A stretch of DNA of 64,000 bases from Geitlerinema sp. S16 (GTDB lineage Bacteria > Cyanobacteriota > Cyanobacteriia > Cyanobacteriales > Geitlerinemataceae). The translations under genes and the position numbers were made by a program. Numbering within the stretch: position 1 is the stretch's first letter; every line of letters starts with the position of its first letter. Shown here one piece after another: positions 1-64,000 of this stretch. The notes beneath the pieces were generated by a model that did no database searches, had not been told where the DNA came from, and worked only from the letters and a program-made list of their open reading frames with translations. The stretch covers positions 17,204-81,203 of the forward strand of contig JAABST010000018.1 of the NCBI GenBank assembly GCA_011390275.1, written 5' to 3'.

Positions 1-209
1 TTGTTGAACAGTAAATATTGATGGGTGGCTGGATCATCGAGCGATCGGGCGATCGCATCGAGTACCGGTTGGGCGGTGGGCAAGTCTGAGGAGCCGAGGG
101 AAAGATCGATCAGGTCGCGCCCTGCGGCGATCGCCGTCGCCTTGGCGCGATCCATATCAGCGAAAACATTACGTTCAAGCGGGGCGAGGCGTTGGGCGAA
201 ACGGATCAT
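1..209 (-). CDS. Class I/II PLP-dependent aminotransferase, N-terminal fragment (gene continues past the left window edge)
   Basis: Hand translation of the minus strand from ATG 209..207 gives MIRFAQRLAPLERNVFADMDRAKATAIAAGRDLIDLSLGSSDLPTAQPVLDAIARSLDD..., a typical aminotransferase N-terminus. It is absent from the ORF track because it runs off the window. The + ORF 25..222 is its antisense shadow. Confidence 0.7.
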   Translation of the reverse strand, partial: MIRFAQRLAPLERNVFADMDRAKATAIAAGRDLIDLSLGSSDLPTAQPVLDAIARSLDDPATHQYLLFN

Positions 210-232
210 AATTAACAATTAATCCTTATTCC

Positions 233-532
233 TTGTTAACCACTCATTATTCATTGCTTTACTACACTCTGCGCGTCAAGCAAAACGGTCAGTACCTTGG
301 AGCCACGCCGAACCCCGATCGCCCCGATCGCTTTGTCCTCGTCTTTCGCGAAACTGCCGACGCTCTGAGCTACCTCAATGCCCACGCGGCGGGATTGGCA
401 GATCGGTTTGCGATCGAGACGATCAATTCAACCCAGGTCGGCGGTATCCTCGAACGCTGGGGCTTTGCCGGGATCGGCTTGGTGCGTGATCCCCGATTAC
501 CCGAGCTTGAATTCGCAACTCGTTTAAGCTAA
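233..532 (+). CDS. Conserved small cyanobacterial hypothetical protein (DUF3110-like)
   Basis: 99-aa track ORF with a TTG start; the true start is uncertain. The pattern RFVLVFRETADALSYLNAH...ETINSTQVGGILERWGFAGIGLVRDP resembles the small DUF3110 family. Recognised from memory only. Confidence 0.45.
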   Translation: MLTTHYSLLYYTLRVKQNGQYLGATPNPDRPDRFVLVFRETADALSYLNAHAAGLADRFAIETINSTQVGGILERWGFAGIGLVRDPRLPELEFATRLS

Positions 533-675
533 CCCGACCCTAAGGGGTGACCGCGATCGCGCTACAGTGATAGTCCTGGTAAAACACACACCGCCCTGGA
601 TTCGATGGTCAATCACAACCCCAAATCCGGCGCATGTGGCCTTAAACTCCATCAATTTCGCGTTTATCCGACCCT

Positions 676-1638
676 ATGAACGTACTCGTCACCGGCGCTA
701 ACGGCTTCACCGGCTCACACCTCGTCCGCACTCTGCTCGATCGCGGCGATCGCGTCACGGCAATGGTGCGCATCTCTAGCGATGTGTCGCGCTTGAAGGG
801 CTTGAATATTACCTACGCTTACGGGGACGTGACCGATCGGGCATCGCTGGACAAGGCGATGATCGGGATTGAGCGGGTGTTTCACGTGGCGGCGTTTGTG
901 GAGCTGGGGTTGGTGGACGCCGATCGGATGCGGCGTGTGAATGTGGACGGGACGCGGAACGTGATCGAAGCAGCGCGGGCGGCCAATGTGGCGAAAATCG
1001 TCTATTGCAGCACCGTCGGCATTTACGGCGATACGAAGGGCGAGGTGATTGACGAGACGTATCAGCGTCAGCAAGAGGGTTTTTCCTCAGCCTACGATGA
1101 GACGAAATTGGCGGCGCAGGAGCTGGTGAATCAGGCGGTGGCGGACGGGATGGATATCGTGAGTATCATGCCGTCGGGAATTTTTGGCGCGGATGATCCG
1201 CATTTTGGCCCGGTGATTAAAAATTTCCTCAAGGGTCGGTTGCGCGTCTGGGCGGGCGGCGATCGCATCACCGGGATTGTTCACGTCGATGATCTCGTCG
1301 ATCTGATGTTACGCGCGGCGGACAACGCGGCGGCGGGCGAGCATTTCATCGGCACGGCGGGAGATCTGACGACGCGGGAGATGTTCACCATTCTCAGCGA
1401 GGCGGGCGGGGTAACGCCACCGACGGAGCTACCGGAGCCGCTGGTACGGTTGATCGCCAATATTCTCGATCCGATCGGGCGTGTGCTGTCGTGGAATCCG
1501 CCGATCGGGCTGGAGCGAGCGCACTATGTTTACGATCGCTGTGTGCGAATTTCGAGCGAGAAGGCGCGGCGGGAGTTGGGCTGGGAGCCGCGATCGGTGG
1601 AGACGGTGTTATTGGAAATCGTCAAGGCGCTACGTTAA
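676..1638 (+). CDS. NAD-dependent epimerase/dehydratase (extended SDR; dihydroflavonol-reductase / HpnA-like)
   Basis: The N-terminal Rossmann motif VLVTGANGFTGSHLVRTLL, the 320-aa length and a YxxxK-type region (SAYDETK) support the call. Confidence 0.85.
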   Translation: MNVLVTGANGFTGSHLVRTLLDRGDRVTAMVRISSDVSRLKGLNITYAYGDVTDRASLDKAMIGIERVFHVAAFVELGLVDADRMRRVNVDGTRNVIEAARAANVAKIVYCSTVGIYGDTKGEVIDETYQRQQEGFSSAYDETKLAAQELVNQAVADGMDIVSIMPSGIFGADDPHFGPVIKNFLKGRLRVWAGGDRITGIVHVDDLVDLMLRAADNAAAGEHFIGTAGDLTTREMFTILSEAGGVTPPTELPEPLVRLIANILDPIGRVLSWNPPIGLERAHYVYDRCVRISSEKARRELGWEPRSVETVLLEIVKALR

Positions 1639-1860
1639 TTTGACCTACGCGGTTGATGGTTTAACCGGTTCATGATCGGCTCATGATCGCCTCAATCTCA
1701 GGTTACGATCGGGATTGACCCCAATCTGTGAACGGGCTATGCAGACGACTCTAATTCAGTTCGGCAGCAGCAGACGATCGCCGATGCGCCGATCGCGCTG
1801 GTTGCGTTTCCGGAGATTACGGTTAATCCGGTGACGATTTTGGGTTAGGGCGATCGGCGG

Positions 1861-1959
1861 ATGGCCTACGTTTACATTTTGGCGTGTGGGGATGGGTCGT
1901 TTTATACGGGCAGCACGATCGATCCAGAACGAACGAGCCTTTACCGTTCCAGTTTTTAG
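1861..1959 (+). pseudogene. Remnant of a GIY-YIG (UPF0213) nuclease gene, only about 32 codons
   Basis: Hand translation gives MAYVYILACGDGSFYTGSTIDPERTSLYRSSF*. It begins with the GIY-YIG signature (YVYIL..C.DGS.YTG.T.D.ER) and then stops far short of the usual 80-100 aa. Confidence 0.5.
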
Positions 1960-1965
1960 AACGAT

Positions 1966-2102
1966 CAGGACTTACGCAAAAATCGCTAAAACCATTGAAA
2001 CTTCGTGATGAATCGGTGGCTGAAACCACGACATCACCTTGAAGTGCGTAAGTCCTGACGATGTGAGATGTCCAACTTCTAACCCATTTTGCGTAAGTCC
2101 TG
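1966..2102. repeat. Three copies of the 13-mer CAGGACTTACGCA / TGCGTAAGTCCTG (one forward, two inverted)
   Basis: The forward copy is at 1966..1978 and inverted copies are at 2045..2057 and 2090..2102. Related words occur at 35052..35062 (CAGGACTTACG) and 47275..47287 (CAGGACTGACGCA, with a partial inverted partner TGCGTCAGT at 47366..47374). Confidence 0.6.
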
Positions 2103-2261
2103 GTGGGTTGAGTTTGAGATCGATGACTTGCGCCGGTAAAGATGCGCACTCGACATCATCGACAGCAACTAAGACCGGGATCAGTGTACTTTTGTTAAGG
2201 CTCGATCCATTCTTGATCGAATCTTTGAGTATTACTCCTGTGATATTTAACGGCGTATTCG

Positions 2262-3398
2262 ATGCGATCAACCTCAAAAAATGATGGTTGTTCGTCATCT
2301 TGTACCGTCCCGTCATTCACGCCAAGCGACACCGAGCCGCAACCACTTTTTTCACTCTTCTTAATAGGCATCATCGTGTTAAACCCCGGTCAACAGCTCT
2401 ATCGAGACCTGCGCGATCGTCTTGAAGAAACAGACTTCTTCAAGCGCAACACCGCCGACTATGTGCGCAAAATCACGACCTACGGCCTGCTGCACATCCT
2501 GTCTTATATCGGCCTTTACGCCTGTGCCGGGACACCCTGGCGCTGGGCTGCTCTCCTCGGCCTGATCCTCTCCGGCATCCAGTTTTACTACGTCAGCCAC
2601 GACGCTGGACACTATGCCATTTCTGACCATAAAAACGTCAATCTTCGCCTGGGTCATATCGGTCACACCTTTATTGCCGGTGCAAGCTTCCGGTTTTGGC
2701 AGTATAAGCACGACCTACACCATCGCTACTGCAACGACGAAACGCGCGATCCCGACATGAATGCGTTTTTCCTCAAGCTCTATGAATCAGACTCTCGTGA
2801 ACGTCCCACCTGGGTGAACTGGGTCATTCGTAATCAAGCTGTGCTGCTCTGGGTCTTGGTTCTCTTTCATAACTTTGAGTTCCAGCGAATGAGCTGGGTG
2901 TACACCCATCAAAATCCAGTGCGTTGTCGTGCTGAACGTGTCTTGATTCCGCTCCATGTGCTGACCTATTTGGTTTTCCCGATCGCGATCCTCGGCTGGC
3001 AAATGGCGCTGACGAACTACATCATTTCGGGCATGATCTCCGGCGTGATCCTCGCGAAACTGTTCGCAATCAACCACATTGGTATGCCCAGCATTCCAAG
3101 CAATCACGGCCTGTCATTCCTTGAGCAACAGGTGATCACGTCGCGCAACGTCGTTGTTCCGGCTCTGTTTGACGACTACTTCGGCGGTCTGCATTACCAA
3201 ATCGAACACCACCTATTTCCCTGGGTGTCGATCGATCGCTATCGTGCGGCCAGCCCGATCGTCAAAGCCTTTTGCCAAGAGCACGGCATTCCCTACGTCG
3301 AAGAAAACTTCGGCCTTGCCCTGCTCAATGTCGAGCGTCATCTTGCCGTCATGTCCAAAACCGAGAACGTACCGGGAACCGTTAGCTCATTGAGTTAA
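2262..3398 (+). CDS. Membrane fatty-acid desaturase, front-end (Delta6/DesD-like) type
   Basis: Three histidine boxes are present: HDAGH, HDLHH and QIEHH. A Q in the third box is typical of front-end desaturases. The true start is probably downstream of the track start, for example the in-frame GTG at 2376. Confidence 0.85.
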   Translation: MRSTSKNDGCSSSCTVPSFTPSDTEPQPLFSLFLIGIIVLNPGQQLYRDLRDRLEETDFFKRNTADYVRKITTYGLLHILSYIGLYACAGTPWRWAALLGLILSGIQFYYVSHDAGHYAISDHKNVNLRLGHIGHTFIAGASFRFWQYKHDLHHRYCNDETRDPDMNAFFLKLYESDSRERPTWVNWVIRNQAVLLWVLVLFHNFEFQRMSWVYTHQNPVRCRAERVLIPLHVLTYLVFPIAILGWQMALTNYIISGMISGVILAKLFAINHIGMPSIPSNHGLSFLEQQVITSRNVVVPALFDDYFGGLHYQIEHHLFPWVSIDRYRAASPIVKAFCQEHGIPYVEENFGLALLNVERHLAVMSKTENVPGTVSSLS

Positions 3399-3415
3399 CC
3401 GATCGTTTCGTTAAT

Positions 3416-3447
3416 CGGTTGACCTGTTGACCGGTTGACCTGTTGAC
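3416..3447 (+). repeat. 2 x 16-nt tandem repeat CGGTTGACCTGTTGAC (four TTGAC words at 8-nt spacing) between the desaturase and L25 genes
   Basis: Read directly from the sequence. TTGAC resembles a -35 hexamer, so this may be part of the rplY promoter region. Confidence 0.5.
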
Positions 3448-3568
3448 GTGCAAACTACTCAAGAACAAACTTTCAATAACGATCAAGCCAAGCTTCCGTT
3501 TGGTGCGGTCGGATCGAGCGTGCTAAAATTAGAGGCTCGATTTTAGCCAACCCCGAAAGAAAACTACG

Positions 3569-4141
3569 ATGGAATTGACTGTAGAAGGCAAAGCTAGACC
3601 GGAAGGCAGCAAGCCGCGCGCGCTGCGCCGTGAAGGTCTCGTGCCTGCCGTTCTGTACGGACACAAAGGTACAGAATCGGTTGCATTTATGATCGACTTC
3701 AAAAGTGTCGAGACCCTACTCAAGCAACCCTCGCTGGGTAACCGCTTGATCTCTCTGGCTCTTCCGGACTGGAGCGGCAAGACCCTCCTGCGCGAAGTCC
3801 AAACTCACCCGTGGAAAAACGACCCGCATCACCTCAGCTTCTTTTCCGTTGAAAATCAGAAGAAAGTTGAAGTTGAGGTTCCCCTGCGTTTTGTCGGTGT
3901 TCCTGTGGGCGTTACCAAAGGCGGCATCCTTGAAGCGCTACTGACATCGCTCAAGGTCGTCTGCAAGCCAGATGGTATTCCTGAGTCGATCGAAGTGGAT
4001 GTGACCGCGCTCGATGTCGGCCAAGGTTTGCAAGTCTCGGATCTGCAACTTCCCGAAGGTCTGCAAGTTTTGATTAGCCCGAGCCAACTGCTCGTCGGTG
4101 TTCAAGAGTCACGTGCAACACGTACGGCTCGCGAAGGATAA
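3569..4141 (+). CDS. rplY: 50S ribosomal protein L25 / general stress protein Ctc
   Basis: The N-terminus MELTVEGKARPEGSKPRALRREGLVPAVLYGHKG is the characteristic L25/Ctc motif. The length is 190 aa. Confidence 0.85.
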   Translation: MELTVEGKARPEGSKPRALRREGLVPAVLYGHKGTESVAFMIDFKSVETLLKQPSLGNRLISLALPDWSGKTLLREVQTHPWKNDPHHLSFFSVENQKKVEVEVPLRFVGVPVGVTKGGILEALLTSLKVVCKPDGIPESIEVDVTALDVGQGLQVSDLQLPEGLQVLISPSQLLVGVQESRATRTAREG

Positions 4142-4438
4142 GTCAAGACCTGAGTTTGAAGATTTAACTTAAAGATTTAAATCGCCTCGACTTCAATCAG
4201 AGCCAATGGCGTCACGTGCGTGCAGTTGCGTCGGTTTAAAGTCGAGTTTAGAAGGCTAGGATTTTCGCCATACTTTTGGTGTGAGTCCTGGTTTTCTTTT
4301 TGTTGGTTGGTTTTAGGTACAGGGTCTATGGGTGGTGCGCTCATGCTGTAAGGGAACTGAATTTAGTCTGTGCTTGGGGTCATTATTTAGCGTACGATTT
4401 GGCCTGTCTGCCCTTGTACTTATCTATTTATCCTGAGA

Positions 4439-5428
4439 ATGAATTCCTACAACATCTATGGTGTCGGTAACGCACTAGTTGATCTCGAATACAACGTATC
4501 CAGTGAAACGCTCGATCGCCTCGGAATCGAGAAAGGCATGATGACGCTCATCGATGAAGTGAAGCAGGCCGAGGTTGTCGCGGCGCTCGATGGTGCGGAA
4601 CATCGCGCCTGTGGTGGATCGGCGGCCAATACAGTCGTGGCGATCGCGCAAATGGGCGGCAAAGGGTTCTTGTCGTGTCGTATTGGCGACGATGAAACGG
4701 GTAAATTTTACCTCGAAGATCTCACCCGTTTTGGCATCGCGACCAACATCACGCCACCGGAAACGCTGAATTTTGGCACAACGGGTAAATGCCTCGTACT
4801 GGTAACGCCCGACGCCGATCGCACGATGAATACATTTCTCGGCGTGTCGGCGGATATCTCGATCGCCGATCTGGAAGCAGACTCGATCGACGCCTCTGAT
4901 TATGTCTACATCGAAGGCTATCTCGTGAGTTCCGACAGCGCCCGCGCTACGGCGATTCGCGCTCGTGAGCTTGCCCGTGAACACAACACGAAAGTCGCCT
5001 TCACGCTCTCTGACCCCAATATGGTCAAGTTCTTTAAAGCGGGTTTGCTCGAAATTATTGGCGATGGCGTTGACCTGCTGTTCGCCAACGAAACCGAAGC
5101 GATCGAGATGGCGGGAACCGAATCGATCGAGGACGCGATCGACTATCTCCAAACGATCGCCAGCGAATTTGTGATCACCCTAGGTTCACAAGGATCACTG
5201 ATCTACGACGGTACAACGCTGCATAAAATCGCGCCTTATCCGGTCACGGCGATCGATACCGTTGGCGCTGGAGATATGTACGCCGGGGCATTCCTCTACG
5301 GCATCACCCACGGCATGGATTACGCGATCGCCGGTGATTTCGCATCACGAGCCTCCGCGAAAATCGTAACGAAGTATGGCCCACGCCTCAGCGATACCGA
5401 AATTCAAGCCCTTTTGACTCATTCCTAA
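4439..5428 (+). CDS. PfkB-family carbohydrate/nucleoside kinase (adenosine kinase-like)
   Basis: PfkB signatures are present: GGSAANT near the N-terminus and DTVGAGDMYAGAFLYG near the C-terminus. The length is 329 aa. Confidence 0.8.
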   Translation: MNSYNIYGVGNALVDLEYNVSSETLDRLGIEKGMMTLIDEVKQAEVVAALDGAEHRACGGSAANTVVAIAQMGGKGFLSCRIGDDETGKFYLEDLTRFGIATNITPPETLNFGTTGKCLVLVTPDADRTMNTFLGVSADISIADLEADSIDASDYVYIEGYLVSSDSARATAIRARELAREHNTKVAFTLSDPNMVKFFKAGLLEIIGDGVDLLFANETEAIEMAGTESIEDAIDYLQTIASEFVITLGSQGSLIYDGTTLHKIAPYPVTAIDTVGAGDMYAGAFLYGITHGMDYAIAGDFASRASAKIVTKYGPRLSDTEIQALLTHS

Positions 5429-5811
5429 TCAACGCGCCACGTCCCGATGTCTGGAGTTGTCGCGGTGAATGCTGAAGCTAGGGCTGTACGGAATCACTTT
5501 ACGGAGTCATGTCGGGTGACATTGCTTAAGATTTGATCGTAAATTTCGGCTGACAGCGATTCTAACCGGCAATGTGGATAAATTCCTGATTAACATTGAA
5601 GCAAGAGTATCTTGACGATGAAAGTCAGATTGTTCGATCTATACCCTGCCCAGAATTAGCGTGGTCGTTCTAAATCAACTTCAGCTTGAATGAAACATGC
5701 AGGGTCAGCATCGGTCGGCGATCGCTATCGGAATCTCGTAGAAATCCCACGGGAATCTAAATAGTGATCTCTGGCGTCTAGCAATGTAGACCCGCTCCGG
5801 GTGGTTAAGCT

Positions 5812-6660
5812 ATGACTAAACAACTCATGATGATTCGCTCCTCCTCACCACTTTTCTTGACGACTCTGGCTTTGGGCGCAATCGGTCTGCCCGCCGCTGC
5901 CGGTTCTCCGCGGACCGTTTCGGCTCCGACGGCCTACGAATTGGCGCAGTTCAATCCCGCCGATCGTCCCCCGCCGATTACCGCCGATGGTGGAGGGGCG
6001 CGGTTTGCCGATCCCGACCTGTCGGCGCCGGAAGGGGCGGGCAGCAGCGCCACCCGCAATAGTTGTGTGGCCATGTCGCCTTTGGTTCCGAAGGATGCCA
6101 ACGGCTCTTACTACGGTTTAACCACGAGCGATCGCCCGGAGCTTCATCTCTATACCCTCCGCGCGGAAGGCTCCCGCGCTCAACGTGCAACGCTCTATAT
6201 TTACGAATATTCTGCCGACACTCCGGCGATCGAACCTGCGTATGAGAAAGAATTCAACCTGCCAGAAGCAACCCGCAGCATTGTCAGCGTGGGAGTTGAT
6301 CCGGACTCCGACTTCATCTTTGATCCTTCGACTCAGTACGAGTGGTATATCGAAATTCAATGCGAACCCGACAGCAACGATCCCACGACTTTAGCGTTTA
6401 CCTATGGCTGGATCGAGCGTGCAGCGAGCGATCCCGTTCGCCCAGAGACGGTTGGCACGAATGATGCAGCAGCGGCCTACGGCGAAGCCGGAATTTGGTT
6501 CGAGTATCTCGATAATCTGATCGCCGCAAGCCCCGAAAACTGGAGCTACATTCTCGACGGTTTCAGTGCTGCGATCAACGATAGCATCGATCTATCACAG
6601 GCTACGATCGCGCCTTCGCCGCAAGATGCCAATGTGCAAATCATTCAGATTCAGCCATAG
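5812..6660 (+). CDS. DUF928 domain-containing secreted protein
   Basis: A signal peptide is followed by the DUF928 pattern PP..ADGGGAR...C..L.P....GLTTSDRP...Y.W.IEIQC....GWIER. A CHASE2 protein lies immediately downstream. Confidence 0.7.
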   Translation: MTKQLMMIRSSSPLFLTTLALGAIGLPAAAGSPRTVSAPTAYELAQFNPADRPPPITADGGGARFADPDLSAPEGAGSSATRNSCVAMSPLVPKDANGSYYGLTTSDRPELHLYTLRAEGSRAQRATLYIYEYSADTPAIEPAYEKEFNLPEATRSIVSVGVDPDSDFIFDPSTQYEWYIEIQCEPDSNDPTTLAFTYGWIERAASDPVRPETVGTNDAAAAYGEAGIWFEYLDNLIAASPENWSYILDGFSAAINDSIDLSQATIAPSPQDANVQIIQIQP

Positions 6661-6803
6661 CGAGAGAAGGCTGAGAATCAGCGTTGTCATGAACGGGTGT
6701 CACCCAAGAGAAAGTAACCTTCGAGAAATACGATCAAGGCTGCTTTCTCTTGAGTTGGCGTAAGCTGCTAGCGACTTCAGCCAAACGACTCTCATAAGTT
6801 TGC

Positions 6804-6848
6804 AGGATTTGCAGGGTTCACAGGATTGATAGGATTCATAGGGTTCAC
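6804..6848 (+). repeat. Five in-phase 9-nt tandem repeats AGGRTTNNN abutting the cyclase start codon
   Basis: The units are aggatttgc, agggttcac, aggattgat, aggattcat and agggttcac, starting at 6804, 6813, 6822, 6831 and 6840. The ATG is at 6850. Confidence 0.7.
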
Positions 6849-6849
6849 A

Positions 6850-9159
6850 ATGTCCGATCGCTCTGCTCTGAAGACGTTAAAACAAAAACTTTGGCCGTGG
6901 CGTGCCGTGATCACCTCGGTTCCGAGTCTAACGATTCTCATCTTGCTGATTCGTAGCCTGGGGGGACTTCAGGGGTTCGAGCTTAGAATGCTCGATTACT
7001 TTTTTCGGTGGCGACCACTAGAGGCGCGTGATCAGCGGATTACGATCGTCGGCATCAGTGAGCCAGACCTGCAAAAGTATGGATATCCGATTAACGACGA
7101 CATCCTCGCCACCCTCCTCGAAACCGTCGCCGCTGAGGAACCACGGGCGATCGGCCTTGATATTTACCGTGATTTGCCCGTACCGTCGCCCAACGATCAA
7201 CGGTTCCAGGATCGACCCAACAATCCCGATCAACTGAATAGCCAGGAGGAGCAGGCCGGTATCGCACCGAGCTACGCGCGGTTATCCGATGTCTTTCGGA
7301 AAAATTCCAATATTATCGGCATTACCAAAGTGACGGGCGGTACGGAGAGTGTCGCCCCTTCGCCGGTCTTGGCAGAACTGGGGCAAACCAGCGCCAATGA
7401 TATACCGCCGGATATTGACGATCGCCAGCGACGCGCCTTTTTATACCTCAAACCCGAAGAAGACGGCGAAACCTACTTTGGGCTGGGCTTTAAGCTGGCC
7501 ATGCTCTATCTTGATCGATCGGGCATTGTTCCCCGCATGAGCGATAACAATAAATGGGTGCAAATCGAAGAGACGATTTTCTATCCGATCGAAAAAAATA
7601 GCGGGAGTTACGTTAATAACGATAGCGGTGGCTATCCGATTTTGATTAACTACCGTGGACCGAGCGGATCGTTCGATCAGGTCACCCTGGACGAGGTGCT
7701 GACGGGTCAGGTGGATCGATCGCTGTTTCGCGATCGCGTCGTCCTGATTGGTTCGACCGCCGAGAGCGTTAAGGATGCGTTCTCGACACCGTTTACCAGT
7801 TTGTCGCAAGGTACGGACAAAGCGCGGGTTCCGGGCGTGGAAATCCACGCCCATATCACCAGCCAAATACTCAGCGCAACCCTCGATGGCCGCAAGAACA
7901 TTCGGACGATTCCGGATTTCGTCGAGGCGCTGATCATTCTGGGCGGGGCCAGTATTGGGGGCATCCTAAGCTGGTATTGGCGTTATAGCACGCCGTTTTG
8001 GCGGATTATGCCGCATATTCTCGGGGTGGTGGCATCTGGTGGTGTGGCCTATGGTTGTTTTCTGGCGGGGTGGTGGATTCCGATCGTGCCGCCGGTGATC
8101 GCCCAGCTCGGTACTGCGATTGCGATCACGGCCTACGTGGCGCGATCGGCGGCAGATATTCGCCAAACCTTTAGCCGCTATCTCACCGATGAGGTGGTGG
8201 AAACGCTGCTCGAAACCCCGGATGGTTTAAATATGGGAGGCGAGCGCCGTCGCATTACTATCTTGACCTCGGATTTGCGAGGGTTTACGGGCATTTCCGA
8301 GCGCTTGCCACCGGAGCAGGTCATCGGAATTTTGAATATTTATCTGGAAGCGATGGCGACGGCGATCGTTAGCCATCAGGGGACGATCGATGAATTCATG
8401 GGCGATGGCATTTTGGTGCTGTTCGGTGCGCCCACCCAGCGGAAGGATGATCCCGAGCGAGCGGTGGCCTGTGCGATCGCCATGCAAAAAGCAATGATCG
8501 GCGTCAATCAACAGATGGCCGATCGGAATTTACCATCGCTGGAAATGGGCATCGGTATCCATACCGGCGAGGTGGTGGTGGGCAATATTGGCTCAACGCA
8601 GCGCACGAAGTACGGCGTGGTGGGTTCGCAGGTGAATCTGACCTATCGCATTGAGGGTTATACCGTCGGCGGTCAGATTTTGATTACCGATGTGACCAAA
8701 AATGAGCTGACGATCCCGATCGAAACCGACGGTAAACAACAGGTGTCACCGAAGGGGGTGATCGAGCCGATCTTGATTCACTCGGTGACGGGGATTGGCG
8801 GTCAATATAATCTGCGTTTGGAGAGCGAACGTGAGGATCTATACGCGATCGATCCACCGATCGATCTGGATTTTGCCGAAATTAAAGGGAAAGATATCAG
8901 CCCCGATCGCTATGCAGGCAAACTGATTTGCCTCTCTGAAAAATATGTTGATCTGGTCACCGAGCGATCGCTCTCCACGCTGACCAATCTTCAATGTCAT
9001 TTAAGAGTGAATGACCATGACGGCGATACGGAATTTTATGCCAAAGTCATGAAAGCAGGGACAGAGCCGAATACCTTTCGCCTACGCCTAACGTCGCTTC
9101 CGATCGATGTCCGCACCTATTTTTCGACGCTCTACGATGCGAATGCGGATGATGCCTAA
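6850..9159 (+). CDS. CHASE2 sensor domain-containing class III adenylate/guanylate cyclase
   Basis: An N-terminal TM segment, a periplasmic CHASE2-like region and a TM cluster are followed by the cyclase homology domain (RRITILTSDLRGFTGISERL...EFMGDGILVLFGAP...GIHTGEVVVGNIGS). The track ORF starts at TTG 6826; the ATG at 6850 (MSDRSALK) is more likely. The C-terminal ~150 aa are unassigned. Confidence 0.85.
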   Translation: MSDRSALKTLKQKLWPWRAVITSVPSLTILILLIRSLGGLQGFELRMLDYFFRWRPLEARDQRITIVGISEPDLQKYGYPINDDILATLLETVAAEEPRAIGLDIYRDLPVPSPNDQRFQDRPNNPDQLNSQEEQAGIAPSYARLSDVFRKNSNIIGITKVTGGTESVAPSPVLAELGQTSANDIPPDIDDRQRRAFLYLKPEEDGETYFGLGFKLAMLYLDRSGIVPRMSDNNKWVQIEETIFYPIEKNSGSYVNNDSGGYPILINYRGPSGSFDQVTLDEVLTGQVDRSLFRDRVVLIGSTAESVKDAFSTPFTSLSQGTDKARVPGVEIHAHITSQILSATLDGRKNIRTIPDFVEALIILGGASIGGILSWYWRYSTPFWRIMPHILGVVASGGVAYGCFLAGWWIPIVPPVIAQLGTAIAITAYVARSAADIRQTFSRYLTDEVVETLLETPDGLNMGGERRRITILTSDLRGFTGISERLPPEQVIGILNIYLEAMATAIVSHQGTIDEFMGDGILVLFGAPTQRKDDPERAVACAIAMQKAMIGVNQQMADRNLPSLEMGIGIHTGEVVVGNIGSTQRTKYGVVGSQVNLTYRIEGYTVGGQILITDVTKNELTIPIETDGKQQVSPKGVIEPILIHSVTGIGGQYNLRLESEREDLYAIDPPIDLDFAEIKGKDISPDRYAGKLICLSEKYVDLVTERSLSTLTNLQCHLRVNDHDGDTEFYAKVMKAGTEPNTFRLRLTSLPIDVRTYFSTLYDANADDA

Positions 9160-9161
9160 GC

Positions 9162-9295
9162 GTGCAACGACGAAATAAACGTTCCTGATGAGGGCGAGAA
9201 GTCCCACTTTTTCAAAAAGCCAGACTTCTGGGATGGGCGATTATTTGCGGACAATACGGCATGGCAAGGCAAGATATCGTTAGAACAGTTGAAAC
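9162..9295 (+). repeat. Dispersed repeat family 2, copy A (contains a 43-nt nested hairpin insertion)
   Basis: GTGCAACGACGAAATAAACGTTCCTG...GGGATGGGCGATTATT..CGGACAATACGG..GCAAGG..AAGAT..TTAGAA..GAAAC aligns with 32094..32286. Confidence 0.6.
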
Positions 9296-9325
9296 AAACC
9301 GAATTCCCGTTATCTGCCAAACCCC

Positions 9326-11227
9326 ATGCGACCGCCCCGCAACCTTACCCTGATCTTCGGCGTCTGCGTCATCCTCGCGCTGTCGATTTGGCTGATCACA
9401 TCCTTGGGCTGGCTCTATAGCCAAATCGCCTGGTCAGCGCCGCCGTTTTTGGCGGGCTTGCTCGTGATTTTGCTGATCATAACGATCGCCGTCGCACTCT
9501 ACACCTTTCTCTATTATTTCGGCCTTTTCAAAGCGCCGGGATGGGGCGGTCTAGGCCGATTTGGCCGATTTGGTCAATCAGGCCGATCCGATCGATCGAC
9601 TCGATCGGGGCAAGCACGCCGCAGCCTTCGCGCCCCCGCCGACAAAACCGACGCCGCCACCGCCAACCTCAACGCCGTCCGTCAACAGGTCAGCCAAATT
9701 CAGGACGAGGTGACTCGCCGCGCCCTGCTGAGTCGATCGCGCGAAATCGAGACCAACATGGCGCGGCAGAATCTCAAAATTGTCGTGTTTGGCACGGGAT
9801 CGGCGGGAAAAACCTCGCTGATTAACGCGCTGCTCGGTCGCGTGGTGGGTCGCGTGGCCGCGCCGATGGGGTCAACCCAGGAAGGGCGGGTGTTTACGCT
9901 GGAATTGGAGGGCGTCGGGCAGGCGGTGGAGATTGTCGATACGCCGGGAATTTTGGAGGCGGGCGAAGCGGGCGGGATGCGATCGCAGGTGGCGCGGCAG
10001 TGGGCAGCCGAGGCGGATTTGCTGATTTTTGTGCTGGATAACGATTTAACCCAGGCGGAATTTGCGCCCCTGATCGCCTTGGCGGAGATCGGTAAACGCT
10101 CGATCGTCGCCTTCAATAAAAGCGATTTATATCTAGAAGCTGATCGCGATGACATCATCGCCAAGCTGCGATCGCGCCTCCACCGCTGGATTCCGCCCAG
10201 CGATATCGTCGCGATCGCCAGTAACCCGCCCTCGGTACGCCTCGACAGCGGCGAGGTCATCAAACCCAACCCGGATATCGTCGCGCTCGTGCAGCAAATC
10301 ATCGCGGTGTTGCGGGCGGAAGGCGAAGACCTGATCGCCGATAATATTTTGCTGCAATCCCAGCGCCTCGGCGATCGCGCCCGCAAACTCATCGACGCCC
10401 AACGTCACCGCCAAGCCGCGAAAATCGTCGATCGCTACCAGTGGATCGGCGCGGGAGCCGTGGCGATGACACCGTTGCCGGTGGTGGATTTGCTGGCGGC
10501 GGCGGCGGTGAACGCGCAAATGGTGGTCGAAATCGCCAAGGTGTACGGCTGCGAGCTGAATATGGAACGGGGTCGAGAGCTGGCGCTATCGTTGGGAAAA
10601 ACTCTTGCTAGTTTGGGCATCGTCAAGGGAGCCGTGCAGTTGGTGGCCGGGGCGCTATCGCTGAATATCGCGACGCTGGTCGTGGGTCGAGCGATTCAAG
10701 GCATTGTTGCGGCCTACTTAACCCGGATTGCGGGCAAAAGTTTTATCGAATATTTCCGCCAGGATCAGGACTGGGGGGACGGTGGCATGACCGAGGTGGT
10801 GCAGCGACAGTTTCAGCTCACGCGCAAAGAGGAGTTTGTTAAGGCGTTTGTAAAAGATGCGTTTGCCAAGGTGGTCGAACCGTTGAAGTTGTCGATCGAG
10901 CCGGAAAATCTCGATGAAGGGCCGCTGTTTGTGCCAGAGGAGGAACTGATCGCCGATCGCGGGTTCGATCGCTGGGCAGATGATGCGCCGATCGCCCCGT
11001 TTTCATCGAGCGATCTCAATCGTCCAGAACCGCTCTATACCGAACGTGACCCGATCGCCGATCGCCCTGCCGCCTCCATTCCCTTCAATCCCGACCCCAG
11101 GCCGCGATCGCAGCCGTTCAACACGCCTATCCCCCGCGAAGAGGACTACGAGCTAGCGACGATTGATCGCCCGGAAGAACAGGAACCCGACGACTGGAAT
11201 CGATCAGTTGCGCGTGATGATTGGTAA
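9326..11227 (+). CDS. Membrane-associated GTPase with a DUF697 domain (YcjF-like region)
   Basis: The P-loop is VVFGTGSAGKTSLINALLG, with DTPG and NKSD motifs. A hydrophobic DUF697-like region (AMTPLPVVDLLAAAAVNAQMVVEIAKVYG) follows. There are N-terminal TM helices and a Pro/Asp/Glu-rich tail. Confidence 0.75.
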   Translation: MRPPRNLTLIFGVCVILALSIWLITSLGWLYSQIAWSAPPFLAGLLVILLIITIAVALYTFLYYFGLFKAPGWGGLGRFGRFGQSGRSDRSTRSGQARRSLRAPADKTDAATANLNAVRQQVSQIQDEVTRRALLSRSREIETNMARQNLKIVVFGTGSAGKTSLINALLGRVVGRVAAPMGSTQEGRVFTLELEGVGQAVEIVDTPGILEAGEAGGMRSQVARQWAAEADLLIFVLDNDLTQAEFAPLIALAEIGKRSIVAFNKSDLYLEADRDDIIAKLRSRLHRWIPPSDIVAIASNPPSVRLDSGEVIKPNPDIVALVQQIIAVLRAEGEDLIADNILLQSQRLGDRARKLIDAQRHRQAAKIVDRYQWIGAGAVAMTPLPVVDLLAAAAVNAQMVVEIAKVYGCELNMERGRELALSLGKTLASLGIVKGAVQLVAGALSLNIATLVVGRAIQGIVAAYLTRIAGKSFIEYFRQDQDWGDGGMTEVVQRQFQLTRKEEFVKAFVKDAFAKVVEPLKLSIEPENLDEGPLFVPEEELIADRGFDRWADDAPIAPFSSSDLNRPEPLYTERDPIADRPAASIPFNPDPRPRSQPFNTPIPREEDYELATIDRPEEQEPDDWNRSVARDDW

Positions 11228-11240
11228 CTTGAGTGCGGGT

Positions 11241-11370
11241 TAGGGGCTGTCATCCATTCAATTTCTAGCGCTTACCCAGTCAGGGTTACAGCCCCTAGTT
11301 GTTTTGTTGGGTCGGGCGTTCAACAGCTTTCCCGATAAGAGTTCTACGATTAATTGAGGACACGCCCTAG
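11241..11370. mobile_element. MITE family 1, copy 1 (~130 bp, TA-flanked, ~18-nt terminal inverted repeats)
   Basis: The termini are TA-GGGGCTGTCATCCATTCAA ... TTAATTGAGGACACGCCC-TA. The copy aligns end to end with 18465..18596 and 35381..35513. Confidence 0.75.
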
Positions 11371-12425
11371 TGAATCACCCGCTGTAACCAATGTTCGATC
11401 CGATCGCCAAATGCCTCTAGCGAATACTCTCGCTCCGCTAACGTGCGACATGCTTGCCGATTAATCATTCCAATCTGACCGATCGCCGTAACCAAGCCAT
11501 CGACATCCGCAACATCAAATAAAAACCCCACCTCACCATCCGTCACAATTTCCTCTGGCCCTCCACAGCGTGAGCTGATCACCGGTACGCCACAGGCCAA
11601 TGCCTCGATCGCGACATTACCAAAGGCTTCAACCCAGTGTGATGTGAGTAATAACGCTCGACAATTACCAATAGCGGCTTGTAAGTCGCGCGTTTCAAGA
11701 AATCCACCGTACTCGATCGGCGCCTTTGGATGACGCGCCTGCACCGCTTGCCAATAGGCCGCATCCTGAATATTGCCGAAGATCTTAAGCGGAATTCCCA
11801 GCCAATCCACGGCTGCGATTGCGTCTTCAATCCCCTTTTCTGGCGCAATCCGTCCCACCCAGGCGAGGGAATCACCCGCTTTTGCCTGGAAACGATACAG
11901 ATCGAGATCGAGACCTCCTGTTAGGCAAATGGGATCATTTCCGACAAACGGAAACGTCGCCGCCTGAGTACGGGTACAGAAGGCGATCGATTCAGGATGA
12001 TTGGCGTAGATCCTGGCGATCGCGCTGTCCATCGCATCCGTCATCGATCCCATGCTGACAAAGTGGGCGATCGGTGTTTCAAAAAAAGGTGTCAGGAAAA
12101 ACGGCAGCCAATCATAGGTAAAGTGCAAGATCACGTCATAGTTGTGCTGCACCTGACGCGCATACTCAAACATATTCGCCAACACCGAATCAGCAGGCAG
12201 ATCGATGGTGCTGTTACGCGCCTGAGTTTGCGCCGGGATTTGGAGATTGCCAGGAATTTCGACCACCGATAGATCGGGCAGATGCGATCCTTGGGGTGCG
12301 ACGATCGTCACCTCATGGCCGCGCGAAATTTGCGATCGGGCTGCATTCGAGAGCGTTAGGTCAATGCCGCCGCCGAGGCCGGAACCCAGTGGCCCAACGG
12401 GGGTCGAGATCAAAAGTTGTTTCAC
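11367..12425 (-). CDS. GT-B glycosyltransferase family 4 (resembles cyanobacterial UDP-glucose:tetrahydrobiopterin glucosyltransferase-type enzymes)
   Basis: Supporting motifs are STPVGPLGSGLGGGIDLT at the N-terminus and WVGRIAPEKGIEDAI plus EAFGNVAIEALACGVPVI (EX7E region). The subfamily assignment is from memory only. Confidence 0.75.
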   Translation of the reverse strand: MKQLLISTPVGPLGSGLGGGIDLTLSNAARSQISRGHEVTIVAPQGSHLPDLSVVEIPGNLQIPAQTQARNSTIDLPADSVLANMFEYARQVQHNYDVILHFTYDWLPFFLTPFFETPIAHFVSMGSMTDAMDSAIARIYANHPESIAFCTRTQAATFPFVGNDPICLTGGLDLDLYRFQAKAGDSLAWVGRIAPEKGIEDAIAAVDWLGIPLKIFGNIQDAAYWQAVQARHPKAPIEYGGFLETRDLQAAIGNCRALLLTSHWVEAFGNVAIEALACGVPVISSRCGGPEEIVTDGEVGFLFDVADVDGLVTAIGQIGMINRQACRTLAEREYSLEAFGDRIEHWLQRVIH

Positions 12426-12483
12426 GATCGATTGGGTTAACGATTCGGTCAGCGATTCGGTCGGCGATTAAGTCAAAGCTGGC

Positions 12484-12684
12484 TCAAATTGAAAAATTCG
12501 TGACCATTTCAATGGTTCCGAAGCTGGCGATCGGCTGGATTGCCTGAAGCGATACATCGCCGATCGGCGCTGGTATCATCTCGCCACGTAAATCGAGCAA
12601 CTGAACCAGCATAAGATAGGCGATCGCCAAAATCAGCGAAATCGCCCCCGTAATAATGGCCGTAAGTTTGGAGCGATCCATCAC
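12484..12684 (-). CDS. Small membrane protein, hypothetical
   Basis: The 66-aa ORF has one clear TM helix (LTAIITGAISLILAIAYLMLVQLL). No family was recognised. Confidence 0.4.
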   Translation of the reverse strand: MMDRSKLTAIITGAISLILAIAYLMLVQLLDLRGEMIPAPIGDVSLQAIQPIASFGTIEMVTNFSI

Positions 12685-12935
12685 GATGAGCGCTCAGGAC
12701 ACCGAGCGTGTAGGTTGAAAGTGGAGATATTGTATCGGTTTGTAACTATCATTGATCACGATTGCGGGCTAAAGCGAGTTGAACCGAGTGCTATTCTCTC
12801 GTGTGGACGCCGTGATAGATCCAGCCTAGATCCAATAGTCTGACCCGTGGCGTTCCATAGCCAAGGATTGCATTTTAACCTGACCCTTTTGACCTGCCGT
12901 TCACCCCTCACCCCCGATCCGGCTGCCTTATATTT

Positions 12936-14639
12936 ATGGTTGCTCCACTGCTTGAACTCGATCGCCTCTCGATTACCTATCCCAAAACGACGGCACGATC
13001 GGCGGATAGCGTCTCATTTTGTCTGCACGCGGGCGAAATTCTCGGGCTGGTAGGCGAATCCGGCTGCGGTAAATCGACCCTTGGACGTGCTGCGATTCGG
13101 CTTCTGCCCGCTGGAAGCCGTACCGAGGGGAAAATTCGGTTTTGTGGTGAGTCAGTATTCGAGTTTGACACCGAGCGGCTACGACAGTTTCGAGGCGAAG
13201 CGGTGGCGCTGGTGTTCCAAGATCCGATGACGCGCCTCGATCCGCTGATGACGATCGGCGATCATTGCCTCGAAACGCTCCACGCTCATCGCCCCGATCT
13301 CGATCGCGCTGCCGCCAAAGCCAAAGCCCTCGACACCCTAAAAACCGTCAAAATCCCCGCCGATCGCTGGGCGCAATATCCCCATGAGTTCAGCGGCGGA
13401 ATGCGTCAACGGGTGGCGATCGCCCTGGCGCTATTGCTCGATCCAAAGTTAATCGTCGCCGATGAGCCGACCACGAGCCTGGATGTCACCGTGTCGGCGC
13501 AGATTCTCGATGAGCTGTCGCGCCTGTGTCGCGAGCGAGATCTCGGCTTGCTGCTGATTTCGCATGATTTAGCGATGGTGGCACAATACAGCGATCGCGT
13601 CGCGGTGATGCATGACGGTCAGCTCGTGGAATGCGATACCGCCAAGACCGTGCTACAAACCCCGAAACATCCCTACACGCGATCGCTGCTGGAGGCGGCG
13701 CTACACCTACACGCGATCGCCGATCGTGAAACCTCAGACCGTGCGGATACAACCCACGATGAGACGGATCGGGACGCGATGCCGAATGCAGTCCCGAGTG
13801 ATGTCGTCATTCGCGCGATCGACCTAACTCAGCACTATACCCTCGCTGAAAATCCTCTGGCCGCACTGGTCAACCGCCTGCGCCGTGGTTCGTCAAGTGG
13901 TGGGAACGATCGCAAAATTCGCGCGGTCGATGGCCTCAATTTCGAGATTTTTCAGGGTGAAATCCTTGGTCTGGTGGGTGAGTCCGGCTGTGGTAAATCG
14001 ACCCTATCGCGGACGTTGCTGCAACTGATTCCGCCGACGAGCGGGCGGGTGGAATTTCTCGGGCGCGATATTACCCATTTATCGCGCCAGGATTTACGCC
14101 AGCAGCGCCGCCAAATGCAAATGGTGTTCCAAGATCCGCGAGCCTGTCTCAATCCGATGATGACGATCGGCGAGGCGATCGCCGATCCGCTCTTGGTTCA
14201 CAAGCTAGCCGAAACCGTGGGCGCGGCGAAAGATCAGGTCTTGCCTATGCTCGATCGCGTTGGTCTTGAGCGTGATTTTTACGATCGCTACCCCGATCAG
14301 CTTTCCGGTGGCCAGCAACAGCGCGTCGCGATCGCCCGTGCGTTGATCACCCGCCCGAAGTTTGTGATCTGCGATGAGCCGGTGAGTATGCTTGACGCGA
14401 ACGTCCAATCGCGGGTGTTAGATTTGATGCGCGATCTGAAGGATGAATTTGAACTCACCTATTTGTTTATCACCCATGATCTTTGGGTCGCGCGATATTT
14501 CTGCGATCGCATTGCCGTGATGAATGGCGGCAAGATTGTCGAAATTGGCAAAACTCATCATGTTTTCAGTCAGCCGCAGCATCCCTATACCCAAGCCCTG
14601 CTCGGAGCAGCCCCCTTACTCGCTCAGGTGAATCGCTAA
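12936..14639 (+). CDS. ABC transporter ATP-binding protein with two fused NBDs (oligopeptide/dipeptide/nickel DppD/F type)
   Basis: There are two Walker A motifs (GESGCGKST twice), two LSGG signatures (FSGGMRQR, LSGGQQQR) and two Walker B motifs (IVADEPT, ICDEPV). Confidence 0.9.
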   Translation: MVAPLLELDRLSITYPKTTARSADSVSFCLHAGEILGLVGESGCGKSTLGRAAIRLLPAGSRTEGKIRFCGESVFEFDTERLRQFRGEAVALVFQDPMTRLDPLMTIGDHCLETLHAHRPDLDRAAAKAKALDTLKTVKIPADRWAQYPHEFSGGMRQRVAIALALLLDPKLIVADEPTTSLDVTVSAQILDELSRLCRERDLGLLLISHDLAMVAQYSDRVAVMHDGQLVECDTAKTVLQTPKHPYTRSLLEAALHLHAIADRETSDRADTTHDETDRDAMPNAVPSDVVIRAIDLTQHYTLAENPLAALVNRLRRGSSSGGNDRKIRAVDGLNFEIFQGEILGLVGESGCGKSTLSRTLLQLIPPTSGRVEFLGRDITHLSRQDLRQQRRQMQMVFQDPRACLNPMMTIGEAIADPLLVHKLAETVGAAKDQVLPMLDRVGLERDFYDRYPDQLSGGQQQRVAIARALITRPKFVICDEPVSMLDANVQSRVLDLMRDLKDEFELTYLFITHDLWVARYFCDRIAVMNGGKIVEIGKTHHVFSQPQHPYTQALLGAAPLLAQVNR

Positions 14640-14676
14640 GTCATCCTCCATTCGAGAATTTGATGTCTTGGGGGGC

Positions 14677-16635
14677 TTATTCGTTTTCGTTAGAGGAGTC
14701 GGTTTCAGAGGGTAAATTGTCGCCGCGCTGCCAATCTAGCGGAACACTGGCGAGAGGAGAATCGAGTAATGTGGCATCCCGCAACTCGTGAATAGCCTGT
14801 TCTGAAACGCCGGGTTTTGGATGATCGGATTCAGACGTATCAGGATGATTTGATGTGGCACGATCGCCGGTGGGCTTTTCATCGCTAGATCGATCAGAGT
14901 CATCCAAAGGGTGCTTCGGGGCGACGATATCGCCGATCGCCTCAGCTTCGGAATGTTCGGTCTTGCCCATTGGAGCCGTCGGTGGCATCTCCGGGGCGAA
15001 CATCGTTGGCTGATCGGCTTCAATTTCCCCATCACGCGGTTCATGATCCGTTAAGTCCACGGAAACCTGAGTCTCAAAAGCTGCACCGGTTAGCTCGGCG
15101 ATGAGTTCAGGACTCAAGGGTGCAGACTGATCCTGGGTCGGTGGCTGCGATCGAGACTCAGACCCGGCTATGTCTGCGTCCACAAGGCGGATCAGACGAT
15201 CGGGGACATCCATCTCGCTCGGAGGATTGGGGTCAATGTGGTGGATGTAAATGCGTTCAAGACGAGGGCCATCGGCGGATTGCACCGAAAGTTCCAGATC
15301 GTTAATCCGAAAGGTCTCGCCCACCTCTGGAATTTTTTGCATGTAGAAAATCAGTAAACCGGCAATGGTTTGATAATCTTCGGAAATCGGCAAGCTGAGA
15401 TCTAGGAGATCATTGGCCTCTTCGACGTGGAGTTGGGCGCGTACCAAAAACTGCCGCTCGTCAATGAATTCAACGTTGGGTTCTTCGGAGGAATCGGGAT
15501 AAAGGGAGTCACCAAAGATTTCTTCGATCGCGTCCTGGAGGGTCACTAGCCCTGCGGTTCCGCCAAACTCATCCACCACCATCACCATGCTCTGGGATGA
15601 GCGCTGCAACAGCGGCATTAGTTCGACCAAGGGAGTATATTCGGGGACAAAACGCACCGGAACAATCCAGTCCGTAATGGGCGTATCGCGCCGCTCACCG
15701 GAAGCTGTTAGGGGTTCTGCGAGATCTTTGACGCAAATGATGCCGCGCACATCGTCAAAGGATTCACCAATCACGGGATAGCACGAATGACAGCTCTCCG
15801 CCACTTCTTCAAACACCTCCCCGATCGTGGCATGACTCTCAATGACGCAAACTTGCGTGCGTGGCGTCATGATCTCTTCAACGGTCACGTCACTAAACTC
15901 GAAAATATTGCTTAACCATTCGCGCTCCTCGGCTTCGAGTCCCGTGACTTCGCCTTCCTTCGCGATAATTTGTTGCAGCTCTTCGGAGGTGACGTGATTG
16001 TAGGCCGTGAGTGTAGAAACCCGAACGCCAAAGGTTCTCAGCAGAAAACGTGTGGATTGATTAATCGCCCAGAGAAACGGGCGAAAGCAACGGGCGATCG
16101 CCAAACTGGGTGGGCCAAAGAAGCGGGCGAGCTGTTCTGGATACAGCAATGCTAGGGATTTGGGACACAGTTCACCGAGGACAATTTGGAGATAGGCGAT
16201 GAAGGCAAAGGCGACGGGGACGGCGATCGTGTGGGCGATGATGGGATCGGGGGCGATCGTCGGCGGCAGATATTGAAACAGGAAAACGACAAACTGCGCC
16301 ATCGTTTGTTCTCCTGTCCAGCCGAGGGCAAGGCTGGAAAGCGTGATCCCAAGCTGGGTCGAGGACAGCAACAAATCAATATCACGCTGGAGAATCTGCA
16401 CCGTTCTGGCCTGGGTGTCGCCGGATTCCACGAGACGATCGATTTGCGATCGGCGCACAGACACCATTGCAAATTCCGCTGCGACGAAAAACGCATTAAT
16501 TGAAATCAAAATGGTGATCAGCAGCAGGCCAAAACCCAGGCGAGAGTCATCAGCGACATCCACTGACGCCTGAGCTGGATGGGCCAAAGTCACGATCAGC
16601 AGGGTCACTCCCGCCAGCATGATCGCTTGAGCCAT
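14677..16635 (-). CDS. CNNM/HlyC/CorC-family transporter (DUF21 + CBS pair + CorC_HlyC) with a long acidic C-terminal extension
   Basis: The DUF21 motif NAFFVAAEFAMVSVRRSQI, a CBS region and a CorC region (VVDEFGGTAGLVTLQDAIEEIFG) are present. The track ORF extends to 16803, but the first 56 codons are R/S-rich, so ATG 16635 (MAQAIMLAG...) is more plausible. The last ~230 aa are low-complexity and acidic. Confidence 0.8.
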   Translation of the reverse strand: MAQAIMLAGVTLLIVTLAHPAQASVDVADDSRLGFGLLLITILISINAFFVAAEFAMVSVRRSQIDRLVESGDTQARTVQILQRDIDLLLSSTQLGITLSSLALGWTGEQTMAQFVVFLFQYLPPTIAPDPIIAHTIAVPVAFAFIAYLQIVLGELCPKSLALLYPEQLARFFGPPSLAIARCFRPFLWAINQSTRFLLRTFGVRVSTLTAYNHVTSEELQQIIAKEGEVTGLEAEEREWLSNIFEFSDVTVEEIMTPRTQVCVIESHATIGEVFEEVAESCHSCYPVIGESFDDVRGIICVKDLAEPLTASGERRDTPITDWIVPVRFVPEYTPLVELMPLLQRSSQSMVMVVDEFGGTAGLVTLQDAIEEIFGDSLYPDSSEEPNVEFIDERQFLVRAQLHVEEANDLLDLSLPISEDYQTIAGLLIFYMQKIPEVGETFRINDLELSVQSADGPRLERIYIHHIDPNPPSEMDVPDRLIRLVDADIAGSESRSQPPTQDQSAPLSPELIAELTGAAFETQVSVDLTDHEPRDGEIEADQPTMFAPEMPPTAPMGKTEHSEAEAIGDIVAPKHPLDDSDRSSDEKPTGDRATSNHPDTSESDHPKPGVSEQAIHELRDATLLDSPLASVPLDWQRGDNLPSETDSSNENE

Positions 16636-16802
16636 GCGCGATCGCGGTCGTGCGTGTCGCGGGGATTGAATATGCTGTGCCTGTCTGGAGGATTGATCCC
16701 CAAGCAAGCACAAATACCAAGGGCGTGAAGCGGGCTTGAAGGAAACGGATTTAAAGAGAGACAAAGCGCGGGCAATATAAACACCAAGCGTGTGATCGTC
16801 CA

Positions 16803-17075
16803 TTAGTTATTCGTACCCAACGCACGATTTGGTTCCGCAATCTGCGCTTCGACTTGCTTGAGAATGTCGTCCTCACGCAAAAACTCAACGCTATCGGTCT
16901 GCACAACGCTATCGCCGCGCCCCAGATTATAGCTAGCGGGTCGTACATCCGGCTGTGTAACACCCTGGAGAGCCTCACGACCGATCGCAAACCCCCAAAA
17001 GGCACTCAGCACACCAGCACCAACAACTAAAGACAGCAAGCCGATCGTCAAAACAATCGTGACGCGTAGCTTCAT
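16803..17075 (-). CDS. Small membrane-anchored hypothetical protein
   Basis: The 90-aa ORF has an N-terminal TM helix (IVLTIGLLSLVVGAGVLSAFWGF) and lies directly upstream of the CNNM gene on the same strand. Confidence 0.5.
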   Translation of the reverse strand: MKLRVTIVLTIGLLSLVVGAGVLSAFWGFAIGREALQGVTQPDVRPASYNLGRGDSVVQTDSVEFLREDDILKQVEAQIAEPNRALGTNN

Positions 17076-17152
17076 AGCAAAGATATCTAGAGAGCGAGGT
17101 TAGGAAGAACTAGAACCTTGATCGTAAGACAAGATTGAGTGGTTGACGAGCC

Positions 17153-17240
17153 GATCCGCCATAGAAGCTTCAGCTCTTTAGAGTATTGCCCGGAAAAGTC
17201 GGACTTCTCGCCAGATCCGCAATAGAACCGTCAGCTCTTT
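17153..17240. repeat. Two 27-nt imperfect direct repeats, 61 nt apart, in the promoter region of the small-ORF/CNNM unit
   Basis: GATCCGCCATAGAAGCTTCAGCTCTTT (17153..17179) and GATCCGCAATAGAACCGTCAGCTCTTT (17214..17240) differ at 4 positions. Confidence 0.6.
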
Positions 17241-17274
17241 CGTCTCTGGGTTGTACGTCCGTGACCCAGGCTAT

Positions 17275-18390
17275 CTAGACGGTATAGAGCAAAAGGGCTA
17301 GACCGCTCAGTAATAACGTAACGATATAAAACGTTGTGACGACGTTAATCTCAGACCAGCCACAGAGTTCGAGGTGATGATGAAAGGGAGCCATCTTAAA
17401 CATCCGTTTGCCGACGCCGTTTTCATCTTTGGTGGCTTTGTAGTAGGACACTTGCAGGATGACGGAGAGGGTCTCGAAGAAAAACAGGCCGGTGACGAGC
17501 AAGAGGCCGAATAGCGTATTGGAGGCGATCGCGACGCCCGCGAGTGCTGCGCCAAGGGCGAGCGATCCGGTATCGCCCATAAACACCCGTGCGGGGTTGC
17601 GATTGAAAAAGAGAAACCCTAAGCAGCCGCCGCTCATGCAGATGCAAAACAACGCTAAGGCTGGAGATGTTGGCGCAACGATCGCGCTCAATCCCAGAAA
17701 GGCCAAGGCTCCGGTTCCGCCCATGAGGCCATCGAGACCGTCGGTGAGGTTGGTTGCATTACTTTCGGCGACGATCGTAAAACCGGCCAGCGCCCAAAAT
17801 ACAGCGCCGAGAGATAACGTGATGCCGCCAGGAAAGAGGATCTGAGTGAGGTCGATCGCCAGATCGGATCGCCAGCTCATCCAGCCACAAAAAAGCACCG
17901 CGCCAATGATTTGAAGGATCAGCTTCAAGCGCGGTGAAATACCTTTATTAGATTTGCGTCGTAAGACTTGCCAGTCATCAACCCAGCCGATCGCGGCGTA
18001 CGCCAGCGTCAAAGCGGCAACGCCAATCACGGAAAGGCGATCGGCTGATTCTAGAGTGGGTGATAGATACGCCCACAGGGTCGCGAGGATCGCTGAACCC
18101 GGCACAAATAAAATTCCCCCCATCGTCGGGGTTCCAGCTTTTTTGAGATGCGCTTGCGGCCCATCTTCGCGGATGAACTGTCCCGTTTTTAACGCACGCA
18201 GCCACGGTACGCCCCAATAACCACAGATTGCGGTGAGTAACGCGCTACTCCAAAACGGTAGCGAGAACCCAGGCAAAACGCTGTAGCTGCTGTCGAGGCC
18301 AAGCAGTATCACCGTCGCAATAGTCGCGAGACCACAGGTGATTTGTGTGCCAGAGAGGGCGATCTTCTGCGTATAGGAGGAAAGTTTCAC
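17275..18390 (-). CDS. mraY: Phospho-N-acetylmuramoyl-pentapeptide transferase
   Basis: Multi-TM protein with the MraY motifs NATNLTDGLDGL and FMGDTGSLALGAALAGVAI. The length is 371 aa. Confidence 0.95.
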   Translation of the reverse strand: MKLSSYTQKIALSGTQITCGLATIATVILLGLDSSYSVLPGFSLPFWSSALLTAICGYWGVPWLRALKTGQFIREDGPQAHLKKAGTPTMGGILFVPGSAILATLWAYLSPTLESADRLSVIGVAALTLAYAAIGWVDDWQVLRRKSNKGISPRLKLILQIIGAVLFCGWMSWRSDLAIDLTQILFPGGITLSLGAVFWALAGFTIVAESNATNLTDGLDGLMGGTGALAFLGLSAIVAPTSPALALFCICMSGGCLGFLFFNRNPARVFMGDTGSLALGAALAGVAIASNTLFGLLLVTGLFFFETLSVILQVSYYKATKDENGVGKRMFKMAPFHHHLELCGWSEINVVTTFYIVTLLLSGLALLLYTV

Positions 18391-18464
18391 CGAGTTTGAC
18401 GCTGGAGTTTAATCAGGGCAGTGCGTAGATCGAGCGGTCATAGAACGAAAAAGCGGCGGCAAGG

Positions 18465-18596
18465 CTAGGGGCTGTCATCAATTAAATTTGTAGCCTTGAT
18501 TCAGCCAGGGTTTCAGCCCCTTTTGTTTTTTGTTGGGTTGGGCGTTCAACAGCTTACCCTGTAAGAGGTCTGGTGCTAATTGATGACACGCCCTAG
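18465..18596. mobile_element. MITE family 1, copy 2
   Basis: CTAGGGGCTGTCATCAATTAAA ... CTAATTGATGACACGCCCTAG. It lies between the mraY start and the DUF3134 gene end. Confidence 0.75.
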
Positions 18597-18697
18597 GTTT
18601 TATGGGCTGCGATCGAGATGCTGTGATGTGATGATCTGAATCCGCGATCGCAGCACGATTGACGTTTAGGCCGATGTTTAAACCTTCGCCACTTTCG

Positions 18698-18937
18698 TTA
18701 GAAACCGCTCGCGTTGGAATCATCCGCCTCTTCAAAGGAATCATCTTCCTCTTCGCCCATGAGGATGAATTCATCTTCCTCGCGAGGCAAGGCAGGCGCT
18801 TCGACCTCGTCACGTGCAATCAGGCGACCGGTGGATTTTAGCCAGTCGAGAATTGAGGTATCGTCGCGCGAGGGAATCAGCTCGGCGGGATCGTGACGGG
18901 GTAATTGGCGCAGGGAAGGGTTATTCGGATCGCGCAT
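18698..18937 (-). CDS. DUF3134 family small acidic protein
   Basis: NPSLRQLPRHDPAELIPSRDDTSILDWLKSTGRLIARD followed by an acidic tail matches my recollection of the cyanobacterial DUF3134 family. Confidence 0.6.
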   Translation of the reverse strand: MRDPNNPSLRQLPRHDPAELIPSRDDTSILDWLKSTGRLIARDEVEAPALPREEDEFILMGEEEDDSFEEADDSNASGF

Positions 18938-18980
18938 TCGAGGTGCTTAGTCAAAGGTGGAAAATTCGTCAAGGTCAATT

Positions 18981-20357
18981 CTAAGGCATTGCGGGAGTTG
19001 CAAGTCCCGCGAGCGACGATCGTTCGATTAATTTAGTTGCCGATGAGCGATCGCATTTTTGCTGAATCAACACTTGAAATCCACCAAGCCCTTGCGGATC
19101 AATCAGATCCCGCAAGACTTGGTGACGCTGAAAAATCTGGGCAATATCGTTCGCCGTCGCGGGTTGGCCTGCCGCGCGATCGCCATCTTTTCGCTGGCTC
19201 CCTTGCCCTAGCCCCGAGAGTCGATCGCCCAGCCCCAAGGCCATCAGAAATAGCGCCTGCGGGGTTCGCCCCAGGGTCGCCAGTCCGAGGGCTTCTCCCC
19301 AACGCTCGATCGCGCCGAAGTCAACGTGAGCCGTGATGTCTTGGAGGCCGAGATTTTTGTAGGGGTCGGGATGGTGTTGGTGTTGACTGTAACAGTTCAA
19401 CGTGCCGTCACTGCGGTAGGGAACGTAGTAGCGATCAGTGTCGTAACCATAGTCGATCGTCAGCACATAGCCGCGATCGAGAATACGAGCGATCGACGTC
19501 ATCCAGTGTTTAGCAGCAAGATTCACCTCGGTGGTGTACCCCTCCGGGTATTCCTGCACCCGATTTGTTTCACGGCGAGCTGCGGTCTTCTCTGGCGCGT
19601 CACTCTGGGTATTACAAAGATCAATGCCCGCGTCCGCAAAATACTGCGCGATCGCCGGTGTCGATAGCTCGCCAATCACTTCGACGCATCCCGCCTCTGG
19701 TGCGTTCGCATCGTAGGTCACATACACTTCCTGGAGCTGAAACTGAAGCTGACCTTTGCCCTCGCTCTCGCCATCCCCCGCGCCATTCCCGCCATTCCCG
19801 CTACCAACTCGCACGCGGTGTACCGGAAAGGCATCGAGTAATTCATTTGAAAAGCAGCAGCCCACGATCGACGCATCGGCGATCGCCTCCAGTTCACACC
19901 AGGCGATCGAGACGTCCGTTTGCAAATCCGCAAGCTGTTGCTGTTGAACGCGGCGCAGACTCGCCGATTTTTCGACAATCCGATAATTGATAGTGCGAAA
20001 GCAGTCCGGCACTTCGCGCTTGATATAGCGCAACACGTCCCCGGCGAGAATTCCCTGCCCTGCTCCCATTTCAACCAGGTCGAAGCGATCGGGGCGATCG
20101 AGCTGCTGCCACATATCAATAAGCTGCACCGCGATTAGTTCGCCAAAATCGGCACACAGATGCACCGATGTGGCAAAATCGCCCGCTGCACCCAGACCGC
20201 GACCGCGACTGTAATAGCCAAGGCCGGGATGGTACAACGCGAGATCCATGTAGTGCGCAAAGGTAATGCGGCGATCGGGGCTGGCGTCGATCGCTTGGTA
20301 GACGATCGCAGTAAGGGAAGATTCGGACACGATAGGACAAAACTGAAAAAGCATCAC
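18981..20357 (-). CDS. Class I SAM-dependent methyltransferase, MidA/NDUFAF7 (DUF185) family
   Basis: YMDLALYHPGLGYY...GDFATS and the SAM-binding motif LVEMGAGQG support the call. An internal Gly/Asn-rich insert (GSGNGGNGAGDGESEGKG) is present. Confidence 0.8.
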   Translation of the reverse strand: MMLFQFCPIVSESSLTAIVYQAIDASPDRRITFAHYMDLALYHPGLGYYSRGRGLGAAGDFATSVHLCADFGELIAVQLIDMWQQLDRPDRFDLVEMGAGQGILAGDVLRYIKREVPDCFRTINYRIVEKSASLRRVQQQQLADLQTDVSIAWCELEAIADASIVGCCFSNELLDAFPVHRVRVGSGNGGNGAGDGESEGKGQLQFQLQEVYVTYDANAPEAGCVEVIGELSTPAIAQYFADAGIDLCNTQSDAPEKTAARRETNRVQEYPEGYTTEVNLAAKHWMTSIARILDRGYVLTIDYGYDTDRYYVPYRSDGTLNCYSQHQHHPDPYKNLGLQDITAHVDFGAIERWGEALGLATLGRTPQALFLMALGLGDRLSGLGQGSQRKDGDRAAGQPATANDIAQIFQRHQVLRDLIDPQGLGGFQVLIQQKCDRSSATKLIERSSLAGLATPAMP

Positions 20358-20433
20358 CCCCTAGTGTACGGAGGGTGATGCTTTTTCTGAATCCGGTTAG
20401 CTTTAAGTTTCAACTGTAAATCTAACTGTGTGA

Positions 20434-20522
20434 CGGAGAGAGAGGGATTCGAACCCTCGGTACGAATAATTACGTACAACAGATTAGCAATCTGCCGCTT
20501 TCAACCACTCAGCCATCTCTCC
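20434..20522 (-). tRNA. tRNA-Ser (anticodon GCU)
   Basis: The reverse complement folds as a cloverleaf. The acceptor stem is GGAGAGA/TCTCTCC, the anticodon loop is TTGCTAA, the long variable arm is GTACG..CGTAC and the T arm is GAGGG-TTCGAAT-CCCTC. No CCA is encoded. Confidence 0.9.
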
Positions 20523-20570
20523 ATGTCTGACGCTAAGGTAGCATATCATAGTTTTTCGATGATGCAACCT

Positions 20571-20789
20571 CCCTCAGACGATCGGGCAGGGCAAACGCAT
20601 ACTCCCAATGAATGCCCTCATCCCCCAGCCCCACTTCGACCAGCTCAGTGCGTCGCTTCTCCCATTTTGGGAGAAGGGGAGTCAAATAAAATGAAGGCAA
20701 ATTCAGGTTTTCAAAGTCCCTCGCCCTCGTGAGGGAGAGGGATTTAGGGTGAGGGTCTGCCGAGTATGCGTTTGCCCTCAGACGATCGG
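20571..20789. mobile_element. MITE-like ~190-bp insert with 17-nt inverted termini and 15-nt flanking direct repeats
   Basis: The direct repeat CCCTCAGACGATCGG is at 20571..20585 and 20775..20789. The inverted repeat is AGGGCAAACGCATACTC (20588..20604) and GAGTATGCGTTTGCCCT (20762..20778). The interior has GGGAGA/TCTCCC-type hairpins. Confidence 0.55.
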
Positions 20790-21668
20790 ACGTGCCGCTA
20801 AAAACTGACACATTTCAATCAGATCGGTCGAACTGCGGCGATACTCTAAAATCTGCTCCTGACTGAACCCAGCTTCTTCGTATTGATGATTGATCGCTTT
20901 AAGTTTGCGTCGATAGATCTGCAACAACTTACGTCGTACCTCTTGACGTTCCACAAAGGGCGGGATTTGTAGCCCTAAAGCGAGCGCCCCCTCGTCCGAT
21001 TGTTCTAAGCTCCGTAACTTCACATTCCCAAAACCCGGCAGGTCTTGAAGTGTGCGTAGCGCCGCCACACAGGCCGACCAGTCTAGACCTGTATCAAAGC
21101 TGACTTCCAGCATATCCAGAGTTCGCTGACAGAGACTGACCAGTTCTCCAGCGCCGAACGAGCCGAGTCGGGGACGACATTCCTGCTGATTTGGCTTGAG
21201 GTAGATGTAATCGCAAATCGTACGATCGAGCTGAGTCGGATTATCAATGCGCCAATTTTCAATACAGGCTCCGGTCAGCAACGTTCGATCGAGCTGAACA
21301 TCGGTCAAAATGGCATGACTTAAATTGGCTTCGGAGAGATACGCTTCGCTCAGATTGGCATGGGAGAGATCGGCTTCGGATAAGTTCGCATCGCGCAGGA
21401 TGGCCTTACAGAGAACGGCTTGCTTGAGGTCAGCTTTGCTCAGATCAGCCCCCAGTAAATAGGCTTCGGAGAGATCCGCCGATCGTAAAAATGCCCGCCC
21501 CAAACGCGCCCGCCGCAAATCAACTTTGCTTAAATTTGCGCCCGCCAAATACATCCCCTCCAGATCTGCGCGAAATAGATTCGCTCGTACCTCCGGGTGA
21601 TCTTGACGCCATACATTCCACGTCGCGACGCCCTGCTTGAGTAATGCTAGATGTTCTGCGTTTGACAT
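20778..21668 (-). CDS. Pentapeptide-repeat protein with an uncharacterised C-terminal domain
   Basis: About 130 aa of A(D/N)LXX repeats (ADLSEAYLLGADLSKADLKQAVLCKAILRDANLSEADLSHANLSEAYLSEANLSHA) are followed by ~165 aa with no recognised motif. The start lies 15 nt downstream of the ShlB-type gene. Confidence 0.85.
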   Translation of the reverse strand: MSNAEHLALLKQGVATWNVWRQDHPEVRANLFRADLEGMYLAGANLSKVDLRRARLGRAFLRSADLSEAYLLGADLSKADLKQAVLCKAILRDANLSEADLSHANLSEAYLSEANLSHAILTDVQLDRTLLTGACIENWRIDNPTQLDRTICDYIYLKPNQQECRPRLGSFGAGELVSLCQRTLDMLEVSFDTGLDWSACVAALRTLQDLPGFGNVKLRSLEQSDEGALALGLQIPPFVERQEVRRKLLQIYRRKLKAINHQYEEAGFSQEQILEYRRSSTDLIEMCQFLAARPIV

Positions 21669-21683
21669 GATCTCGCGATCCGC

Positions 21684-23774
21684 TTAAAACGGACGCCATT
21701 CTAGCGAAAAGTACAATTCTTGACGGTCGATAATGTCACGGTCACGATTATCGACCTCTGTTAGAGGTATACCCCAGTCTAGCTTTGCCGACAGGACATC
21801 ATCGAGATCAAACGATAAACCCACGCCGATCGAGGCTAGTCCGTTGGGTGAAGGATCAGCACTATCGGTATTCCAGACCGTGCCGAAATCAAAAAATGGA
21901 TGGATTTCGAGCTGAGTTGATCCGTCGCGTGACGTGAACAAGGGAAAACGCAACTCTGCCGATCCAAACAATCCATTATCCGCGAGGAGCAAGTCTTGAC
22001 TGTAGCCGCGCACGCTGCGATTACCGCCAACCCCAAACTGCTCCAGGGCGACCATCGACGTGGTTGAAAGCTGAAGATCGCCGCGAAGTAGCAACGAGAC
22101 ATCGCTCGTACCCAAGAGCTGCAAGTATTGCGCCTGAGTCCGCCAGGAGAAAAAGCGGCTATCGGGCTTTTGGTTGTTGAGGGTGGACTCAAAAATGGGA
22201 ATGCCCCAGTTAAATTGCGATCGCGCGGCAAAAACAGACCGTGATTCGCGCTTTGTCCATTCCTGGAAAAACCGGAAGGCCGAAATGCGAGTTTCGCCGT
22301 CATCGTTGGCGCCATTGGACAGGGGAAAACCAACCCCGAGCAGGGAGGTATCGCTTTCCCGGCGCGAAAAGGTCAAGCCAAAGGCCAGTTCTTCGCGAGG
22401 CGATCGAATAATCGGCTGACGAAACGTCAGTTCAAAATCACGGGAATCGGCTTCGATGTCGATACGATCAAACGGCTCCTCGATAATTTTGCTGCTGGTG
22501 AATCGAGCCGAGGCGCTGAGGGTTGCATTGCTGGAATTGAGCGGCAGGGTATAGGAGGCGGCATATTCATTGCTACCTTCAGTGGCGCTGTAGGACAAAT
22601 CAACCATGTCCCCAAAGCCGAATAAATTCGCTTCGTTCAAACCCACACGACCTCGCAGCACGCCGACCGTGGGCGATCGCCCGTTATCAAACCGCAAGCT
22701 GGTACGGAAGCTATCGGCCTCGCCAATCTCCACTTCGAGCAAGTTCGATCCGGGACGTAGACCCGCCGACAGTTCAGCCGAAAGATTATCAATCAGCGGA
22801 TCAAGCTGAAGCATTTGTAGCGCTTCGAGCAAGTCATCCACGTTGAGCGGCGCATTGGTGGCGCGTTCGATGCGGCTGCGAATGTAGTGGGGACGTAGAC
22901 GATCGGTTCCGGTAATCACGATATCTTCGAGCGATCCTTCAATCACCTGAATTTCGACGATCCCGTTCTCGATCGTCTGAGGCGGGAGAAACGCGCCGGA
23001 GGTGATGTACCGGTTCTCAACGTATAAATCCGTAATCCGCGTCCGCGCTTCGAGCAACTGAGCAAAACGGATCTCCGGCCCCGTCAGATCCTCCAGCAAC
23101 TCGGCAAACTCATCGTCTTCAAACACCGTACTCCCGACCACGCGATAGCCACGGACTTCGATCACCCCCGGAATTTCATCTAAATTGCTCGGCGTTTCAT
23201 CACTCGGAGAGCGTGGCGGCAGCAGTTCATCAATGGGCGGGAGTGGCTCAATTTCTGGCTCCTCTAAGTCTTGAAAATCGTCCGATTGCGGCAAGCGTTG
23301 AGCCAGGTGGAACGCTGGTTCTGGCTGCGTTTCGAGTGGGACGAAGTCGAGTGGAACGACATCGTTAAAGCTGTCTTCTACGTCCCCTGGAAAATTAGAG
23401 GGAGAATTGGATGGAAGATTAGAGGGCAGATTGGATGTGGGTTCCGCCACAGCGGCGGTTGCTGAACGTGGGTTCAGAATGCCATCAACGGTTCCTGAAA
23501 AAAAACTGGCGCACAGGCAAAGACGCAGAGCAAGCTGTAGCGATCGGCTGGGAACCCTGTGACCTTGCATCACAACTTGCATCACAATATAGAGCGCATC
23601 AATCAGTCGGCGAGAAGACTTCGCCGAGACCTGTGGCGCCGGAATGTCTCGCAATGCTCGCAATGACTGTGTGGCTGGGATTCCCGATAGGATCGCTTGT
23701 TCGCAGCTTGCGGCCTCTCTACAAATGGCGGGGTCAACGGGATTCCAGTCGCTTGATAGGAAATTGCGGGACAT
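21684..23774 (-). CDS. ShlB/FhaC/HecB-family two-partner-secretion transporter (TpsB; POTRA + beta-barrel)
   Basis: A POTRA_2-like region (VRGYRVVGSTVFEDDEF...IVEIQVIEGSLEDIVITGTDRLRPHYIRSRI) is followed by a long beta-strand-rich barrel ending in ...YFSLEWRPF. The real start is probably ATG 23582 or 23570, just before the signal-like LALRLCLCASFFSG. Confidence 0.85.
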   Translation of the reverse strand: MSRNFLSSDWNPVDPAICREAASCEQAILSGIPATQSLRALRDIPAPQVSAKSSRRLIDALYIVMQVVMQGHRVPSRSLQLALRLCLCASFFSGTVDGILNPRSATAAVAEPTSNLPSNLPSNSPSNFPGDVEDSFNDVVPLDFVPLETQPEPAFHLAQRLPQSDDFQDLEEPEIEPLPPIDELLPPRSPSDETPSNLDEIPGVIEVRGYRVVGSTVFEDDEFAELLEDLTGPEIRFAQLLEARTRITDLYVENRYITSGAFLPPQTIENGIVEIQVIEGSLEDIVITGTDRLRPHYIRSRIERATNAPLNVDDLLEALQMLQLDPLIDNLSAELSAGLRPGSNLLEVEIGEADSFRTSLRFDNGRSPTVGVLRGRVGLNEANLFGFGDMVDLSYSATEGSNEYAASYTLPLNSSNATLSASARFTSSKIIEEPFDRIDIEADSRDFELTFRQPIIRSPREELAFGLTFSRRESDTSLLGVGFPLSNGANDDGETRISAFRFFQEWTKRESRSVFAARSQFNWGIPIFESTLNNQKPDSRFFSWRTQAQYLQLLGTSDVSLLLRGDLQLSTTSMVALEQFGVGGNRSVRGYSQDLLLADNGLFGSAELRFPLFTSRDGSTQLEIHPFFDFGTVWNTDSADPSPNGLASIGVGLSFDLDDVLSAKLDWGIPLTEVDNRDRDIIDRQELYFSLEWRPF

Positions 23775-24210
23775 TAGCGAAATTCTAGATTAGAGAGTGA
23801 CATCCATTTAGCGGCGAAAGCCCAAAACTCAAATCGTTTAGCTTTACTAGGGCAACCCTAGCAGAATTCCCTAGAAACGCACGTGAATCCTGATGTTTTT
23901 TCAATTAAGCGCACAAACCCAAAACCTCACATCGATCACCCACGGCGACCGGTTTTGAATCTAGCCGCCGTTGTTCAAGGATTATTGTGACGGATTTAGC
24001 ACACTTCGCATCTGTATTTTTAGAATAATTGTTGCTAGTACAAAAGCCAATTGCTCCGGAAACGTCGAAGACCCGAAGACTCTCCGATCGCGGACTTGCG
24101 ATCTCGATTTAAGTATAAAACCCAAGACACGAACCGACCTCTGGTAGACTTGACACTTGGAAAAAGGTCTTAAAAACACCGCTAAATAACCATTTGGAAG
24201 GAGCGAGCCC

Positions 24211-25248
24211 GTGGACAAAACCATTGGTTTAGAAATCATTGAGGTCGTCGAACAAGCGGCGATCGCCTCAGCACGTTGGATGGGTAAAGGCGAGAAAAAT
24301 ATCGCCGACGAAGTTGCTGTGGAAGCCATGCGTGAACGCATGAACCAAATCCACATGCGGGGTCGGATTGTCATCGGTGAGGGTGAGCGTGACGATGCTC
24401 CAATGCTCTACATCGGCGAAGAGGTCGGCATTTGTAGCCAGCCCGGTGGCGCCGATCAGTGCAACCCCGAAGAACTGATCGAGATCGACATCGCGGTTGA
24501 TCCCTGCGAAGGAACCAACCTCGTTGCCTACGGCCAAAACGGTTCGATGGCAGTTTTGGCGATCGCTCCTAAAGGTGGTCTGTTTGCCGCACCGGACTTC
24601 TACATGAAGAAACTGGCAGCTCCCCCGGCGGCTAAAGGCAAGGTTGACATCAACAAAAGCGCCACCGAAAACCTGAAGATCCTCGCCGAATGCCTCGATC
24701 GCAAAATCGAAGAACTCGTCGTCGTCGTCATGGATCGCGCCCGTCACAAAGAACTGATCCAAGAAATCCGCGACGCAGGCGCACGGGTTCGCCTGATCAG
24801 CGATGGTGATGTTTCGGCGGCCATCTCTTGCGGTTTCGGCGGTACGAACATCCACGCCCTGATGGGAATTGGTGCTGCACCGGAAGGTGTGATTTCAGCC
24901 GCAGCGATGCGCTGCCTCGGCGGTCACTTCCAAGGTCAACTGATCTACGATCCCGAAATCGTTAAAACGGGCTTGATTGGCGAAAGTAAAGAGGGTAACC
25001 TCGCTCGCCTCAAGAGCATGGGCATTGACGATCCCGATCGTGTTTATGACGCGATCGAACTTGCTTCGGGCGAAGAAGTGCTGTTTGCAGCCTGCGGTAT
25101 TACCCCTGGAACTCTGATGGAAGGCGTTCGCTTCTTCCACGGTGGTGCGCGGACGCAATCGCTAGTTATCTCCAGCCAAAGCCGCACGGCGCGTTTCGTC
25201 GATACGATCCACATGATGGAAGATACCCACACCCTGCAACTGCGCTAG
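24211..25248 (+). CDS. glpX: Class II (GlpX-type) fructose-1,6-/sedoheptulose-1,7-bisphosphatase
   Basis: [41 protein letters not shown]... is a typical cyanobacterial F-I FBP/SBPase. The GTG start is preceded by GGAAGGAG. Confidence 0.95.
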
Positions 25249-25331
25249 GGATTAAAGGTATTGCAAGATAATCCAAAATTGTCTTGGACTATCTGACATC
25301 AATTTTGTCTCGATATCGAGCGAAAAGGATC

Positions 25332-25371
25332 GGGGATCGCAACATCATTGATGCGATCCCCATTCTTTTTT
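25332..25371 (+). terminator. Rho-independent terminator after glpX
   Basis: The stem GGGGATCGCA/TGCGATCCCC is followed by ATTCTTTTTT. Confidence 0.8.
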
Positions 25372-25534
25372 AAGGCATCAAAAAGAAGTCGATTATCAGT
25401 CCTGACATATTGGGAGCCGTTGATCTTAAAAGATTTGTCACGATCGTTGCGGAATGTTGTGAACAGTCGCCAAATGAGCAACATTTCTAGATAATTGTGT
25501 CGCATGCTTTTTAATAGCTTTTTTTATAATTTCG

Positions 25535-26821
25535 ATGAATATTGCCGTTATTGGACTGAGCCACAAAACCACCCCGGTCGAAGTACGCGAAAAGTTAAGC
25601 ATCCCTGAGCCTGAGCTTCAGGAGGCGATCGCCCAGCTTCGTGCGTATCCGAGCATCGAGGAAATTGCCGTTCTCAGCACCTGTAACCGCCTCGAAATTT
25701 ATTTCATCGCCAAGGACATGGAGTCGGGCGTGCGCGAGGTCAGTCAGTTCCTCTGCGATCGCAGCCACATGATGCTCTCAGAGCTGCGTCCCTATCTCTT
25801 CGTTCTGCTCCATCAAGACGCCGTTATGCACCTGATGCGCGTCAGTGCCGGTCTCGAAAGCCTCGTGTTAGGCGAGGGTCAAATCCTGGCTCAGGTCAAA
25901 ACGACCCATAAGTTAGGGCAGAAGCATAAAGGCGTTGGTCGGGTGCTAAATCAACTGTTCAAGCAGTCGATTGGCGCAGGCAAGCGCGTCCGCACCGAAA
26001 CCAGCATCGGCACTGGAGCCGTCTCGATTAGCTCTGCCGCCGTTGAACTGGCACAGCTTAAAATGGGCAGCCTCACCGACCTCGATGTTTGCATCGTCGG
26101 AGCGGGCAAAATGTCGAAGTTGCTCGTCAAGCACCTGCTCTCGAAGGGAGCCGATCGCATCACGATCGTCAACCGCTCCCAGCGTCGCGCCGAAGAACTC
26201 GCCGGACAGTACCCCAGCGTCAATATCGTGGTGCGACCTCTCTCGGAACTGTTCGATGCGATCGTTCAATCGAACCTTGCGTTTACCAGTACCGGCGCAA
26301 CCCAGCCGATCTTGACCCAGGCCAACCTAGAGCCGATCGTCGATGCGAAGGGCGATTTAGTGTTAATCGATATTTCCGTACCGCGTAACATCGCCGCCGA
26401 TGTCACGGGTGTCAGCGGCATCCGTTGCTATAACGTCGATGACCTCAAAGCCGTCGTCGCCCAAAACCAGGAAAGTCGCCGCCAAATGGCACTGGAAGCC
26501 GAATCTCTGCTCGAAGAAGAACTCGCCAGCTTTGAATCTTGGTGGCAATCGCTGGAAACCGTCCCAACGATTAGCAGCCTACGTAAAAAGATCGAAACCA
26601 TTCGCGAGCAAGAACTCGAAAAAGCCCTATCGCGCCTTGGCACTGAATTCGACGATAAACATCAGGAAGTGATCGAATCCCTCACGCGCGGTATCGTCAA
26701 TAAAATCCTTCACGATCCGATGGTGCAGCTCCGCGCCCAGCAGGATCTCGAAGCACGTCGCATCGCGATGCATACGCTACGGACGCTCTTCGACCTCGAA
26801 GATGAGTCCATTCATCGTTAA
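25535..26821 (+). CDS. hemA: Glutamyl-tRNA reductase
   Basis: [25 protein letters not shown]...STCNRLEIY...[10 protein letters not shown] and the NAD-binding [10 protein letters not shown] support the call. Confidence 0.95.
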
Positions 26822-26886
26822 CAGCCGTCACGATCGTCGTCAGACAGAACGCTGACAGATGAGCAGACAACTCAAAAACGAGACAA

Positions 26887-26931
26887 AAGAACGACCTTCA
26901 ATCTGTGAATTGAGGGTTGTTCTTTCATTTT
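26887..26931 (+). terminator. Imperfect hairpin plus T-rich tail between convergent hemA and the ECF-type ATPase gene
   Basis: AAGAACGACCTTCAAT pairs with ATTGAGGGTTGTTCTT and is followed by TCATTTT. Confidence 0.5.
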
Positions 26932-26962
26932 GCTTGATCCAGGGATTGCAGACTCATCATGG

Positions 26963-27607
26963 TTAACGCAGCGATGCAACGTCAATTGATCGCAGCCGTC
27001 CAGACTCGATCGCCCAGCAATGATCCGCCACATCCAGCAAATCCGCCGCATCGTGGGTCACCACCAGCAAGCTCCACTCTTGTTTCAGTTTCGCCAACAG
27101 CGCCACCAACTGACGCCGCATCGACCAATCTAACCCCGCTGTCGGTTCATCCAGCATCAAGATTTGGGGTTGTCGAATCAGTTGCACCGCGAGCGCAAGG
27201 CGGCGCTGCTGACCGCCGCTGAGTTCGTGGGGGGCGCGATCGACCGACAGATCCCCGAGGCCGACTTCCTTGAGGGCGGCGTACACTTGCTCGGTGCGCA
27301 GCTCGGGATGTCCGAGGCGCAATTCTTCTAGGATCGTCATGCCGCAAAAGTGGCGCTCGGGAAATTGAAAAACCAGGCCGACGAGCTGGTGTAGCTGTTC
27401 TGGAAGTAGCTCTTGCGATCGCCACGCGACCCGGCCGCTCGTCGGTTCGGCCAAGCCTGCCAAAATATCGAGCAGCGTCGTTTTACCCGAACCGCTTGGC
27501 CCGACGATCGCCGTCAGCGAGGTGGGCGGAATTTCGAGATTGATCTCCGACAGGATCGGATGTTCGGTCGCGGCGGGATGGTAACCGAGGTGTTCGAGGC
27601 AGAGCAT
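26963..27607 (-). CDS. ABC transporter ATP-binding protein (ECF/CbiO-type)
   Basis: Walker A is GPSGSGKTT, the signature is LSGGQQRR and Walker B is LMLDEPTAGLD. The length is 214 aa. Confidence 0.85.
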   Translation of the reverse strand: MLCLEHLGYHPAATEHPILSEINLEIPPTSLTAIVGPSGSGKTTLLDILAGLAEPTSGRVAWRSQELLPEQLHQLVGLVFQFPERHFCGMTILEELRLGHPELRTEQVYAALKEVGLGDLSVDRAPHELSGGQQRRLALAVQLIRQPQILMLDEPTAGLDWSMRRQLVALLAKLKQEWSLLVVTHDAADLLDVADHCWAIESGRLRSIDVASLR

Positions 27608-27701
27608 GGGTTTAGGGAAAAAATCGCGAACAGAGGCCGATCGCCCTAACGATTAAACGAGACATGCCTGGGCGATCGGCCATTGATGATTGATGGCGGA
27701 G

Positions 27702-27929
27702 TTAGGCCGGAGTTTTTTGCAGATCCGGGCGTTCTTCAGCCACGATCGCGCCTTCCACCGGGCAGACTTGCAGGCAAATACCGCAATCAATGCAGGTCGC
27801 GAAGTCAATCCAGTACCATGCCGTCCCCTTCGTATTTTTACCGGGGCCGTCATGAATGCAGGCCACCGGGCAGGCTTCCACGCAATCGGCAACGCCTTCG
27901 CAAACATTGGTGACGATAGTATGTGCCAC
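27702..27929 (-). CDS. Small 4Fe-4S cluster ferredoxin
   Basis: The 75-aa protein carries the cysteine patterns CEGVADCVEACP and CIDCGICLQVCP. Confidence 0.85.
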   Translation of the reverse strand: MAHTIVTNVCEGVADCVEACPVACIHDGPGKNTKGTAWYWIDFATCIDCGICLQVCPVEGAIVAEERPDLQKTPA

Positions 27930-28135
27930 GATTTTCCCTCTTGGAATGAATGTCTAAATGAATGTCTAAATCTGTCCGAGTCAATGAATGGATCAAATGG
28001 ATCAATGGGTCATCGACAAGTTAACCAAACTTCACATTGATCGTACCGTACGGGTAGCATCTGGCTCCTATTCCAGGGGCGTTTGAGCCGTGAAGTGAAA
28101 TCGCAGCTTGGATCTAAGCCCGATCGCCTCCCCAT

Positions 28136-29371
28136 TTACGCCAAGGTTTCAAGCTCGATCGCACCATCGGCGGCGACCCAAACCAGTTGACGCACGCGAC
28201 GACGGAAGGCGTAATCACGGACGGTGGTCGGGGAAGCGGAGATTTCTTCGAGAGCCACTTCGACGCGATCGGCAGGATGCTCACGGCGCAGATCGCGGGC
28301 GTGGGCGTGGGCGGCGGCCTGAGCCGTCCCATCGCGGGGAACCACAAGCCAATCGGTCGCGGTAATGGAGGTGGGCAGGCGATCGCGGCTCTGCAAAATT
28401 TGCTGGAGTTCTTCAATACACAGCCCGAAACCAACACCGGGACGAGATTCGCCGGTGGGATGGTACAGCCCGAGCAGGTCGTCGTAGCGTCCGCCTTTGC
28501 CTAAAACGCAAGGCCCTGAGCTGGTTTCGATGACGACGGCGAAGACGATGCCGGTGTAGTAATCGAAGGTTTCGATCGTGCTCAGATCCAGGACGATGCG
28601 ATCGAGCATCGCGCCGTCGCGATCACTGGCTTCGAGGGTGGCGATCGTCGCCTTTAAGCCGCTCAAACTGCGCTGCTGATCGTCGTTCAGCTCAAAGCTC
28701 GCGAGCTGCTGTAAGACCGCTTTCGGCTGGCCGCGTAGCTCGAACAGAACTAAGGCGCGTTCCTGTAAATCCGCAGGTAAATCCATCTCGAAGAGGGCGA
28801 CGCGATCGAGCTGGGCGATCGCCATTCGGACTGACTCGCGTACCGCTTCGGGGAATGGTTCGAGCAGCGATCGGGTCAGTGCCGCCTGTCCGAGGACGAC
28901 TTTCCAATCGCTCAGATCCAACGCCGTGAGGCAATCCGACAGCAAGAGCAAAATTTCGGCATCGGCCATCGATCCGCCCGCACCGAGCAGCTCGACGCCC
29001 GCTTGGTGAAATTCGTGTTGGCGTCCGTGGCGGCTGTCCGGTTCGCGGCGAAAGACGTTGGTGTTGTAGTAGAGCCGCTGGGGGAACGATGCGCCGGTGA
29101 GCCGGGTGACGGCGGCGCGGGCGATCGAGGCGGTCAGTTCGGGACGGAGACCGAGCAGGCCATCCTCGGGATCTTGGATTTGGATCACGCTATCGGGATC
29201 GATCGCGCCGCCTGCCATCAACATATCGAGGCGTTCGAGGGTCGAGGTGACGATTTGATGGTAGCCCCAACGCGCGAAGACCGAATTGAGATGGGTTTCG
29301 ATCCATTGTTTCTGAGCGACATCGAGAGGGAGAAGATCCCGCGCTCCGGCGGGGGGCTGGAAGACCGTCAT
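28136..29371 (-). CDS. hisZ: ATP phosphoribosyltransferase regulatory subunit (HisRS paralogue)
   Basis: MTVFQPPAGARDLLPLDVAQKQWIE...FARWGYHQIVTSTLE matches HisZ. The track ORF extends to 29554, but the first 61 codons look non-coding, so the ATG at 29371 was chosen. Confidence 0.85.
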   Translation of the reverse strand: MTVFQPPAGARDLLPLDVAQKQWIETHLNSVFARWGYHQIVTSTLERLDMLMAGGAIDPDSVIQIQDPEDGLLGLRPELTASIARAAVTRLTGASFPQRLYYNTNVFRREPDSRHGRQHEFHQAGVELLGAGGSMADAEILLLLSDCLTALDLSDWKVVLGQAALTRSLLEPFPEAVRESVRMAIAQLDRVALFEMDLPADLQERALVLFELRGQPKAVLQQLASFELNDDQQRSLSGLKATIATLEASDRDGAMLDRIVLDLSTIETFDYYTGIVFAVVIETSSGPCVLGKGGRYDDLLGLYHPTGESRPGVGFGLCIEELQQILQSRDRLPTSITATDWLVVPRDGTAQAAAHAHARDLRREHPADRVEVALEEISASPTTVRDYAFRRRVRQLVWVAADGAIELETLA

Positions 29372-29668
29372 GGTGGGTGAGGCAGGCAATAAATAATTGA
29401 AATTGAGCGATGCGACGGGTGTTGTGCCGTGAGCTGCATAGCAAGCTGTGCCGAACGATACCAATTCGCACGCACAAACATACCGCGATCGGTGTGTTTC
29501 GCGGGTGTGTTTCGTGAATGTGTTTCGTGAATATGGGGAATTACCCTGCGACACAGCGACGGGCGGTAACTCCTACCGCAAGCCGTGCTAAATCTATGTC
29601 ACCATAAGAGATTCTAAAGACCCTTCGAGCCCCCTTCCCTGCCGATCGCCGCGATCGGTTCGTGCGCT

Positions 29669-30748
29669 ATGACTAAAGTCGTCGTCGGCCTGTCCGGTGG
29701 AGTCGATAGCTCCGCCAGTGCCGCTCTCTTACAACAACAAGGCTATGACGTCGTCGGCCTCACCCTCTGGCTCATGAAAGGAAAGGGTCAGTGCTGCTCG
29801 GAAGGATTGGTCGATGCTGCCGCCATTTGTGAGCAACTCGGAGTCGAGCATTATGTGGTCGATAGCCGTGAGGAATTCGAGAAATATATTGTTAATTTTT
29901 TAGTCGAAGGTTATAGCTCCGGGATTACGCCGCTGCCCTGTTCGCAGTGCAATAGCGCCGTCAAATTTGGCCCGATGCTCGCCTATGCCCGCGCGGAACT
30001 CGGCGCTGATTATATCGCTACGGGTCACTATGCCCGCGTCGATCGCGACCCCGACACCGGACGTTTTCGCCTCAAACGCGCCTTCGATCGCAACAAAGAT
30101 CAAACCTATTTTCTCTACGATCTTGACCAAGACGCCCTCGGTCATAGCCTTTTTCCCTTGGGTGAACGTCAGAAAACCGAAACCCGCCAAATCGCCGCCG
30201 AATCTGATCTCGTCACCGCTGATAAGCCCGAAAGCCAAGACCTCTGCCTCGTGGAAACCCACGGCACGATGCGCGACTTTTTAGCCAAATATCTCGCGCC
30301 CAAACCGGGCGACATCGTCGATACGGAGGGCAAGGTTTTAGGGCAACACGACGGCATTCAGAATTACACGATCGGCCAGCGCAAGGGCTTGGGGATCGCG
30401 GCGGCCAATCCGCTCTATGTCGTGGCGATCGATGCGGGCAAAAATCAGGTGATCGTCGGCGATCGCGATCGGGTTCACAGCGATCGTTGTAGCGTCAGCC
30501 GGGTGAACTGGGTCTCGATCGCCGCGCCGATCGCGCCGATCCGTGCCAGCGTCCAAGTACGTTACCGTAGCCCCGCCGTAGCCGCGACGATCGTGCCGCT
30601 GTCAAATCAGTGTGCCGCCATCCAGTTCGACGAGCCGCAATTTGGCATCACACCGGGACAGGCTGCGGTGTGGTACGACGACGACGTATTACTCGGTGGT
30701 GGCATCATCGATCGGCCAGAAAGCTCTGATCCGCTCAATAGCATTTGA
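29669..30748 (+). CDS. mnmA: tRNA 2-thiouridine(34) synthase
   Basis: The PP-loop motif [18 protein letters not shown] is present, together with the conserved ...CSQCN...GHYARV... pattern. Confidence 0.95.
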
Positions 30749-30876
30749 GTATTTTTACCTTGCTCGATATTGCTTGAACATTGTTTAGTTCGAACAATTC
30801 GAGGAGAATAGCATTTGAGTATTTTTACCTTGCTCGATATTGCTTGAACATTGTTTAGTTCGAACAATTCGAGGAG
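30737..30876 (+). repeat. Perfect 2 x 70-bp tandem duplication spanning the mnmA stop codon
   Basis: The unit AATAGCATTTGAGTATTTTTACCTTGCTCGATATTGCTTGAACATTGTTTAGTTCGAACAATTCGAGGAG occupies 30737..30806 and is repeated identically at 30807..30876. Confidence 0.9.
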
Positions 30877-31276
30877 AATTGTTCGAGCGGAGTTTAGACA
30901 ATTTTGATGCATCATTACGATTGCAACCGACTTGTAAAGTTTTACGGATAATTGTGATCTTAAAAACAGCGATTATGAGAGGCTGAAGCCTAATTTCATC
31001 ATCCAAGAACATTAGGATTATTGAGTCTTTTTTAATCCTATTGACGAGTTCACAAAAGCCTATAAGTCCTTCTAGCTATAGCTTTTTGATTTTTTGTGCG
31101 TTTTTTGTGCAGAGTCTCACCTTCGTGAATCTTAAGGAAGTACATGAAATATTACATAAATATTAAACAGCCCTCTTTTGCTATTTATTGCATCAATCAA
31201 AAACGAATCGACCTGAGAGATATGGTAGATGCATCGTCCCCACATGAGTCGGGAAAACTAGATTGAGAAAACGATC

Positions 31277-32062
31277 ATGAAAGTCCGTCATCTCTTACGA
31301 GGCTACGAGGCGGGAAACCGAAACTTCGCTGGTGTTGATCTGCACAGCGTCCACCTCGAACGCACAACCCTAATTGGGGTTGATTTTACTAGCGCGAATT
31401 TGATGGGGTCTGTCTTTTCCCGATCGTTTCTCAGCAAAACGGTCTTCGATCGAGCCTCGCTCAACTGGGTCGATCTCACCTTCGCCAAGCTCAACAATTC
31501 GCGCTTTGTGGCCTCGGATCTCACCAAAGCTAGCCTGGACGGTATCTTCGCGGTGGATACCGACCTATCCGCCGCCAAGTTAAGCGGCACACAACTGCGC
31601 GGCGCAAACCTATGCGGCGCAAGCCTACGCCAAGCCAACCTACGCGGCGCGAACCTAACGGGGGTGAACCTACGCGGAGCCGACCTCTCCGGCGCGGATC
31701 TTCGCTGGGCGAATTTGAGTGGCGCACGCATGAGCGGAGCCAAGCTTGATGGTGCGCTTCTCGAAGAGACGATTTTCACCGGAGCTTGGTTAAATGGCGT
31801 GAATTGGTCAGGAGCGGATTTGTCTCACCTGAAGTTTGAAGAAGCTAAGCTCAGCGGAGCCAATCTTGAGCGCACGAATTTAGCCCAGACGAATCTTCGC
31901 TATGCGGTGTTACACGGGGCTCTTCTGCGTGAGGCGAATTTAACAGGGGTGGATTTTACGGGAGCCTCGCTTGAGGCCGCAGATTTACGAGAGACCAATC
32001 TCAGTCAGGCAACGTTCGATCGCGCCAACCTAACACGAGCTCAACTGACGGGAACCTATTAA
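31277..32062 (+). CDS. Pentapeptide-repeat protein
   Basis: Almost the whole 261 aa consists of A(N/D)LXX repeats (GANLCGASLRQANLRGANLTGVNLRGADLSGADLRWANLSGARMSGAKL). Confidence 0.85.
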   Translation: MKVRHLLRGYEAGNRNFAGVDLHSVHLERTTLIGVDFTSANLMGSVFSRSFLSKTVFDRASLNWVDLTFAKLNNSRFVASDLTKASLDGIFAVDTDLSAAKLSGTQLRGANLCGASLRQANLRGANLTGVNLRGADLSGADLRWANLSGARMSGAKLDGALLEETIFTGAWLNGVNWSGADLSHLKFEEAKLSGANLERTNLAQTNLRYAVLHGALLREANLTGVDFTGASLEAADLRETNLSQATFDRANLTRAQLTGTY

Positions 32063-32093
32063 CGTGAGTTCGGGATAAGCAATCCAGAGAAGA

Positions 32094-32286
32094 GTGCAAC
32101 AACGAAATAAACGTTTCTGGGATGGGCGATTATTACAACGGCTGCACCAACGATTCCGTTTGGTGGTTGAGTTTGTCGAATTCCAGTGCTTTAATCCTGA
32201 ACAAAAAAATTTCAATGAGATCGGAGTCAGCATAACGGAGCAATACGGACAGCAAGGGGAGGAAGATCATTTTTTAGAAGTGAAAC
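32094..32286 (+). repeat. Dispersed repeat family 2, copy B (contains a ~100-nt internal insertion relative to copy A)
   Basis: GTGCAACAACGAAATAAACGTTTCTGGGATGGGCGATTATT ... CGGAGCAATACGGACAGCAAGG..AAGAT..TTAGAAGTGAAAC aligns with 9162..9295. Confidence 0.6.
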
Positions 32287-32432
32287 CTTCTCCTGCTGGT
32301 ATCGCTTTCACAGCGTACCCTGGGCAGCAGAACCCGCGATCGTTGTTGGCTTGCTGTACCTATTTTTCGTGGCAGCAACCAGCCGTAAATTCAGTTAGCA
32401 TCAATCGTTCGACCTCAAACAAAAAAGGATGC

Positions 32433-32464
32433 AAAAAAAGAGGCAAGGTTAAACACCTCACCTC
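32433..32464 (-). terminator. Candidate terminator of glnN
   Basis: On the minus strand, a hairpin GAGGTGAGGT..ACCTTGCCTC with two mismatches is followed by TTTTTTT. It lies 54 nt after the glnN stop. Confidence 0.5.
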
Positions 32465-32517
32465 TTTTAACTTATTAGAGATCAATCGGATGAACTCTCA
32501 GAAAACGAGCTGCAATT

Positions 32518-34692
32518 CTACTTGATAAACAGCATTTCCTGATACGTCGGCAACGGCCAGAAGCTATCTGCAATCTCACCTTCCAACGAATCCGCGTAAA
32601 CCCGCGTTTGATCCATTAGAGGACGCAGAGTTTGAGAGCAATACTGCATCTTGTCCTCCGTGCTGGCAAAATCATGCTTCTGCAACGCTGCACTCAACTC
32701 ATCCACGGTCGCCATCATCGACTTACTCAGATCCGCGATGCCTTGCGCACTCGCTTTATCAAAGTCAATACCGAGTCCACTCAAACTCGAAATCGTCGAA
32801 GACAGTTTCGAGAGGTACTCCACAACCGTCGGGTAGATGATGGTTTTCACCATATTCACCACGAGCTTCGCTTCAACCTCGATCGACAGGATGTACTGCT
32901 CTGCATAGACTTCAAAGCGGCTTTCCAGTTCCACCGAAGTTAACACGCCCGTCTTCGTGAACAGATCCTCAACGTAATCTGCTTTTAGGCTTGGCAATGC
33001 ATCTGCGGTCGTACGCAGGTTCGCCAACCCACGCTCCTCTACCGCCATGGTGTGCCACTCCTCAGAGTAACCATTACCGCCAAACACAACGGCGCTGTGC
33101 TCTTCCATGACTTCCTTCAGGACAGTCAGAATGGCGACACTCAACTCCATGCCATCAGAGAGACAAACTTCGAGTCGATTACCAATCCAATCGAGCGAAT
33201 CCGCCAACATTGTGTTCAACACAATCAGTGGGCCGGAAACTGACTGACTCGAACCCACAGCACGGAATTCAAATCGGTTGCCGGTGAAAGCGAACGGCGA
33301 GGTGCGGTTACGATCGCCCGCATCCTTGGTGAGCGGAGGCAGTACATCCACCCCAAGATCCATCACCCCTTTCTGCTTCGAGCCGGTAACTGAGCCTGTC
33401 TTGATTTGCTCAAAGACTTCTTCGAGCTGCGTGCCGAGATAGACGGACATGATCGCCGGAGGCGCTTCGTTCGCTCCCAAACGATGGTCGTTGCTCGCCG
33501 TGGCGATCGCCGCCCGCATCAACGGCCCATACTTATGCACACCTCGGATGACCGCGCCACAGAACACCAAGAACTGCGCATTATCCTGAGGCGAATCGCC
33601 CGGATCGAGCAGATTACCTTGGGTGGAGTTACCCACCGACCAGTTCACGTGCTTACCCGATCCGTTAATTCCGGCAAAGGGCTTTTCGTGCAACAGGCAA
33701 GAGAAACCATGCTTCTTCGCCGTGTTTTTCAGCACAGTCATGATCAATTGTTGGTGATCACTAGCGACGTTTGCCGCTTCAAAAAAGGGCGCAATCTCAA
33801 ACTGACCCGGAGCCACTTCGTTGTGTCGTGTCTTCGCCGGAATACCGAGTTTGTACAGGGTTTCTTCCACGTCTTGCATGAACACCTGAACACGCTCAGG
33901 AATCGCACCGAAGTAGTGATCGTCGAACTCTTGACCTTTGGCAGGAGCTTTGCCAAATAGCGTTCTTCCCGCAATCAGCAGGTCAGGACGCTGACTCGCA
34001 AAATGCGAATCCACCAAAAAATATTCTTGTTCAGCACCACAGCTCGAATTGACGTGCGCAACGTCGGTATGACCGAGCAATTTCAAAACTTTGCTTGCCG
34101 CCTTGTCCATCGCCGCGATCGATCGCAGCAAGGGCACTTTCTTGTCGAGCGCTTCGCCAGTCCAGGAGACAAATACGGTGGGAATACACAACGTGGCACC
34201 GTTGTCGGTTTCCATGATGTAGGCCGGGCTGGTCACATCCCAACCGGTATAGCCTCGGGCTTCAAACGTATCTCGGATGCCGCCATTGGGGAATGATGAA
34301 CCATCCGGCTCACCCTGTACCAGCACCTTGCCGGAAAATTCTGAAATGACGCTACCGTCGCCTTGAACCGAGATGAAACCATCGTGCTTTTCCGCCGACA
34401 GGTTCGTCATCGGGTAGAACACGTGAGCGTAGTACAGTGCGCCTTTCGAGGTAGCCCAGTCACGCATAGCCGTTGCCACAGCATCAGCGACTAATGGATC
34501 GAGTTTCTCGCCCGTCACGATCGTCTTCTTGACCGATTTAAAAACGTTTTTGGGCAGGCTCGCCTGCATTTTACTGAGGTTGAAGACATTCTCAGCCCAG
34601 ATGCTTTCTAGGCGAGCTGGTGGCTTCGGCGGTAGTGCTGTGCGGTTGACAATTTGCTGAACCGCTTGAATACGTGCTTCATTTCCACTCAT
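32518..34692 (-). CDS. glnN: Type III glutamine synthetase
   Basis: The 724-aa length and sequence are typical of GlnN (…[21 protein letters not shown]…[10 protein letters not shown]…[10 protein letters not shown]…). Confidence 0.95.
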
Positions 34693-35125
34693 GATTCTTT
34701 CCGCAACTTTGCTGCTTCCAAAACGTTAACTGTACAATCGTATTTAAGACGAACCATCGCAATAGACCTCAAACAGACAAAAACAACAGTAACTCAACTG
34801 ACGTTGTAGACACTGGGTTACTGTATGACGAGGGCTATGACGCTACTGAGCCAGAGGGTCTAGCGTTAGCGGGTCTATTAATGTGTTCGTAAAAATTTTT
34901 TCGCAAGAAAAGGGCGCTACTAAGTCCGGTTAAGACAAAATAGAGTACTAGGTTATTATCTTCTGCGAGGGGAAATAATAATTTCAAGACTCAGAATTCT
35001 GCGTCTACAGGTTTAGCAACGCCTAGCAAGAAGTACCTATAAGACCTAATTCAGGACTTACGAAGAAATTATTCAAGGCTTAAACTTGATTGACTGTAGT
35101 TATCTCATGAACGGTAGCCCCTAAT

Positions 35126-35141
35126 TGTACTCAATGCTACA
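35126..35141. promoter_or_regulatory. Perfect NtcA-type palindrome TGTA-N8-TACA
   Basis: tGTActcaatgcTACa lies about 435 nt upstream of the glnN start. No convincing TAN3T -10 box was found at the canonical 22-nt spacing on either strand. Confidence 0.3.
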
Positions 35142-35380
35142 AACTCTTCCAGAAATAATGCCGTGGAAGACAGAGGGTGGCTAACTGGAACGCATGTACA
35201 GAAAATGTCTAGTCAAGACAAGCTGATATCGCTCAAATAAGCCTCTAGATATAGATCTTAGATTATTGTCGCAATAAAACAAAGAAGCGTGCCTCAGCTT
35301 GATCAGCTCCTTAACTTGACGTTTCCTGGTCTGTTAATCACATTTTCGCTTGAACGGTCTCGGAGGGAGGGTCTTGAATA

Positions 35381-35513
35381 CTAGGGGCTGTCATCAATTA
35401 AATGTCTAGCGCTTACCCAGTAAGGGTTACAGCCCCTAGCTTTTTTTTGTTGGGTCGGGAGTTTAACAGCTTACCCGATAAGGGTTCTACGATTAATTGA
35501 TGACACGCCCTAG
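35381..35513. mobile_element. MITE family 1, copy 3
   Basis: CTAGGGGCTGTCATCAATTAAA ... TTAATTGATGACACGCCCTAG. It sits inside the long glnN-upstream intergenic region. Confidence 0.75.
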
Positions 35514-35661
35514 CACATGAATACAGCGCCATTCTGTGGGTCGATCGCTTGTCCGTAAGTTTGAGGACTGACAAACTTTTCTGCGTTAATCAGATCCCGA
35601 ACTCACATTAATCCAGTCTGCATTGCGGACTGGTTACATCGATTAGCTTGCGATTACACGC

Positions 35662-35701
35662 AAAAACAAGCCGCATAGTTGTAATTCTGCGGCTTGTTTT
35701 T
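35662..35701 (-). terminator. Strong bidirectional rho-independent terminator downstream of the RGSGR ORF
   Basis: The stem ACAAGCCGCA/TGCGGCTTGT is flanked by AAAAA and TTTTT. Confidence 0.75.
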
Positions 35702-35878
35702 ACCTTACTCAAATGAATTGAACCAGGCCAGAATCATAAACCTTTCTCTTGATTATTCCAGATTGGAATAAGCTCGAAATGATGATGATCCGTGCTGTCT
35801 GCGATCGTTTGTCAGGGTGAAATGTGTTTGTAGAGCGTACTGTTACTTGAAGTTTATGGGTCGTTGAAAACGAAAAAA

Positions 35879-36052
35879 CTAGCGACCACTACCGCGATAA
35901 GGAGCAATGGAGTCGTTCGCATTTTCGGCTTCGGTTGCACGAATAAAACTGGTATCGAACTGTGCAGATGCGTGAGCAGGCAGGATGTGGAGATTGATGG
36001 CAACGCCGATCATAAGAAAACCAGAAATCCAAAGAGCGTTAGAGATGCGCAT
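35879..36052 (-). CDS. Candidate PatS/PatX-like small secreted peptide ending in RGSGR (57 aa)
   Basis: Hand translation gives MRISNALWISGFLMIGVAINLHILPAHASAQFDTSFIRATEAENANDSIAPYRGSGR*. The ORF is below the track cutoff. It has a hydrophobic signal-like N-terminus, a C-terminal RGSGR and its own downstream terminator. Confidence 0.5.
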   Translation of the reverse strand: MRISNALWISGFLMIGVAINLHILPAHASAQFDTSFIRATEAENANDSIAPYRGSGR

Positions 36053-36355
36053 GATTTTAATCGTTTAATGCGTTCATTTCTAAGTACCTCGGATGGTTAA
36101 GTGCATCCGGGAAAAATCAAAATGACAGTGTGATTTTTTTGCACTTACTTCCAGCAGAATCGACCCTCGCAAGGAAGAGAGAGGAGGGGATAGCAGCTCC
36201 ACAAAGCCTGACTTCGTATAGTTCTGGAGCGATCGCGCCTGTGGGATCGAGATCAATCGAGTACGTCAGAACACACGCGAGTCAACCCGTCGCGCCGATG
36301 GCAATACACCCATCACGATCGCCTGACCGGCTCTCAAAACCAACTTAGAACAAAT

Positions 36356-36784
36356 TCAAAATAAACTTAAAATCTCCCGACAACAGCGTTTGAACTTCGC
36401 TTGTATTTCTGGATTCGGCTCACTCTGACCACGAAACTCCCACCATTCCACCGTGGAAAGCCGCCATTGCTGACCACGATGGTCATACCCCGCCAGCTCA
36501 AGCCCGATCGCGCGACGTTGCTGCTCTAACGGATCGTCATGAAAGCGGATCTGCACCAACAGGCTACGGCACTGGCTCGATCGGCTCAATCCTGGAAAAT
36601 GAAACCCAATATCGATCGAGTCGGGATCGACGAGATCTCGGGTGTCGGGGTCATTTGTCCAGGGCTTGAGATCGGAACGAAGATCCGGAAACTCCGTCTT
36701 AAATAAATTAACGATCGCGGCAATCTTAGTTGCCATGGCGATATCTCGCGCTTGTTCGGCAGCGTTCATCGGCGCTTTCCTCAC
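36356..36784 (-). CDS. Hypothetical protein
   Basis: 142-aa track ORF with plausible composition and no recognised motif. An alternative start is M6. Confidence 0.45.
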   Translation of the reverse strand: MRKAPMNAAEQARDIAMATKIAAIVNLFKTEFPDLRSDLKPWTNDPDTRDLVDPDSIDIGFHFPGLSRSSQCRSLLVQIRFHDDPLEQQRRAIGLELAGYDHRGQQWRLSTVEWWEFRGQSEPNPEIQAKFKRCCREILSLF

Positions 36785-36920
36785 GCTACGTAAACCTTAG
36801 TTTAAAAGGTTAACGATTTAATGTACATTCGCAAGCACTCTTTGAACAGTTTTCTAAAGATGCGAACGATTTTGAGGTGCGATCGCCCTCATCCTACGTT
36901 TCACGTAAAACATCTTTAAG

Positions 36921-37844
36921 ATGGTTAAAGTTTCCTTTTGCTCAATCATTATGCTGCGTTCGATTGTTCGTTGGGCTATGCGTTGCCTGCTCATGGCGGT
37001 CTTCGGCATGGGTTGTCTATTCGGTCATGCCGCCATTGCCTCTGCTGATCTCGCTTCGCCAGCGATGGTCACGACCGTCTCGTCTCCGTTGATCGGCCTC
37101 ACCAATCTCGATCTTGATCGGCTCGATGGCGTCTCGCGTGCGGCCACGGCTGCTGGAGGACTCGGCGATTTTGAGCTAGCCGAACGTGGCTGGACACAGA
37201 TTATCGAGGAAATGCCCGAAAATGCCGCTGCATGGAGCAATCGCGGCAATATTCGCATCGGTCTCAATCAGCTAGACGCCGCGATCGATGACTATACCCG
37301 ATCGATCGAACTCGCCCCAAATATCACCGACCCGTATATCAATCGCGGAGCCGCCTACGAAGCGCAGCAAAACTGGGACGCGGCGATCGCCGACTACAAC
37401 GAAGCGATCGCGATCGATGATCATGACCCCGCCGCCTATAACAATCGTGGCAACGCCCAAGCACGACAAGGAGACTGGGATAGCGCCCTTTCGGACTACC
37501 AACGCGCGATCGCGATCGATCCAAAGTTTTCCCTCGCACGCCTGAATGTCGCCTTTGCCAAATACGAACTAGGCCGCGATGATCAAGCGATCCGTGAGCT
37601 ACGCAGTCTCGTGCGAAAATACCCCAGCTTTGTCGATGCCCGCGCTGCCCTCACAGCAGCCTACTGGCAAAGCGGACAGCGCGGTCAGGCCGAAAGTAAC
37701 TGGGTCGCCGTCAATGGTCTCGATCAGCGCTACCAGGATATTGACTGGGTTGAACATATACGACGCTGGCCACCGCGTTTTGTCGCAGGCTTGCAGGCAT
37801 TTCTAGCGCTGGAATCGCCGAATTCGGCGATACAGTCCAACTAA
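36921..37844 (+). CDS. TPR-repeat protein with an N-terminal membrane/signal segment
   Basis: Repeated TPR consensus is present (AAWSNRGNIRIGLNQLDAAIDDYTRSIELAPN, YINRGAAYEAQQNWDAAIADYNEAIAIDD, YNNRGNAQARQGDWDSALSDYQRAIAIDP). Confidence 0.8.
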   Translation: MVKVSFCSIIMLRSIVRWAMRCLLMAVFGMGCLFGHAAIASADLASPAMVTTVSSPLIGLTNLDLDRLDGVSRAATAAGGLGDFELAERGWTQIIEEMPENAAAWSNRGNIRIGLNQLDAAIDDYTRSIELAPNITDPYINRGAAYEAQQNWDAAIADYNEAIAIDDHDPAAYNNRGNAQARQGDWDSALSDYQRAIAIDPKFSLARLNVAFAKYELGRDDQAIRELRSLVRKYPSFVDARAALTAAYWQSGQRGQAESNWVAVNGLDQRYQDIDWVEHIRRWPPRFVAGLQAFLALESPNSAIQSN

Positions 37845-37884
37845 GACAGAACCAGATTTCGTATAGAAGAGAGATTATAGCTAT

Positions 37885-37916
37885 CAAAAAAGCTGCATTG
37901 ATGATGCAGCTTTTTT
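37885..37916. terminator. Bidirectional terminator between the convergent TPR gene and acsF
   Basis: AAAAAAGCTGCAT-TGAT-GATGCAGCTTTTTT. Confidence 0.8.
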
Positions 37917-38006
37917 GGTTGATGAACCTGAGGAGGTCGCCGAATAAATTGGCCATTCTTGGCTATTCAACGACTCGCTCACGCATCATTAATTAGCAAA
38001 CTCGAC

Positions 38007-39083
38007 TTAACGAGCCGTACCGTGAGTCGCTTCGACGCGAACCGGTTTCATCAGGTAAAGCGAAATCAATTCAACCGCATTCGAGATATATAGCGGTAGT
38101 TTCTGGAAGAGCTTGACCAAACCGTTAGAGTTCGACTGAGCGATTTCTGCCAGCTTATTGTTATTGGCAAAGCAGACATCCAGACGACCGTAAAACTCAG
38201 GATTTTCGACATCCAGGACGATCGGGAACACACGACCGGCGGTTTCGTTGGTTTTCTTGATCACGTGAATGTCATACTCACGTGCATTAAGACCGAGCGC
38301 ACCGTAGAAATCGGCACGTTGCAGGTCGTTGAGGTACATGGTCGCAAAGACCGACAACAGGAAGAAGCGGCACCAAAGGCGAGCTTTCCAGTCGTTGAGC
38401 GTATCCGGTTGCGCCCGCATGATCGCATCGAAAAAGTCACCGTGACGGTTTTCGTCTTGGCACCAGTTCTCGAAGAAATTGAACAGCGGGTAAATGCGAT
38501 TTTCGGGGTGCTGTTCGAGGTGGCGATAAATCGTGATGTAGCGCCAGTAGCCGATTTTTTCGGATAGGTAGGTGGCGTAGAAGATAAACTTCGGCTTGAA
38601 GAACGTATAGCTACGCGCTTTGGTCAGAAAGCCGAGGTCAAGCTGAAGGTTAAAGTCCGACATCGCCTTGTTGAGGAAACCCGCGTGGCGAGCTTCGTCG
38701 CGGCACATCAGGTTAAAGCACTCAGCAAGTAACGGGTTGCGATTTTTGAGGCGACGTCCGAGTTCTTTGTAGAGGAGGAAACCGGAGAATTCTGCGGTGC
38801 AGGATCGCTCTAGAAATTCAACGAACAATTCCCGTTCTTCACCTGTGATGTGATCCCAGGTGGTATCAAATTGCTCGTCGCGCACAAAGTGATGACGGTT
38901 GTAATCAACACGAAATTCTTCGAGAATCGCTCGCAATTCGTCTTCGTTGACAGAAATGTCCATCTTGGCCATTTCCTCGAAGTCGGTTGTGTAGAAACGA
39001 GGGGTGAGAATCGTCTCTTTCGCGGGCGACTTTACGCCGGGGCGCATCTCATCGATTGCTGGTTTTTTGACGGAATCTACCAT
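38007..39083 (-). CDS. acsF: Mg-protoporphyrin IX monomethyl ester oxidative cyclase
   Basis: [20 protein letters not shown]... and di-iron carboxylate motifs ([26 protein letters not shown]) are present. The length is 358 aa. Confidence 0.95.
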
Positions 39084-39304
39084 GGGAATTTTTGAGGTAT
39101 TGCTGCGATCGCGAGAACTACGGTAGCCGCGTCACCAAACGCGCATCGGTACTGTAGATCTAGGCTTTAAATTGTATGTAATTAGGTCTCAGTGTATCAA
39201 CGGGCTGAAAGGCGATCGGTTGACTGTCGTAAAAAGTTACAACATGTTGCGTTTGGGGATCATGCGTTGTATCGGCCACGCGATCGACTGGGCGCGACGT
39301 AGGT

Positions 39305-39694
39305 TTAGGTCGGATCGCTCGATCGCCGGATAATCCGTTTGGCTTTAACCCCGACCGCTTGATTGAAGCGGATTAGCTCCAGGCTGCGATCGCCGTAAAC
39401 ATCGTTAATGTGTTCCTGACAGCACTCGATCGCGAACTCATTTAAATCCGCGTCTTCGACCCCATAGCGAATTTTGAACTCTCCCGCATCGACCCGACAA
39501 AACGCCGGTCGATCGTCATAGACCCGGCACTCGCGCGTCTCGCGATCATAATTCACACACCAGCCATCATCCGCCACCATCCCGAGATACAGCGCCAGCT
39601 CCTCGGGTGTCAGATAGTCTCCCAGATCGGGACGTTCGCTGGGTTCGAGGTAGCAGCACGCCCCGCAGTTCTTGACACATTGCCACGTTGCCAT
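39305..39694 (-). CDS. YkgJ-family cysteine-cluster protein (UPF0153)
   Basis: MATWQCVKNCGACCYLEP contains the CxxCxxCC motif, and further conserved Cys residues follow. The track ORF starts 10 codons earlier, at 39724. Confidence 0.7.
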   Translation of the reverse strand: MATWQCVKNCGACCYLEPSERPDLGDYLTPEELALYLGMVADDGWCVNYDRETRECRVYDDRPAFCRVDAGEFKIRYGVEDADLNEFAIECCQEHINDVYGDRSLELIRFNQAVGVKAKRIIRRSSDPT

Positions 39695-39905
39695 CGCTCT
39701 AAATCCTCGTTGCCTGCTAGGCACGCTCCTTGTTCTGTCTACTTTAGAGTAAATCTTTCGACTTTAAGCGCGATCGTGGTCGTGAGCTTGCATGTCATTC
39801 TGTAAACTTTCTTAAATCATTTGATGGCACAACCGCTAGTATGATTGACGGCATTAGCACTTTGCGATCGATATAACGCAACCGTTTTCGGAGATTTGAA
39901 TTGAC

Positions 39906-40037
39906 ATGGAAGCTTTAACATCTACACTGTCCTCGATTAACTGGGAAGTCATCGCCCAGCTCACCTTTGTCGGGCTGATCATCCTGTCGGGTCCGATCGT
40001 CGTGGGTCTGCTCGCTTTGCGTGGCGGTGACCTCTAG
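39906..40037 (+). CDS. psb30: Photosystem II reaction centre protein Psb30 (Ycf12)
   Basis: Hand translation gives [43 protein letters not shown]. This fits the Psb30 pattern (..W.VI.QLT.V.LI...GP.V...LA.R.G.L). It is too short for the ORF track. Confidence 0.8.
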
Positions 40038-40263
40038 ATCGTTATTTCCAAGCAGCAAACACACATAACTCTGTTTCCTGGCGTGGGGCGATCGCGATCG
40101 TTTCTCTCCCAGCGAAACCCAATGGCCGATCTGACTGCAATCCTTTAAGGATGTCGCCCGATCGGCTATTTTGTGATGGTTTCAAGGTCGCCGACACCTT
40201 GACAAAAAGCACGAACTAAGGCAGTGTGCAACACAAGCCGAGTAAGACTCCCGGCGCGAGTTC

Positions 40264-41856
40264 ATGTTAATCAGCTCGGATTTACTGCTCCACTTTCAGC
40301 GCTGTCGCCGCCGCGCATTTCTCGACACATACGGCGATGCTCGGCGAAAAGCACCGTCGGACAATTTTTTACTTAAGTTACGCGAAGATAGCCAAGCCTA
40401 CCGTGAGCTAGAACTCGCCGACCATAACTACACCCAGCCTGAGTTTACGCGCGGAAATTGGCGTGACGGGGCGGCGCAAACGCTGGATCTGATGCGATCG
40501 GGGGTTGAATGTATCTATCGCGGGGCGCTAATGACGCCGTGGCGGGAGGATGTGGATCTGGTGGCGACGCCGGATTTGTTGGTGCGGGTCGAAACGCCGT
40601 CGGAGTTGGGCGACTGGAGCTACATTTGCAAAGATATTCGGTTTGGTAAACGTCCGAAATTGGACTATCAAATCGTGTCGGTGTTTCACGGGCTGGTGTT
40701 GGCAGGGTTGCAGGGCATCTGGCCGAATGCGGCGGAGATTGCGTTGCGCGATCGCGGGATTCATGCGGTAAGCTTCGAGCATCGAACGTCGGAAATGTTT
40801 GAGATTCTCTCGCGCTGTGTGGCGATGTTGCACGATCGCCACGAGCCGGATTTATTCCTCTCGCGCCAAAAATGTAGCCTCTGCCATTGGCACGCCGACT
40901 GTCATCGCATCGCGCTACGCGATCATCATTTATCGCTGCTTCCCGGTGTGACGCCGAATCGCTTCATCCAGCTCGCCGCCCTCGGTCTCCAGACGATCGA
41001 GGATATTTTCGATCTGCCGTTTGACCGGCTTGTCCTGTCCGTGGGGCCTGACAATGCCGCGCAAATTTTCCGCCAAGCCCAGGCCAATCTCAACAATCTA
41101 GCGATTCCGCTGACGTTGCCGATTTCCCTTGTGAGCGATGTCGATCGCCTGCGTCACGCCTTGGCCGATCCTGCGGTGGATCTATTGCCCGAAAAAATCC
41201 TGCCGCTGATGGTGGCCGAGGCGTTTCCCGATCTCGATATCGAGCTGCATTTTGATATTGAAGCGGAACCCGATCGCGATGTGGATTTTCTGCTGGGGGT
41301 TTTGGAGGTCAACCGGCGCACGGGACAGCAGCAGTTTCATGGGTTTTTAGCGGAAACCCCGGAGGAAGAGGAGCGCATTTGGGACGAGTTTGTCGGGTTT
41401 ATGCTGTCGCGCCCTGATGCGCCGATCTACCACTTTTGCGATTACGAGGTGAAGACGATCGCCCGGTTAGCGCAGCGCTACGGGACGCCGCCGGGGCAGT
41501 GGAAGACGATCGCCGATCGCTGTGTGGATTTGCACTGGTGGGCGACGAAAACGGTGGTGATGCCGGTGGAAAGCTATTCGCTGAAGGCGATGGCGCGGTG
41601 GCTGGGTTTCGAGTGGCGCGATCCGCGAGCCAATGGAGCGCAGTGTATTTGCTGGTATAACGAATGGCTGGAGACGGCGGATCGCGATCGGCTGGACTGG
41701 ATTGTCCGCTACAACGAGGATGATTGTCGCGCAACCCATCAGCTCAAGATTTGGCTAGAGGAGTTTTTACGTTTATCGGCGATGACCACGCAGGTTAATA
41801 CGGTTAACAAGCGCTCATTTTTAACCGATTTTTCGACAAATGTAACCGCAATTTAA
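40264..41856 (+). CDS. TM0106-family RecB-like putative nuclease (PD-(D/E)XK/Cas4-like N-terminal domain + RNase H-like domain)
   Basis: LLHFQRCRRRAFLD starts the protein, the C-terminal Cys cluster CSLCHWHADC follows, and later DIEAEPD and YNEDDCRAT exonuclease-like motifs are present. Confidence 0.75.
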   Translation: MLISSDLLLHFQRCRRRAFLDTYGDARRKAPSDNFLLKLREDSQAYRELELADHNYTQPEFTRGNWRDGAAQTLDLMRSGVECIYRGALMTPWREDVDLVATPDLLVRVETPSELGDWSYICKDIRFGKRPKLDYQIVSVFHGLVLAGLQGIWPNAAEIALRDRGIHAVSFEHRTSEMFEILSRCVAMLHDRHEPDLFLSRQKCSLCHWHADCHRIALRDHHLSLLPGVTPNRFIQLAALGLQTIEDIFDLPFDRLVLSVGPDNAAQIFRQAQANLNNLAIPLTLPISLVSDVDRLRHALADPAVDLLPEKILPLMVAEAFPDLDIELHFDIEAEPDRDVDFLLGVLEVNRRTGQQQFHGFLAETPEEEERIWDEFVGFMLSRPDAPIYHFCDYEVKTIARLAQRYGTPPGQWKTIADRCVDLHWWATKTVVMPVESYSLKAMARWLGFEWRDPRANGAQCICWYNEWLETADRDRLDWIVRYNEDDCRATHQLKIWLEEFLRLSAMTTQVNTVNKRSFLTDFSTNVTAI

Positions 41857-41898
41857 GCGAAATTTGCCCGAGACGCCGCACGATTTGCTGGGCAAAGG

Positions 41899-42864
41899 CT
41901 ACGCCGGGATCGTCGAATTCTGCGATCGCATAAAGGTCAAAATGTGGCCTGCGATCGCCTGGGGTGCTTCGAGGTGCGGGACGTGGCCGCATTGATCGAT
42001 CCAGTGCAGTTGGCTGTTGGGCAGATCGCGATCGAACACCAGCGCGTCTTTCGTGCCGAGAATTTTATCGTTGCGTCCCCAGAGGATTAACGTCGGGACG
42101 GTGACCTCACCGAGCTGTTTGCGAATGGACGGATAGCCGCCGCTTTTAGTGAAGGCGATTAGCGCTTCGTGCCAGTTGGGCATTTCGAGGTGGAGCGCCG
42201 CACAGCAGCGAGCATCGTCAGAATTAAGCTGTTTGTTGAAATACGCGGATGCGCCGATACTGCTACGAACGCCGGGACGTTTGAGAAAATCGGTGGCGAA
42301 TTTATCGAAGGGCGGAAAAATAAATTTACCGAGGATCGGGCCATTGGCGATGCCTGCGCTGTCGAGCAAGACCAAGCGATCGACGGCGTCCGGGTGACGT
42401 AGGGCAAAGCGGATCGCCGCTGCGCCGCCCATCGACGCGCCGACGAGTACCACGGGACGATCGATCAGCGATCGCCAGGTGTCGTACAAATGCTGATCGA
42501 TGTCATCGGGCGTGAATCCGCTGCCCGCTGTACGATCGCTAAAGCCAAATCCGAGCAAATCCACCGCGTAGGTTTCCCGCTCGATCGACAGCAACGGCTG
42601 AAGGCGGCGATATTCAAACACCGAGCTATCAAACCCGTGAATCAGCAAGATCGGCGCCGATCGCCCATCGGCCTGACCCGTGCGGACGTAGGTTGTGCGT
42701 AGCGGCTTCGGCGCGATCGCCGTCACGATATCGACAGCGGCGATCGCTTGAGCCTGGGCGATCGAGGTCGTCTCAGTTAGATTTTGAACCGTATCGGGTA
42801 GAAACGCAGGAAACATGCAGACAGACGGAACGCACCGAAGCGCACCGGGTAAAAAATATAGCAA
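41899..42864 (-). CDS. Alpha/beta-fold hydrolase
   Basis: PILLIHGFDSS, the nucleophile elbow GASMGG and C-terminal GHVPHLE are present. An alternative start is ATG 42816. Confidence 0.8.
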   Translation of the reverse strand: MLYFLPGALRCVPSVCMFPAFLPDTVQNLTETTSIAQAQAIAAVDIVTAIAPKPLRTTYVRTGQADGRSAPILLIHGFDSSVFEYRRLQPLLSIERETYAVDLLGFGFSDRTAGSGFTPDDIDQHLYDTWRSLIDRPVVLVGASMGGAAAIRFALRHPDAVDRLVLLDSAGIANGPILGKFIFPPFDKFATDFLKRPGVRSSIGASAYFNKQLNSDDARCCAALHLEMPNWHEALIAFTKSGGYPSIRKQLGEVTVPTLILWGRNDKILGTKDALVFDRDLPNSQLHWIDQCGHVPHLEAPQAIAGHILTFMRSQNSTIPA

Positions 42865-42936
42865 TCGTTAAATTCAGGCTGGAGGGATCGGCTCGTCAGG
42901 ATTGACGCACATCATCACCGATCAAACTTCTCAGGC

Positions 42937-45189
42937 TTAGTTGCCCGCCTCGGCCTGCCAGTCCCGAACGTACCAGCGATCGTTACGTTGTTCGAGTTCA
43001 TACTGTACCCGTAACGTATCGTCCGTCTGACGTACTTCCGTATCCCCCTCAAATAACGTACCGCGTTCGATCACCGTGGCCGAGACGATCGCGATCGGAG
43101 CCTCGCCGCGATCGGCGGATGGAGTCTGCGCGGATGCAGCCTCATTTGTTTCGGAATCACTATTGGTTGGCAAACCCGGTTCATTTTCTGGGCTGGCCGT
43201 GCCGCTCGCCGTACTCTCGGGCGCACGTTCGATCACCACGTCGTTGATTTCATGTTCATACTCCCAATACCAGCCGCTCGCCTCCGCCTCGATCGCCAGA
43301 TTCTCGATCGAGGCCAGCGCCGGAGCCACTAAAATTTCGCTGAGTGCATTAATCTCTCGATCGTTGCCCATCGCGCGGCGTTTGATATCAAGCCAGGTCT
43401 TGATCGTGACTTGGGCGCGATCGTCGGTGAGTTGACCGCGTGTTTTGTTTTCCGGTGTTGCCTCTTCTGGGGTGGGTTCAGGCAGCGTGAACACTGGGCG
43501 ATCGAGCGAAACGGCTAGCGGCGTCCCCTCCAGTTTTGGCGCACCAAAATTACTAAACACACTGGCAATTCCCGCCAACACGCGCCCGAGTACCCAGAAA
43601 ATCAAGACGATCGCCACGACACCGCCAGCGCCAAGCATGAGCAGCCGATCGATCCGGAGGCGAGGCTGACGGCGTACCCGTTTGCGTGGGGGGGGAGAGG
43701 TCACAGCATCATAGTTTTGGGCGATCGGTCGCGGCAACATGGGCGCAGGCTGATCAGCGGTGGCGGCCTCTGTGAAGGCATTACGATCAATCGTCCACGA
43801 GACGGGATCGTCGCTGCTGGGCATGAGCGACGGTGCGGCTTGTGCGGTCGCGGCGGCCATAACGGGCATCGGCGGCGCTGGAATCGCGCTGCGCGTGTCG
43901 GGCTGAAGCGGCGGTAGCTGCCGATAGCCGACTTCTAGCCAGCGATCGGACACCTGGGTATCCGGCGGCAAACTTTCGAGATAGGTTTGCACCTGGGGAT
44001 CGGCGAAGTAATCCTTGAGCGAGGCGGTACGGTCTTTCAGGTCGCGAAAGTGGGGGAAGATATCGTCTTGTAGCCACTGCTCACTGTAGAGACATAGCCC
44101 CGGCAACAGATCGGGCGATCCTTGGGAATTTTCACGAATGACGCGCAGCGCCTCGTCATCTTGGCTGAGATCGAGCGATCGCGTCGCCCGATCGCTTTGC
44201 CCCAACAGCAAGGCGCAGATCGCTTGCTCCAGATGCACATCCTGGCGGCGTCCGAGCTGGATTAGCATCGATTTCGCGCGATAAATCGAAGCGGGTTGAT
44301 GCTGGACAAAGCCCCGCGCGATCGCTGCATAGGCGGCGAGATAGGTCGCCACCGCCGAAGGCCGACGCGCCTCCATTTCAAACAAAAGCTGCTGTTCGGC
44401 AACGGTCGTATATTGCCGTAACTGCTGGATAAACCGCAGGAAACCCTCGACGCTCAGACCCGATCGATCATCGCCAGCGCCATCGATGCCGCCGCGATCC
44501 TGGAGCATATCGCGCAACAACTGAAACCCGCGCTGACGTGGCACATCGCGATCGAGCGGCAGCGACAGCAGTTCCAGCACGCGATAGGGGCGCAGCTTCC
44601 GCAAATCGGTTTGCATCTCGCCCCGCACCTGAGGCAGTAACCCCTCACGCAACAGCATCGCCTGTCCCGCTTCGAGCGAAGCCGCCGCTTTTTCGTACAG
44701 CTTTTGCTGCCACTGTTCGCGACCAATTTCGAGATAAGCCGTCGCCACCGACAGCACCACATCCGCTCGCTGGACGGTCTGACTGGCCGAATCCCGAATC
44801 GACTGGGGCTGACTCAACAGGGGTCGTCCCAGCTTCAGCACCGTTTCGTATTCGCCCAGTTCTAGCAAAATTGGCAATGCACCCACCAGGTTCGCCTCGT
44901 CAATTTCTAGGGTTGGCGGATTGGGATTTGGGTCGTCGCTCTCGCCGACCTTGGACGCACCGGGAAGGGTAGAATTTAAAAATTTTGTGTCGTAGCGCTC
45001 GCGCAGCACATCATCCGCCAACGTCTCAAACGCCTCGTTGATCAACGCAACACGAGCCGCGATAGCCGTTTCGGAATACTCACGACGGGGCGACTGTTGC
45101 AGGCGATCGCGATAGGCTTGTTGCAGCCGTTCGGGCGTCGCCTGAATCGGCAATCCGAGTATGCGGTAGTAGTCGAGCGGAATTTGCAC
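42937..45189 (-). CDS. zipN: Cell-division protein ZipN/Ftn2 (ARC6 homologue; J-domain-like N-terminus, DUF4101 C-terminus)
   Basis: The N-terminus is MQIPLDYYRILGLPIQATPERLQQAYRDR. A single TM helix lies mid-protein, and the C-terminal domain resembles ARC6/Ftn2. Confidence 0.8.
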   Translation of the reverse strand: MQIPLDYYRILGLPIQATPERLQQAYRDRLQQSPRREYSETAIAARVALINEAFETLADDVLRERYDTKFLNSTLPGASKVGESDDPNPNPPTLEIDEANLVGALPILLELGEYETVLKLGRPLLSQPQSIRDSASQTVQRADVVLSVATAYLEIGREQWQQKLYEKAAASLEAGQAMLLREGLLPQVRGEMQTDLRKLRPYRVLELLSLPLDRDVPRQRGFQLLRDMLQDRGGIDGAGDDRSGLSVEGFLRFIQQLRQYTTVAEQQLLFEMEARRPSAVATYLAAYAAIARGFVQHQPASIYRAKSMLIQLGRRQDVHLEQAICALLLGQSDRATRSLDLSQDDEALRVIRENSQGSPDLLPGLCLYSEQWLQDDIFPHFRDLKDRTASLKDYFADPQVQTYLESLPPDTQVSDRWLEVGYRQLPPLQPDTRSAIPAPPMPVMAAATAQAAPSLMPSSDDPVSWTIDRNAFTEAATADQPAPMLPRPIAQNYDAVTSPPPRKRVRRQPRLRIDRLLMLGAGGVVAIVLIFWVLGRVLAGIASVFSNFGAPKLEGTPLAVSLDRPVFTLPEPTPEEATPENKTRGQLTDDRAQVTIKTWLDIKRRAMGNDREINALSEILVAPALASIENLAIEAEASGWYWEYEHEINDVVIERAPESTASGTASPENEPGLPTNSDSETNEAASAQTPSADRGEAPIAIVSATVIERGTLFEGDTEVRQTDDTLRVQYELEQRNDRWYVRDWQAEAGN

Positions 45190-45414
45190 GGCGATCTACG
45201 TCAGGACGGCGGCGAATAGGACTGGTCTAACATATCCTATCTGACAAACCCGACGATGCTGCATCGGGATGATATCGGGATAGTCCGAAGTGTTACTCGC
45301 CAGACTCACCCGTGAGCAAACGCATCGGTTTTGTCTGGCCTGTTTGGAATGACGCCTTACCACTACAATGTCTAGAGTGAATTTTTGGTAAAGCGCCCAC
45401 ATCGCAGCACTTCC

Positions 45415-46452
45415 ATGGTCTCAGAACGTACGATTCCCGCAAGCAACACGGCAGCAGCCGAAATCGATCGCGATGCCGCCCTCGCGGTCTATCAGGACAT
45501 GGTACTGGGGCGCTTTTTTGAAGATAAATGCGCCGAGATGTACTATCGCGGCAAAATGTTCGGCTTCGTCCACTTATATAACGGTCAAGAGGCCGTTTCC
45601 AGTGGCATCGTGCGTGGCGCGATGAAACCGGGACACGACTATGTCTGCAGCACCTACCGCGACCACGTCCATGCCCTGAGCGCGGGTGTACCTGCCCGTC
45701 AGGTGATGGCCGAGCTATTCGGCAAAGAAACCGGCTGTAGTAAAGGACGCGGTGGATCGATGCACATGTTTTCCAGCGAGCATAACTTGCTCGGTGGTTA
45801 CGCCTTTGTGGCTGAGGGTATCCCGGTTGCGGCAGGTGCGGCATTCCAAAGCCGGTATCGACGCGATGTGATGGGTGATGAATCGTCCGATCGCGTCGTG
45901 GCCTGTTTCTTCGGTGATGGTGCGAGCAATAACGGCCAGTTTTTCGAGACGCTCAATATGGCGTCGCTGTGGAAGCTGCCGATTATTTTCGTGGTGGAAA
46001 ATAATAAATGGGCGATCGGCATGGCGCACGAACGCGCAACCTCGCAGCCGGAAATCTACAAAAAAGCCAGCGTCTTCAACATGGTTGGTGTTGAAGTCGA
46101 TGGTATGGACGTGATGGCCGTGCGGGAAGCGGCAATGGCTGCCGTGAAGCGTGCGCGAGCCGGTGAAGGCCCCACGCTGATCGAAGCGCTGACCTACCGT
46201 TTTCGCGGTCACTCCCTGGCTGACCCGGACGAGCTGCGATCGCAGGAAGAGAAAGACATCTGGTTCGCTCGTGACCCGATCACGCGCTTCGAGAACTACA
46301 TGCTCGAACACAACCTCGCCACCGAAGCCGACTTCAAAGAAGTGAAGCAGAAGATTCAAGCTGAGGTGAATGAGTCGGTCGAGTTTGCGGAAAATAGCCC
46401 CGAGCCTGATCCGAGTGAACTTCGTCGCTATATCTTTGCGGAAGACGAGTAA
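45415..46452 (+). CDS. pdhA: Pyruvate dehydrogenase E1 component alpha subunit
   Basis: [35 protein letters not shown]...GGSMH...[12 protein letters not shown] (TPP motif) supports the call. The track start is TTG 45385; ATG 45415 is preferred. Confidence 0.9.
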
Positions 46453-46481
46453 GTCGGGTCAATGACTTATCTTTAAAGTCC

Positions 46482-46517
46482 AAAAAGGGAGAACCATACG
46501 TGGCGCTCCCTTTTTTT
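46482..46517. terminator. Bidirectional terminator between pdhA and the convergent hypothetical gene
   Basis: AAAAAGGGAG-(14 nt)-CTCCCTTTTTTT. Confidence 0.7.
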
Positions 46518-46526
46518 ATGACTTTT

Positions 46527-47180
46527 TTATGACCCTCGTTTCGTTGCAGTGGACTTCGGAGGGTTCACACCAATAGTCGGATCGAGATCGCTCCCTGCGG
46601 CTTCAATCACCTCATCGACCGTCACAATCTCCGGCTCATTCGTCCCATCTGCGCGAATAATCTCCAGCACAAGGCGAGCATTGCCGCTCATGTTTTCGCG
46701 AAAGCGGGTGAGATCTGCGCAGGTGCTCGCCACCTTTTGCAAGATTTTGCCGGTTTTACGATCGCTCGCCAAATCCAACTCCGTCGGCGTCAGCGATCGC
46801 TCCTCATCCAGAACTGCCTGGACGAGCGACACGAGGGGGCGTGCTTCGGTGCAGGCGTGCTGATGAGCCACCTGGCAGGCTAGGAGCTGACAGAGTTCGA
46901 TCGCGCCCTGTTCGACGGGCAGCAGGCTCGGACTAGGCGCGTCAGCCATTTCAGAAACAGTTTCAGACAAAGACATAATCGATTCTTCGGTAATTCCGTT
47001 AGCAAAACGTTCGGTCGGCAGGCGGCCATCTTCCCAAAGGGTGCGAGCCAGCTCGATCGCGTGCTGGCGCGATCGGCGCGATGGCGTCACCCCTCGCAAA
47101 ATCACGAGTGTCCCCTGACGGGCGATCGGCTCGCGATCGAGGTCATCAATAATCAGATAGCAAAGACGATGCGGAAACAC
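46527..47180 (-). CDS. Conserved hypothetical protein
   Basis: 217-aa track ORF with coherent composition. No motif was recognised with confidence. Confidence 0.5.
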   Translation of the reverse strand: MFPHRLCYLIIDDLDREPIARQGTLVILRGVTPSRRSRQHAIELARTLWEDGRLPTERFANGITEESIMSLSETVSEMADAPSPSLLPVEQGAIELCQLLACQVAHQHACTEARPLVSLVQAVLDEERSLTPTELDLASDRKTGKILQKVASTCADLTRFRENMSGNARLVLEIIRADGTNEPEIVTVDEVIEAAGSDLDPTIGVNPPKSTATKRGS

Positions 47181-47531
47181 ATATAGCCTCGTGAATTTGA
47201 TTTGTGTTCAATAAGTTTAATCACTTTACCCTAGGATGTGATTCCCGTTTTCGACCTGCACGCTTTCTTAATCTCCAGGACTGACGCACGATGGGTTAAA
47301 AGTCCTACTTCTTGCATTGTCCTGAGATCTGGAACAGCGACGGTTCGTTGAGAAGTTCGGACTTCTGCGTCAGTGTTACCTGTGGTGTTGAGAAACTCTA
47401 GACTAGATGCTTGAGGATGGTTACCAACCTTGACCCCGATCGCGATCGGGGTGCTGCCTTCGTTGCCTTCACGTCAGTCGATCCCAACGTTTTAATCGTC
47501 CTCAGTTCAGCATCTCTGAGTCTATTGCCGC

Positions 47532-48203
47532 ATGTGTTTGAGTTTTCGTAACCCATTTTGCCAGCTCAATCCGCTGCGAGCCATTGCCAAGCTAACAATC
47601 ATCTTGGTGTTAGGCGAGACGATGCTCGTTCCCCAGATCGCCACCGCAGCCTCGTCGCCCCCGTGGGTAGCTTCAGAGCCAATACCGGCGGTATCTAGCG
47701 CGATCGCCAGCACGATCGCCTCTACGGTCGTTACGCCCCCCTCCAGTGAGCAGTTCGGCAGTCCGAGGCGCTGCGGCGACCAGCCCAGTGGCCTGGGGTT
47801 TCCAGGGTTTCCGCTTGGGTCGTCGCGATCGGCGGTCGAGTCGATGCTGGGGGTTCCCAATGATGAATTTCGTGGTTATTGGGGCGACACGACGGCTCTG
47901 GTTTACCATCTGATCCCCGGCGAAGTCAGTCTTGGGTTGCTGTTCGATCGCCAGTCGCAGCAACTTCAACAAACCGAAGCCTCCTTTGCCCTCAGTATTG
48001 GTATTGACGTGGTGTTCGAGACCCTAGACACGATGCTGGGCTGCCGGTTGAATGATGGTATTCGCGAGGGCGTTCGTCAGGTGTGGAGCGATGAACGCCG
48101 GAGCTATCGCTTTAGCAATGAAACCTTGCTCGGGCTGGTGCAGTGGGAGAGTGCCGATCGGCTCTATATCGGGGTCTGGCTCGCCAATTTTCATGGCTAT
48201 TAG
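47532..48203 (+). CDS. Hypothetical (possibly secreted) protein
   Basis: This is the longest of three overlapping ORFs. It has a hydrophobic N-terminal segment and a Ser/Pro/Ala-rich linker. The start is uncertain. Confidence 0.4.
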   Translation: MCLSFRNPFCQLNPLRAIAKLTIILVLGETMLVPQIATAASSPPWVASEPIPAVSSAIASTIASTVVTPPSSEQFGSPRRCGDQPSGLGFPGFPLGSSRSAVESMLGVPNDEFRGYWGDTTALVYHLIPGEVSLGLLFDRQSQQLQQTEASFALSIGIDVVFETLDTMLGCRLNDGIREGVRQVWSDERRSYRFSNETLLGLVQWESADRLYIGVWLANFHGY

Positions 48204-48256
48204 CTGAATCGGCGTTGATATTGTGAGCTACGAGGGCAAATTTAGGGGACAGAACG

Positions 48257-49192
48257 ATGACAAAACGGAGCTATGCCATTCTCGGCACGGGAGCGATCGG
48301 CGGGCTGTATGGGGCGCGGCTGCACGCCGCTGGTTTTCCCGTTCGCTTTTTGCTGAATCGCGATTATGAGCAGGTGCGCGATCATGGCTTACGGGTCGAT
48401 TCCATTTGGGGCGATCTGCATCTGCGCGATCTCGATATTTATCAGGACGTAGCGCAAATGCCGCCCGCTGATGTGACGATCGTCGCTCTCAAAACGACGC
48501 AAAATTCGGATTTATCCACACTATTGCCACCGCTGGTGGGCGATCGCGGCCTCGCCCTGGTGCTGCAAAATGGCCTTGGGGTTGAAGACGAGATTGCCCG
48601 CATGATTGGCGATCGCGTCCTCGGTGGGTTGTGTTTCACCTGCTCGAATAAAGTCGCGCCGGGATATATCCATCATCTCGACGAAGGCAAAATCGCCCTC
48701 GGAGATTTTCGCCCCGATGGTCAGCCCAGCGGCATCACCGATCGCCTCGATGCGATCGCCACTGATCTCGAAACCGCCGGTATTCCGATCGATCGTCAAG
48801 CCGATCTGATCCTGGCACGCTGGAAAAAATTGATGTGGAATATCCCGTTTAACGGGTTGTCCGCGATTCTCAACGCCAAAACCGATGCGCTGGTCGCCGA
48901 TCCGGCCATTCGGACACTCGCGATCGAACTCATGCAAGAAATTCGCGCCGCCGCCGCCGCCGCCGATCGCCACATTCCCGCTGATTTTATCGAGACAATG
49001 CTCACGACCACCGATGCGATGCGCCCGTACCTCACCAGCATGAAACTCGATCTGGATCACGATCGCCCCCTCGAAGTCGAAGCAATCTTTGGCAATCCGA
49101 TCCGAGCTGCCCAGGCGTCCGGCGTGGCGATGCCCCAAACCTTGACCTTATACCGACAGTTAAAGTTTCTCGCCGATCGCCGATCACCGTAA
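48257..49192 (+). CDS. panE: 2-dehydropantoate 2-reductase (ketopantoate reductase)
   Basis: The N-terminal YAILGTGAIGGLYGARL Rossmann motif and the ApbA/PanE C-terminal pattern (KLMWNIPFNGL...SMKLD) are present. Confidence 0.85.
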   Translation: MTKRSYAILGTGAIGGLYGARLHAAGFPVRFLLNRDYEQVRDHGLRVDSIWGDLHLRDLDIYQDVAQMPPADVTIVALKTTQNSDLSTLLPPLVGDRGLALVLQNGLGVEDEIARMIGDRVLGGLCFTCSNKVAPGYIHHLDEGKIALGDFRPDGQPSGITDRLDAIATDLETAGIPIDRQADLILARWKKLMWNIPFNGLSAILNAKTDALVADPAIRTLAIELMQEIRAAAAAADRHIPADFIETMLTTTDAMRPYLTSMKLDLDHDRPLEVEAIFGNPIRAAQASGVAMPQTLTLYRQLKFLADRRSP

Positions 49193-49382
49193 ATTTGGGA
49201 TCAGAAAAATGTAGATTTCCGGAAGACGGCGCGATCGGGCTGCTTGTCAAGACAGAGAGTGTCAGTGTAGAAAATAGAACAGTCATTGCTTCGGATCTTC
49301 GAGTCGCGATCGCGCATCCCTCGGTGTATCCCGTCTGGCACGGCTGTTTCGTATACCCCAACGCAAGTCAGGCGGTTCGACG

Positions 49383-50495
49383 GTGGTTAGTTTCTTTAAA
49401 AACCTGTTTTCGCGATCGAAGAACGGCATTGGCCTAGAGATCTGCCCTGATCGTGTCAACCTGATTAAGCTCAAAAGGCAGGGTAGCTCCGGTTATAAAC
49501 TCGACCTATTCGCAACGGAAGAAGTCCCGGAAGGCATTTTCGTCGAGGGCGAAATTATCGATCGTCCCGCCATGGCGTCATTGCTTGATGACTTTGTCAC
49601 CGCCAATAAGATTAACGCCAAGAACATCGCAACAGCGATCCCCGGACGCGAATCGATCGTCCGACTCGTTCCGGTTCCCGCCGAACTCGAAGACGAAAAC
49701 GAACTCCGTGACTACATCAACCAAGAGGCGGGGCTATACCTACCGTTTCCGCGCGAAGAGGCCGACGTTGACTATCAGCGACTCGGTTCGTTTGTTGATG
49801 AAGATGATGTGGAAAAAGTCCAGGTCTTGCTCGTCGCAACGCGCAAAGACGTAATCGATAGCTACATCGCCACGTTTCGAGAAGCGGGTTTAGCGCTTGA
49901 TATCATCGAGGTCAGCAGCTTTTCTATTTTGCGGATTATCCGCGACCAACTCCAGCAGTTCACGCCCGCCGAAGCGTCGGTGCTGGTCGATCTCGAATTT
50001 GATAGCACTGAACTCGTGGTGATCGTTGACGGTGTACCGCAATTTTCGCGCACCATCCCGCTGGGTTGTTTTCAGATCCAAAGCGCCCTTTCCGAGGCGA
50101 TGAATTTGCCACCATCGCGTAATATCGAACTACTTCAGGGTATGACCTTGCCGATCGACGGCGTGGATACGATGACGATGGGTACGATGGGGGGGAATAA
50201 TCCCGGAACAACGGCCATGATGAAAGTACTCGGTGAACTGGCGGACGAAGTCCGACGCTCGATCGATTTTTATCTTAATCAAAGCGACGGACTCGAAGTG
50301 GCGCAGATTTTTCTGGTGGGTCCGGGTAGCTCGATCGGACAGCTCGATGAGTTCTTTATGCAGCGATTAAGTATCCCAACGACCCAAATTGATCCCGTCG
50401 ATAGTTTGGGGCTTGATATTAGTGAAGAACTCCTACCACCCGTCCAGCGACCTGGGCTTGGCGTGGTTCTCGGCCTTAGCCTCCGGGAGGTGTAG
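49383..50495 (+). CDS. pilM: Type IV pilus assembly protein PilM
   Basis: An actin-like ATPase fold pattern is present. The N-terminus ...IGLEICPDRVNLIKLK is typical of PilM, and pilN/O/Q follow. Confidence 0.9.
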   Translation: MVSFFKNLFSRSKNGIGLEICPDRVNLIKLKRQGSSGYKLDLFATEEVPEGIFVEGEIIDRPAMASLLDDFVTANKINAKNIATAIPGRESIVRLVPVPAELEDENELRDYINQEAGLYLPFPREEADVDYQRLGSFVDEDDVEKVQVLLVATRKDVIDSYIATFREAGLALDIIEVSSFSILRIIRDQLQQFTPAEASVLVDLEFDSTELVVIVDGVPQFSRTIPLGCFQIQSALSEAMNLPPSRNIELLQGMTLPIDGVDTMTMGTMGGNNPGTTAMMKVLGELADEVRRSIDFYLNQSDGLEVAQIFLVGPGSSIGQLDEFFMQRLSIPTTQIDPVDSLGLDISEELLPPVQRPGLGVVLGLSLREV

Positions 50496-50497
50496 CG

Positions 50498-51292
50498 ATG
50501 TACAGCATTGAAATTAACTTCCTCGACGATCGCCCAGAATACAACCCCGAGGTTTTAGCCGCATCTTCGGGGTCGGGCGCTCCGCCGATGAGCATTGAGG
50601 GTCAAACGGCGCTGATTATCGGCGGCGCGGTGGCTGCGACGGCTCTCGCCCTGGTGGGTGGCGCGTGGTTTTACCTCACCCGCATTTCGATTCCCCAACT
50701 CGAAGCCAGACAGAGCGATCTTGATAGCGAACTCGCGGTCTATCTCAAAAAAGAGGAGGAACTACAGGCGCTGAATGATGAAACAGCGCAAATCACGGGG
50801 CAAACAGAATCCTTAGCCGGGGTCTTTAATTTTGTGACGCCCTGGTCGGCGGTGCTGCAAGATCTACGCGATCGCACCCCGCCCGGTGTACGCATCAACG
50901 GCATCGTACAAAGTGAACCCAAAAAAGGGGGATCGGCAGCTCCTCCGGAGGGCGAAGCCACCGAAGGGGCGACCTCGATCATTGTGATCAGCGGGATTGC
51001 GAGTTCTTTTAGCGAAGTGAGCGATCTGTTGGTGGTCTTGCAGCAGTCGAGCTTTTTTGATGGATCGGCGACACGTCTACTCAGTTCGGAGATGGCGGAC
51101 AATCCCGGTAAAGTCATCCAAGCCTCAGAGACGCAGTTCAAAGGAAATCTAGACCAAGTTGTTACCTTTGAGATTGAAACGCAGCTTGAACGCGTGGCGG
51201 CATCGAGTATCTTAGGCGAATTGGAAGCTAAAGGCGCAACGGGTCTCGTTAGCCGTATTCGCCGATTGCAAACCCGAGGAGTTATCGAATAA
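50498..51292 (+). CDS. pilN: Type IV pilus assembly protein PilN
   Basis: N-terminal INFL is followed by a single TM helix and a coiled coil. The gene starts 2 nt after pilM. Confidence 0.8.
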   Translation: MYSIEINFLDDRPEYNPEVLAASSGSGAPPMSIEGQTALIIGGAVAATALALVGGAWFYLTRISIPQLEARQSDLDSELAVYLKKEEELQALNDETAQITGQTESLAGVFNFVTPWSAVLQDLRDRTPPGVRINGIVQSEPKKGGSAAPPEGEATEGATSIIVISGIASSFSEVSDLLVVLQQSSFFDGSATRLLSSEMADNPGKVIQASETQFKGNLDQVVTFEIETQLERVAASSILGELEAKGATGLVSRIRRLQTRGVIE

Positions 51293-52224
51293 TGAGTCAA
51301 GCAGACGATTTTTTGGAAGAAGAGGAAGGCATTGCCCTCTTTGGGATTTCAATGTCACCGACCATCCTGGGGGCGATCTTGGCGGTCGTCGGGATTGCCG
51401 GAGCGGTTTGGCTGGGTTTAAAACTGGTGAAGCCTGCGATCGATGAGCGATCGTTGCTTGCCGCTGATATTTCCACGAAGGAAGATCAGCTCAGTCAACA
51501 GGGAGACATTCAGGCGCGTATCGAAGCGGCTCAAGACGAGCGCAGCGCTGCTCAGACTGTCCAGCGCGAAGTCCTCAGCATGTTCGCCAGCAAAGATAGT
51601 CTGAGTACGCTGCTACTCGATTTAAACCAGCAAATCGAGCAGCGTAATACCGAACAGGCGACCCCGATCGCGGCTCGCTTGACAGCCCGTCAGTGTCCGG
51701 CCTATGTCGTGAACAAATTTCAAGAAATCAAGGATAAGACCAGCGGTTTTTTTGCGGTGGCCGAAATGCGTGGGTTTGATCCGGTCGTTTTGGATACCAA
51801 CTCAGCCCAGGCGAATGCGGCGGCGATCTCCGAGGATGGTTTAGAGCTGGTGCAAGACGGGTCGCTTGGTTCCGCTGCCAATGGCCAGGTTAAGCGTCAG
51901 ACGTACACGGTCTCGTTTGCGGGCAGTTTTCCGCAAACCCAGGCCATTTTTCGTCAGCTTGAGCAGCTTCAACCTTTGCTCACGGTGAAGGATGTCAACA
52001 TGGACGTGGTTGAGCGTCCCATTTTGTTTGGCAGTACGGGAGCGTTGGACACCTGTCAGCCGGACTTACCGCTTGAGACCACGTTTACCTTGCAGGCGTT
52101 GTTACCGCTTTCCGCACAAGAGTTAGCTCAACAGGCCGATGAGGCGAAGGCGGCGGAGGAAGCGGCGGCGGAGGGTGCGGCTCCTGAGGGTGCGGCTCCT
52201 GAGGGTGCGGCTCCTGCTGAATAG
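51292..52224 (+). CDS. pilO: Type IV pilus assembly protein PilO-like
   Basis: A single TM helix (ILGAILAVVGIAGAVWLGL) and a coiled coil are present. The start overlaps the pilN stop. The C-terminus carries EGAAP x3. Confidence 0.7.
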   Translation: MSQADDFLEEEEGIALFGISMSPTILGAILAVVGIAGAVWLGLKLVKPAIDERSLLAADISTKEDQLSQQGDIQARIEAAQDERSAAQTVQREVLSMFASKDSLSTLLLDLNQQIEQRNTEQATPIAARLTARQCPAYVVNKFQEIKDKTSGFFAVAEMRGFDPVVLDTNSAQANAAAISEDGLELVQDGSLGSAANGQVKRQTYTVSFAGSFPQTQAIFRQLEQLQPLLTVKDVNMDVVERPILFGSTGALDTCQPDLPLETTFTLQALLPLSAQELAQQADEAKAAEEAAAEGAAPEGAAPEGAAPAE

Positions 52225-52519
52225 TGGCGCGATCGCAATCTCGGGCGGTTTCGCCTGACGGTGAATCACGAGGTCTACGGTATGGTCTATTCGGATTGTG
52301 ACGTTCGTTCGTGTCGATTAGAGCCATGCTGTCGGTTTCGCAAATTTGCGGTTAAATTGGGTCAGGTTGCAACGGTGTATGGTTGGGGTATGGTTGGGGG
52401 CGATCTCACGGAATAGTGAGCGATCCCGGTTGTACGGTTGTGAGTTTCGATAATGTATCGATCGATTTTTGGTTTAAGCGGCTAAACTCGATCGCGACCC
52501 TGCCATTCAGGGGCAAACT

Positions 52520-55015
52520 GTGGCACAGATGAGGAGTAATGCGGTGAAACATGTTTTAAAGTTGGGTGGACTCGGTTTGAGTGCAGCGTTAGTCGGCCTT
52601 GCGCCGGAGATCGCTCAGGCAGAACCCACGCAGGTCACGAATGTTGAGGTGGTCTCGACGGCCAATGGATTGCAGCTCATCATGGAGACGGCGGCGGGCG
52701 ATCGTCCGCAGATTTTTTTGGTGAAGCGCGGTTCGGATCTGGTCGCGGATCTGATCAATACCCAGCTCAGTTTGCCCCAGGGTGAGAGTTTTAGTCAGGC
52801 GAACCCGGCGGAGGGGATTGCGTCGATTTCGGTTTCGGCGCTGGATACGAACAGCACGCGCGTTGTTGTTTCGGGTTATGGGGTCGCGCCGGAGGGTCGG
52901 GCGATCGATGATGGGTCGTCGGGTGGCATTGTTTTGAGTTATGCGGCGGGTGAGGGTGCGGCGCTGGGTAGCGCGATCGTGCCGCCGGGATTGTCGGGTG
53001 TGCCGATCGCGCAGGCTCAGGGTCAGCCGCCGGGGATGCGTCCGCCGTCTCGCAATTCGCCGGATGTGTTGATTCCGAATCCGGATATTCGTGTTGATGG
53101 TGTGCCGGTGAATGGGATCGGGCCGATTAATCCGGTTCCGCCGTTCCAGCAGCGGGCAGTTGCGCCGCCGGTGGGTGATATTGCGATTTCTTCGACGGAT
53201 GTGTCGGGGTTTACGTTGAATTTACGGACGGCGGAGCGGGTTCCGCGTTTGGTGCTGCGTGAGGCTCCGGTGGAGGATGTGTTGGCGTTGTTGGCGCGGG
53301 CTGCGGGGCTGAATTTGGCCTATGTGGCGGAGGGTCAGGGAGATAGTACGACCGGGGATATGTCCGGGCGGCGGACGATCTCGCTCGACGTCGAAAATGA
53401 GTCGGTACAGGAGGTGTTTAACAATGTGTTGCGTTTGAGTGGGCTTGAGGCCAACTTGATGGGCAATACGGTGGTTGTGGGCAATAGTTTGCCGGATGAG
53501 GCGCGGAATGTCATCACGCGGACACTTCGTTTGAATCAGACAGAGGTCTTAACCGCTCGCGATTTTTTGCTATCGTATGGCGCTGAGGCGGCTTTACTCT
53601 CAACTCAGATTCAAAGTCAAACGATTCGAGAAGGTCAGCCCGGTGAGCTGTCCTCTGTGAGTTCAACCACTACAACCTCCCGCACACGGTTAGAGCAACT
53701 AGGCTTAGATACCAAGGATCAACCTTACACTGGCTATGCTACGCTCCCTCTCCGTGGTCTTTTGGTTTCGATCGCGCCCCGTGCCTCAGGCGTGAATGAA
53801 GTGGCGAATGAAATTTCGCTAACGGGAGATCCGCGTAAGGTGGAAATTGCGACTCAACTTTTAAGCCAGCTTGAAACACGTCGCCGTCAGGTTGCAGTCA
53901 ACGTCAAAATCGTTGATGTTTCACTTAGCAATCAGGATATTTATAACTCAAGTTTTTCGTTTGGAGTCGGGGATACCTTCATATCTAGTGATGGCGGATC
54001 TGGTGTCGTCAACTTTGGTGGTGTAAATCCTCCGAGTTCATCGACTATCACGAATGGAGTGGTCACGCCACCGATCATTAATAATCCTCTAAGTGGTGAT
54101 GTTTTCTTTGACACCAACAACTCCTTTACTATTCCAGGCACACTTCCCGATACTGTAATTGTCGATGCTAACGGCCAAGTAACACGCTTTCCCTCTAGTC
54201 CTGGATCATTTTTTAATCCTCAGACAGGGGTCTCTGAAGATCCCACATCTGTGGGAATCACTGGAATTGATTTAGCAACTGATACGGTCATCAGTCGGAA
54301 TGCAGATGGTTCAACTACGGTTGCACTAGGAGAGGCAGGACAAATAACCGCTAGTATCATTGACTTGTTCCGTTACCCCACTCGTTTCCTCTCAACGCTA
54401 CAAGCACAGGTTATTAACGGTAATGCTAAGATTCTGACTGATCCGACCTTAGTTATTCAAGAAGGTCAAACTAGTGTCGTCAGCCTCACTTCAGAAGTTG
54501 TAGGACAGGTTACGGTTGATTTTACCGATACGCCTGCTGGGACACGCGAAACGCGAAGCGTAACAAAGCAACCGGTCGGCCTAACATTGGCAGTTAGTGT
54601 TAGTCGAATTGATGACAACGGTTTTGTCACCATTACGGCTAACCCAAGCGTCAGCTCTCCTGTGTCACAAGAAAACACAGGAGATGGTGCTTTTGTAACG
54701 CTGATTCAGGAACGATCCGTTCAATCAGGTCAGGTTCGGATGCGTGATGGCCAAACTCTCATTCTTTCTGGAATTATTCAAGATACAGATCGGACAACTG
54801 TGACAAAAGTTCCGATTTTAGGTGATATCCCACTACTTGGAGCATTATTCCGCAGTACTCGACGTACCAACGAACGCCAAGAAGTAATCGTCTTACTAAC
54901 CCCCAACATCCTCGATGATTCTGATTACAACACCTTCGGCTACGGCTACACCCCCAGCCGCGAAGCCCGCGATGTCCTCGAACAACAAGGCAACTTCCAA
55001 TACCCCGGAAACTAA
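52520..55015 (+). CDS. pilQ: Type IV pilus secretin PilQ (AMIN domain + secretin)
   Basis: A signal peptide and an AMIN-like N-terminal domain are followed by the C-terminal secretin motifs (VPILGDIPLLGALFRS...EVIVLLTPNIL). Confidence 0.9.
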   Translation: MAQMRSNAVKHVLKLGGLGLSAALVGLAPEIAQAEPTQVTNVEVVSTANGLQLIMETAAGDRPQIFLVKRGSDLVADLINTQLSLPQGESFSQANPAEGIASISVSALDTNSTRVVVSGYGVAPEGRAIDDGSSGGIVLSYAAGEGAALGSAIVPPGLSGVPIAQAQGQPPGMRPPSRNSPDVLIPNPDIRVDGVPVNGIGPINPVPPFQQRAVAPPVGDIAISSTDVSGFTLNLRTAERVPRLVLREAPVEDVLALLARAAGLNLAYVAEGQGDSTTGDMSGRRTISLDVENESVQEVFNNVLRLSGLEANLMGNTVVVGNSLPDEARNVITRTLRLNQTEVLTARDFLLSYGAEAALLSTQIQSQTIREGQPGELSSVSSTTTTSRTRLEQLGLDTKDQPYTGYATLPLRGLLVSIAPRASGVNEVANEISLTGDPRKVEIATQLLSQLETRRRQVAVNVKIVDVSLSNQDIYNSSFSFGVGDTFISSDGGSGVVNFGGVNPPSSSTITNGVVTPPIINNPLSGDVFFDTNNSFTIPGTLPDTVIVDANGQVTRFPSSPGSFFNPQTGVSEDPTSVGITGIDLATDTVISRNADGSTTVALGEAGQITASIIDLFRYPTRFLSTLQAQVINGNAKILTDPTLVIQEGQTSVVSLTSEVVGQVTVDFTDTPAGTRETRSVTKQPVGLTLAVSVSRIDDNGFVTITANPSVSSPVSQENTGDGAFVTLIQERSVQSGQVRMRDGQTLILSGIIQDTDRTTVTKVPILGDIPLLGALFRSTRRTNERQEVIVLLTPNILDDSDYNTFGYGYTPSREARDVLEQQGNFQYPGN

Positions 55016-55052
55016 CCTAACCCCCAAAACAACCACATAACCTCATCACCCA

Positions 55053-55088
55053 AGCCGTGTTTTCACCCCCCGAAAACACGGCTTTTTT
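55053..55088 (+). terminator. Rho-independent terminator of the pil operon
   Basis: A perfect 12-bp stem AGCCGTGTTTTC/GAAAACACGGCT is followed by TTTTT. Confidence 0.85.
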
Positions 55089-55605
55089 GTCCCCATACAG
55101 AGCCGCCCCCGCCACAACCCGCATCAAATTCCACAAACAACCACGTGAGCCACGATCCCAGACATACGCTAAAAATAGAGCCATCTCGCAGTATGTAAAG
55201 TGTTGATACACCAGCCACCTTCTCAAGAAAAAGCCCTTAGAGTGGCTAAATAGGGAACTTCTGATAATCATAGATATTAAGCTTTCCTGAAATTGACAAC
55301 CTAATAAAAAACTCAAAAAGGCGCTATTTTAACAGTCAGATATCCACATCTCAGACCTCAGATATCTAATTCATGATTGAAAATCGCACCATTTTAAAGC
55401 AATCCGCCCTAGATCCGCACACAACCAAAATCGCCACAACACCCACCTCCGCGAACACAAAGCACAGACAAACCTTGCCGCATCTGACAAAGCCATAAAG
55501 CACTTCCCCTAGACACCACAAGCCCCACGACTGGAATCTATGGGTGCTTAAAAAACGAGACTTCTAGCCTTCGTCCGATTTTTGTCAAACCTGAAATTGA
55601 ATAAC

Positions 55606-57213
55606 ATGAACGTATTGTTGCTCTACCCCCTCTTCCCTAAAACATTTTGGTCCTATGATCACTTTATGGAAATGGCAGACCTCAAAGCCTCCATTCCACC
55701 CCTCGGAATCATCACCGTCGCCGCCTTACTGCCAGAAGCATGGACGATCCGCTTCTTCGATCGCAACGTCAACCCAGAATCCGAAGCCGATTGGGAATGG
55801 TGCGATCTCGTCATTTTGTCATCCATGCTCGTGCAGCAAGACGATTTTCACTCATTAATCCGTAAAGCCGTACGCAACGGCAAAAAAGTCGCCGTCGGTG
55901 GCCCCTACCCCACCTCAATCCCAGACGCGGCACTGGACTCGGGCGCTCATTACTTAATCTTAGATGAAGGGGAAATCACGATTCCGCTCTTCATTGACGC
56001 GATCGAAGCCGGAGACGAACGCGGCATTTTTCGTGCAGCCGAAAAACCCGATGTCAGCACCAGCCCCGTACCACGCTTTGACTTGCTCAAACGCGAGGAT
56101 TACCTGATGATGGCGATCCAGTTCTCCCGAGGCTGCCCCTTTAACTGCGAATTTTGCGACATCATTACCCTCTACGGTCGCAAGCCGCGCACGAAAGACA
56201 TTGACCAAACCTTGCGAGAGTTGCAAACCCTCTACGACTTAGGTTGGCGCGGATCGATCTTTATCGTCGATGATAATTTTATTGGCAATCAGCGTAACGT
56301 CAAACTCTTGCTGCGATCGCTGATCCCCTGGATGGAAGAGCGAGAATATCCCTTCACATTTTTGACCGAAGCCTCGGTGAATTTAGCCGAAGATGAAGAG
56401 CTGCTAGAGCTCATGGCAAAAGCTGGATTTTACGGCGTATTTCTAGGAATTGAAACGCCCGATCAAGACAGCCTCAAAATGACCGGGAAAAATCAAAATA
56501 CCCGTAGCCCTCTGACGGTGGCTTGCGAGCGGATTAATCAAGCTGGACTGATGATTTACGCCGGTTTCATCATCGGATTTGACGCCGAAAAACCGGGCGC
56601 AGGTAAACGAATTCAAGAATTTATCGAAGCAACCTCAATCCCACAGCCCATGCTTGGAATCTTGCAGGCACTACCCAATACAGCGCTGTGGAATCGCCTC
56701 GAAAAAGAAGAGCGGCTACTGGGCATTATGGGAGCCGGGGAGCAAAATACGCTGATGAATTTCGTGCCGACGCGCCCGCTGGCCGAAATCGCCCATGAAT
56801 ATCTCGATGCGCTGTGGGCGATGTATGAACCAACGGCCTACTTAAATCGTTGTTTTCAACATTGCTTGAACATCACGCCAAACCGGTATTCACAACAAAA
56901 GGTGAATTTCCCGATTCGTAAAGCAGTCCGACTCGCGACTAAATTGATCTGGACGCAGGGCATCCAAATGAAGGAGATTCGCGGTCAATTTTGGCGTCAG
57001 TTCTGGGTTATCTTGCGGACGAAGCCGCAATTTCTGAGCCTTTATCTGGGAATCTGCGCCGTTGGCGGACATTTTTGGGAGTATCGGGTTTTAGCGCGGG
57101 AACGGATTACGGAGCAGCTTGGCTACGATCCGCTCGTTTTAAGCCCGATCGCGGTGACTGAACCCTCAACCTTCGAGCTTGCCGAACAGCTACAGACTAG
57201 CGATCGCCGCTAG
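55606..57213 (+). CDS. B12-binding domain-containing radical SAM protein (DUF4070 C-terminal region)
   Basis: The N-terminal B12-binding-like domain begins MNVLLLYP. The radical SAM motif is SRGCPFNCEFCD (CxxxCxxC). The track start TTG 55582 is replaced by ATG 55606. Confidence 0.85.
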   Translation: MNVLLLYPLFPKTFWSYDHFMEMADLKASIPPLGIITVAALLPEAWTIRFFDRNVNPESEADWEWCDLVILSSMLVQQDDFHSLIRKAVRNGKKVAVGGPYPTSIPDAALDSGAHYLILDEGEITIPLFIDAIEAGDERGIFRAAEKPDVSTSPVPRFDLLKREDYLMMAIQFSRGCPFNCEFCDIITLYGRKPRTKDIDQTLRELQTLYDLGWRGSIFIVDDNFIGNQRNVKLLLRSLIPWMEEREYPFTFLTEASVNLAEDEELLELMAKAGFYGVFLGIETPDQDSLKMTGKNQNTRSPLTVACERINQAGLMIYAGFIIGFDAEKPGAGKRIQEFIEATSIPQPMLGILQALPNTALWNRLEKEERLLGIMGAGEQNTLMNFVPTRPLAEIAHEYLDALWAMYEPTAYLNRCFQHCLNITPNRYSQQKVNFPIRKAVRLATKLIWTQGIQMKEIRGQFWRQFWVILRTKPQFLSLYLGICAVGGHFWEYRVLARERITEQLGYDPLVLSPIAVTEPSTFELAEQLQTSDRR

Positions 57214-58011
57214 TTCTAGCCGATCGGCAAAGGCCGCATAAAACTCTGGACGGGCTAGCGCCAAAGCGGGAAACGTCTCGTTCGTATAGTCGCGTTCAGC
57301 TACCAGCGGAAACCGCTCGATCGTCTCGCCCGTTGTGTCGAGAAATCGCCACGTTGCACCACTGGCGCAGACGATCGGCCAGACCGCTGCAATATCCCAA
57401 ATCTTCGGCGTCGCCTCGATCGCGCCCAAACAACTCCCCAACGCCACCGTCAAAAAGTTATAGGTCGAAGCCCCCAACATCCGCACCTTGCACGGCAATG
57501 GATGATGGACTTTATCCACACTGCGCGTACACACACTAAAGAAATGCTGGCCGCTGAGGTCGTCTTGAGCCGCATGAATTGGCTCGCCGTTGAGGAACGC
57601 CGCGATCGGCAGATCCAACCCCGTATCCCCCGGATAACTCCCGTAAAACGTCTGGGATAGCGGCGGAAAATGCACCAAACCAAACACCGGCACACCCCGA
57701 TAGAGCAACCCGAGTGAAACACCCCACACCGGAATACTCCGGGTAAAATTGGTCGTACCATCGATCGGATCGACAATCCAACAAAAATCCGTATCCGGTA
57801 ACGTGCGATCGCCCTCCTCGGTCAAAATGCCGTGTTCCGGAAATTCGGCACGGATCGCCGCGTGTAGCTTCGCGTCGGCAAAGCGATCGGCGCGGGTTAC
57901 CAACGACCCATCCGGCTTCACTTCAGGGATGACGCTAGCATAATCCCGTAGGATGGCCGCGCCAGTTTCACGGGCGAGGCGATCGGCAAATTGGGTCAGG
58001 CGATCGAACAT
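57190..58011 (-). CDS. Inositol monophosphatase family protein
   Basis: The motif WIVDPIDGTTNF is present, plus a downstream WDIAA motif. ATG 58011 (MFDRLTQF) is preferred over the track start at 58113. Confidence 0.85.
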   Translation of the reverse strand: MFDRLTQFADRLARETGAAILRDYASVIPEVKPDGSLVTRADRFADAKLHAAIRAEFPEHGILTEEGDRTLPDTDFCWIVDPIDGTTNFTRSIPVWGVSLGLLYRGVPVFGLVHFPPLSQTFYGSYPGDTGLDLPIAAFLNGEPIHAAQDDLSGQHFFSVCTRSVDKVHHPLPCKVRMLGASTYNFLTVALGSCLGAIEATPKIWDIAAVWPIVCASGATWRFLDTTGETIERFPLVAERDYTNETFPALALARPEFYAAFADRLELAAIASL

Positions 58012-58287
58012 AAGAGTTTGGATGAAAATTTGGGTAAGAATTTGGGGAGGGTGTGAGTCTGAAATATTCTGGCCGATCTCAAGAGGTCTGATGATGGCCT
58101 CGTCTGTCGGCACACTGTACTATTTCTAAGGCTGAAAACAATAGGCTGAACATAGCGAACTCGAAGGCAATATTAGATTAGAAGATTCGGGAAATTACGA
58201 AGACTAGGGTTCGTTAAATCGAAGGGAATAGTCGCGGGAATGATCACGGATAATTTTTGTGTGACGATGAACCCTTGATGTAATGTC

Positions 58288-60300
58288 GTGCTAGATCCAC
58301 TCTTTTCTCTACCGTCAACCTCTGAATGCGCGATCGTCTGCGGCTTGGGCAGTCTGGGTCAGCACTGCATCGTAGTGCTGAAGGGGTTTGGGATTAGCAC
58401 GATCGGTATCGACCTGGAACGGCCACACCAGTGGGAAATGCCGGAGTTACCCAACGCCCTCGATGGCACGGTGATTGGCGACTGTCGCGAACCCAATATT
58501 TTGACCGATGCGGGGATCGATTTCTGCCGTGCGGTTTTGATTGTTACTAGTGATGAAGGGATCAATATCGAAACCGCGCTGACCGCACGACGCCTCAATC
58601 CAGACGTGCGCATTGTGGTGCGATCGGTGCAGGACAACCTCAACACCCTGCTCGAAGAAACCCTCGGCAACTTTATCGCCTTTGAACCAACCCAGCTCAC
58701 CGCGTCCTCCTTTGCGCTCGCGGCCATCTCCGACGAAATCCTCGGCTGGTTCGATCTCGAAGGGACTGGACTGCGGATCGTTCGCCACGTGGTTGGCCCC
58801 GAATGGCGCGGTCACCGCCTCTGTGACTTGAATACGCGACATCGCCATGTGTTGAGTCATCAAACCATATCCGGGGAGTTGAGCGAGTTTGGCAAGCTCG
58901 TCGGCGATCGCGCCCTGCGATCGGGCGATGTACTGGTCTATGCCGAACGGCGCGATGCGTTGAATTTGACCGAAATTGGGATGCGTCCGGAGGATCGCCG
59001 ATCCACTCGGAGGCGAGGTCGCCGCCGTGCCAAACTACGCCAGTGGATCGGCTCATTTTTTGCCCAGGAACGACGAGTATTTGCCGCGATCGGCGCGATC
59101 GTTTTATCTCTGATTGCGATCGGAACGCTCCTATTTCGCTACGGTTTGCCCACCTCCTGGGAAGCTGCGTTTTACACCACGGTTGTACTGTTGCTGGGAG
59201 GCTATAGCGATTTGTTCGGCACAACCTCGCCAGATGCGAGCGTGTTGCCCCTCTTGCGAGCCTTTGCGCTCATGCTCACCCTGGTGGGAACGGCCTTTGT
59301 CGGCGTGCTTTATGCTCGGCTGACCCAGGCACTGCTCTCGACCAAGTTTCAACTGGTTCCCAAGCTCACCACCTTGCCGGACGGCGATCGAGCCATCATC
59401 GTCGGCTGGGGTCGGGTCGGGGAAGGGGTTGCACGCTTGCTGCGGGAGTTGGATATACCGACGGTCGGCATTTCGCGCGGAACCCTGCCCGAACGTAGCG
59501 ACTATCCGCTACTGCTGCTGATCGATCGCGATTATCAACGCGCCCTCGATCGCGCCGGACTCCGTCAGGCCAGCAGCGTCCTAGCCGTCACCAATAACGA
59601 TATCCTCAACCTCGAAATTGCTCTGATTGCTCGCCGCTACAATCCACGCACGCGGATTGTGATCCGCACCGCCAAACACCGTCTCGGTACAGACCTGTTG
59701 CGGCTACTCCCTGGCGCTCATGTGTTTTGCACCTACGCTGTGGCCGCCGAAGCTTTCGCCGGAGCGGCCTTTGGCGAGAAAATTATTAGCCTCTGGCGGT
59801 GGTATGGCGAAACGGTCACCGTGACGGAATATCGCATCGAAGACATCGATACCCTCAATGGCCTGTTGCTCTCGGAAATCTCCGAAGGCTACGGCGTCAT
59901 CCCGATCTTGCATCAACAAGACCTCAAGCCCGATCGTCTCTTTCCGTCGCCCGATAGCGTGATGAACGTGGGGGATCGCCTGGTCGTGCTAGCGACCCGA
60001 GCCGGTTTGAGCCGCATCGAAAATGGCGATCGCTGTGCGCCGAGCTGTCACGTTGAAGTCCTCGGAACCCAATCCACCGTCGCGCCCTTTGAAGGAGCCA
60101 ATGCAATCTCCCGGATTACCGGCTGCACCTTGGCACAAACGCGAATTCTGTTCGAGGTGCTTCCGGCGATCGTGCCGATTACGCTCTACCCCGATCAGGC
60201 TCGCCGCCTCATTGAGGCTCTCGATCACATTCAAATTTCAGCCCGATTAGTCCAGATATCGCAATTCGATCAAGACGATATCTTCCTTGAGCGATCGTGA
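58288..60300 (+). CDS. Potassium-channel-family protein: RCK/TrkA-N, 2-TM pore, RCK/TrkA-N
   Basis: There are two Rossmann-like RCK N-termini (IVCGLGSLGQH and IIVGWGRVGEG) flanking two TM helices. The pore-loop sequence is TTVVLLLGGYSD. Confidence 0.7.
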   Translation: MLDPLFSLPSTSECAIVCGLGSLGQHCIVVLKGFGISTIGIDLERPHQWEMPELPNALDGTVIGDCREPNILTDAGIDFCRAVLIVTSDEGINIETALTARRLNPDVRIVVRSVQDNLNTLLEETLGNFIAFEPTQLTASSFALAAISDEILGWFDLEGTGLRIVRHVVGPEWRGHRLCDLNTRHRHVLSHQTISGELSEFGKLVGDRALRSGDVLVYAERRDALNLTEIGMRPEDRRSTRRRGRRRAKLRQWIGSFFAQERRVFAAIGAIVLSLIAIGTLLFRYGLPTSWEAAFYTTVVLLLGGYSDLFGTTSPDASVLPLLRAFALMLTLVGTAFVGVLYARLTQALLSTKFQLVPKLTTLPDGDRAIIVGWGRVGEGVARLLRELDIPTVGISRGTLPERSDYPLLLLIDRDYQRALDRAGLRQASSVLAVTNNDILNLEIALIARRYNPRTRIVIRTAKHRLGTDLLRLLPGAHVFCTYAVAAEAFAGAAFGEKIISLWRWYGETVTVTEYRIEDIDTLNGLLLSEISEGYGVIPILHQQDLKPDRLFPSPDSVMNVGDRLVVLATRAGLSRIENGDRCAPSCHVEVLGTQSTVAPFEGANAISRITGCTLAQTRILFEVLPAIVPITLYPDQARRLIEALDHIQISARLVQISQFDQDDIFLERS

Positions 60301-60350
60301 ATACCGCGATCGTCAGCCCTGCATCTAAGCCCCAGATCTAAGTCCCAGAT

Positions 60351-60824
60351 CTAAGCCTGACTCTCAAACGCAATCGGCACATGGTTACAAATCGTCAGGC
60401 AGTTGCGATCATCCTCGCAGCGATCGTACGTAACGCGATCGCACAGTCGGCGCAGCAAAAACCAACCATAACCGCCAAGCTGCAATGTCCCCGGCTCCGG
60501 TTCTTCCAGTTGCGTCGGATCGAATGGCGCACCACAATCCCAAATGCGAAACGTGAGCTGCGCGGCCTGCTGAGTTACCCGAAACGCAATTTCCGTCTCA
60601 ATTTCGGTATCCGGCGGCAAATATTGATGCGCATGACGTACCGTATTGGTGAACCCTTCCACCATCGCCAGCTTAAAGCGATAACGCTGAGTCGTATCCC
60701 ACTGCACCAGTAGCGGGTGTCGTTGGCAAAAGTCTTCAAACCATCCTTGTAGCTGGGCAAGAAGACGTAGGTCGCTTCCAAAGATCGTCCGCTGAACCAG
60801 TGCCTCGCCACATGGATCATGCAT
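60351..60824 (-). CDS. RsbW/SpoIIAB-like anti-sigma-factor serine kinase (HATPase_c)
   Basis: AMVEGFTNTVRHAH (N-box-like), IWDCGAPFDP and GGYGWFLLRRLCDRVTY (G-box) are present. The length is 157 aa. Confidence 0.7.
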   Translation of the reverse strand: MHDPCGEALVQRTIFGSDLRLLAQLQGWFEDFCQRHPLLVQWDTTQRYRFKLAMVEGFTNTVRHAHQYLPPDTEIETEIAFRVTQQAAQLTFRIWDCGAPFDPTQLEEPEPGTLQLGGYGWFLLRRLCDRVTYDRCEDDRNCLTICNHVPIAFESQA

Positions 60825-61167
60825 AAGACCATCTCCGAACTGTTATCTGACGAGAGTAAGGATCACCAACAAAGGCCAGTTCCGCAAACCGTATCACGAT
60901 GAACACGCGACGAATGAACAGATCAATTGCACGATTAACAGAATCAAAATGCAATCAGATTGTACAGTTTGTCGCGAGTCTCTTGGTTAAGAGCCGTGTG
61001 CTTCGTTGGCCTTCCCTGATATGACAAATTCTGGGTTCACCATGTATGTAAGTAGCAGATATAGCGGAAAGATGCTGTCGTTTCAGCATAGATTCATATA
61101 TTAGGGTTGTCTTCTTTTAGCCCGATCACTACATGCTTTGTGACTCCATCTCAAACAAACGTCGATT

Positions 61168-62067
61168 GTGGCTTTGTCTAACGTCGTGAACAATCTTTCA
61201 GTCGGAACCCAGGCCGCAGTTAGCGCGATCGAGTCTTTTCGTAGGTCAGCCTCCCGTCATAGCAGTTTGTTCGTATTTCTCATCCTGCTTCAGTCGCCTG
61301 TGATTCGTGCTCGCATCCCGCTTCTGTCGCCGAATCCCTTTCACAGCCGATTCGAGACCCCGCTGTTACTGTCGAGCTTTCTACCGCCACCCGCGTTACC
61401 CCTGCTGGACAGCGATGATCTTTTGCCCATCCCGCCAAGCTGGCGACCCTCTTACATGCCTCTGTTTGAGAGTTCTCCAGCCGATCCATCCAACTATGAT
61501 CAACGCGAGACCGTTGATGTGAATGGTCGGCCCGCTCAATATGCACGACTGATCGTGTTACACGAAACGGTGGGATCGGCGGATAGCGCCCTCGCTTTAT
61601 TTCAGAACTATCATCCCTACGATGAAGATCAGGTTAGCTACCATGCCCTGATTCGACGGAACGGCACGATCGTCTACATTGTCCCGGAAAATATGCGAGC
61701 GTTTGGCGCTGGAAATTCGGAATTTGTGACCGCTAGCGGCCAGGTTGAAACGGTTCAGACCAACCCCAATTTGGCTTCGTCGGTCAACAATTTCGCCTAT
61801 CATATTTCGCTCGAATCTCCTTCCGATGGGTTTAATTATGATCTCACCCACAGCGGTTATACCGAGCTACAGTACCAATCTCTCGCCTGGTTGATCGACA
61901 ACCTCAGTGTCCCTGAAGAACGCATCACCACCCATGCCGCGATCGATCGCGGCGGTGAACGGTCAGACCCGCGCAGTTTTGATCGCGATCGTCTGCTGCG
62001 GCTGACTCGTGCTTATAGCGGCCAGAGCGCTCCTGCCTCCGAGGTTGCAACGCCACGGTTGAATTAA
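61168..62067 (+). CDS. N-acetylmuramoyl-L-alanine amidase (Amidase_2/PGRP fold)
   Basis: LIVLHETVGSA...VSYHALIRRNGTIVYIVPENMRAFGAGNS...ITTHAAID supports the call. The N-terminal ~100 aa and the start codon are uncertain. Confidence 0.75.
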   Translation: MALSNVVNNLSVGTQAAVSAIESFRRSASRHSSLFVFLILLQSPVIRARIPLLSPNPFHSRFETPLLLSSFLPPPALPLLDSDDLLPIPPSWRPSYMPLFESSPADPSNYDQRETVDVNGRPAQYARLIVLHETVGSADSALALFQNYHPYDEDQVSYHALIRRNGTIVYIVPENMRAFGAGNSEFVTASGQVETVQTNPNLASSVNNFAYHISLESPSDGFNYDLTHSGYTELQYQSLAWLIDNLSVPEERITTHAAIDRGGERSDPRSFDRDRLLRLTRAYSGQSAPASEVATPRLN

Positions 62068-62225
62068 TCTTCAATCTTTAATCTTCGGCAAGCCGGATGG
62101 ACGCGAAGATGAGCGATCGCCTCCAGGATTGATCTCAAAATCGTGTAAAGCGCTACACTACTTTGGCTGCGAATCATGTGCAGCCATCATTTAAAACGCC
62201 ACACAACGCCTCGACTTTCACCGCT

Positions 62226-62552
62226 ATGACTAGTCCGCTTGTTATCTCCGATGCCAGCTTTGAAACGGAAGTCCTCAAGGCCGACAAGCCGGTACTTGCC
62301 TACTTTTGGGCTACATGGTGCGGGCCTTGCCGCCTTGTCTCGCCCTCGATCGACGCGCTCGCTGCGACCTATGCCGATCGCCTGAAGGTTGTGAAACTCG
62401 AAGTTGATCCCAATCCGGTTAGCGTCAAAAGCTGCAAGGTCGAAGGTGTTCCGGCACTGCGATTCTTTAAAGCGGGTGAGGAAGTTGAACGCAGTGAAGG
62501 TGCATTAACCAAGGATAAAATCACGAAGCTCATCGAAGATGTTCTCGCGTAG
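62226..62552 (+). CDS. trxA: Thioredoxin
   Basis: The WCGPC active site lies within FWATWCGPCRLVSP. ATG 62226 gives the usual ~108 aa; the track ORF starts at 62163. Confidence 0.9.
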   Translation: MTSPLVISDASFETEVLKADKPVLAYFWATWCGPCRLVSPSIDALAATYADRLKVVKLEVDPNPVSVKSCKVEGVPALRFFKAGEEVERSEGALTKDKITKLIEDVLA

Positions 62553-62741
62553 ATGCTATCTGATACGAAATCCGGCTGTGTACAGACTTTAGATCGCCGC
62601 TCTGAGCGAACACCGTACTTCGATTCCGCTCCGTGCTCATAGACGTTCTTTATTTTTCTAATCCAGAACCGGATTTTGTATGACATCGGGCGCGGGTCGA
62701 TCGGAACCACTCAACGCATAAATTAAGGCTGAGAAAAGCAA

Positions 62742-62766
62742 GGGGAAGCTACGAATGTAGTTCCCC
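62742..62766. terminator. Hairpin terminator downstream of the NYN gene (possibly bidirectional)
   Basis: GGGGAAGCTAC-GAAT-GTAGTTCCCC has one bulge. The flanks are T-rich on both strands. Confidence 0.6.
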
Positions 62767-62796
62767 CGCTGTTTTGGCATTCTGAGAAGGAGACGG

Positions 62797-63342
62797 CTAA
62801 CGACCAAAGCGCAAGGCGGTCAGCTTTGCGTGGGCTTCGGGGTTGAGCTGACTGGCAAGTAAACCCTTCGCCGATCGCTTGGGAGCGGCCTTCCGTTTGC
62901 GGTTGCTGCGCTGCACGATCAGTTTGACATCGGCCTCTAGCTGTTCGGCGGACATCCATTCGGCTCCATAGCCAATCACCGTTAGCTGTTGCGCTCGATC
63001 AGATGTGGCAACAATCGTGCGATCGTGGCGCAATCCTTCGTAGCGTCTGCGAGCGCAAAACTTTTCGATATAGGTATCGGCGGTGCAGTCAAAATCCGTG
63101 AAATGTACAAAACAGGAGGGGGTTACCTGTTCGCGGGTGGCGCGTATATCGCGAAATTGGGCGTCAAAGACAATATGGGTTTGGATGCCTTTGAGAGAGG
63201 TGTAGTTGACGAGCTGTTCGGTGAGCGATCGACGTGCGTCTTCGTAGCCGTCGAAATCCCGGACTTGTCGTAGGCTAGTCCAGCGTCCGATCGTGTTGTA
63301 GCCGTCTACCAGCAAGACGGCAGGGTTGGGTGAGGGTGACAT
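62797..63342 (-). CDS. NYN-domain (YacP/Rae1-like) ribonuclease
   Basis: The N-terminus VLLVDGYNTIGRW and the later IVFDAQ and VATSDRAQQ motifs are typical of YacP-like NYN proteins. Confidence 0.8.
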   Translation of the reverse strand: MSPSPNPAVLLVDGYNTIGRWTSLRQVRDFDGYEDARRSLTEQLVNYTSLKGIQTHIVFDAQFRDIRATREQVTPSCFVHFTDFDCTADTYIEKFCARRRYEGLRHDRTIVATSDRAQQLTVIGYGAEWMSAEQLEADVKLIVQRSNRKRKAAPKRSAKGLLASQLNPEAHAKLTALRFGR

Positions 63343-63473
63343 GGGTGTGAGTCAAGCGATTGGCTTCCAGTAATGGATCACCGTCTTTGTTTAGCCCCGT
63401 AGGCAACCAAACAAAATTACGGCGTTCGACTCATTGTAATTTTTTATGTCAGTCTATGCTGTGATCGGAACAT

Positions 63474-64000
63474 CTAGATTTGACCTTGGAGAAAGCGAGC
63501 CTTCAGACGTTCGGGATCGCCGCGATCGACGGTTTGGCCATTTTCGAGCAAAAAAGCTCCGTTGCAGTAGTTAAGCTCATCGAGTCGGTGCGTCACCCAA
63601 AGGGCGGTCATGCCGCGATCGTGAACGATATCGCGTACGCGTTCAACGAGGTCGATTTGCCCCTCAGGGTCGAGCAATGCAGTGGGTTCATCGAGTAGCA
63701 GCACGTCACAATGCTGGGCGATCGCCCCGGCGATCGCCACCCGCTGTTTTTGGCCGCCGCTCAGGGCGTAGATTGGACGCTCGATCAGATGGGCGAGATT
63801 GACCAATGCCAGCGCATCTTCAACGCGATCGCGCACTTCCCGGTACGACAATCCTTGTTCCACTAGACCAAACGCAACATCGGCTCCCACCGTCGGCATC
63901 ACCAACTGATGATCGGGATTTTGAAACACAAACCCCACCCGACCCGAGACCTGGACGGCCTCGCGATCGGCGAGGGGTAGCAAACCCGCCAGCAAACGTA
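63474..64000 (-). CDS. ECF/CbiO-type ABC transporter ATP-binding protein (N-terminus beyond the right window edge)
   Basis: VGFVFQNPDHQLV, LSGGQKQRVAIAGA and LLLDEPTALLD are present. The ORF is open to the window end. Confidence 0.85.
   Translation of the reverse strand, partial: RLLAGLLPLADREAVQVSGRVGFVFQNPDHQLVMPTVGADVAFGLVEQGLSYREVRDRVEDALALVNLAHLIERPIYALSGGQKQRVAIAGAIAQHCDVLLLDEPTALLDPEGQIDLVERVRDIVHDRGMTALWVTHRLDELNYCNGAFLLENGQTVDRGDPERLKARFLQGQI

Follow-up and report, generated by a model that had tools for sequence, protein, structure and literature searches.

A small minus-strand open reading frame (ORF) in the window (the whole stretch of 64,000 nucleotides of Geitlerinema sp. S16 DNA that was analysed) ends in RGSGR, which raises the question of what it encodes. 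The initial annotation left two readings, an unlinked patX or a distinct RGSGR-peptide gene; the family models, the orthologues and the promoter select the unlinked patX. The ORF is likely, in our view, to be the patX orthologue in a filamentous cyanobacterium of the Geitlerinema/Coleofasciculaceae type that forms no heterocysts, and to act as proposed below. PatX is an already established family, for which the mechanism and promoter class have been described and close relatives named. What is new here is that one unannotated gene is recognised as a PatX member, not new biology.

The 57-codon gene and its family

The coding sequence occupies 35879..36052 on the minus strand and consists of 57 codons plus TAG, with an ATG at 36052..36050 and the stop at 35881..35879. 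Its translation is MRISNALWISGFLMIGVAINLHILPAHASAQFDTSFIRATEAENANDSIAPYRGSGR*, a protein of 57 amino acids in which RGSGR forms the final five residues before the stop; both coordinates and translation are exactly as the initial annotation gave them. The gene lies in a gap of 1663 nt (34693..36355), bounded by the start of glnN and by the stop codon of the neighbouring ORF upstream. Its GC content is 0.438, that of the window 0.537; one HIP1 site occurs in the gap, the window-wide density being 1.27 per kb, so that its earlier description as a 1.66-kb AT-rich, HIP1-poor intergenic region stands.

An ORF ending in this motif is not readily obtained by chance. In 200 first-order Markov simulations read in six frames, the expectation for a terminal RG[ST]GR was 0.045 per 64-kb window, and at least one occurred in 4% of the simulations. 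The window contains exactly one RG[ST]GR followed by a stop, that of patX. Two further RG[ST]GR strings are present, both out of frame relative to the real genes at those places.

The protein database contains an identical protein (P0001) and nine relatives with 60–86% identity. Selection was analysed by the Nei–Gojobori method on the DNA of nine distinct orthologous loci. The initial annotation had suggested looking for conservation of the ORF and for purifying selection on the RGSGR codons, and both are found: PYRGSGR followed by an immediate stop is kept in nine of nine loci, and the codons of this block differ only synonymously (pS 0.63 (0.627), pN 0.000). For the whole gene, dN/dS is 0.18–0.35; the linker is the fastest-evolving section (pN 0.33, pS 0.63) and the signal region is intermediate. 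On the opposite strand, stop codons break an overlapping 78-codon ORF in two of the loci (L003 and L007). The 57-codon ORF is a real gene under protein-level purifying selection.

PatX as published combines a Sec signal sequence with a C-terminal RG(S/T)GR (PMC12756182; PMC7761841). The three-part architecture noted at the outset, a hydrophobic N terminus, a linker and an RGSGR end, is conserved among the orthologues. Residues 1–28 (35969..36052, minus strand) form a predicted Sec signal peptide with a positively charged MR as the n-region, ALWISGFLMIGVAINLHIL as the hydrophobic core and P-A-H-A as the c-region. The core spans residues 6–24, with a Kyte–Doolittle hydropathy maximum of 2.0–2.5 across residues 6–18. 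In an alignment of eight PatX sequences, P25, A26 and A28 are invariant, giving an A-x-A at 26–28, and cleavage by signal peptidase is predicted after A28. A variable hydrophilic linker follows (residues 29–50; 35903..35968, minus strand), and the protein ends in the PYRGSGR that is invariant in the nine loci (35882..35902, minus strand). YRGSGR or RGSGR would be the active peptide.

At the nucleotide level, the RGSGR codons (GCGGTAGTGGTCGC, 35882..35895, minus strand) contain a weak 5-bp inverted repeat followed by TAGTTTTTT, which looks terminator-like in a simple scan. This repeat is probably incidental, because the T-run is not conserved in L002.

The HMM comparison with PatX that the initial annotation had proposed gives a full-length but sub-threshold match. 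The sole NCBIfam match of the window protein is to the equivalog NF047413, 'heterocyst-inhibiting protein PatX', with residues 1–57 aligned to positions 1–66 of the 69 in the model (E = 1.9e-6). The score is 28.5 bits vs a curated cut-off of 30, that is, 1.5 bits short. When the window PatX and sequences from the set P0002–P0010 were scored, values in the clade ranged from 22.3 to 35.2 bits and four of the nine scored, the window protein included, passed. The relative P0010, 62% identical, already bears the NCBI name 'heterocyst-inhibiting protein PatX [Geitlerinemataceae cyanobacterium]'. A precomputed match to the Pfam family PF28278 (PatX) is recorded for the identical protein P0001, where it is flagged 'weak', and for seven of the nine relatives.

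The sub-threshold score, together with the weak statistics of short proteins in general, is what could be cited for a convergent, non-homologous small protein that happens to end in RGSGR, or for a chance ORF. Against this stand the full-length match to the PatX model and the orthologues that score above the cut-off, the purifying selection, the low chance expectation, and the conservation of both promoter and terminator (below). We regard this explanation as extremely improbable; selection and the family scores of the clade effectively refute it.

The shortfall of 1.5 bits also probably accounts for the missing annotation of the window patX. Since the clade straddles the 30-bit cut-off, patX is named in some of its genomes and uncalled in others, and surveys of patX presence and absence will under-count this clade. 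A published table lists Geitlerinema sp. PCC 7407 with patX = 0 and hetR = 1; this entry, and those in similar tables, may reflect such under-counting.

Predicted promoter, leader and terminator

The promoter was examined by aligning the 160 nt upstream of patX from the nine loci. A predicted −35 element, CCCGGA (36106..36111, minus strand), lies 54–59 nt 5′ of the patX ATG and is of the DIF1/sigma-HetZ type, with C in place of T−35. The predicted −10 element, GGTA (36085..36088, minus strand), follows after 17 bp and corresponds to positions −13 to −10 of TGnA. From the positions of these two elements, transcription would start near 36075, leaving a 5′ untranslated region (UTR) of ~23 nt (36053..36075, minus strand).

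The alignment shows which of these positions are constrained. The block CCGGAT is invariant in nine of nine loci, and the canonical TCCGGA occupies the same column in L006 and L007, the two most distant lineages. The spacer between the promoter elements is constant in length at 17 bp and variable in sequence; it is followed by an invariant block, GTACnTAGAAA, and by a leader that is almost invariant down to the ATG. Within the −10 element, none of the nine loci departs from G−12, T−11 and A−10, with G, A or C at position −13. The near-DIF1 CCCGGA that the initial annotation placed at 36111..36106 is therefore present and positionally invariant; the TACTTA that it paired with this element at a distance of 19 nt is better replaced by GGTA (36088..36085), with a 17-nt spacer. 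The DIF1 motif is reportedly found within 69 nt upstream of patX (abstract of Elhai and Khudyakov), and an NtcA site upstream of patX is said there to be expected only in heterocyst formers.

HetZ has been shown to be a sigma factor that recognizes T−35C−34C−33G−32G−31A−30 and T−13G−12nA−10 separated by 16–17 bp (PMC13342950, 2026). T−35 can be exchanged, as can T−13 for A and, in part, for G or C (PMC13342950); in the case of patS, DIF1 sits 35 bp 5′ of the transcription start (PMC7377430). The sequence CCCGGA-17 bp-GGTA matches this published architecture, and both deviations of the predicted promoter (T−35 to C, T−13 to G) fall on positions reported to be fully or partly replaceable. Likewise, the natural variants across the loci (C at −35; G, A or C at −13) agree with the substitution tolerance measured in vitro. 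The composite pattern alone is unremarkable, with two matches in the window vs 0.66 expected, and the assignment of this predicted promoter draws its weight from position and conservation rather than from the rarity of the pattern. A complete, predicted sigma-HetZ-type promoter is kept 5′ of patX in non-heterocystous filaments, which supports the idea that the HetR/HetZ/PatX core circuit predates heterocysts.

Other candidate regulatory features near the promoter gave less. The HetR-recognition box GGGN5CCC is absent across 29546-44820, and the patS and patX promoters are reportedly without a HetR box (PMC7377430). No NtcA box was found 5′ of patX. The only nearby GTAN8TAC is GTACTCAATGCTAC at 35127..35140, ~435 nt 5′ of the glnN start codon; that it serves as the NtcA site of an NtcA-regulated glnN is plausible, with the count of this pattern in the window at chance (3 vs 3.4 expected). 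An inverted repeat, CCCCT(C)…(G)AGGG (36160..36192, minus strand), lies ~100 nt 5′ of the predicted start and is partly conserved in L001, L002 and L004. We rejected it both as a structure, for which RNAalifold is unsupportive, and as a HetR box, for which its spacing is unfit. A mini-upstream ORF in the leader (ATGAACGCATTAAACGATTAA) was also rejected: L006 and L007 have ACG in place of its ATG, and transcription is predicted to start on or after this ATG.

At the other end of the gene, an intrinsic terminator hairpin at 35662..35701 (minus strand) has both A-run and T-run flanks and is potentially bidirectional. With the A/U runs counted, its stem measures 16 bp; folding of the 231-nt 3′ region gives z = −3.2. 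In L002 and L001 the stem (AAGCCGCA/TGCGGCTT) is kept and the loop varies. The hairpin that had been proposed as a strong terminator at this position is thus real on the evidence of both folding and conservation; a simple scan missed it because its loop exceeds 8 nt.

The 3′ UTR occupies 35702..35878 (minus strand) and has a conserved block just 5′ of the terminator. This block, …AATCAAG…GGCCTGGTTCAATTCA…, is ~70 nt long, lies within 35702..35790 (minus strand) and can be aligned in L004, L002 and L001. A ten-codon ORF in the 3′ UTR (MILAWFNSFE) was rejected as it is not conserved in L002 or L001, and no Rfam family was matched in 34500..37200. Taken together, the predicted promoter and the conserved terminator point to a monocistronic transcript of ~415 nt.

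Neighbouring genes and linkage to hetR

With Anabaena HetR (identical to PDB 4HRI/4YRV) as the tblastn query, no HetR-like coding potential was found in the 64-kb window (best E ~1), bearing out the earlier remark that no HetR-like ORF is present there; a match of HetR residues 246–283 within the hisS-like gene is noise at E ~1. Nor are het or pat regulators found among the large ORFs of the window, and the same tblastn search detected no HetR in the 46 loci examined (best E ~1). In none of the nine clade loci does a hetR lie within ~10 kb of patX. In a protein search with HetR, the best 120 of the 1630 matches were all from Nostocales. Published surveys report hetR in all analysed GTDB Geitlerinemaceae genomes (PMC8633866), and it has also been reported in Coleofasciculales reference genomes.

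The initial annotation had assumed that patX usually adjoins hetR. This is not general. In a control locus from the heterocystous Nostoc sp. UHCC 0702 (L046, CP071065.1 283434..304333), the 10 kb to each side of hetR contain no RG[ST]GR ORF; tight linkage is therefore not a defining property of the family. Adjacency of patX and hetR varies by lineage and is unreliable as a criterion for identifying patX.

The separation from hetR might nevertheless mean that genomic uncoupling reflects functional uncoupling, with a PatX-family gene whose peptide, in this lineage without heterocysts, is directed at something other than HetR. The absence of hetR from the ~10 kb around every one of the nine clade patX loci would fit such a scheme, as would the deletion transcriptomes of patX and hetR in the non-heterocystous Leptolyngbya sp. 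BL0902, which suggested that PatX has effects 'basically independent of HetR' (PMC11298460); the HetR-binding step may therefore not hold outside heterocyst formers. On the other side, the strongest constraint in the protein falls on the invariant RGSGR, the HetR-binding motif, the predicted promoter retains the sigma-HetZ architecture that would couple patX to the HetR–HetZ circuit, and non-adjacency is also seen in heterocystous Nostoc, where the coupling of PatX to HetR is undoubted. We consider a target other than HetR unlikely, and favour the patX orthologue with HetR as its target.

The gene directly upstream of patX is conserved and encodes a protein of 137 amino acids (36356..36769, minus strand; counted from a GTG, the mechanical ORF reaches 36784). 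Seven distinct lineages carry it upstream of patX, next to patX in six and separated by an epimerase gene in L006, and the outer flanking genes differ among these lineages. In the other loci it is found at 7327..7737 (L001), 1255..1665 (L002), 9255..9665 (L004), 9094..9504 (L007), 4474..4884 (L011) and 2153..2563 (L006). Across the clade the 137-residue protein is 85–95% identical, PatX there being only 60–89% identical, and it matches no Pfam or NCBIfam family. Could the two genes form a functional module, in which the partner acts as receptor, immunity or processing factor and replaces the pairing of patX with hetR? The persistence of the pair in seven lineages despite differing outer flanks, and the 85–95% identity of a partner of no known family, speak for such a module. 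Yet the family of the partner occurs widely, with 117 clusters at 50% identity, 33 metagenome loci, and loci of as little as 38% identity that have no patX close by; none of the 32 loci in which the partner is at most 66% identical has a PatX-like ORF within 4 kb. Moreover, patX has its own conserved predicted promoter, 245 nt past the partner stop codon, the epimerase gene intervenes in L006, and structure provides no help: the single-sequence AF2 model of the 137-residue protein is weak (pLDDT 62.5), and Foldseek returned no match in the PDB at E ≤ 0.001, HetR included. We judge a two-gene module highly improbable. A role for the 137-residue protein as a HetR-like or PatX-specific partner was rejected, as it has no similarity to HetR and the adjacency is confined to the close clade; for the latter reason, the adjacency is probably clade-level synteny.

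On the other side of patX lies glnN (32518..34692), which encodes a type III glutamine synthetase, and beyond it a gene for a pentapeptide-repeat protein of 261 amino acids (31277..32062, plus strand; 8418..9203 in L001 and 458..1243 in L003, both minus strand). In L001 and L003, the pentapeptide-repeat gene comes next after patX on its downstream side, in convergent orientation; in the window, L004 and L005, glnN separates them. The pentapeptide-repeat protein was considered as a HetL immunity factor and rejected: it scores 147.6 bits with the HetL equivalog, far under the cut-off of 260, and 150.5 vs a cut-off of 125 with the Alr5209-family model, and its PDB matches are generic pentapeptide-repeat proteins.

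Further away, a fused two-domain ATPase of 567 amino acids (12936..14639, plus strand) is of the OppD/OppF type found in oligopeptide or dipeptide ABC transporters. We note it only because an importer would be required to take up exported RGSGR peptides; any connection with patX would be speculative. The type IV pilus assembly gene pilM and, after it, three probable pilN, pilO and pilQ ORFs (49383..52224, plus strand) form a run that suggests type IV pilus-based motility. The remainder of the window is housekeeping in nature (mraY, glpX, hemA, PDH E1-alpha, panE, acsF, mnmA and the hisS-like gene).

Proposed mechanism and comparison with known systems

We propose the following pathway for the window patX, which is modelled on conserved sequence features and on the experimentally characterized protein of Nostoc. 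A monocistronic mRNA of ~415 nt would run from the DIF1/sigma-HetZ-type promoter to the hairpin at 35662..35701, and its translation would yield a pre-pro-peptide of 57 amino acids, the protein-level purifying selection on which is documented above. The pre-pro-peptide would be exported by the Sec pathway and cut by signal peptidase after the A-x-A at residues 26–28; Sec export has been demonstrated by experiment for Nostoc PatX (PMC12756182). The ubiquitous periplasmic peptidase PatP would then trim the product to a C-terminal (Y)RGSGR, as has been shown in Nostoc and with an E. coli reporter; in Nostoc, exported PatX is processed by PatP to a HetR-binding hexapeptide (PMC12756182). Finally, as has been shown in Nostoc for the HetR-binding hexapeptides HRGTGR and ERGSGR (PMC12756182), the peptide may reach neighbouring cells, bind the hood domain of HetR and block its binding to DNA; HRGTGR, derived from Nostoc PatX, has also been shown to suppress differentiation. 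The putative hetR would be encoded elsewhere in the genome, unlinked from patX.

A more far-reaching possibility is that patX in this clade stands permanently apart from hetR, keeps its sigma-HetZ-type promoter and serves HetR-independent RGSGR signalling in a non-differentiating filament. Such signalling would follow if the genome lacked hetR or if YRGSGR had another receptor, which, if true, could conceivably involve the ultra-conserved 137-residue protein. We regard this scenario as quite improbable, and the HetR-directed pathway remains our preferred reading. The points made above on annotation, promoter and linkage leave the current picture of the PatX system unchanged.

The closest match among known systems is PatX of Anabaena/Nostoc PCC 7120 (Asl2332; Elhai & Khudyakov 2018). 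Like the window protein, it is small, begins with a hydrophobic Sec-type signal, continues in a variable linker and carries RG(S/T)GR at the C-terminal end. The family, found in filamentous cyanobacteria, also shares the DIF1-type −35 motif within ~60 nt of the start codon. PatX of Anabaena has 77 amino acids (PMC13342950) and the protein described here has 57; in Asl2332 the motif is RGTGR preceded by H, whereas here it is RGSGR preceded by Y and forms the extreme C terminus. Also unlike Asl2332, the window patX has CCCGGA for TCCGGA, has no NtcA box upstream and is not near hetR.

PatS (17 amino acids) and HetN share with the window PatX the same HetR-binding pentapeptide, and are restricted to subsets of heterocyst formers (PMC12756182). 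Like the window patX, patS has a DIF1/sigma-HetZ promoter (PMC7377430; PMC13342950). Unlike the window PatX, however, PatS lacks a signal peptide, its processing presumably taking place in the cytoplasm, and HetN is a ketoacyl-reductase-like protein in which RGSGR is internal (PMC12756182).

A parallel in lifestyle is Leptolyngbya sp. BL0902 (GFS31_32390/32400; PMC11298460), a non-heterocystous filament with a patX that has a predicted DIF1 promoter and that is described as meeting the definition of Elhai and Khudyakov (PMC11298460). The two differ in linkage: in BL0902, hetR follows directly on patX, apparently in a shared transcript (PMC11298460), whereas the window patX is predicted to be transcribed alone up to a terminator of its own, and any hetR would lie no closer than 28 kb on one side and 36 kb on the other.
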